Origin: Burkholderiales bacterium
GTDB lineage: Bacteria > Pseudomonadota > Gammaproteobacteria > Burkholderiales > SG8-41
Reading direction: 5' to 3'
Assembly: GCA_005800795.1 (NCBI GenBank)
Contig: SYEN01000053.1
Span: 1 to 32,978 of the forward strand
Length of the DNA stretch: 32,978 bases
In this document: one piece after another, positions 1 to 32,978 of the stretch
Layout: every line of letters starts with the position of its first letter
Position numbering within the stretch: the first letter of the stretch is position 1
Notes under the pieces: generated by a model
What the model saw: the letters and a program-made list of their open reading frames with translations, nothing else
The model's database searches: none
Told to the model about the DNA's origin: nothing
Translations under genes and position numbers: made by a program

Positions 1-25
1 CAGAAGTTGCTGTATATAGAAGCTT

Positions 26-101
26 GGGCCCTTAGCACAGCGGTTAGTGCAGCGGACTCATAATCCGTTGGTCGTTGGTTCAAGTCCAACAGGGCCCACC
101 A
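26..101 (+). tRNA. tRNA-Ile2 (anticodon CAT, lysidine-modified type)
   Basis: 76 nt: GGGCCCT acceptor stem pairs with AGGGCCC, encoded CCA end, T-loop GGTTCAAGTCC, anticodon loop CTCATAA (CAT at 59-61). The body resembles the E. coli ileX type more than initiator or elongator Met tRNAs. Confidence 0.9.
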
Positions 102-676
102 ATACTTTTGTTCGTGCGAGTCTTCGGGCCAATTGCCGCACGGATATTGTTTGAGCGCGCCGCATCCGGCTGTCGCCAAACAACAGTGTGTTATCCCGGT
201 GCAACGCTGCAACTTGCGCAATGTTAGAACCCTGTACGCAGTGACTTTGCGCGCGGAAAAATTGCTCAGCGTGGCCACTGTTCACGCGTCGACTTCGGCT
301 GAAATCTGATCCACGCGTAGCACGATTGGATCTTTTCCCGTTTGTCCTGAATTTGTTGCAAGTGCCAGGGTTTCGATAAGCCTGGCCAGCACAACGCTAT
401 GCCATGTGAATAAATCGGAAGTTGCGTTCGCCAGAATGTACGACGTGAGCATTTGCGTCGCGAGTGCCTGCAACGATAAACGACGCCATTTGCTGATGGG
501 CGATGGCCGTTTTTGATTCAAATTCGCGGCGCACCCACGCATCGGACTTGCGGCATGGCGATTCTGGTGATCTTGAGCAATTGCGAAGGCTTGCTGAAAC
601 CTTGCTGAGTGACGTTCAACCCCATGTTCACAACAGCGATTTTCCGAGTGCTGAGACCTTTTGCCGCGCCGCGAAA

Positions 677-884
677 CGTGAACCAGTTCACGCTTTTTCT
701 GCCAACTGTTGCGTGTGTGTGAATTCGCCGTGAACGGCTTGTGAATTCACTCTCGTACATCGCTTCATCCCTATGATTTTGCGCGATAATTCTAAGTTCG
801 TCTTAGTGTGCCCATTATTTGCGTATCAGAAGGGAAGTGTGACATGTCAACTGCCAAAAATTCGAAATTTTCGCGCACGCGAAA
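677..884. promoter_or_regulatory. Cluster of short palindromes upstream of the fibre operon (possible operator sites)
   Basis: CGTGAAC-ca-GTTCACG at 677-692; GTGAATTCGC at 719-728; GTGAATTCAC at 741-750; TGACATGTCA at 840-849; TTTCGCG-ca-CGCGAAA at 869-884. Confidence 0.3.
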
Positions 885-1174
885 TACGCTCCTGACAGCG
901 CTTGCTGCCGCGCCGCGCGTGCTGATCTGCGGTGGCCCCGCTTTCCTTTTGCCTCATCCAGCCGCTGACGATTCGGCGCCGCGTTGCCGCGCGCACCGCA
1001 TTTACGCCGCCGTCAGGCACAGATTACTTTTTTCGGCTTCTGCATCTTTATTTTTTCCTCATCCAACCCTGAAAGGCACTGTCATGAACCCGCTTGAGAA
1101 ATCACTTTATCCCCCCCGCACACGGTGCGTTTGCTGAATTCACAAATTCTGGTTTGACGAAAGGAGAGCGTTCC

Positions 1175-2316
1175 ATGATTAACGTCGTTCGACATTGGAG
1201 CAGTGCGGTGCTGGCTGCTGCGGCGCTGATGTTGCCGAGTGCAGCGCACGCCGTGGGTACTGCGGCGGGCACGACCATCAGCAACTCGGCGACCGCGACT
1301 TACAACATCAACGGCGTTCCGGCCACGCCGGTGATCGGTTCGGTGGCGATCCGCGTGGACGAAATCATCCGCGTCGCGGTTACTGCGCCAGCCACGCAAA
1401 CGCCGGTGGTTGCGGGCGATGTCAACAAGGTGCTGACCTTCCGCGTCACCAACACCGGCAACGGTGCCGAGGCCTACAACCTGATTGCCAATCGCGCGGT
1501 GGGCGGCGATAACTTTGATCCAGCGGCAGGCACTGCAGGGAGCCTGTTTCAGGACACCAACGGCAACGGCGTGTTCGATGCGGGTATCGATCTTGCCGTG
1601 CCGCTGGTCCTCGGTGTGCCGCAACTGACATTGAATCCCGATGTGGTCACCACGGTTTTTGTGGTGTCCAACATCCCCGCCGGGCCGACCAACGGCCAGA
1701 CCGGTATCGTGTCGTTGACTGCACAGGCCGCTACGGCGGGTGCAACTGCCGCTGGCGTGGGCGTTGCGCCAGGCACAATCCGGCCAACCTCGGTACGCCT
1801 TCAGTGGGTGGCGGTACAGTGGACGCGGTGGTGGGCGCAGGCCCCGGCGGTGCAGCGGATTCCGGTGCGGATGATGCCTCCAATGGCACCTACATCATTG
1901 CCGCTGTCACGGTCACCGTTGACAAAGTGGTGCTGAACGTCACCAACCCGATGGGTGTGACCAGTGGCCCCTGTAACGTGGCGATCCCGCCTGCGGGTTG
2001 TACGGCATTCGTGCCGGGCAGTGTCATCGAGTACCAGGTCACTGTGACAGTCAGTGGCACCGGTACCGCGCAGGCCGTGACCATCAGCGACAACGTGCCC
2101 GCGAACACCACCTGGGTCGCGGGCAGCATTCGCGCCACCACCACCACGCCAGCGGTAACGCCGCTGAGCGCCAAGACCGATGTTGCGGATGGCGACAACG
2201 CCAGCTGCGTGGGTTGCGGCAATGCCGCGGGCACCATGATCGCGAACTTTGGCGACATCACGGTTGCCGGTGCGCCGATTGCCAACACCGTGACCTACAA
2301 AGTCACCATCAACTAA
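1175..2316 (+). pseudogene. Subunit A: secreted DUF11-like protein (about 380 aa when repaired), split by an apparent 1-nt deletion near 1781-1782
   Basis: RBS AAGGAG then ATG at 1175; Sec signal ending AHA; mature N-terminus VGTAAGTTISNSATATY; DTNGNGVFDAG Ca-binding-like loop. Protein-like sequence moves from the 1094 frame to the 1804 frame at ATC-C^G-GCC-AAC; inserting T gives GTILANLGTPSVGGGTVDAVVG. The C-terminal Ig domain ends TVTYKVTIN. Could also be a sequencing error. Confidence 0.8.
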
Positions 2317-2341
2317 TCACTCACCCAACGGAGGTAACACC

Positions 2342-2845
2342 ATGCAAAACATGTTTCGTTATTTCGCGACTGCCGGGTTTTCCGCTTTGCTTGCGGGCAA
2401 TGTGCTTGTTGCCCGAGCGCAGAACGTCGAGCTCGTCACCAAGGCCGAGAAAGAAATCGAGGTCGTTGAGAAAGGCGCCAAGGTCAAGAAGCTGGCGCCG
2501 CCGGAGAAAATGGTGCCGGGCGACGAGGTGGTTTACACCGTCTCGTACAACAACAAGACCGGCAAGCCCGCCGAGAAAGTGTTGATCACCAATCCGGTGC
2601 CGAAGTACACGCGCTACAAAGACGGTAGCGCGACGGGCGACAACACCGACATCACGTTCTCCGCCGACGGCGGCAAGACGTTCGCCACACCGGACAAACT
2701 CATCGTCACGATCAAAGACAAGAGCGGCAAGGACATCACGCGCCCAGCCGCCGCGGCGGAGTACACCCACATCCGCTGGACGCTCAAACAAAACGTCGCG
2801 CCGGGGCAAGCAGGCTCGGTGCGCTTCCGGGCGGTGATCTTGTGA
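2342..2845 (+). CDS. Subunit B: small exported single DUF11-like domain protein (putative chaperone/cap)
   Basis: RBS GGAGG; signal peptide ending ARA; VPGDEVVYTVSYNN, ITNPVP and IRW motifs; ends SVRFRAVIL; rich in Lys and Glu. Confidence 0.85.
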   Translation: MQNMFRYFATAGFSALLAGNVLVARAQNVELVTKAEKEIEVVEKGAKVKKLAPPEKMVPGDEVVYTVSYNNKTGKPAEKVLITNPVPKYTRYKDGSATGDNTDITFSADGGKTFATPDKLIVTIKDKSGKDITRPAAAAEYTHIRWTLKQNVAPGQAGSVRFRAVIL

Positions 2846-2941
2846 CGCCCGCCACAGATTTTGGTTTTCGGTTTTTTGGTTTCAGTTTTTTCGATTGGAG
2901 GTTCGTATCATGAAGTTCAGTAGATCGCAGGAAGATGTTCA

Positions 2942-2957
2942 TAAGTGTTTGTTTTTA
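2942..2957 (-). promoter_or_regulatory. IHF-like AT-rich site upstream of subunit C
   Basis: Reverse complement is TAAAAACAAACACTTA, close to WATCAANNNNTTR; related copies at 17797, 24267, 26721 and 32222. Confidence 0.45.
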
Positions 2958-2990
2958 TTAATTTTTTTATTTAATCACAAGGAGCAAGCC

Positions 2991-4343
2991 ATGAAATACT
3001 GGAGTAGTTGGTATCGAAGTGCCTTGGCCGGCATAGCATTAATTGCCGGCTTGGGATTGCATTCAACGGTGGCCTTTGGCCAAGCTGCAACGTCGCAATA
3101 CCTGGCGGGCGGCTCGTTTACCAACGGCGCCGGCACGGGCCAGGTGTCAGCCAACACCGATGTCACCAACCAGGCCACGCTGAGTTACACCATCAGCAGC
3201 ACGGCGCAGCCCAACATCACCAGCAACACCGCGACCTTCAAGGTGGACAACCTGGTGCGCGTGGTGGTGGCGGCAACCGACACGGCGCATACCGTGGTGG
3301 CGCCTGGCGCGCTGGCGCAGGTGACGACTTTTACCGTCACCAACACCGGCAACGCCAATTAGGATTACAAGCTGGATGCGGGTAACCTCGCTTCAGCCCA
3401 AACCCTGACCTACGGCGCGACGACGTACACCGACTCGTTCGACGGTTTGTCATGTCAGGCGTTTGCTGAAACCGGTGGCGGCGCGGGCTATCAGGCCGGC
3501 TCCGACACCAATCAGGCGATTGTCAGTCTGGCGCCGAACGCCTCGCGCACGGTGTATGTGGTTTGCAACATACCGCCCGCGCCGGGTTTGACCTCGGGTG
3601 ACGCCATCGTATCGCTGCTGGCGACCACGTATGATGCCACCAGTTGCGTAGCTTCTACCGGCGTCTGCGCCAGCGGCCTCACCACGCAAAACACCGCCAG
3701 CGCGGATAACCAGACTGCGGTTGACGTGGTATTTGCTGATGGCGCGGCTGCGTCTCCCGCAGTAACGGGCGATGCCGTGCGCGACGGCAAGCATGCTGCG
3801 GTGGATGTGTTCCGCATCGCCAACGCCAGCGTGACCGTGGCGAAATCGGTGACCACGCTGTGCGATCCGTTTAACTTCGCGGGCAACGGCACCACGGTGT
3901 TCCCGAAAGCCATCCCCGGTGCTTATGTACGGTATTCGATCCAGATTACCAACGCGAATACGGCAACGGCTTCGGCGACATTGGCGACCATCACCGATAC
4001 GCTGAATACCAACCTCACGTTCGATACGAACCTGATTACCGGTAATGCGACCACCTGTGATGCCACCACGCCGGAAAGCGCGGGTAATGCGTTCAAGCTG
4101 ACTTGCGCCGGCACCACCGGCCGGGCCTGCACGACGCCGGTGTTCTACACCAGCGCAGCGGATGCTGACTCCATCGGCATCTCGGGTGCGAACATCACGG
4201 CGAATCTGGCGACGGCATTGCCTCAGGTGGGCACCCCCACGTGTCCGAACGTCGGCACGCCGAGTGGCGCGGGGACGTATTGCGCGGGTGAATTAAAACC
4301 GGGCGAGACCGTCACCATCTTCTTCAACGCGATTATCAAATAA
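2991..4343 (+). pseudogene. Subunit C: secreted DUF11-like protein (450 codons) interrupted by an in-frame TAG at 3360-3362
   Basis: RBS AAGGAG then ATG at 2991; Sec signal; ORFs 2895-3362 and 3447-4343 are in the same frame, and the reading continues TNTGNAN*DYKLDAGN, parallel to subunit A TNTGNGAEAYNL. Ends GELKPGETVTIFFNAIIK. Confidence 0.85.
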
Positions 4344-4384
4344 TCGCGGGCGGGAAGCGTAAAACGTAAGGCGCTGACAGCGGC

Positions 4385-7300
4385 ATGATCGCCCTGATCA
4401 CACGTAACCTCTGGCTGTGGCTCAGCCTGCTGGCGATGCTCGTTTCGAGCATCGCCGGGGCTGCCACGCCCAGCGGAACGGTGATTACCAATACGGCCAC
4501 GGCAACGTGGCGGATAGGGGCGAGCACGGTCAATGCCAGTGCAACGAAGCAGGTCGCGGTGTCACCGTACGCGGTGGGGCCGGATTTAAGCATCAGTCTT
4601 GCCGGCCCGGCGCAAGCCGGCCCCGGCGCCACGCTGGTGTGGAAGGCAGTCGCGGCAAATACAGGCCCCTCGGTGGCGGACGGTGCGCAGGTGACATTCA
4701 CCGTACCGCCGGGGGTTACCAATGTCAGCGGCTTGTGTTTAGTGTTGACCAGTGGCACATGCGGCGCCGTTACCGTGGGTACGCCCACGGCGGCCGGCAC
4801 GCCTGTCACTGTAAGTTTGGCCAACTTCCCAGTCGGCGCGCGCATCGAAGTGACGTTGCGGGGCACCGCACCGGCGGCAGTGGGTGAGTTGATTCATCAG
4901 GCGCAGATTTCGACAGGCAGTCTTGTCGATCCTACGCCGCTCAATAACGTGGCAACGTCGAAGACGAACATCGCTGCCGGGGCCGCCAATACCGGAACAC
5001 TTTCCGGCCGTGTGTGGCTCGACGTCAACCACGACCGTGTGTTCACGTCAGGTGAAATGCTGTTCGAGGGGTTTGTGGTGCGGGTGTACGATGCCGCGGG
5101 CACAACGCTCGTCAGACAGGTCGCCACTGGCGCCAACGGGCTGTATTCGCTTGCTGGTCTGCCGGCGGGCGTGAGTTATCAGATCGAGTTCCGTGACCGT
5201 GCGGGCAATGTCGTGTTCGGTCTGCCGGTAACGTCGGAGTCAGCGGGCGTGGGCGCAGGGTTTGCGCAGACCACGTCGTGCGCTACGCTGCGTGAAACTA
5301 CCGCGCCAAACGTCATGGTGCCGATGGCTGGCAACTGTTACAGCATGACCACCGGCGGATCGACCGCGCAGGTGCAGCGCACCGGCCGCACGCTGATATT
5401 CCTGCAGGCGGGCGACAACGTGATTGAACAAAGTCTGCCGCTGGATCCCGCCGGCGTGGTGTACGATTCAGTGACGCGTCAGCCCGTGGCGGGCGCCACG
5501 GTTACCTTCAGCGGCCCGCCGGGGTACGACCCGGCGCAGCATCTGTTGGGCGGCGCTGCGAATTCGAATCAGATCACGGGCGTGGATGGCTTCTATCAGT
5601 TCCTGCTGGTGGGCGGCGCGCCAGCCGGTACCTATACGCTGACGGTCACACCGCCTGCGGGCTATACCTCGCCGTCGCAAATACCGCCGAATCCGCAGCT
5701 CGACCCCACCGGTTTGGGTAGCGGCGGCGTCTATCTGGTGCAGGCGCAGCCGGGGCCTCCCACCGGCATCCAGCCGACGACTTACCACCTTTCCTTCAGT
5801 CTGGCGTTGGGCGATCCGAACGTGATTAACAATCACATTCCCATCGATCCGCCGGGCGTGGGCGGCACGCTGATTCTGACCAAGGTTGCGAGCAAAACCA
5901 TCGCGTCGGTGGGCGATTTTGTGCAGTATCAACTGGCGCTGTCGAATCCTGGCAAGGCACCGGTGGCGGGCGTGACGGTGAGCGACCGCTTGCCGCCGGG
6001 CTTCCGCTTCCGTCCGGGCACGGCGCAGATCGGCAAGGTGGCCGTGGCCAATCCGGCGATCTCAGCCGATGGCCGCACGCTGACGTTCACCATCGGCACG
6101 GTGTTGCCGGGTGCGGCGGCGATTGATATTCGCTACGTGACCGAGATTACCGTGGGCACGTCGCTGGGCGACGCGGTCAACAGCGCGCAGGCCACGGGCG
6201 CGGGCGGCGCGCGTTCGCTCAATGCACGCGCCACCGTCAATGTGAAGGAAGACCTGTTCCGCAGCCGTACCATTCTGATGGGTCGCGTAATCGAAGTCGG
6301 CGCCAGCGGGCCGAAACTGGCGCAAGGTGTTGGCACTGTAAGCGACGCGCCCGCGATCACCAGCAGTGCGGCCGGTCTGTGCAACCCGGAACAACACCTG
6401 GGCAAGGGTATTGAGGGTGCGCGCATTTTCATGGAAGACGGCGCGTATATCCGCACCGACAAGGAAGGTAAATGGCATATCGACGGCGTCAAGCTGGGCA
6501 CGCACGTGGTGCAGCTCGACGTGAAATCGCTGCCCGATGGTTACGAAGCCGTGCTGTGCGAAGACAATACCCGTCACGCGGGCCGCGCTTTCTCGCAGTT
6601 TGTGAACGTGCGCGGCGGCACGATGTGGCGCGCGGATTTCTATGTGCGCAACACTGGCAAGAGCAGCAACGGCTATGAAGCCGGACAGCGGCTGACAGTG
6701 CGCGCCGGCGAAGGCGTATTGAAGGCGACGCTGGAACTGAAAGGTGTGACCGCCGCCGTGCGCAACCTGTCGGCCACGGTCGCGCTGCCCGAAGGCATGA
6801 CCTACGTGCCAAACAGCGCGCGCATGAATGGCGGCGCGTTCGCCGAGCCGGAAATCAGCAACAACATACTGGTGTTTCGCGCGGGCGATACCAGCGCCAC
6901 GTGGAAAAAATCACTGACCTTCGATGTAAAAGGCGTGCCAGGCGCTGGCGCCGCGATGCAGTCAGTCGCGCAATTCCAGAGCGCCGATGGCGAAACCCGC
7001 CGCCTGCCGCCGGCGAGCGCGCCGCTGGCGGCACTGGGTAAATCGCAAATGCAGTCGGTGAGCGAACCAAAAATTATTCAATATAATCACATAGTTAAGG
7101 AAACAACACCTGCGGCGCCCGTCACGCCCGCAACCTCCGTTGCGCCTGCAGCAGCGCAACCGAACGTGAATGATCTGAACATCTACGCGCCCGGCTCGGA
7201 GAAATTCGACACCAATTGGTTGGCGACCGTCGCGCCGGGGCTAGAAGTGGTGTACCCGGCGGAAACCTTCATCCCCGGCACCAACGCGATCAAGGTGTTC

Positions 7301-10300
7301 GTCAAGCACGATCCGGCGCACCAGATCAAACTGACCGTCAACGGTGTGCCGGTGCATCGGCTCAATTTCGACGGCAACGATCACAACGCGCAAAAAACCG
7401 TCGGGTTGTCGCGCTGGGGCGGCGTGGGCTTGATCGACGGCGCGAATAAAGTCGTGGCCACCGCAGTGGATGCGGCAGGTAAGGAAGTGGGCCGCGCCGA
7501 GCGCATGATTCACTACTCGGGCGCGGGCGTCGAAGGCCGTCTGGTGAATGATGCCTCGGTGCTGGTTGCCGATGGCCGCACCGCGCCGGTGGTTGCCGTG
7601 CGTATTTTCGACCGCGAAGGCAAACCGGTGCGTCATGGCACGGAAGGTGAACTAGCGATTTCCGCACCCTATCAATCGCTGGAAGTGGTGCAGGCGCGTG
7701 ATTCGCGTCCGCTGCTCAACGCTGCCGGCAATCAGGCGCGCTGGCGCGTCACCGACGATGGACTTGCGCTGATTCGCCTGCAGCCGACCACGACGTCGGG
7801 CGAGGTGTCGCTGACGCTGAACTTCCAGGGCCGCCCGCCGCAAATTATTCGCGCGTGGTTGAAGCCCGAAATGCGCGAATGGATACTGGTGGGTCTGGGT
7901 GAAGGCACCATCGGCCAGCGCAAGCTGTCGGGCGCGGTGGAGAATCTGCCGGCGGACATGGCCGACGACAAGTTGTGGAAAGACGGCCGCGTGGCGTTTT
8001 ATGCCAAGGGACAGGTCAAGGGTGAATTCCTCGTGACCATGGCCTACGATACCGACAAGGAACGTAAACGTCTGGGTGGGGCGCAAGGCGATCGCCTGCT
8101 GCAAGGTATCGATCGCAAACAGTACTACACCGTCTACGGCGACAGTAATAGCGCCCAACACGACGCCGCCAGCACGCGCAAGCTGTATCTGAAGATTGAA
8201 AAGAATCAGTGGTACGCCATGTTCGGTGATTACAACACCGGCATGACCGTGACAGAATTGTCGCGTTACTCGCGCACGCTGAACGGCATCAAGAGCGAAT
8301 TCCGCGGCACCAATGTGTCCTATACCGCGTTCGCCACCAAGACCGCGCAGGCCTTCGTCAAGGACGAGCTGCGGCCCGACGGTACATCGGGTTTCTACCG
8401 GCTCACGCGCGGCAACATCATCCCCAACAGCGAAAAGGTGACGATTGAAACGCGCGATCGTTTCCGCAACGAGGTCATCGTCAAGAGCGAGCCGCAATCG
8501 CGCGGCATTGATTACGACGTTGACTACGCGCTGGGCACGTTGATTTTCCGCAAGGCGATCACCGGCAAGGATCAGAATTTCAATCCGATGTACATCGTGG
8601 TGGATTACGAGTCGGAAGACCCCACGCGCGATGAGCGCGTCACCGCCGGCGGCCGTGTGGCGGTGCGCACCAGCGACGGCAGGGCCGAGGCCGGCGTCAG
8701 CGCGATTCGTGAAGGTAGCATCGGTGCACGCGGCGATTTGAAGGGCGTGGACGCCACGGTGCAGATCGACGACAAGACCAAACTGCGCGCCGAATACGCG
8801 CACAGCAGCCGCGAGCTGGCCGGCACGACGGCATCGGGTAACGCCTATGTGATTGAAGCACGCCGGCAGGATGGCAATGTGGCCGCCACCGCTTATGTGC
8901 GCGGTCAGCAGGGCACGTTCGGGCTGGGCCAACAGGCCGCGGCAAATGGTGGCACCACCAAGGTGGGCGGAGACGTGTCGGTGAAAATGAGCCCCGAAGT
9001 CACCATCAATGCACGCGCGCAGCACGAGCGTGTCGAAAACGCCGGTGCGCAAGCAGAACGCTCGCAGATCGAGGCGCGCGCCAATCTGGTCAGGCCCGAG
9101 TACGGCGCTTATGTAGGTGGACGCATTGTGCGCGATCAAACCTCGACCGGTGAGACGCAGAATTCCAATCAACTGGTGGCGGGCGGCGCGCACAAATTCA
9201 TGGATGGCCGCTTGAACCTGCGCGTCGATTCCGAGATCAATCTCGGCAGCAGTGGCGGCAGCAACGTCAACAGCACCGACTTCCCGCATCGCGTGCGCGT
9301 GGGCGCCGACTACAAGGTGACCGACAAGCTGTCGCTGTTCCTCGATCAGGAGCTGACCTTTGGCGACCGTGAAAATACGCACACCACGCGCATCGGCACC
9401 AAGACCAAGCCGTGGGACGGCGCAGAAAGCGCCAATTCGCTCAACCTGCGGCAGACACCCGACGGCCCGGTGGTGTCCACCACCAGTAGCATGACGCAAG
9501 CCATGCGCCTGTCGCCGGAACTAACGGTGAACGTGGGTATGGATCGCACGAACACGATACGCAAGCCCGGCACCACACAACTGAACCCGAACGTGCCTGC
9601 CGCGCAGGGCGTGAACGCCACGGCGGGCGCGGCCTCGCAAAGTATTCTGCCGCCTGCGGGTATTGCCACTGCGCCAGTGGAGGATTACACCGCCGTGTTC
9701 GCGGGGGCAACGTGGAATCAGGGGCCGTGGGGCGCCACCGCGCGCGCCGAGTACCGCCACGGCGATACCACCAACAAGGTGAATGTCGCGGGCACTCTGC
9801 ACCGCGACATTGCATCGGGTCAGGCGATTGCCGCGACAGCGCTCTATAGCAACACGCGTGGCGGCGCACTGGCGGACAGCAAGACGCTGGATCTGCGCCT
9901 CTCCTACGCGTTCCGGCCTATCGACAGCCTGTGGGTGGTGTTGAGCCGCCTCGATTACATCCAGGAAGAATCCAATGCCACCGGCGGCGCGCGCAGCCAC
10001 CGCATGGTGATGAACAACAATGTCAACTACCAGTTCAATCGCAGCACGCAGATTGCGTTCCAGTATGGTGCGAAATACGTGTTCGACAACTTTGATCGCG
10101 TCAGTGCCTCGGGCTTTACCGACATCTATGGCGCCGAAATGCGTTACGACTTCGGCAACCGCTTCGATATCGGCGCGCACGCGGCGCTGCTGAACTCGTG
10201 GGGATCAGATGTGCACGTGGCGTCGTACGGCGCATCGGTCGGCTTCGCGCCGGTGCGCAACCTGTGGCTGGGCGTGGGCTATAACTTCGCGGGCTTCCGC

Positions 10301-10429
10301 GACCGCGATTTCACCAGCGCCAACGCCACCGCCAAGGGCTGGTATCTTTATCTGCGCATGAAGGCGGATCAGGGCGAGAAGGACACCACCACCAAGCGCA
10401 AGTTGATGTTTGAAGAAGCGGCGAACTGA
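4385..10429 (+). CDS. Subunit D: 2014-aa exported protein with DUF11/CnaB-SdrD-like/carboxypeptidase-regulatory-like Ig domains and a large predicted C-terminal outer-membrane beta-barrel
   Basis: Signal peptide ending AGA; DUF11 motifs (LILTK, VSDRLPPG, AVNSAQA); GRVWLDVNHD SdrD-B-like start; GVVYDSVTRQPVAGATVT; roughly the last 570 aa are alternating amphipathic strands ending GVGYNFAGF..GWYLYLRMK. Confidence 0.85.
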   Translation: MIALITRNLWLWLSLLAMLVSSIAGAATPSGTVITNTATATWRIGASTVNASATKQVAVSPYAVGPDLSISLAGPAQAGPGATLVWKAVAANTGPSVADGAQVTFTVPPGVTNVSGLCLVLTSGTCGAVTVGTPTAAGTPVTVSLANFPVGARIEVTLRGTAPAAVGELIHQAQISTGSLVDPTPLNNVATSKTNIAAGAANTGTLSGRVWLDVNHDRVFTSGEMLFEGFVVRVYDAAGTTLVRQVATGANGLYSLAGLPAGVSYQIEFRDRAGNVVFGLPVTSESAGVGAGFAQTTSCATLRETTAPNVMVPMAGNCYSMTTGGSTAQVQRTGRTLIFLQAGDNVIEQSLPLDPAGVVYDSVTRQPVAGATVTFSGPPGYDPAQHLLGGAANSNQITGVDGFYQFLLVGGAPAGTYTLTVTPPAGYTSPSQIPPNPQLDPTGLGSGGVYLVQAQPGPPTGIQPTTYHLSFSLALGDPNVINNHIPIDPPGVGGTLILTKVASKTIASVGDFVQYQLALSNPGKAPVAGVTVSDRLPPGFRFRPGTAQIGKVAVANPAISADGRTLTFTIGTVLPGAAAIDIRYVTEITVGTSLGDAVNSAQATGAGGARSLNARATVNVKEDLFRSRTILMGRVIEVGASGPKLAQGVGTVSDAPAITSSAAGLCNPEQHLGKGIEGARIFMEDGAYIRTDKEGKWHIDGVKLGTHVVQLDVKSLPDGYEAVLCEDNTRHAGRAFSQFVNVRGGTMWRADFYVRNTGKSSNGYEAGQRLTVRAGEGVLKATLELKGVTAAVRNLSATVALPEGMTYVPNSARMNGGAFAEPEISNNILVFRAGDTSATWKKSLTFDVKGVPGAGAAMQSVAQFQSADGETRRLPPASAPLAALGKSQMQSVSEPKIIQYNHIVKETTPAAPVTPATSVAPAAAQPNVNDLNIYAPGSEKFDTNWLATVAPGLEVVYPAETFIPGTNAIKVFVKHDPAHQIKLTVNGVPVHRLNFDGNDHNAQKTVGLSRWGGVGLIDGANKVVATAVDAAGKEVGRAERMIHYSGAGVEGRLVNDASVLVADGRTAPVVAVRIFDREGKPVRHGTEGELAISAPYQSLEVVQARDSRPLLNAAGNQARWRVTDDGLALIRLQPTTTSGEVSLTLNFQGRPPQIIRAWLKPEMREWILVGLGEGTIGQRKLSGAVENLPADMADDKLWKDGRVAFYAKGQVKGEFLVTMAYDTDKERKRLGGAQGDRLLQGIDRKQYYTVYGDSNSAQHDAASTRKLYLKIEKNQWYAMFGDYNTGMTVTELSRYSRTLNGIKSEFRGTNVSYTAFATKTAQAFVKDELRPDGTSGFYRLTRGNIIPNSEKVTIETRDRFRNEVIVKSEPQSRGIDYDVDYALGTLIFRKAITGKDQNFNPMYIVVDYESEDPTRDERVTAGGRVAVRTSDGRAEAGVSAIREGSIGARGDLKGVDATVQIDDKTKLRAEYAHSSRELAGTTASGNAYVIEARRQDGNVAATAYVRGQQGTFGLGQQAAANGGTTKVGGDVSVKMSPEVTINARAQHERVENAGAQAERSQIEARANLVRPEYGAYVGGRIVRDQTSTGETQNSNQLVAGGAHKFMDGRLNLRVDSEINLGSSGGSNVNSTDFPHRVRVGADYKVTDKLSLFLDQELTFGDRENTHTTRIGTKTKPWDGAESANSLNLRQTPDGPVVSTTSSMTQAMRLSPELTVNVGMDRTNTIRKPGTTQLNPNVPAAQGVNATAGAASQSILPPAGIATAPVEDYTAVFAGATWNQGPWGATARAEYRHGDTTNKVNVAGTLHRDIASGQAIAATALYSNTRGGALADSKTLDLRLSYAFRPIDSLWVVLSRLDYIQEESNATGGARSHRMVMNNNVNYQFNRSTQIAFQYGAKYVFDNFDRVSASGFTDIYGAEMRYDFGNRFDIGAHAALLNSWGSDVHVASYGASVGFAPVRNLWLGVGYNFAGFRDRDFTSANATAKGWYLYLRMKADQGEKDTTTKRKLMFEEAAN

Positions 10430-13400
10430 TGGACAACGTGACAGACAAGTGGCGGTTGTATCGTGCTGAAGCCATGAGAAACCAGTGTGTGCGGATTTTG
10501 CTGCACATGGTATTTTTACTTGCGGGCCTGACCGCGTCGTTGCAGGTGCCGGTGGCGCGGGCAGAAGCTTTTTACACGATCACCAATGCGGGTATCTTCA
10601 GCGTCGATACGCTCGACGGGGGCCCGCCGGTGCAGCTGCTGGCGTTCGCGCAGACGCTTGCTGCCACGCTGGCAGTGCGTCCCAGCGATGGCATGCTATT
10701 CTGGCTGGACAGCACGGGAGCCAACCCGGGGTTGTGGCGCTGGGATCCGGCCAATCCCACTTTGCCGGCGGTGTTTGTTGGCACGCCGGGAGCCACCACC
10801 ACCGGCGTGATCCGATTGGCGTTTGACGCGGCCGGAACGCTATACGCGATGAATCCCGGACCCTCGACATTGTGGACACTGGATCCCAACACGGGCGGCA
10901 TCCTGACCGCTACGACGGCCAGCGGTGCCGTGGTACCGGCGGGTGGCGACATCTGCCTGCACCCGGCTACCGGCGTGCTATACATGGTTGCTCAGACGCA
11001 GTTGTTCACCATCGACAGCTCGGCTGTGGTGACGCTTCTGGGTAACGTGACGTTTTCTCCCGCGCTGCCCGCGACACCGTCAATGACCGGGTGCGCATTT
11101 GATCGCAATGGCCGACTGGTCGTTTCGCCGGCCACATCGGCCTCGCTGCACGCCATCAATATCAGTACGCTCGTTGCCACGCCGCTTGCCGTGTCCACGG
11201 GTTTTACCGCGGGAGCTATGGGCGATCTAGCCACCGCGCCGGGCCGCGTTTCGGACTTGAGACTGACAAAGACTGCCAGCAATCTCACGCCCGGCAATAC
11301 GGTGAGCTTCACGCTCACGGTGACCAATAATGGTCCGGATCGCGCGACGGACGTGCGGGTGCGAGACGTGCTGCCGGCTGGCCTGACGTTTGTCTCCGCG
11401 ACGGCAAGCCAGGGCACCTATTCGACAGCAGCGGTAGGGGCTTTTCCCGCCGGCACCTGGCGCATAGGTACCATGAACAATGGGGCTACAGCAACATTGA
11501 CAATCAATGTATCGGTGACCGGGGCGACAGCGATTACCAATATGGCGCAGATTTCGCATTCGGATCAATTCGACCCCGATTCGACTCCCAATAACAGCGT
11601 TGCGAGTGAAGACGATCAGGCGTCTGTGGTGATCGTGCCCAGTCCGGACTTGCAGATTACCAAAGTGGCGGTCGGAACCTTTACCGTGGGCACGAACAGC
11701 ACGTACAGGATATCTGTCAACAATCTGCTGGGTAGTGCCGCCACAAGTGCGGCCTACACGGTAACCGATACCATGGTACCCAGCCTGACCATTGTGGGAA
11801 CGCCGAGCGGCCCGGGCTGGAATTGCTCAGCATCAACATCGACGCAATTGAGCTGTACCAGCAGTACCGCTATTGCGGCCGGCGGAACCAATCCTGGCCT
11901 GATTACGCTGACCGTGCTGCCCAGTGCTGCGGCGTCACCCAGCGTTACCAATGTCGCCACGGTAGCCGGCGGGGGCGAACCAGCGTCCAATAGCGGCAAT
12001 AATAGTTCAGGCGTGATCACAACTGCCGTGTGCGCGGGCAGTTGCCCTGACCTGGTGGTCAACAAAACGCTATCGGTGGCGAGTCTGACAGTCGGTGTCA
12101 ACACGTCTGTTTACACCTTGAGCGTCACCAACACCGGCGGCCTTACGACAGGCACATCGACGTATACCATTACCGATAACCTGCCCGCCGGGCTTACTCT
12201 GGCAGCTGCACCCACGGCTGGTCCAGGCTGGACATGCACACCCAATGCCGGAGCGCTCGAAAACGTGGTCAACGGTACCAAGGTTATTTGCAGCCGCAGT
12301 ACCGCCGTGGTACCCGGAGGCACGTCTTCAACGATTACGTTCACGGTGATCGTCGGCAATGCGGCGGCACCGAGCGTCACCAACACGGCCAGCGTTTCCG
12401 GTGGTGGCGAGCCCACAAGTGCCACCGGAAACAACAGCACCAGCCTAGTTACGCCAGTGATTGATTTCGATTTGCAGACCAGCAAGACCAAAACAACCGC
12501 CGGGAACTTTAACTTGGGCGTGACCACTGACACGTACACCATCGTGATCAACAATATCGGTGGCCGCAATTCCACGGGCACCTATACTGTCACCGATGTA
12601 TTACCGACCGGTCTCACGTTGACCACGGCAGGCGGCGGTGCCGGATGGGCGATAGGCACAGGTTGGACTTGCGCGGCGAACACGCCTGCGGCGGGCGATA
12701 ACGTGGCGGGCGGTTCCCGTGTTGTATGTACCCGGTCCACCAGCATTAACTCGGGTGCCGCGTCGACCAGTATTGTATTTCCCGTCACGGTGGCAGTAGC
12801 CGCAGTGCCCAGCGTCAGCAATACTGCTACCGTCAGCAACCCCAATGAATCGGCGAATCTGCTGACGAATAATTCGTCAACGGTCGTGACATCGGTGAAT
12901 GCGCCGGATCTCATGGTATCGAAGTCGCACACCGGCAATTTCACCGTGGGCCAAACGGGCACGTACACCATCACTGCGTTCAACAACGGCGCGCAGGCGA
13001 CAACGACCGCGACCGTGACGGTGACGGATACTTTGCCAGCGGGACTGGTCTATACCTCGACCAGCGGTAACGCTACGGGCACAAACTGGACTTGTGCCGC
13101 AGCCCCGGTTTCGCCGGCAACCACGCAAACGGTGACGTGTACCACCACGTCGCGGGCCGCCAATACGGCTTACCCACCGATTACGTTGCCTGTGACTGCG
13201 ACGACCGCAGGAACGCTGACCAACAATGTCAGTATCGCCGGCGGTGGCGAGCCTGCAGTCAACAATGGAAGCAACACCGATTCCGATGTCACGCAGGTGT
13301 TCGTCACGCCGACAGTCAGCAAGGCGTTTTCTCCCGCCAGCGTGCAGGCGGGTGTGACTTCCCAACTGACCATCACCATCAATAATCCGGCTACGTTTGC

Positions 13401-15027
13401 GATTACCGGTGTGGCGGTGGTCGATCCGTTTCCCGCGGGTATGTCGGTGACAGCCACGCCGGCGTTTGTGACCACGAATTGCGGCACCTTCACTGTGATT
13501 TCCGGCAACACGCAGGGCGACACGCTGGTTTCCCTGACCGGCGGAACGATTCCCGCGTCGAGCAGTTGCACGATACAGGTGAATGTCAGCAGCACCACCG
13601 TCGGAGCGAATGTCAACATCGTAGATAACGTCAGCACAACCAACAGTGGCACTGGTACGCAAGCGGCGGCGGCCAGAACCGCCACCTTGACAGTGACAGC
13701 GCCCGGCTCGCCCGTTTTGTCAAAGTTGACTGCGCCCGATCCTGTAGGCGTGAACCAGCTTGCCACAATGACGTTCACGATCAATAACAAGACTACGGCC
13801 ACCACCGACATGGGATTTACCGATAATTTTCCTGCCGGCGTGGTGTATCGCGGTACCACGAGTATGAGTTGTACCAGTACCGGTGGCACTGCCTTTTCTC
13901 TGACCGAACAGACCGGTGCGGCGAATGTAGCGGGCGCAGCACTGGTGGCAGGCACCAGCACTGGCATCAAGGCGCTGGGCATCGATCTCGTAGGCAGCGC
14001 GTCGTGTACGATCGTCATTACGGTATCCAGCGCGACGCCGGGCTCGTATCTGAACTCCAGTACCGCGCCCACGGCCGCAACCAGCAATATTCCCTCCGGC
14101 TCGTTGCAGGGCGGACTTACCGCGCCCGGTATAAACGACACGCTGGTGGTGGTCGGCACCACGCTGACCAAGACCTTCAGCCCGTCAACCGTGGTTATCG
14201 GCCAATCGTCCAATTTGACCTTCGCCATCACCAACGGCGCGGGAGCGCCACAGCAAGGCGGGCTGGCATTTACGGAAACGCTGCCCGCTAATGTGGTTGT
14301 GGCGTCCGCGCCATCGGCGACGCAGTGCGGCGGCACGGTGACGGCCCCGGTTGGGCTGGGCACGATTACGTTCAGCGGTGGCGCCATGGCATCGGGCCTC
14401 GCGGTTTGTAACATAGTGGTACCCGTCAGGTCCGGCCTCGCAGGCACGTATAACAATACACCTGCCAACGTAACTGGTGTATCTGCCGGCATGACCAATA
14501 GCGCCAACGCGACCTTGACGGTGAACAGTGGAGTGGCTTTGAATTTTGCAAAGTCGCTGAGGACGGTTTGCGATCCGCAAAATTTCGCCGGGAACGGCAC
14601 GACGATTTTCCCCAAAGCGATTCCAGGCGCCTACGTGCAATACACGCTTACCATTTCCAATGGCGCGGGGGCCGTGAATTCAGCGAATCTAACCACCATC
14701 ATCGACGCGCTAGACCCGAACCTGAGTTTTGATGTCGATCTGCGCACGGGCACTCCCACCACTTGCGCGACGTCCCCGCCGGAGAACGCGGGTGGCAGAG
14801 GTTTCGTGCTGACGTGCATGGGCGGCACGCGTAACTGTACGACGCCGATATACTTCACCAGCGCATCGGGTGACGATGCCATGGGGATTTCGGGTTCATC
14901 CATCACATTGACGTTTGGCGACAGTCCAGGTGCGCCCAAGGCGCTGCCTACAGAAACCGGCTACGGCCCGGGCGAGCTAGAGCCCGGTGAGTCAATCACG
15001 ATAAGATTTAACACCATCGTCAAATAG
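10429..15027 (+). CDS. Subunit E: 1532-aa exported adhesin-like protein with an N-terminal beta-propeller, about 8 DUF11-like Ig repeats and a C-terminal incomplete Ig domain
   Basis: ATG overlaps the D stop (TGATG); alternative ATG at 10474; signal ending ARA; blade-like repeats (LAFDAAGTLY, LWTLDPNTG, AFDRNGRL); repeated DLxxxK..YTITVxN..xTDxLPxGL..WxC..C..VxNxA units; C-terminal domain paralogous to that of subunit C. Confidence 0.9.
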   Translation: MDNVTDKWRLYRAEAMRNQCVRILLHMVFLLAGLTASLQVPVARAEAFYTITNAGIFSVDTLDGGPPVQLLAFAQTLAATLAVRPSDGMLFWLDSTGANPGLWRWDPANPTLPAVFVGTPGATTTGVIRLAFDAAGTLYAMNPGPSTLWTLDPNTGGILTATTASGAVVPAGGDICLHPATGVLYMVAQTQLFTIDSSAVVTLLGNVTFSPALPATPSMTGCAFDRNGRLVVSPATSASLHAINISTLVATPLAVSTGFTAGAMGDLATAPGRVSDLRLTKTASNLTPGNTVSFTLTVTNNGPDRATDVRVRDVLPAGLTFVSATASQGTYSTAAVGAFPAGTWRIGTMNNGATATLTINVSVTGATAITNMAQISHSDQFDPDSTPNNSVASEDDQASVVIVPSPDLQITKVAVGTFTVGTNSTYRISVNNLLGSAATSAAYTVTDTMVPSLTIVGTPSGPGWNCSASTSTQLSCTSSTAIAAGGTNPGLITLTVLPSAAASPSVTNVATVAGGGEPASNSGNNSSGVITTAVCAGSCPDLVVNKTLSVASLTVGVNTSVYTLSVTNTGGLTTGTSTYTITDNLPAGLTLAAAPTAGPGWTCTPNAGALENVVNGTKVICSRSTAVVPGGTSSTITFTVIVGNAAAPSVTNTASVSGGGEPTSATGNNSTSLVTPVIDFDLQTSKTKTTAGNFNLGVTTDTYTIVINNIGGRNSTGTYTVTDVLPTGLTLTTAGGGAGWAIGTGWTCAANTPAAGDNVAGGSRVVCTRSTSINSGAASTSIVFPVTVAVAAVPSVSNTATVSNPNESANLLTNNSSTVVTSVNAPDLMVSKSHTGNFTVGQTGTYTITAFNNGAQATTTATVTVTDTLPAGLVYTSTSGNATGTNWTCAAAPVSPATTQTVTCTTTSRAANTAYPPITLPVTATTAGTLTNNVSIAGGGEPAVNNGSNTDSDVTQVFVTPTVSKAFSPASVQAGVTSQLTITINNPATFAITGVAVVDPFPAGMSVTATPAFVTTNCGTFTVISGNTQGDTLVSLTGGTIPASSSCTIQVNVSSTTVGANVNIVDNVSTTNSGTGTQAAAARTATLTVTAPGSPVLSKLTAPDPVGVNQLATMTFTINNKTTATTDMGFTDNFPAGVVYRGTTSMSCTSTGGTAFSLTEQTGAANVAGAALVAGTSTGIKALGIDLVGSASCTIVITVSSATPGSYLNSSTAPTAATSNIPSGSLQGGLTAPGINDTLVVVGTTLTKTFSPSTVVIGQSSNLTFAITNGAGAPQQGGLAFTETLPANVVVASAPSATQCGGTVTAPVGLGTITFSGGAMASGLAVCNIVVPVRSGLAGTYNNTPANVTGVSAGMTNSANATLTVNSGVALNFAKSLRTVCDPQNFAGNGTTIFPKAIPGAYVQYTLTISNGAGAVNSANLTTIIDALDPNLSFDVDLRTGTPTTCATSPPENAGGRGFVLTCMGGTRNCTTPIYFTSASGDDAMGISGSSITLTFGDSPGAPKALPTETGYGPGELEPGESITIRFNTIVK

Positions 15028-15186
15028 CGCCCGTAGCGTTCATTGCGCGCTTAGCGTCTATGGCGTTCCCGTGCCTCCAGCCCGTACGGTTTTTCTATAC
15101 AATGCGCCTGCGCTGTCATCTGGCAAGGTCGATATTGCGATCTTGTGAAATGAAAAATTTATTCAAATAAAACAAGGAGTTACAAT

Positions 15187-16158
15187 ATGGCTCACGCTAT
15201 ACGCATCCACCAGCACGGTGGCCCCGAAGCGTTGCGGTGGGAGGAAGTCAGCGTCGGTGACCCCGGCCCCGGCGAAGTGCGCGTGCGTAACACCGCCATC
15301 GGTTTGAATTTTATCGACACCTATCAACGTTCGGGCCTGTATCCGATGCCGTTGCCGTTTACCTGCGGCTCGGAAGGCGCGGGCGTGGTCGAGGCTGTCG
15401 GTCCGAAAGTGAAAGGCCTGAAGAAAGGCGACCGCGTAGCGTATGCCAATCCGATTGGCGCGTATGCCGAAGTGTTGCTGCGGCCGGCTGAAAAGCTGGT
15501 GAAAATACCTGCCGGTGTCAGCGATCAGACCGCTGCCGCGATGATGTTGAAGGGGATGACGGCATGGTACCTGCTGCGCCGCACCTTCAAGGTGAAGAAA
15601 GGCGACACGATTCTTGTGCATGCGGCCGCGGGCGGCGTCGGCCAGATTCTGTGCCAGTGGGGCAAACACCTGGGCGCCACAGTGATTGGCACCGTGGGCA
15701 GCGAAGGCAAGGTTGCGGCGGCGAAAAAAGCGGGCGCCAAACATGTCATCGTTGCCGAGCGTGAAGTGGTGTCCAAGCGCGTGCGCGAAATCACCAAGGG
15801 CAAGGGCGTGCCGGTGGTGTACGACGGCACTGGCAAGGAAACCTTCATGGATTCGCTGGATTGTTTGGCGCCCCTGGGCACCATGGCAAGCTACGGCAAC
15901 GCCTCCGGCGCGGTGCCGCCGTTCAACATCGGCATCCTTGCGCAGAAAGGCTCGCTGTTTCTGACGCGCCCCACGCTGGGCAATTACACCGCCACGCGCG
16001 CTGATCTTGAAACCGCCGCGCGCGATCTGTTCTCGGTGGTGAAAAAAGGCGCGGTCAAAATCGCCATCAATCAGACCTATCCGCTGATCGAAGCCGCGCA
16101 GGCGCACCGCGATCTCGAAGGCCGTAGAACCACCGGCTCTACTGTGCTGCTGCCCTGA
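15187..16158 (+). CDS. qor: NADPH:quinone oxidoreductase (zeta-crystallin/MDR family)
   Basis: AIGLNFIDTYQRSGLYP, HAAAGGVG and KGSLFLTRPTL motifs; RBS AAGGAG. Confidence 0.92.
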   Translation: MAHAIRIHQHGGPEALRWEEVSVGDPGPGEVRVRNTAIGLNFIDTYQRSGLYPMPLPFTCGSEGAGVVEAVGPKVKGLKKGDRVAYANPIGAYAEVLLRPAEKLVKIPAGVSDQTAAAMMLKGMTAWYLLRRTFKVKKGDTILVHAAAGGVGQILCQWGKHLGATVIGTVGSEGKVAAAKKAGAKHVIVAEREVVSKRVREITKGKGVPVVYDGTGKETFMDSLDCLAPLGTMASYGNASGAVPPFNIGILAQKGSLFLTRPTLGNYTATRADLETAARDLFSVVKKGAVKIAINQTYPLIEAAQAHRDLEGRRTTGSTVLLP

Positions 16159-16508
16159 TGCGCGCAGCAGTGCTGTTAGTGTGCGGCATGGGTGCGGCGT
16201 TTGCGCCGTGGCCTGTTCACGCGCAAGCGCAAAAACCCGCGCCGGTGAAAGAACGTTCCAGCGGCGCGGCATCACCGCAACTCTTGCAGCAGCAGCGCGC
16301 TACGGTCAGCTACCGCGACGTGACACAGGCGGCGTACGAATCCAAATTGGCCGAGCAGGACGTGCTGAATTTGCAGGACGCCTACAACGCCGCACGTGAG
16401 CGTTCCGATGCGCTCAAGGTGGAACTCGACAAGGCGCTCAAGGCACGGGATGCTGCGCGTGCAACCGAGGCTGCGGCGCGCAAGCGGTATGAAGAGGCGT
16501 TAAAGTAA
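16158..16508 (+). CDS. Small exported coiled-coil hypothetical protein
   Basis: TGATG overlap with qor; signal peptide ending VHA; Ala/Glu/Lys/Arg-rich helical C-terminus. Confidence 0.7.
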   Translation: MRAAVLLVCGMGAAFAPWPVHAQAQKPAPVKERSSGAASPQLLQQQRATVSYRDVTQAAYESKLAEQDVLNLQDAYNAARERSDALKVELDKALKARDAARATEAAARKRYEEALK

Positions 16509-16557
16509 CTGATAGCGTCAGTCCCCGGCCCCGTCACAATCATTACGGAACTGAAAC

Positions 16558-17787
16558 GTGTTGCCTTTGCATAATCTGCCGCCACCGCCCGCCGGTGCAC
16601 CACTCGCACTGTTAAAGGGCATTACCGTGCTCGATCTCACCACGTCCATCGCCGGGCCTTATGCCGCGATGCAGTTGGGTGACATGGGAGCCGAAGTCAT
16701 CAAGATCGAACGTCCCGGCAAGGGCGATGATTGCCGCGCGTGGGGGCCGCCGTGGCTCGACGGCGAATCGCTGTGGTTCATGAGCGTCAACCGCAACAAA
16801 CAAAGTGTCACGCTCGATTACACCAGCGAGGCGGGACGCGCCGTGCTGCATGACATCGTGCGCAAGGTGGATGTGGTGATCGTCAATCTCACCGGCCGTG
16901 TGCAAAAAAAGCTCGGCGTCGATCACGCGGCGCTGTCGGCGGTGCGGCCGGACATTGTGCATGTGTCGCTGTCGGGCTTCGGGCTCACCGGCGCCCGCCG
17001 CGATTTCCCCTGTTATGACTTGATTGCCGAGGGCTACAGCGGGGTGATGGATTTAACCGGCGAAGCTGAAAATCTGCCGCAGAAAATCGGCACGCCCGCC
17101 GCGGATTTGATAGCCGGCATGGATGCGGCTTACGCCACACTTGCCGCGCTGTTCGACCGTCAGCGTACCGGCAAGGGCCACAAGATCGATATCTCGATGA
17201 TCGACAGCATGACGCGCTTCATGTCGCCACGCATCGTGCCGTATCTGGGCGGAGGGCCACTGCCCAAACGCACCGGCGCGCGAGACAGCGTGATTTCGGT
17301 GTATCAAACCTTCGATACGCAAGACCGGCCGATCACGCTGGGTCTGGGCAACGACGGCATTTTCAAACGTTTCTGGCAGGCAGTGGGTCAACCGGCTGTG
17401 GCGGATGATCCACGCTACGCCACCAATGCTGAACGTACTGCCGTGCGCCCGGAGCTGGTTGAAAAAATACAGGCCGTACTGCGTACACAATTGCGCGAAT
17501 ATTGGCTGAAAAAGTTTGTCGAGCATAACGTGCCGGCGGGGCCGGTCAACAGTGCCGAAGAAGTGGTGCGCGATCCGGAGTTGGTGGCGCGCGGACTGTT
17601 TTACACGGCAACCGCAGGCGCCAGAAAAATTCCGCAGGTCGGTTTGGGCATTGCGGTCGACGACAGCAACGCCACCTATCGCAGCGCGCCGCCGTTGTTG
17701 GGCGAGCATAACGATGTCGTGCTGGGCGGACTGCTGGGCTACGATGCCGTGCGAATTTCACAACTGAAAATCCAGAAAGTGATATAA
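16558..17787 (+). CDS. CoA-transferase family III (CaiB/BaiF)
   Basis: LKGITVLDLT..IAGPYA, GAEVIKIERP, NRNKQS, YDLIAEGYSG and PAAD (catalytic Asp) motifs. Confidence 0.93.
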   Translation: MLPLHNLPPPPAGAPLALLKGITVLDLTTSIAGPYAAMQLGDMGAEVIKIERPGKGDDCRAWGPPWLDGESLWFMSVNRNKQSVTLDYTSEAGRAVLHDIVRKVDVVIVNLTGRVQKKLGVDHAALSAVRPDIVHVSLSGFGLTGARRDFPCYDLIAEGYSGVMDLTGEAENLPQKIGTPAADLIAGMDAAYATLAALFDRQRTGKGHKIDISMIDSMTRFMSPRIVPYLGGGPLPKRTGARDSVISVYQTFDTQDRPITLGLGNDGIFKRFWQAVGQPAVADDPRYATNAERTAVRPELVEKIQAVLRTQLREYWLKKFVEHNVPAGPVNSAEEVVRDPELVARGLFYTATAGARKIPQVGLGIAVDDSNATYRSAPPLLGEHNDVVLGGLLGYDAVRISQLKIQKVI

Positions 17788-17789
17788 AA

Positions 17790-18569
17790 ATGTCCTTTAA
17801 AACAATTACTTATGAAGAAGAAGGCGCTATCGGCTGGCTCACACTAAACCGCCCTGACGACGGCAATATGTTCACCGCCGAGATGTGTCACGAGATACGT
17901 GACTGCATTAACGACATCCGCCGGGAAACGCGCACGCGTGTCATTGTCATCACCGGCGCGGGCGATAAGTTCTTTTGCATCGGCGGTCGCAAGGATGGTC
18001 TCGAAGACACCACGCTTTACGCCGGCATGCTGCCGACGCGGGAGATTTACGAAAGCCTCGAGCGCCTGCAAAAGCCGGTGATCGCCATGGTAAACGGCTA
18101 CGCGGTGGGCGGCGGGCAAGTGCTGCAAGTGATGTGCGACATCACGGTGGCGAAAGAAAGCGCGGTGTTCCGCCAGGTCGGCCCGATGATGGGTAGCTTC
18201 GACGCGGGCTACGGCACTTGGTACCTCGAAGACCTCGTCGGCAAAAAGAAGGCCAAGGAAATGTGGTTTGCCAATCCGCGTTTGTCGGCTAAAGAAGCGC
18301 TGGAAATCGGCTTGATCAACAAGGTCGTGCCGGACGACAAATTGCGCGAAGAAACCCGCAAAATGGCGCTGGAGATAGCGGATCGTGGCGCGTTTGCGTT
18401 GGCTTCATTAAAGGCCGCGTTTACCGCGCGGCACACTGGCGTGACCGGGCTGGCGCGGGTGTCGCATGATTTGTTGCTGCGCTTGTATCTGGATTCGGAT
18501 GAGTCGAAAGAGCTGGGCGAATCGTTTCGTGGGAAACGTAAGCCAGATACGGATTTGTTTGGGCACTAA
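17790..18569 (+). CDS. Crotonase-superfamily enzyme, MenB/BadI-like (putative ring-opening beta-ketoacyl-CoA hydrolase)
   Basis: VNGYAVGGG..L..CD and FRQVGPMMGSFDAGYGT..VGKKKAKEMW are typical of the MenB/BadI clade. Confidence 0.8.
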   Translation: MSFKTITYEEEGAIGWLTLNRPDDGNMFTAEMCHEIRDCINDIRRETRTRVIVITGAGDKFFCIGGRKDGLEDTTLYAGMLPTREIYESLERLQKPVIAMVNGYAVGGGQVLQVMCDITVAKESAVFRQVGPMMGSFDAGYGTWYLEDLVGKKKAKEMWFANPRLSAKEALEIGLINKVVPDDKLREETRKMALEIADRGAFALASLKAAFTARHTGVTGLARVSHDLLLRLYLDSDESKELGESFRGKRKPDTDLFGH

Positions 18570-18589
18570 GGTCAACGTCAAAAACCTTG

Positions 18590-18609
18590 ACGCAGATAAA
18601 CGCAGATTA
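18590..18609. repeat. 10-bp tandem duplication ACGCAGATAA/ACGCAGATTA
   Basis: Directly visible in the intergenic space just before the REP-like hairpin. Confidence 0.6.
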
Positions 18610-18619
18610 AAAACCACAA

Positions 18620-18702
18620 CTGTCATTCCCGCGAAAGCGGGAATCCATAAGCCGTCTCAAGTGGCACTGTGTTATGGATTCCCGCTTTCGCGGGAATGAC
18701 AG
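18620..18702. repeat. REP/REPIN-like element: perfect 31-bp inverted repeat of the GTCATTCCCGCGAAAGCGGGAATCCA family
   Basis: CTGTCATTCCCGCGAAAGCGGGAATCCATAA (18620-18650) and its exact reverse complement (18672-18702), 21-bp spacer; each arm is itself a hairpin and contains the dRS3-like core ATTCCC-N8-GGGAAT. Confidence 0.92.
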
Positions 18703-18727
18703 GTTGGAGATTTCACGTAATCGCCTC

Positions 18728-20380
18728 ATGTCCACACTGCTCACACTACATAATCCCCAGACCGCCCGCCGCTACTACGAAGCTGGCTGGTGGAAGAGCG
18801 ACACGATGTACACGCTCGCCGCGCACCACGCACGCGTGCGTCCGCAGGAATACGCCTTACGTGACAGCCGTCATCGTCTGACCTGGCAGCAGTTGGTGGC
18901 ATGGGTGGACGCCCTGGCCGCCGACATGCAAGCCGCCGGTTTGAAGCGTGGCCAGCGCGTCTCGGTGTGGCTGCCCAATCGCGTCGAAGCCGCCGTAGTG
19001 TTTCTTGCCTGCTCGCGCAATGGTTATGTGTGCAATCCGTCGCTGCATCAGAACTACACCGTAGGCGAAATCGTTACGCTGATGGAACGCAGCCAGACGG
19101 TTGCCTTGTTCGCGCAACCGGGTTATGGCGCGGATGCCGATAAGGTCAACGTTTTCGAAGCCGCAAAGTCGTTGCCGGCACTAAAGCGCGCGTACAACCT
19201 GGTTGGCAGCGATTTTCCCGCGTTGGGTGCCAAGCCCGCTGCCACGCTGCCGGAAGTCGACACCGATCCCGACAAAATTGTTTATCTCGCCTTCACGTCG
19301 GGCACCACCGGTATGCCCAAAGGCGTGCTGCATTCCGACAACACGCTACTCGCCAATGGCCGCGCGATGGTGCACGACTGGCATCACGATGAGCACACTG
19401 TGCTGTACACGCACAGCCCGCTGTCGCATCACATCGCGACCGTGGCTGTAGCGCAGAGTCTGTGCGCGGGCTTTGAACTGGTGTTGAACGACCTCAAGCC
19501 CGGCCAGAAGCCCCTCGATGGCCTGCTCGAAACCAACGCCACCTACGTGATGGGTGTGCCGACCCACGCCATTGATATTCTGGCAGACGCCAAACGGCGC
19601 GGCATGAATCATCTGGGGAAGGTCAATCTCTTTTACATGGCCGGTTCAGTCATTCCGCCGGAAACCGCACGCGCGTTTCTCGATTGGGGCATTAAACCGC
19701 AGAACATTTACGGCATGACCGAAAATGGGTCGCATCAGTACACCATGCCCGACGACACCGTGGAAATCATCACGACGACCTGCGGGCGCGCCTGCCACGG
19801 CTATGAAACCCGCCTTTGGGATCAGGAAAACCCGGACATCGAGGTGACCAAGCCCGGCGACATCGGCGAAATTGGCACGCGCGGCGCGTTGCTGATGCTG
19901 GGCTACTTCAACAATCAGTCGGCCACCGAGAATTCGTTCAATGCCGGCGGCTGGTTCATGAGCGGCGATCTGGGCCGCATGGATGAACATGGCAACCTGC
20001 AAATTGTCGGGCGCAAGAAAGATTTGATCATACGCGGCGGGCACAACATTCATCCGTCGCGCATCGAGAATCTGGCATTGAAGCACGCAGCGGTGCTGAA
20101 GGCGGCGGCATTCCCCCTGGCGGACCGGCGCCTGGGCGAATGCGTGTGTCTGGCGATTATTCAGCGTGACTCCGCGCATGTCGGTGGTGACGAAATGCTG
20201 GCCCATTTGGATGCAGCGGGTTTGTCAAAATACGACATGCCGGAATTTTTTATTGCACTGGAAGCCTTTCCGCTCACTGCCAGCGGAAAGATTTTGAAGC
20301 GTGAACTGGTGGAATGGGCCAAGGCCGGCAAAATCATGCCCGCACCGGTACGATTCACCGCAGGAACAGGGAAAATGTAA
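18728..20380 (+). CDS. Acyl-CoA ligase (AMP-forming), cyclohexanecarboxylate-CoA ligase-like
   Basis: FTSGTTGMPKG, YGMTE, GWFMSGDLG, GRKKDLIIRGG and PLTASGKI motifs. The ORF extension from 18674 is just the translated REP arm, so ATG 18728 is preferred. Confidence 0.9.
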   Translation: MSTLLTLHNPQTARRYYEAGWWKSDTMYTLAAHHARVRPQEYALRDSRHRLTWQQLVAWVDALAADMQAAGLKRGQRVSVWLPNRVEAAVVFLACSRNGYVCNPSLHQNYTVGEIVTLMERSQTVALFAQPGYGADADKVNVFEAAKSLPALKRAYNLVGSDFPALGAKPAATLPEVDTDPDKIVYLAFTSGTTGMPKGVLHSDNTLLANGRAMVHDWHHDEHTVLYTHSPLSHHIATVAVAQSLCAGFELVLNDLKPGQKPLDGLLETNATYVMGVPTHAIDILADAKRRGMNHLGKVNLFYMAGSVIPPETARAFLDWGIKPQNIYGMTENGSHQYTMPDDTVEIITTTCGRACHGYETRLWDQENPDIEVTKPGDIGEIGTRGALLMLGYFNNQSATENSFNAGGWFMSGDLGRMDEHGNLQIVGRKKDLIIRGGHNIHPSRIENLALKHAAVLKAAAFPLADRRLGECVCLAIIQRDSAHVGGDEMLAHLDAAGLSKYDMPEFFIALEAFPLTASGKILKRELVEWAKAGKIMPAPVRFTAGTGKM

Positions 20381-21147
20381 TGGCCATAGAACTGACTCGT
20401 GTCGAGGATTTTGCGTTGATTACCATCAATCGTCCCGACGCCCTGAACGCGCTGTCGCTGGCGCTGATACGCGACCTTGGCGCGTGCATTGACGAGGTGG
20501 CCAAGAGCGATACCCGCGCGTTGATTATTACCGGCGCCGGCCCCAAGGCGTTTTGTGCCGGTGCGGATATCAAGGAGTTGCAAGGCCGCAGCTTGATGGC
20601 ACAAAAGCAGGGCGGCGAATTCGGGCAGGCGACGTTCGCCAAACTTGATACGTTGCCGATGCCTTCCATTGCGGTGATCAACGGTTATGCATTTGGGGGC
20701 GGCATGGAACTGGCGCTGGCCTGCACCTTCCGTCTTGCCACGAAGAACGCCAAAATGGGTACGCCCGAAATCAAGCTGGGGCTGATCCCCGGTTACGGCG
20801 GCACACAGCGACTGCCGCGGGTGGTGGGTGAAGCGCGCGCGCTGGACATGGTGATGACAGGGCGCACGGTCGACGCCGAAGAAGCCGTGCGCATCGGGCT
20901 GGTGAGCCGTATCGTAGAGGGGGAGGCGGTTGCAGCGGGCATTGCCTACGCACGCGAGTTCTCGGGCTACAGCCTGCTGGTGCTGCAATTCGCGCGGGAT
21001 GCGGTCACGCGCGCCGGCGAAACGCCGCTGCACGCCGGTCTGAAAATCGAGGCCGATCTGGCGACGCTGGCGTTTCAGACGCAGGATGCGGTCGAGGGCA
21101 TGGCCGCGTTCGCGGAGAAACGCAAGGCCGTGTTTAAAGACAAGTGA
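20380..21147 (+). CDS. Enoyl-CoA hydratase/crotonase
   Basis: TAATG overlap with the ligase gene; AFCAGADI, GGGMELA and PEIKLGLIPGYGGTQRL (both catalytic Glu present). Confidence 0.93.
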   Translation: MAIELTRVEDFALITINRPDALNALSLALIRDLGACIDEVAKSDTRALIITGAGPKAFCAGADIKELQGRSLMAQKQGGEFGQATFAKLDTLPMPSIAVINGYAFGGGMELALACTFRLATKNAKMGTPEIKLGLIPGYGGTQRLPRVVGEARALDMVMTGRTVDAEEAVRIGLVSRIVEGEAVAAGIAYAREFSGYSLLVLQFARDAVTRAGETPLHAGLKIEADLATLAFQTQDAVEGMAAFAEKRKAVFKDK

Positions 21148-21156
21148 GGATGCAAC

Positions 21157-21906
21157 GTGAAGGGTGAACAGAATCTGCGGGTGATTGTGGTTACCGGCGC
21201 CAGCCGGGGTATCGGCGCAGTGATTGCCCTGACCCTGGCGCAGCGCGGTTACACGGTGGGTTGCCTGTCGCGCAAGGGCGCCGGGCCGGAGATGGATGTG
21301 CCTGCCGAACTTGTGCCGCGTTTCATCAACGCCGCCTGCGATGTCACCGACGAAGTCTCTATCAAACAGGCGCTGGCGGGTGTGGCGGCCATAGCTGGCG
21401 CGATCCACGGCATTGTCAACAAGGCCGGCCTTCATCTCGACGGCCCGAGCGACAAGCTCGCGCTGAAGGTTTACAACGACGTGATGGCCACCAACGCCAC
21501 GGCAGTGTTTACGGCGTGCCGCGAGGCTTATCCGCATCTAGTCAAGGCCGGCGGCGGCATCATTGTCAACATCGGTTCGTTCTTCGACAAAGTGGGCGTG
21601 AAGCGCAACGTCGCTTACTGTGCGTCGAAGGCGGCGGTGGGCGCGATCACGCGCTGCCTTGCGGTGGAGTGGGCGCCGAAGAACATTCGCGTGATCGATG
21701 TCGCACCCGGCTATATCGAAACCGATTTGAACCGCGCGGCGTTTCAGGGGCCGTTGCGCGAATTTCTCGCCAAGCGCATTCCCGGCGGCAAACACGGCGC
21801 GCCGGAGGACATTGCCAAACTGGTGGCGGCGCTATTTTCCGAAGACATCCCGTTCCTTACCGGGGAGACAATTTATATCGACGGCGGGCAAGGGATGACG
21901 CATTGA
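21157..21906 (+). CDS. Short-chain dehydrogenase/reductase (3-oxoacyl/hydroxyacyl-CoA type)
   Basis: TGASRGIG, YCASK, PGYIETD and TGETIYIDGG; NKAG replaces the usual NNAG. Confidence 0.92.
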   Translation: MKGEQNLRVIVVTGASRGIGAVIALTLAQRGYTVGCLSRKGAGPEMDVPAELVPRFINAACDVTDEVSIKQALAGVAAIAGAIHGIVNKAGLHLDGPSDKLALKVYNDVMATNATAVFTACREAYPHLVKAGGGIIVNIGSFFDKVGVKRNVAYCASKAAVGAITRCLAVEWAPKNIRVIDVAPGYIETDLNRAAFQGPLREFLAKRIPGGKHGAPEDIAKLVAALFSEDIPFLTGETIYIDGGQGMTH

Positions 21907-21949
21907 TGTTTGTAAATATGTGTTTAATTGAATAATTTTAAGGCTCGCG

Positions 21950-23125
21950 ATGAAGGTATTTGAGCGCATGGACAACAGCGTGACGTTCAGCAACGAAGAA
22001 CGCATGCTGATCGACGCCGTGCGCGCACTGGCGCGCGACCAGATCGCACCGCGCGCGGCGGCCAACGACAAGTCCGGCGAATTTCCGTGGGACAACGTCC
22101 GCGCGATTAACGCATTGGGTTTGAACGCGATGTTTGTGCCCGATGCGTACGGCGGCGCGCACATGTCGTATGCGGCGTACCTTGAATGCGTGCGCGAGAT
22201 CAGCAAGGCATGTGCATCAACCGGCGTGATCTGGGCGACCAACTTTCACGCCATGAAGCCGTTGGTGGATTGGGGCAACGAGGAGCAGAAAAAGCGCCTG
22301 CTGCCGAGGGTGGCCGAGGGTGCGCTGGCGTCGCTGGTGATTACCGAACCCACGGCGGGGTCGGACGCAACGGGCATGAAGACTTCTTTCACGCCCGATG
22401 GTAATGATCGCGATTCGATCATCGTCAATGGCTCCAAGACTTTCATTACCAACGGTGCGCACGCGGATTTGCTGCTGGTGTTCGGCAAGTGGTCAGAGAT
22501 TGCCGACAGCAAAGGTGCGATCTCGGTGCTGATCATGGAGAATGGCACGCCGGGTCTAAAGGTCATCCGCGAGGAAGACAAGATGGGCTTGCGTGCTTCC
22601 AGTACCGCAACGCTCGCCTTCGACAATTGCCGTGTACCGCGTGCGAATCTTCTGGGCAACCCCGGCGACGGGCTGAAAATTCTGCTGGCGTCACTCAACA
22701 AGTCCCGCCCGAGCGTTGCCGCGCACGCGCTGGGCATTGCACGCGGTGCGTTTGAGGACGCGGTTAATTACATCAACGAACGCAAGCAATCAGGCCGCAG
22801 GATTGTCGAGTATCAGGGCATCCAGTTCATGCTGGCGGACATGGCGACGGATCTGGCGCAATGCGAGGCGTGGCTGTGGCACGTGGCACGCATGGTCGAC
22901 GACGGTGCCACGGATTTCGGCGTGGAGTCGTCAATGCTTAAAATGCGCGCCTCCGATGTGGCCATGCGCATCACCACCGACGCGGTGCAGCTGTATGGCG
23001 GTTATGGCTATATCAGGGATTTTCGCGCCGAGCGGTTGATGCGTGATGCCAAGATCACGCAAATCTGGGAAGGTACCAATCAGATACACCGGCAGTTGAT
23101 TGGGCGCAGTTTTCTTAAAAAGTGA
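21950..23125 (+). CDS. Acyl-CoA dehydrogenase
   Basis: TEPTAGSD, NGSKTFITNG, KMGLRASST, QLYGGYGY and IWEGTNQI motifs; start could be 21968. Confidence 0.95.
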   Translation: MKVFERMDNSVTFSNEERMLIDAVRALARDQIAPRAAANDKSGEFPWDNVRAINALGLNAMFVPDAYGGAHMSYAAYLECVREISKACASTGVIWATNFHAMKPLVDWGNEEQKKRLLPRVAEGALASLVITEPTAGSDATGMKTSFTPDGNDRDSIIVNGSKTFITNGAHADLLLVFGKWSEIADSKGAISVLIMENGTPGLKVIREEDKMGLRASSTATLAFDNCRVPRANLLGNPGDGLKILLASLNKSRPSVAAHALGIARGAFEDAVNYINERKQSGRRIVEYQGIQFMLADMATDLAQCEAWLWHVARMVDDGATDFGVESSMLKMRASDVAMRITTDAVQLYGGYGYIRDFRAERLMRDAKITQIWEGTNQIHRQLIGRSFLKK

Positions 23126-23151
23126 AGGTGAAGCGTGAAAGGTGAAGTGAA
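23122..23151 (+). repeat. Five GTGAA-containing short tandem repeats spanning a stop/start junction
   Basis: GTGAA at 23122, 23128, 23135, 23142 and 23147; a similar tract lies at 21144-21168. Confidence 0.6.
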
Positions 23152-24262
23152 AAGTCAGCCTTTGGTGGGCGTGCGTGTGCTCGATTTCAGCACGCTGTTG
23201 CCGGGGCCGCTGGCGACGTTGATCCTCGCCGAGGCCGGCGCAGAGGTCATCAAGATTGAGCGGCCGGGACGCGGCGATGAAATGCGTTCGTATGAGCCAA
23301 AGTTCGGTACGGACAGCGTGAATTTCGCGATGCTGAATCGTGGCAAGAAAAGCCTTGCAATTGACCTGAAGGATGTTGCCGCGCGCGAAGCGTTGCTGCC
23401 CTTGCTGCGCGAGGCTGACGTGGTGGTTGAGCAATTCCGCCCCGGCGTGATGGATCGGCTGGGTTTGGGCTATGACGCACTGAGCGCGATTAACCCACGT
23501 GTTATTTACTGCGCGATCACCGGTTACGGCCAGACCGGCCCGCGTGCCGAAGTGGCGGCACACGACATTAACTACGTGGCTGAGTCCGGCATGTTGTCGC
23601 TGGCGGCAGGCGAAGACGGCGCGCCCATCGTGCCGCCCGCGCTGATCGCAGACATTGGCGGCGGCACCTATCCGGCGGTGATTAACATTCTGCTCGCACT
23701 GCGCTCGCGCGATGCGACGGGCAAGGGCTGCAAGCTCGACATCGCGATGGGCGACAACCTGTTCACGTTTTTGTATTGGGCCATGGGCAATGGTCTTGCG
23801 GCGGGCAAATGGCCCAAGCCCGGTGGCGATCTGGTCACCGGCGGCAGTCCGCGGTTTTTTGTTTATCGCACCCGCGATGATAAATTTATTGCCGCGGCTC
23901 CTCTGGAGCAGAAGTTCTGGGAAAATTTTTGCGATGCGATACAACTCGACAAGCAATACCGCGACGATGCAAAAGACGTGACGGCCACGAAGCAGGCCGT
24001 GGCCGCGCGATTGCGCGCGAAAACAGCGGCCGAATGGCAGGCCATTTTCGCCGGCAAGGATTTGTGCTGCTGTGTTGTTGCGACGATGCAAGAAGCTCTT
24101 GAAGACCCGCATTTCAAGGCGCGTGGCCTGTTCAATCGTAAGGTCGCGGCGGACGGCAAAACCCTCATCGCGCTGCCGGTGCCGGTGGCGGACGCATTCC
24201 GCTCGGCGAAAATCGAGGAGGGCTACCCGGCTTTGGGTGGTCATAACAACATTTTAAAATAA
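23135..24262 (+). CDS. CoA-transferase family III / alpha-methylacyl-CoA racemase-like
   Basis: VLDFSTLLPGP, LNRGKKS, EQFRPGVMDRLGLGY, AHDINY and LIADIGGG (His/Asp pair of the AMACR subgroup). Confidence 0.92.
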   Translation: MKGEVKSQPLVGVRVLDFSTLLPGPLATLILAEAGAEVIKIERPGRGDEMRSYEPKFGTDSVNFAMLNRGKKSLAIDLKDVAAREALLPLLREADVVVEQFRPGVMDRLGLGYDALSAINPRVIYCAITGYGQTGPRAEVAAHDINYVAESGMLSLAAGEDGAPIVPPALIADIGGGTYPAVINILLALRSRDATGKGCKLDIAMGDNLFTFLYWAMGNGLAAGKWPKPGGDLVTGGSPRFFVYRTRDDKFIAAAPLEQKFWENFCDAIQLDKQYRDDAKDVTATKQAVAARLRAKTAAEWQAIFAGKDLCCCVVATMQEALEDPHFKARGLFNRKVAADGKTLIALPVPVADAFRSAKIEEGYPALGGHNNILK

Positions 24263-24301
24263 TCAATAAAAACAAATACTTATGAATAAACAAGAACGGC
24301 A

Positions 24302-25294
24302 ATGAAAGCGCTCATCGTCACCGAACACGGCCCTGTCGAAAAATTATCACTCGGGGAGTTTCCTGATCCCAAGCCGGGCAAGGGCGAAGTGTTGATCGAC
24401 GTGCATGCAGCCAGTGTGAATTTTCCCGACCTGCTGGTAGTGGGCGGCACGTATCAAAATCTGCCGCAGCGGCCGTTTGTGCCGGGCAAGGATTTATCCG
24501 GCGTGGTTGCGGCAACCGGCGAGGGCGTCACGCAGGTGAAGACGGGTGAGCGCATCGTCGCGCAGATCGAACACGGCGCTTTCGCGGAACGGGTGGCCGT
24601 GCGCGAAGCACTGTGCTTCAAAATGCCGGAGAAGATGAGTCACGCCGAAGGCGCGGCGATGGGCCTTACCTACCTCACCGCGCATAACGCCATTGTCGAG
24701 CGTGCGCGCATGCAGCCCGGCGAAACCGTGCTGGTCACGGGCGCAGCGGGTGGCGTGGGCTTTGCCTGTGTGCAGCTGGCCAAGGCGTTGGGCGCGGTGG
24801 TGGTGGCGACCGTGAGTTCGGATGAGAAAGCCGCACTGGTGAAAGCCAATGGCGCAGATCATGTGGTGCGCACCGATGTGGCCGATTTGCGGGAGTCGTT
24901 CCGCAAACAGGTGTTCAACGCAGTTGGCAAGCACGGCATCGACCTCGTGCTGGAAAACGTCGGCGGTGATGTGTTCGACGCCAGCCTGCGCACCATGGCC
25001 TGGTGCGGGCGGCTGGTGATCATCGGTTTCGCGGGCGGGCGCATCCCGGAGGTGAAGGCGGGCTACCTGCTGGTGAAAAACATCTCGTTGATCGGCCTGC
25101 AAAGCAGCGATTATCGCGAGCGTTGGCCGGCGGTGGTGCGCAACGCCTATGACCAGTTGTTCGCGTTGTATGAGCAGGGCAAACTCAAGCCGCATGTGAT
25201 GGCGGCTTACCCGATGGCGGATTACGTAGCCGCGCTGAATACGGTGAAGGATCGGAAGGTCTTGGGCAAAGTCGTGATTATGATGCGGGTTTGA
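24302..25294 (+). CDS. NADPH:quinone oxidoreductase family (MDR) protein
   Basis: ASVNFPDLL..G.YQ..P..PFVPG, TGAAGGVG and GRLVIIGFAGG motifs. Confidence 0.92.
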   Translation: MKALIVTEHGPVEKLSLGEFPDPKPGKGEVLIDVHAASVNFPDLLVVGGTYQNLPQRPFVPGKDLSGVVAATGEGVTQVKTGERIVAQIEHGAFAERVAVREALCFKMPEKMSHAEGAAMGLTYLTAHNAIVERARMQPGETVLVTGAAGGVGFACVQLAKALGAVVVATVSSDEKAALVKANGADHVVRTDVADLRESFRKQVFNAVGKHGIDLVLENVGGDVFDASLRTMAWCGRLVIIGFAGGRIPEVKAGYLLVKNISLIGLQSSDYRERWPAVVRNAYDQLFALYEQGKLKPHVMAAYPMADYVAALNTVKDRKVLGKVVIMMRV

Positions 25295-25319
25295 CAGGTT
25301 CTGTGGCGGGGTCTATAAA
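25291..25319 (+). promoter_or_regulatory. Near-consensus sigma70 promoter
   Basis: TTGACA (25291-25296, overlapping the upstream TGA), 17-bp spacer, TATAAA (25314-25319), about 115 bp before ATG 25435. Confidence 0.7.
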
Positions 25320-25434
25320 TTCAATTCAACGGGTTTTTGTCACAGGGGTTGCAGAGTATTCCACTGGAAAATCTCTGTGACCGCTGTGTCCTCAGCAGCT
25401 AAACTATTTTGACCATTAATTCGGGAGATAGCAC

Positions 25435-26199
25435 ATGTATGGATGGCGCGGACGCATAGGTTTGCTGGTTCCTTCGATCAACACCACCATGGAAACCGAG
25501 TTTTGGCGCATCGCGCCACCGGGCGTGTCCGTGCACGTGGCGCGCATTTCGGGCGGGCGCGAGGGCACGCCAGAGACGCTGCGTCACATGGAAGACTCCA
25601 GCAAGGTTGCCGCGGGTGATGTGGCGATGGTGGAGCCGGATGTCGTGGTGTATGGCTGCACCAGCGGCAGCTTTTTTGAAGGCCCGACGTGGAACAAGAA
25701 AATTTCCGAGCAGTTGAGCGCCATCACCAAGGCGCCGACGGTCACCACAGCCGGCGGCATGGCGGCATGCCTGATGGCGGGCGGTTTCAAAAAAGTGGAT
25801 ATCGTCACGCCCTATGTGGAGTTGACCAACGAACGCCTGAAGCACTTTCTCAAGGCACACGGCATTAACGTGGTGAAACTCGGCACCTTCGACATGCTAG
25901 ACATGTTTGATCACGCCAAGATTCAACCGGATGAGATTTACCGCAAGGTGAAGGAAATCACCACGCCCAAATCCGAGGCGGTATTCGTGGCCTGCACCCA
26001 ACTGCGCGCGCTGGAAGTGCTCGATCAACTGGAGCGTGATCTGGGCAAGCCGGTTTATTCCGCGGTGCAGGCGTCGGCATGGCAGGCTTTCGAGGCGATG
26101 AACGTCGATCCCCAAATCATGAATTGCGGCAGCCTGCTGCGCAAGTTGTCAGAGCTGGGGGCGCCGAAGAAATCCACGAGAAAGTTGCGTTCGGCGTAG
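25435..26199 (+). CDS. Maleate cis-trans isomerase / arylmalonate decarboxylase (Asp/Glu racemase superfamily) protein
   Basis: RIGLLVPSINTTME, YGCTSGS, IVTPY and VACTQL (two catalytic Cys). Confidence 0.88.
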   Translation: MYGWRGRIGLLVPSINTTMETEFWRIAPPGVSVHVARISGGREGTPETLRHMEDSSKVAAGDVAMVEPDVVVYGCTSGSFFEGPTWNKKISEQLSAITKAPTVTTAGGMAACLMAGGFKKVDIVTPYVELTNERLKHFLKAHGINVVKLGTFDMLDMFDHAKIQPDEIYRKVKEITTPKSEAVFVACTQLRALEVLDQLERDLGKPVYSAVQASAWQAFEAMNVDPQIMNCGSLLRKLSELGAPKKSTRKLRSA

Positions 26200-26724
26200 T
26201 TGATCTTCAACAGTCAAAGTGCCATCACGGATCCCGCGCGCGAAGCCGCTTGGGCCGAGTGGTACTTTGAGCACCTGCGTATCATGGCGACGGTGCCTGG
26301 CGTATTTTCGGCGCAGCGCTTTTTGACTACACATCCACGGCACCCGCGTTCGCTGGCCATGTACGGGGTGGCGAACGCTGACGTGTTCAAGGGCGAGTAT
26401 TACCTCTCCGTGCGCGGCATGGGTGAGTGGTTGCCGCTGATCGACCGGCGTTGGTACCGTCGCAATTTGTTTGATGGGCTGGCGGTTGCGCCGGTGGTCA
26501 ACGAAAAGCAGGTGTTGCTGGTGGCTAATCGCGATGAACCGGACGTCACGCTGGCCGGGGGCGTGTTCACGTGGCTCAAGGTTGCAGGCATCGATTGCTC
26601 GACGCCGTATCGCGGTTTAGCCGTCGTAGCGCAGAGTGAGATACCCGAGCTTCCGCAGGATGTTGCGTGCTATGTGCCTGCATCACTACGCTACGTCAAC
26701 ATTAATGAAAAATTAGTCAATTAA
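26200..26724 (+). CDS. Hypothetical protein with an N-terminal EthD-like dimeric alpha/beta-barrel motif
   Basis: WAEWYFEHL..VPGVFSAQRF motif; TTG start directly follows the upstream stop, so the start is uncertain. Confidence 0.65.
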   Translation: MIFNSQSAITDPAREAAWAEWYFEHLRIMATVPGVFSAQRFLTTHPRHPRSLAMYGVANADVFKGEYYLSVRGMGEWLPLIDRRWYRRNLFDGLAVAPVVNEKQVLLVANRDEPDVTLAGGVFTWLKVAGIDCSTPYRGLAVVAQSEIPELPQDVACYVPASLRYVNINEKLVN

Positions 26725-26743
26725 AACAATTACTTACGATAAC

Positions 26744-26958
26744 ATCATCGTGCAGCGCCAGCGAGAATCGTTCTGGCGCCGAGTTCAAGCGCATCCTCAG
26801 CACGCCGGAAATGCAGAAGCGCATGATCGGCAACGGCAACGGCAACGGCAACGGCGATGAGCCGATGGGCGGGCCCCCGGTGCGTTTCGGCGAAAGTATC
26901 CGTGCGGAAGGGCCCAGTGGGCGCGGTGGTGAAGGCCGCGAAGACTCGGTTGGACCCA
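26744..26958 (+). pseudogene. Degenerate C-terminal remnant of a Bug/TctC tripartite tricarboxylate transporter binding protein
   Basis: Reads AEFKRILSTPEMQKRMIGNG..EPMGGPPVRFGESIRAE, then in another frame VVKAAKTRLD, matching the typical TctC C-terminus; no start or N-terminal region. Confidence 0.75.
26829..26855 (+). repeat. (GGCAAC)4.5 microsatellite
   Basis: Perfect hexamer repeats inside the TctC remnant. Confidence 0.9.
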
Positions 26959-27029
26959 ATGGGTGCAAAAGTAGCGAACCAGGGTAGCGCACTTACGTTT
27001 CACGATTCACAAAAAACAGGGAGGCCGCA

Positions 27030-27662
27030 ATGGCGAAGGGACTACTCGTAGCAGGCTTTGACTACAGCATGGTGGATGCTGGCGAATTCAACGATTGGTA
27101 TGACACCGAGCATCTGCCCGAGCGGCAGCGCTGTGCAGGCTTTATCAATTGCGTGCGCTGGCACGCCGTCGATAACCCGAAGGTGGCAATTGCCACTTAT
27201 GATCTGGAATCGCACGCGGTGCTGCACAGCCCGCCGTATCAGGCCATTGGCCGCGAGAATCTGTCGCCGTGGAGCAAGCGCATGACGGCGAAGGCCAAGC
27301 GCTTGCTGCGCATCGAAGGGGAGCAACTCGCGCCCGGCGATCAGGTCATGCAGGGCACTACCAACTACATCATGGTCAACGCCAGCCAGATTCCCCCTGA
27401 TGCGATTGAGGAAGTCAAACGCTGGTACCGCGAGGAGCACGTAGTACGTCTGGGCGCTGTTCCCGGTTGCGTGTCGGCACGGCATTTTTTCTCGTACGAC
27501 GGCACGCACAACAGCATCGGCATTTATGAACTGGAGCGTCCGGAAATTTGTGCCTCAGACGTGTGGAAGGAAGCCGCGATTACGCCGTGGACGCTTAAGG
27601 TGCGTCCGTTCCTGACCAACCCGTTTCGCGTAGTGCTGCAACGCTATAAGCGGGCAGCGTAG
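27030..27662 (+). CDS. Tandem EthD/DUF4286-like dimeric alpha/beta-barrel protein
   Basis: RBS GGGAGG; internal duplication FNDWYDTEHLPER / VKRWYREEHVVRL, each followed by YxLE and xPW. Confidence 0.75.
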   Translation: MAKGLLVAGFDYSMVDAGEFNDWYDTEHLPERQRCAGFINCVRWHAVDNPKVAIATYDLESHAVLHSPPYQAIGRENLSPWSKRMTAKAKRLLRIEGEQLAPGDQVMQGTTNYIMVNASQIPPDAIEEVKRWYREEHVVRLGAVPGCVSARHFFSYDGTHNSIGIYELERPEICASDVWKEAAITPWTLKVRPFLTNPFRVVLQRYKRAA

Positions 27663-27899
27663 CACGGCAGGCTACACCGCCCGCCGCAACGCTTCGTGCC
27701 AGAATTGTTACGGTGGCCAAAATACGGGTCATTGTGATGAGGTCTCTGGTACGTGGTGCGTCCTGATGCTACTATTGACACTGTACTCGCGGCGCCCGGT
27801 CGCTGCAGGGTCAACCGGCGCGGCGGCGGTCGCATATGTTTTTGGCATGCTCACCCGCGCGGCTGGTTGATACTCGGCAATTCATTCAAAGGAAGTTAA

Positions 27900-28172
27900 A
27901 TGAAAAAACTGTTTTCCACGCTGATCGCAGGTATCTTTGCCTTGACTACAGTTGGCGCCAGTGCGCAGGTGCCAGCGCCCGCCGCACCCTCTGCACCCAT
28001 TGCACCAGCGGTTCCGGCAGCGCCGGCTAAAGCAGATAAAGCCGACAAAGCCGGCAGCCCCAAGGCGGAAAAAGCCAAGGGCAAAAAGGGTGGCAAGAAA
28101 GGTGGCAAAAAGGGCGGTAAAAAAGGTGGCAAGAAAGCCAAGTCAGACACTGCTGCACCGGCGCCCAAGTAA
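27900..28172 (+). CDS. Small exported Lys/Gly/Pro/Ala-rich low-complexity protein
   Basis: RBS AAGGA; MKKLFSTLIAGIFALTTVGASA signal peptide; (KKGG)4 repeat; followed by a terminator hairpin. Confidence 0.85.
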   Translation: MKKLFSTLIAGIFALTTVGASAQVPAPAAPSAPIAPAVPAAPAKADKADKAGSPKAEKAKGKKGGKKGGKKGGKKGGKKAKSDTAAPAPK

Positions 28173-28200
28173 GCCGGCTGCGTACCGTTTATTCTTGGCA

Positions 28201-28244
28201 GCGAAGGGCTGTCTGGCGTGCCACACGCCCGGCAGCCCTTTTGC
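28201..28244 (+). terminator. Probable intrinsic terminator
   Basis: AAGGGCTGTCTGGCGTG-cca-CACGCCCGGCAGCCCTT stem ending in a TTTT run, about 30 bp after the stop at 28172. Confidence 0.65.
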
Positions 28245-28458
28245 ATTGGGGTTGCCTGAGCCAAGGCGAGCAAGTACCTCTGTAAAAGAATGGCTTATGG
28301 ACATCTCAACAGAGTACGCGTGACCGGTCACGCGAGGGGCCGACCAGGGGCTGCCAGACTAAAGGTGGGGGGCAGCGTGCCTTGTAACAGGCAGTACACG
28401 CAGAAAAAGGCGGGTAGATACACCGTCAGTCCGCTGATATAGCAAGGGGAGAACCACT

Positions 28459-30210
28459 GTGTTATCCAAACTGACGTTGCGGCAAATGCTGACCATTCCG
28501 TATGTGGTGTTGGTCGTACTGGCTGCAGCGGTGATCGGCGTGCTGTCGTATCGCGCGGGCAGCGACGCGGTGGATACGCTGTCCGATCACGTGCTCACCG
28601 AAACCGTGGGCCGCATTTCGCAGGCCGTGGACAAACATGTATCCGGTTCCGAAGCCGTGCTGGAAATTGCGTTTCCCGCCGACGTGCCCGCGCCGCCGTC
28701 GATCAAAGGCGAAGTTGACGCTTTGCGTGCACGTCTGTGGCTGGCGACCACTGTGCATCTGGACTCCAACAATTATGCTTACTATGGCAATCGCAATGGT
28801 CAGTTCATCGGTCTATGGCGCTATTCCGAGGCCGAGGCGGAACTGCGTTTGCGCACCGATTCCGCCACGCCACGGACGATCTACCGCTATGCCCGCATGA
28901 CCGGCGCGCTCAAGGATCCGGTGGTCGAGTCACGCATTTTCGATCCGCGCGAGCGTCCCTGGTACAAGGCGGGGCAAAGCGCGGCCATGCAGACCTGGAC
29001 GTCGGTCTACATCGACTTCAAGACGTTGGAGCTGGTGGCCACGCGCGCACGGCGCGTCAGTAACGCGGCAGGCGAATTCGAGGGCGTGGTGGCGACTGAT
29101 TTGTCGCTGGAGCATTTGAACCGGTTTCTCAGATCATTGAAACTCAGTCCCAACGGTTTTGCTTTTATCGTCGAACCCGACGGCAATTTGATCGCGACAT
29201 CACGTGGGCCGCACATACGCAAAGGCGTAGGCGATAACAACGAGCGGCTAAGCGCGGCTGCGAGCGATGATCCGATGATTGTGGCGACATACCACGCGGT
29301 CAACGCGCTGACCACGCGTGCCGACGCGAAGAAAGGTTTCAGCACCAGCGCCTTTAAGGGGCCGGATGGCCGTGTCATTCAAGCGGGCTACGCGCGGTTA
29401 CGTGACAAGGCGGGGCTGGATTGGACCGTCGCCGTGGCGGTGCCGCGCAGCGATTTCATGCAGAAAGTCACCGACAACGTGCGCCAGACCGCCGCGCTGT
29501 CGCTGCTCATGTGTTTGTTGATTGGCGTCACCGGTTTCATGGTGCTCAGTGTCATCGCCGACAACCTGCGCCGTTTGGCGCGCGCTGCGCGCCGGTTCGG
29601 CGACGGCGTATTGGACGAGAAAATTCCCGTCGACCGCACCGATGAAATCGGCGAACTCGCCAAGTCGTTTGCCAGCATGCAAAAGCAGTTGCTGACCGAC
29701 CGGCTTACCGGCATCGCCAATCGCGAATCCGTGGCGCGGCGTATTGAAGATCGCATCGTTCGGCAGCGCCGCCGCGGCGACAGCCATCCCTTTGCCGTGC
29801 TATTCGTGGATTTGAACAAGTTCAAGCATATCAACGATTACTTTGGACACGACGTAGGAGACGCCGTGCTGGCCGAAATTGCGGCGCGTCTCGCCGCCAA
29901 CGTGCGGGACGATGACCTTGCTGCGCGCTTTGGCGGCGATGAATTCGTGGTGTTACTGGAAAACGTGGCCAACCGGGTCGATGCGATGAGCGCACGCGAC
30001 AAACTCGAGCGTGTGCTGGCTGAGCCGTTGAAGTCACTGGAAGGTCTGGCGGTTGAAAAACTGCCGCCAGGCGCCGGCGCCGCGATCGGCGTCGCGGTGT
30101 GCCCCGACGACGGCCATGATCTGGAGACGCTCATCAAGCGCGCGGACTACGACATGTACCAGCGCAAGCCGCCGCAGACTGGCGGCGATGCCAAGCCCCA
30201 CGCCGTTTGA
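28459..30210 (+). CDS. Membrane-bound diguanylate cyclase (TM-dCache-TM-HAMP-GGDEF)
   Basis: Two hydrophobic helices; FDPRERPWY..WTSVYID Cache motif; DEIGELAKSF HAMP; DRLTGIANR, DLNKFKHIND.FGHDVGD and RDDD..RFGGDEF (RxxD I-site plus intact active site). Confidence 0.93.
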   Translation: MLSKLTLRQMLTIPYVVLVVLAAAVIGVLSYRAGSDAVDTLSDHVLTETVGRISQAVDKHVSGSEAVLEIAFPADVPAPPSIKGEVDALRARLWLATTVHLDSNNYAYYGNRNGQFIGLWRYSEAEAELRLRTDSATPRTIYRYARMTGALKDPVVESRIFDPRERPWYKAGQSAAMQTWTSVYIDFKTLELVATRARRVSNAAGEFEGVVATDLSLEHLNRFLRSLKLSPNGFAFIVEPDGNLIATSRGPHIRKGVGDNNERLSAAASDDPMIVATYHAVNALTTRADAKKGFSTSAFKGPDGRVIQAGYARLRDKAGLDWTVAVAVPRSDFMQKVTDNVRQTAALSLLMCLLIGVTGFMVLSVIADNLRRLARAARRFGDGVLDEKIPVDRTDEIGELAKSFASMQKQLLTDRLTGIANRESVARRIEDRIVRQRRRGDSHPFAVLFVDLNKFKHINDYFGHDVGDAVLAEIAARLAANVRDDDLAARFGGDEFVVLLENVANRVDAMSARDKLERVLAEPLKSLEGLAVEKLPPGAGAAIGVAVCPDDGHDLETLIKRADYDMYQRKPPQTGGDAKPHAV

Positions 30211-30217
30211 TTGACAG

Positions 30218-32170
30218 CTAACGCGGGAAGGGCTTACGGACGGCCTCGCTGTTTGCCCACGCCTCATAGCGTTGAACGTCCTCCTGCAGCAGGAGCCGTG
30301 AAGCCACCAGCGCGTTCGCCGCATCAGTCAGCTGTTTCACATAGGCTGCGTGCGTACCGTAGCGTTCTTCCAGCGATGGACGTGGATCGCCCCGCGTCTC
30401 GCGTTCGGCGCGCGTGGCGGCAAACGGGCTGAACGAGCCGTCACGGTCGCCCAGCTCGCCCTCGACGTAGGGAGCTTTGTAGAGATTCCAGCCGGTGTAG
30501 GTGCCGAGTGGCACAGTGATATCCGGCAGCCGGATGCCGGCGACCTCGTTGCCGTCGGCGTCAACATTCGTGATCAGCGGTTGGTACGGCTTGCTCATGT
30601 CCATTTCCGGATGGGTCCAGTCTTTAAGCACGCCGAACACATGCACCTTGCGAGCGATGGCCATGCCGGGGATTGCAGGAAACGACAGTTTCTCCACCGG
30701 CACCAGCGTGTTATCGGCGATACGCGGTGTTTGCGAGGGTGGAGGAGACTTGCCGTCGACCCAGTCCGCCAGCGCCAGCAGGAGCGCGCGCATCGCAGGC
30801 GTCGGGCTGTGCGGGTTGCGCGAATTCATGTTATTGCCCAGTGTGGAAGTCATCCACGCCTGCCCCGCGTGCTGCGTGCCGGCGATGAGATAGACACGCG
30901 CATCGCCGGGCAGCACGATGTCCTTTTGCCCCAGCGGATCCGTCGTCAGCATCGACGCGCCTTTTTGCCAATACTCGGTGGAAGTATTGCTCTCCATCCA
31001 TAGCGGATCAAAGCCGTCGTTGCGCAGAATGCTGCCGGTTTTGCCGGTGACCGGATCGGTCATGCGTGCGGCGGAGAACGGAAAGGCGTTCTCCGGCATC
31101 ATGTGATCCTCGAACTGCGTGCTGGTGCGTCCGGGCTGGCCGAACGCGGCGTTGAGAAACACGCCGCCCACGCCTGCAGTGTGAGCGTACGTGCCGTCGA
31201 ACACCTTGCGCGCGCGCGTGTCCTGATTGAAACCCTGATGGATAAAATCACGCAAAAAGCGCCCGCTTTGCGAAATGCCGAAGCCCAGCGCGGCCTTGAT
31301 GCCGCGCGCGGGATTCGGCGCGCCTTTTGCGTCCGTGCTTTCATACTTCACGAAAGCAATCAGATCGCGCACGGCCGCCATGCCGACGCCCAGCACGCGC
31401 GGGTCTTTCGCGGAATAGTGAAACTCGTATAGGGATCCGGTAACCGGTTTTGTGCCATCCGGCAATAAGCGGATTTCGCGATCATTCACATAAGCCCAGC
31501 CGCTTGCCGGAATGGCTTGCCGCACATCGGCCTCGCGGCGGCGCAGGGTGAGTTTTGCCTGCGCTTGATCGGTGGTGAACGCGTTGTGCGACAGACGAAA
31601 CGTTTCGCGCGGCGGGTTGCGTGTGCCGCTGACCAGTTCGTCGCGAATCACGCGCACGATGGGTTTGCCGTTGTCGGTGGCGATGATGGGCTTCATGCCC
31701 ATGCCGTTGTTGGCGCGCGGGGCGTCCGGGTCCCAACCGCTCCACAAAATTGTGTAACCCAGCCGGAACAACAGACCGTTGCCCGCGTCTTCGAGCGTGC
31801 GTGGATCGTTGGCGTGCGCGGGCGTGGCGGGCCGTGCGTCCATCAACCGCCAGTGGATATTTTTGCGTCCGCGGTTGGTTACGTCGTAAACCAGTTTGCC
31901 GTTACCGCGTGCGTCATCGACAGGCCGCAGCATGAAAAAATCCACTTCATATTCGACTCGGCCAGCGGCATTGCGCGGAGCCTTGTCGAGATTGACAATG
32001 ATTTTGTTGCGCGCATCGGCGGGATCAAGTGAGCCCTTGAAAGTGCCGCGCACGCGTTCGTAGGCGCCGGTGTCGCCGAAAGCGGCGCCATCGGCGAAGG
32101 GTTCGACGGCGGCGATGTGGAATTCAATAAGATGGGTGTTGGCGGCGTTCATGATGGGCGGTGTTGTCAA
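30218..32170 (-). CDS. Alpha/beta-hydrolase-domain protein
   Basis: GISQSG nucleophile elbow; NTSTEYW, AGTQH, DADGNEVAGIRLP and DPRPSLEERY motifs; start could be ATG 32152. Confidence 0.85.
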   Translation of the reverse strand: MTTPPIMNAANTHLIEFHIAAVEPFADGAAFGDTGAYERVRGTFKGSLDPADARNKIIVNLDKAPRNAAGRVEYEVDFFMLRPVDDARGNGKLVYDVTNRGRKNIHWRLMDARPATPAHANDPRTLEDAGNGLLFRLGYTILWSGWDPDAPRANNGMGMKPIIATDNGKPIVRVIRDELVSGTRNPPRETFRLSHNAFTTDQAQAKLTLRRREADVRQAIPASGWAYVNDREIRLLPDGTKPVTGSLYEFHYSAKDPRVLGVGMAAVRDLIAFVKYESTDAKGAPNPARGIKAALGFGISQSGRFLRDFIHQGFNQDTRARKVFDGTYAHTAGVGGVFLNAAFGQPGRTSTQFEDHMMPENAFPFSAARMTDPVTGKTGSILRNDGFDPLWMESNTSTEYWQKGASMLTTDPLGQKDIVLPGDARVYLIAGTQHAGQAWMTSTLGNNMNSRNPHSPTPAMRALLLALADWVDGKSPPPSQTPRIADNTLVPVEKLSFPAIPGMAIARKVHVFGVLKDWTHPEMDMSKPYQPLITNVDADGNEVAGIRLPDITVPLGTYTGWNLYKAPYVEGELGDRDGSFSPFAATRAERETRGDPRPSLEERYGTHAAYVKQLTDAANALVASRLLLQEDVQRYEAWANSEAVRKPFPR

Positions 32171-32221
32171 GGCTATGGATTTGCGGAAAAAGCGTCAGAC
32201 GCAACGCACAAGGATGTGATA

Positions 32222-32237
32222 TAACTAATTGATTTAA
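32222..32237 (-). promoter_or_regulatory. IHF-consensus site
   Basis: Reverse complement TTAAATCAATTAGTTA contains AATCAATTAGTTA, an exact WATCAANNNNTTR match. Confidence 0.5.
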
Positions 32238-32247
32238 TTGATTATTT

Positions 32248-32978
32248 TTATGTGCTCGTCTGGCCGTCCTGTGCGTGCGTGGTGCGCCAGCGCGCATACG
32301 CCAGCGCGATCGCGACGCCCGCGTGCAGCAGCACGATACCCGTAGCCTGCGCCGGATTCGTAAACAGCGGCGGCAGCACCAGATCAGCCAGGAAATCCGC
32401 CCCCACGACCCGCAACAGCCCGGGCAAAATGCCATACAACAGCACCAGATAAAACACCGTGGCGGCCTCCACGCGGCGCGGTTGGCGAGCCAGTGCAAAG
32501 AACTGGAAAATTGCCGCGTCGCGCAGGATGAACAGCATTACCGCAATGGGCGCCAGCCCAACATCGTGCAAAAACGACTCCTTGCCGCTCCCCGTCGAGG
32601 TAAACGTCGCGCCTGCCGCGAAGACCAGTCCGCTGGCCAGCGCCACCAGCCACAACGGCAATTCCTGCAGCGCACGGCGCCATTGTCCGCCAGTGATGCG
32701 TACGCGCAGGCGCTGCCACGCGGTAGCACCACTTTTTTCGGTGAACAGCATGAGATAGGTGAACCCGCCTGCGACCACCACACCGCAGGCAAGAATGCCG
32801 AATAGCGCCTTGGGATCATTGTGAGTGCCGCGCATGGCGAAGCCGGCAAAGTACACGGCGGCAAACACGATGAATGCCGGTAGCGCCCACGGGGTGGTAC
32901 GAATTTCGAGTTCGTTGCACATGGAGCGATAGGCGCCCAGCAGCGCCCACGCAGCGAACGCGGTGGCGGTGCCCAGCA
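32248..32978 (-). CDS. Multi-pass membrane protein, 5' end outside the window (possibly ABC-2 permease-like)
   Basis: Frame stays open to the window edge (LGTATAFAAWALLGAYRSMCNEL..); six or more hydrophobic segments. Confidence 0.75.
   Translation of the reverse strand, partial: LGTATAFAAWALLGAYRSMCNELEIRTTPWALPAFIVFAAVYFAGFAMRGTHNDPKALFGILACGVVVAGGFTYLMLFTEKSGATAWQRLRVRITGGQWRRALQELPLWLVALASGLVFAAGATFTSTGSGKESFLHDVGLAPIAVMLFILRDAAIFQFFALARQPRRVEAATVFYLVLLYGILPGLLRVVGADFLADLVLPPLFTNPAQATGIVLLHAGVAIALAYARWRTTHAQDGQTST

What the first reader, a model, noticed from the sequence alone, without database searches (positions are those of the whole stretch)
1175..15027. Candidate undescribed pilus/fibre system: split DUF11 Ig domains predict head-to-tail donor-strand assembly, possibly locked by intermolecular isopeptide bonds
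SEEN: Complete Ig repeats in gene E read K (LTK) .. D (RDVLP) .. ATLTINVSV, then a final hairpin AITNMAQI..DQASVVIV. The last domain of A, B, C and E has the earlier strands but stops at the ATLTINVSV-equivalent strand (TVTYKVTIN*, SVRFRAVIL*, TVTIFFNAIIK*, SITIRFNTIVK*), so it lacks the Asn hairpin. An orphan copy of that hairpin starts the mature A (GTTISNSATATY..SVAIRVD, Asn 1283), C (TDVTNQATLSY..TATFKVD, Asn 3168, after a short extension) and D (GTVITNTATATW..KQVAVS, Asn 4490). Lys and Asp are kept in the acceptor domains of A (1924, 2089), C (3843, 3996) and E (14551, 14704). KNOWN: Lys/acid/Asn triads form autocatalytic isopeptide bonds in Cna-type Ig domains, and donor-strand complementation builds chaperone-usher pili. 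INFERENCE: D (donor only, membrane barrel) is the base, A and C (donor+acceptor) are shaft/adaptor, E (acceptor only, propeller) is the tip, and B is a chaperone/cap. This would be a sortase-free, SpyTag/SpyCatcher-like covalent fibre in a diderm. I see no chaperone-usher, type IV pilus or curli hallmarks and do not recognise a characterised system with this layout.
Basis: partly seen in the sequence, partly recalled or inferred. Interest (0 to 1): 0.95.

Follow-up and report, generated by a model that had tools for sequence, protein, structure and literature searches.

The report
Split-domain surface fibre gene cluster
A conserved proteobacterial gene cluster encodes secreted proteins that each carry one half of an isopeptide-forming Ig domain, so they probably join head to tail into a covalently locked surface fibre anchored by a giant outer-membrane barrel, although two of the five genes are broken in this genome.

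Summary
All nine Lys, Asp and Asn codons are where stated. It missed two lesions. Gene A has a frameshift near 1780-1792, and gene C has an in-frame TAG at 3360-3362. Contigs from three other studies show no indel at the frameshift, and contigs from two show the TAG unchanged.

Intact A-B-C-D clusters occur widely in Alpha-, Beta- and Gammaproteobacteria. Of 599 pattern matches, 562 encode a relative, and 62 of the 80 loci kept read ABCD or ABCDE.

The split Lys/Asp/Asn triad is conserved:
- A has N+K+D in 78 of 80 loci.
- C has it in 75 of 75.
- D has the donor Asn in 62 of 65.

D's hairpin sits in front of a complete DUF11 domain. E-like proteins have an acceptor domain but no donor motif was seen in them. 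Pairing between chains is therefore the simplest reading. B has the truncated shape but no conserved Lys, and Asn replaces the Asp.

Whether A and C polymerise or close on themselves is not resolved. No coordinates were available, and the complex job gave no verdict. Five literature searches found no description of this system. The closest known mechanisms are BsaA and archaeal threads. My confidence in trans assembly is about 0.55.

The parts
1175..2316 (+). Gene A, the candidate shaft subunit, broken by a frameshift near 1780-1792. Signal peptide about 1175-1252 (cleavage site judged by eye, AHA|VGT).
   Evidence: ORFs in two frames. tblastn of the intact G007 ortholog gives frame 2 over 1253-1792 and frame 1 over 1786-2313. 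Contigs of 3 other studies cross the site with no indel. 180 homologs at E<=0.001.
1253..1360 (+). A donor hairpin (GTTISNSATATY...SVAIRVD), Asn codon at 1283-1285.
   Evidence: AAC = N. Asn in 79 of 83 homologs. Modelled as strands 8-15 and 27-34 at pLDDT 88-96 in the ortholog.
1880..2313 (+). A acceptor domain, a DUF11 lacking the last two strands. Lys 1924-1926, Asp 2089-2091. Ends ...TVTYKVTIN. The start coordinate is approximate.
   Evidence: (TIGR01451 32.8 bits; Pfam DUF11 profile 14-78 of 114). Lys in 81 of 83, Asp in 83 of 83, C-terminal Asn in 76 of 83.
2342..2845 (+). Gene B, a small secreted DUF11-like domain of acceptor shape. The Lys is not conserved and Asn replaces the catalytic Asp (TNPVP). 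Candidate non-covalent cap or chaperone.
   Evidence: and 38 (81 sequences; TNPxP conserved). Always follows A. About 100 of the best 150 hits are stand-alone proteins of about 150-200 aa (my count).
2988..4343 (+). Gene C, a second donor-plus-acceptor subunit, broken by an in-frame TAG at 3360-3362.
   Evidence: The TAG is unchanged in contigs of 2 other studies (X3 record 10, X7 record 25). Intact orthologs of 473 and 470 aa.
3147..3260 (+). C donor hairpin (TDVTNQATLSY...TATFKVD), Asn codon at 3168-3170.
   Evidence: N+K+D in 75 of 75 C-type proteins.
3837..4340 (+). C acceptor domain. Lys 3843-3845, Asp 3996-3998. Ends ...TVTIFFNAIIK.
   Evidence: (Lys at 90% or more, Asp invariant in 47 sequences).
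4385..10429 (+). Gene D (2014 aa): signal peptide, orphan donor hairpin, Ig-domain stalk, C-terminal giant beta-barrel. Candidate anchor and possibly the export pore.
   Evidence: Conserved as the fourth gene of the cluster.
4466..4582 (+). D orphan donor hairpin (GTVITNTATATW...KQVAVS), Asn codon at 4490-4492. It is followed by a complete DUF11 domain.
   Evidence: Motif found in 57 distinct D N-termini. Asn and Ala invariant in 46. Asn in 62 of 65. The next domain covers DUF11 profile 9-112 of 114.
7871..10426 (+). D C-terminal region, a predicted large outer-membrane beta-barrel with about 32 long strands.
   Evidence: AF2 pLDDT 70.3, pTM 0.47. Foldseek gives only generic large barrels (SlpA, LptD, SprA, FimD), TM 0.19-0.29 among those named. 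The ESM Atlas calls it an 'outer membrane protein family protein'. No PDB sequence match.
10429..15027 (+). Gene E (1532 aa), acceptor-only: DUF6923 repeat head, five DUF11 and DUF7933 isopeptide-type Ig domains, C-terminal acceptor domain. Candidate tip adhesin. Its ATG overlaps D's TGA by one base.
14521..15024 (+). E acceptor domain. Lys 14551-14553, Asp 14704-14706. Ends ...SITIRFNTIVK.

Best explanation
The cluster encodes a cell-surface stalk or fibre built from separate secreted polypeptides by completing a split CLIPPER (DUF11) Ig domain between chains.

The parts:
- Donors: A, C and D each start, right after the signal peptide, with a two-strand hairpin. It carries the Asn of the Lys/Asp/Asn isopeptide triad.
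- Acceptors: A, C and E-type proteins each end with a DUF11 domain that has the Lys and Asp but stops before that hairpin.

Inferred mechanism:
1. A hairpin of one chain inserts into the open C-terminal domain of another.
2. The Lys-Asn isopeptide then forms autocatalytically, as it does inside ordinary CLIPPER domains, and locks the joint.

Inferred order, from tip to base:
- E-type adhesin (acceptor only, present in some loci).
- A and/or C (donor plus acceptor; the number of copies is unknown).
- D, whose N-terminal hairpin closes the chain and whose barrel of about 32 strands anchors it in the outer membrane. The barrel may also be the export pore.

B has the acceptor shape but lacks the Lys and Asp. 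It would hold a hairpin reversibly, as a periplasmic chaperone or a non-covalent cap.

Shown: the sequence split, its conservation, the gene order, the domain families and the barrel prediction.
Inferred: docking between chains, bond formation, order of subunits, polymer length, export route and B's role.

In this genome A and C each carry one inactivating lesion. At most a shortened D-E form could be made here.
For: 1. The triad is split between the two ends of the chains and both halves are conserved.
   - In 83 A homologs the donor Asn is present in 79, the acceptor Lys in 81 and the Asp in 83.
   - Across the loci, with two same-genus loci added, A has N+K+D in 78 of 80, C in 75 of 75 and D the donor Asn in 62 of 65.
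2. D cannot complete itself. Its hairpin precedes a complete DUF11 domain (profile 9-112 of 114). I found no truncated DUF11 domain in D by Pfam scans or by reading the sequence. The hairpin was found in 57 distinct D N-termini.
3. Acceptor-only proteins exist.
   - E in the window and in G007.
   - Four more large proteins beside the cluster (L014, L028, L023, L078), which end in a Lys/Asp acceptor domain. I saw no xIxNxA motif in the N-terminal 90 residues printed.
   - A fifth, in L009, also ends in such a domain. Its gene looks split there, so its N-terminus was not judged.
4. Counting argument. The conserved core A-B-C-D has three Asn donors but only two Lys/Asp acceptors. For D's Asn to react, it must use A's or C's acceptor. 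That frees the subunit's own hairpin for a further acceptor.
5. Losses are uncoupled. Three homologs lost the donor Asn but keep Lys and Asp (P0097, P0114, L065). One lost the Lys but keeps the Asn (P0116). Only one lost both (P0119).
6. The hairpin sits at the mature N-terminus and the truncated domain at the very C-terminus in three paralogous families. That is the pattern of a tandem array cut out of phase with its domains.
7. A-B-C-D order is kept in 62 of 80 loci. Thirteen others are cut by a contig end and five are ORF-calling oddities. The taxa are Alpha-, Beta- and Gammaproteobacteria and one Nitrospirota MAG.
8. CLIPPER/DUF11 and DUF7933 are described families with Lys/Asp/Asn intramolecular isopeptide bonds (PMC12617251, passages read).
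9. D's C-terminus is predicted as a very large outer-membrane barrel.
Against: - A monomer model of intact A is very confident, hairpin included (pLDDT 92.8, pTM 0.80). That fits the hairpin docking into the same chain. I could not see coordinates.
- The linker between A's domain 1 and its acceptor domain is never short: 23-46 residues in 83 homologs. Closure within one chain is therefore not excluded sterically.
- No fused A-A forms were found among longer proteins (weak evidence).
- The hairpin matches the end of DUF11 only weakly: 11 columns, E 0.019.
- Direct-coupling analysis gave no hairpin-acceptor signal (Neff about 100).
- No export route is demonstrated. The barrel model is of moderate quality, and the first 140 or so residues of the modelled fragment (window 7871-10426) are poor.
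- In this genome A and C are broken.
- Everything is in silico.
Confidence: 0.55

Rival explanations
1. Closure within one chain. In A and C the N-terminal hairpin folds back into the C-terminal domain of the same chain. This gives a discontinuous CLIPPER domain stapled by an intramolecular isopeptide, with domain 1 as an insert. A and C are then compact monomers and no fibre forms. Only D's hairpin pairs with another chain (E-type proteins or B), or with nothing.
For: - AF2 monomer of A: pLDDT 92.8, pTM 0.80, hairpin strands at 88-96.
- The linker is always 23-46 residues.
- There is a precedent for discontinuous isopeptide Ig domains: GBS104-like_Ig, residues 137-211 plus 587-717 (PMC12617251, passage read).
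- No fused tandem forms were found.
Against: - In the core A-B-C-D set, D's conserved Asn (62 of 65) would be left with B as its only acceptor. B has no conserved Lys and has Asn in place of the Asp, so no bond could form.
- Three homologs lost the Asn but keep Lys and Asp, and one shows the reverse.
- Monomer predictions of donor-strand pilins commonly self-complement (my recollection, not tested here).
- It does not explain why the hairpin and the truncated domain sit exactly at the chain ends in three families.
Confidence: 0.25
2. A defined short hetero-oligomer rather than a polymer. One copy each of D, A, C and a cap (B or an E-type adhesin) join in a fixed order. The result is a multi-chain equivalent of a single long fibrillar adhesin.
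For: - The same split-domain evidence as the best explanation.
- A and C are distinct conserved paralogs present in every complete locus. This suggests specific positions rather than one repeated shaft subunit.
- Three donors against two covalent acceptors plus B fits a D-A-C-B chain.
Against: - Nothing distinguishes it from a polymer with the tools used.
- Some loci have a second C-type copy (L024, L044, L076).
- A is the first gene of the cluster, as major pilin genes are in fim and pap operons (my recollection).
Confidence: 0.2
3. No complementation. These are ordinary secreted multi-Ig adhesin-like proteins. The N-terminal motif is just the first strands of the next domain, and the C-terminal domains are complete seven-strand Ig folds.
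For: - The CLIPPER paper states that DUF11 domains have seven to nine strands and that some lack the triad (PMC12617251, passage read).
- Hairpin-to-DUF11 similarity is weak. Only 2 of 65 hairpins touch isopeptide-domain families, at E about 0.04.
Against: - Asn and Ala are invariant in 65 hairpins that precede three different kinds of domain.
- Lys and Asp are conserved in domains that have no Asn strand of their own.
- All the truncated domains end at the same strand.
Confidence: 0.1

Closest known systems
BsaA biofilm matrix fibres of Clostridium perfringens (PMC11580942, passages read)
   Same: An N-terminal segment of one subunit inserts into the sheet of the next. An autocatalytic Asn-Lys isopeptide with an acidic catalyst (N35, K74, E56) locks it. 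No sortase is involved.
   Different: BsaA has remote homology to TasA, not to CLIPPER/DUF11. Its host is a monoderm. It has a SipW signal peptidase and type IV pilus-linked secretion. It is a single subunit type, with no outer-membrane barrel anchor and no two-strand hairpin donor. BsaA is supported by mutants, while this cluster has only sequence evidence.
Archaeal thread filament, Saci_0406 (PMC9715654, passages read)
   Same: Head-to-tail donor-strand complementation plus a proposed covalent intersubunit isopeptide. No sortase is known.
   Different: The bond joins the N-terminal alpha-amine of Asp24 to Asn57 of subunit n+2, not Lys to Asn. It is archaeal, with no outer membrane, no Pfam domain and heavy glycosylation.
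Chaperone-usher pili (type 1 and P pili)
   Same: Acceptor-only tip adhesin, donor-plus-acceptor shaft subunits, a large outer-membrane barrel encoded in the operon, and a small Ig-like accessory protein. The gene order resembles fim (my recollection). FimD is among the Foldseek hits to D's barrel.
   Different: No PapD-like chaperone or usher family was detected. The donor is a hairpin carrying a reactive Asn, not a single strand. Joints would be covalent. The anchor protein itself carries a donor. The barrel is predicted at about 32 strands against 24 in ushers (recalled).
CLIPPER (DUF11) intramolecular isopeptide domains in fibrillar adhesins (PMC12617251; PDB 9IFR)
   Same: The same domain family and the same Lys/Asp/Asn triad. 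E and D contain ordinary complete copies.
   Different: In the terminal domains of A, C and E the triad is divided between two chain ends. The passages I read describe only intramolecular bonds. The words 'split', 'truncated', 'SpyCatcher' and 'strand complementation' do not occur in its main text. Its supplementary tables were not seen.
Sortase-assembled Gram-positive pili and engineered SpyTag/SpyCatcher pairs
   Same: Covalent intersubunit isopeptide links between Ig-type domains. SpyTag/SpyCatcher is an artificial split of an isopeptide domain (recalled).
   Different: There is no sortase, LPXTG motif or cell-wall anchor here. This split would be natural and lies in a diderm.

Membership tests
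CLIPPER / DUF11 (PF01345, TIGR01451) | Match to the family model above the curated cut-off. | tested here: met
   D 62.7 bits and E 222.2 bits against a Pfam cut-off of 24.6. TIGR01451 (cut-off 24): A C-terminal piece 32.8, B 30.3, D 68, E 95.5. By Pfam, A (19.0) and B (23.8) fall just below the cut-off. C scores 18.5 by TIGR01451, also below.
CLIPPER / DUF11 (PF01345, TIGR01451) | Lys, Asp and Asn of the isopeptide triad within one contiguous domain. | tested here: not met
   Met for the internal repeats of E and D (K, D and N invariant in A6). Not met for the terminal domains of A, C and E: Lys and Asp are present but the chain ends before the Asn strand. B lacks the Lys and Asp.
Chaperone-usher pili | A PapD-like periplasmic chaperone and a FimD/PapC usher family protein in the operon. 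| tested here: not met
   No such Pfam or NCBIfam family in A-E or in the nine flanking ORFs scanned. FimD appears only as a generic barrel hit, TM 0.22-0.23.
Sortase-dependent pili | A C-terminal LPXTG-type sorting signal and a sortase gene. | tested here: not met
   The chains end in ...KVTIN...AVIL...AIIK...TIVK. The downstream genes scanned are metabolic. E matches the RrgB_K2N_iso_D2 domain model at 61.4 bits, which shows fold kinship only.
TasA/BsaA-type donor-strand fibres | A TasA-like subunit and a SipW-type signal peptidase. | tested here: not met
   No such family in Pfam scans of A-E and no peptidase gene among the neighbours scanned.
TasA/BsaA-type donor-strand fibres | An Asn on the donor segment, with Lys and an acidic residue on the receiving subunit, forming an intermolecular bond. 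| not testable with these tools
   The residues are placed as required and are conserved. Bond formation needs biochemistry.
Type V pili (Bacteroidota) | Lipoprotein precursors with a lipobox Cys, and protease-mediated strand exchange. | tested here: not met
   The signal peptides of A-E end in A-x-A type sites with no Cys (read by eye). No protease gene is nearby.
Classical autotransporters (type Va) | A C-terminal 12-strand barrel of the autotransporter family behind an N-terminal passenger. | tested here: not met
   The topology is alike (N-terminal stalk, C-terminal barrel). But there is no autotransporter Pfam hit, and the model has about 32 long strands.

The most novel reading that the evidence does not exclude
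This is a previously unrecognised class of diderm pilus, with four features:
- Subunits ligate themselves through a naturally split isopeptide domain. This would be a natural SpyTag/SpyCatcher-like reaction with no sortase and no usher-type catalysis.
- The fibre ends when the hairpin of its own giant outer-membrane barrel protein inserts. That protein also serves as the export pore.
- B acts as a decoy acceptor chaperone that cannot be trapped, because it lacks the Lys and Asp.
- Variable adhesins plug onto the tip through a common C-terminal acceptor domain.
Probability: 0.35. Interest if true: 0.9.

Novelty: new variant of a known kind. Interest (0 to 1): 0.8.

Why it matters
If the joints form between chains, this would be, as far as my five searches show, the first covalent, sortase-free fibre system in Gram-negative bacteria. 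It would also be a natural example of the split-isopeptide-domain chemistry that protein engineers built artificially.

It would add a new assembly route to the known pilus classes. It would give a function to a large family now labelled only 'uncharacterized repeat protein (TIGR01451 family)' or 'DUF11 domain-containing protein'. That family is common in freshwater, soil and marine Sphingomonadales and Burkholderiales.

The idea is directly testable in cultured carriers named: Sphingomonas gilva, Sphingopyxis soli, Parasphingorhabdus flavimaris and Polaromonas sp. P2-4. The hairpin and acceptor pairs could become new orthogonal protein-ligation tags.

Tried and rejected
- **Complex prediction.** Chains were the E acceptor domain (A3), the D N-terminus (A2) and intact A (A1, the partner), all from G007. 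Scores were 0.81, 0.77 and 0.79. With the partner replaced by unrelated proteins the scores were 0.00 and 0.00. With chain 2 (the D N-terminus) replaced by an unrelated protein the score was 0.82. The tool's verdict was 'no answer (no support, and no evidence against)'. I use it neither for nor against binding.
- **Model coordinates.** They are not available in the Python box. I could not measure Asn-Lys distances in the A monomer model or see where the hairpin packs.
- **Foldseek of the A model.** It gave only generic tandem-Ig hits, with TMq 0.27 or below. No use for cis versus trans.
- **PDB sequence searches.** The D barrel gave nothing below E 0.65. The acceptor profile gave only Spa2 at E 0.013 and titin. 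The hairpin profile gave nothing meaningful.
- **Pfam scan of 65 hairpins at E up to 10.** DUF7617 and DUF7507 were each hit once, at E about 0.04. The hairpins are too short to decide.
- **Mean-field direct-coupling analysis.** It used 195 A homologs, Neff about 103. Only one hairpin to non-hairpin pair appeared in the top 400, and none went to the acceptor domain. The analysis is underpowered and was discarded.
- **Search for longer fused A-A proteins.** None at E<=1e-5 among 8000 candidates. The tool itself calls this weak evidence.
- **Programmed frameshift or TAG recoding.** I considered both as ways to rescue A and C. I saw no slippery heptamer at 1766-1800 by eye. TAG ends E and three other genes in the window. 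Both ideas were rejected.
- **The search of earlier findings.** I did not try it again, so no earlier findings were used.
- **Supplementary files.** I did not request any. Tables S2-S5 of PMC12617251, which list domain hits, could contain terminal or partial CLIPPER domains that bear on novelty.
- **Habitat.** Run labels (freshwater, aquatic, estuary metagenomes) are coded, and I did not pursue them.
- **First submission.** It was returned for a missing confidence field.

Full report
**What is in the window**

The window is one contig of a metagenome-assembled genome that is 62% complete in 582 contigs. Five same-strand genes lie between 1175 and 15027.
- A: 1175-2316.
- B: 2342-2845, 167 aa.
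- C: 2988-4343.
- D: 4385-10429, 2014 aa.
- E: 10429-15027, 1532 aa. Its ATG overlaps D's TGA by one base.

By eye, all five start with a Sec-type signal peptide without a lipobox. Seven downstream genes scanned encode CoA-transferases, acyl-CoA dehydrogenase, enoyl-CoA hydratase and similar enzymes. Two further ORFs scanned, one downstream and one upstream, had no family hit. No sortase, chaperone-usher or secretion genes were found beside the cluster.

**Domain families**
- Pfam finds DUF11 in D and five times in E.
- It also finds DUF7933 four times in E, and SdrD_B and CarboxypepD_reg in D.
- NCBIfam finds TIGR01451 in A, B, D and E above the cut-off, and in C below it. It also finds the isopeptide-pilin domain RrgB_K2N_iso_D2 in E.
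- DUF11 has been renamed CLIPPER. It is a CnaA-like Ig domain with an autocatalytic intramolecular Lys/Asp/Asn isopeptide bond: Lys715, Asp748 and Asn806 in PDB 9IFR. DUF7933 is listed with the same kind of triad (PMC12617251, passages read).

**Check of the observation**

The complete repeats of E and D have invariant K, D and N, with the Asn on the second-to-last strand.

A, B, C and E end directly after the preceding strand. Pfam covers only profile positions 14-78 of 114 in A's last domain and 4-60 of 114 in B. A, C and D begin, after the signal peptide, with xIxNxA...[WYF] and then a second strand.

The profile comparisons point the same way, with unequal strength.
- The hairpin profile falls on the Asn strand of complete DUF11, but only over 11 columns at E 0.019.
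- The acceptor profile matches the Asp-bearing part at probability 93.7.

- A is frameshifted. The intact ortholog aligns in frame 2 to 1253-1792 and in frame 1 to 1786-2313.
- C has an in-frame TAG at 3360-3362. TAG is an ordinary stop here: it ends E and three other genes.

Logan contigs from three other studies cross the frameshift site without indels (X3 record 6, X6 record 16, X7 record 22). Two cross the TAG without change (X3 record 10, X7 record 25). The lesions therefore belong to this lineage and are not errors of this assembly. Each gene has a single lesion and is otherwise open, which suggests recent inactivation.

**Comparative evidence**
- *Close relatives.* Two genomes of the same genus carry the five genes in the same order with intact A and C, namely G007 and G002. 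E looks split in G002. B was found in 5 of 41 related genomes including the window's own. That is 4 of the 20 other same-genus genomes and none of the 20 outside the genus.
- *Wider distribution.* A has 180 homologs at E<=0.001 among the 8000 candidates scored. Where they carry a name, it is 'uncharacterized repeat protein (TIGR01451 family)', 'DUF11 domain-containing protein' or 'hypothetical protein'. The 80 loci kept are mostly Sphingomonadales, plus Burkholderiales, Gammaproteobacteria and one Nitrospirota MAG. They include cultured Polaromonas sp. P2-4, Sphingomonas gilva, Sphingopyxis soli and Parasphingorhabdus flavimaris.
- *Gene order.* Of the 80 loci, 56 read ABCD and 6 read ABCDE. 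Thirteen (ABC, AB or A) are, by my reading, cut by a contig end. Five are odd because of overlapping or fragmented ORF calls. The conserved core is therefore A-B-C-D, and E-type genes are an optional extra.
- *Triad conservation in A.* In 83 A homologs the donor Asn is present in 79, the acceptor Lys in 81, the Asp in 83 and the C-terminal Asn in 76.
- *Triad conservation across loci.* A has N+K+D in 78 of 80; one of the other two is cut by a contig end and one has Ser. C has N+K+D in 75 of 75. D has the donor Asn in 62 of 65. Two of D's three exceptions have a miscalled start or a split gene.
- *Protein B.* In 81 sequences B keeps TNPxP, so Asn stands where the Asp would be. B has no conserved Lys. 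About 100 of its best 150 hits among 50%-identity representatives are stand-alone proteins of about 150-200 aa (my count).
- *Acceptor-only proteins.* Large proteins beside the cluster end in a Lys/Asp acceptor domain in at least five further loci: L009, L014, L023, L028 and L078. In L014, L023, L028 and L078 I saw no donor motif in the first 90 residues. The L009 gene looks split, so its N-terminus was not judged. In four of them (L009, L014, L023, L028) these domains share motifs with B (GG.TW-like, THIR-like).

**Structure predictions**
- Intact A from G007, with 83 aligned sequences, models at pLDDT 92.8 and pTM 0.80. The hairpin forms strands 8-15 and 27-34.
- No coordinates are available. 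I cannot say whether the hairpin sits in A's own acceptor domain.
- D's last 852 residues model as about 32 long antiparallel strands (pLDDT 70.3, pTM 0.47).
- The nearest solved folds are generic large outer-membrane barrels: SlpA, LptD, SprA and FimD, with TM 0.19-0.29 among these.
- The ESM Atlas neighbours are 'outer membrane protein' clusters with no common Pfam family.

**How it most likely works**

The shown facts are these.
- An isopeptide triad is divided between chain ends.
- There are three donor families (A, C, D), covalent acceptor families (A, C, E-type) and one non-catalytic acceptor-shaped protein (B).
- The gene order is fixed.
- The donor-only protein carries a giant barrel.

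Three arguments favour docking between chains.
1. D and the E-type proteins have no partner half in their own chain.
2. The core set has three conserved Asn donors but only two Lys/Asp acceptors. D's Asn can react only with A's or C's acceptor, and this releases that subunit's own hairpin for another acceptor.
3. Rare losses of the Asn and of the Lys are mostly uncoupled.

Read from tip to base, the chain has the topology of one long N-to-C fibrillar adhesin ending in a C-terminal barrel, but assembled from separate polypeptides. The following remain inference:
- whether A repeats many times (a pilus) or once (a fixed hetero-oligomer);
- how the subunits cross the outer membrane;
- whether B is a reversible hairpin holder.

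**Rivals**

The main rival is closure of A and C on themselves, giving a discontinuous, stapled domain. The confident monomer model and the always-long linker of 23-46 residues allow it. GBS104-type pilins are a precedent (PMC12617251, passage read).

Against it, D's conserved Asn would be left with only the non-catalytic B in core clusters. A reading with no complementation at all fits poorly. The Asn is invariant in front of three different kinds of domain, and the Lys and Asp are conserved in domains that lack an Asn strand.

**Comparison with known systems**

The principle of donor-strand insertion locked by an autocatalytic intersubunit isopeptide is already known. BsaA of Clostridium perfringens uses N35-K74 with E56, supported by mutants (PMC11580942, passages read). 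It is proposed for archaeal threads (PMC9715654, passages read).

This cluster shares none of their protein families. It also lacks the defining parts of chaperone-usher, sortase, type V and autotransporter systems (see the membership table).

Five full-text searches and a term search inside the CLIPPER paper found no description of split CLIPPER domains or of this gene cluster. Subscription-only papers and supplementary tables were not searched.

**Verdict**

The sequence observation is real and far beyond chance. In this organism the two donor-plus-acceptor genes are broken. I put trans assembly at about 0.55, a true long fibre at about 0.35, and interest at 0.8.

Noticed in passing
window 1780-1792 and 3360-3362: A's frameshift and C's nonsense codon are single lesions in otherwise open genes. 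The same sequence is seen in contigs of runs from other studies dated 2024-2025: no indel at the frameshift in three studies, and the TAG unchanged in two. This looks like recent, population-wide inactivation of both donor-plus-acceptor subunits, while B, D and E stay intact.
   Followed up: partly
L011 (G007:C46:34000-50000), ORFs at 1894-9276, 9429-12131 and 12221-13045, minus strand: A second, distant paralogous set lies in a related genome. It has a 2460-aa D-like protein (stalk plus barrel) whose N-terminus reads ...GTLINSQAFGTY, a variant of the donor motif. Beside it are a 900-aa protein and a 274-aa B-like protein.
   Followed up: no
window 10427-10431: D's stop codon TGA and E's start codon ATG overlap by one base (TGATG). 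This suggests translational coupling of the anchor and the tip protein.
   Followed up: no
A1 alignment, last column (window 2311-2313): The very last residue of A-type proteins is Asn in 76 of 83 homologs, and Asp or Gln in the rest. A conserved C-terminal residue suggests that the free C-terminus plays a part at the joint.
   Followed up: no
L017 (Polaromonas sp. P2-4 chromosome), L078, L080, L015: D or C is split into several ORFs in some loci, including one complete genome. This may be gene decay as in the window, or long-read indel errors. I did not resolve it.
   Followed up: no
L014 12989-14764, L028 18359-20488, L023 6809-9451, L009 3910-7230: The C-terminal acceptor domains of four large proteins beside the cluster combine motifs of the C/E type (SDPFNG..NPK.IPGA) with motifs typical of B (SNNGG.TW, THIR, LRFRVRIN). 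B may therefore be a stand-alone derivative of this acceptor type that lost the Lys and Asp.
   Followed up: partly
window 15187-25294: Downstream lies a block of fatty-acid or CoA metabolism genes: two family III CoA-transferases, an acyl-CoA dehydrogenase, an enoyl-CoA hydratase, an AMP-binding enzyme and dehydrogenases. ORFs of the same sizes (323, 412 and 259 aa) follow E in G007. They appear unrelated to the fibre genes.
   Followed up: partly
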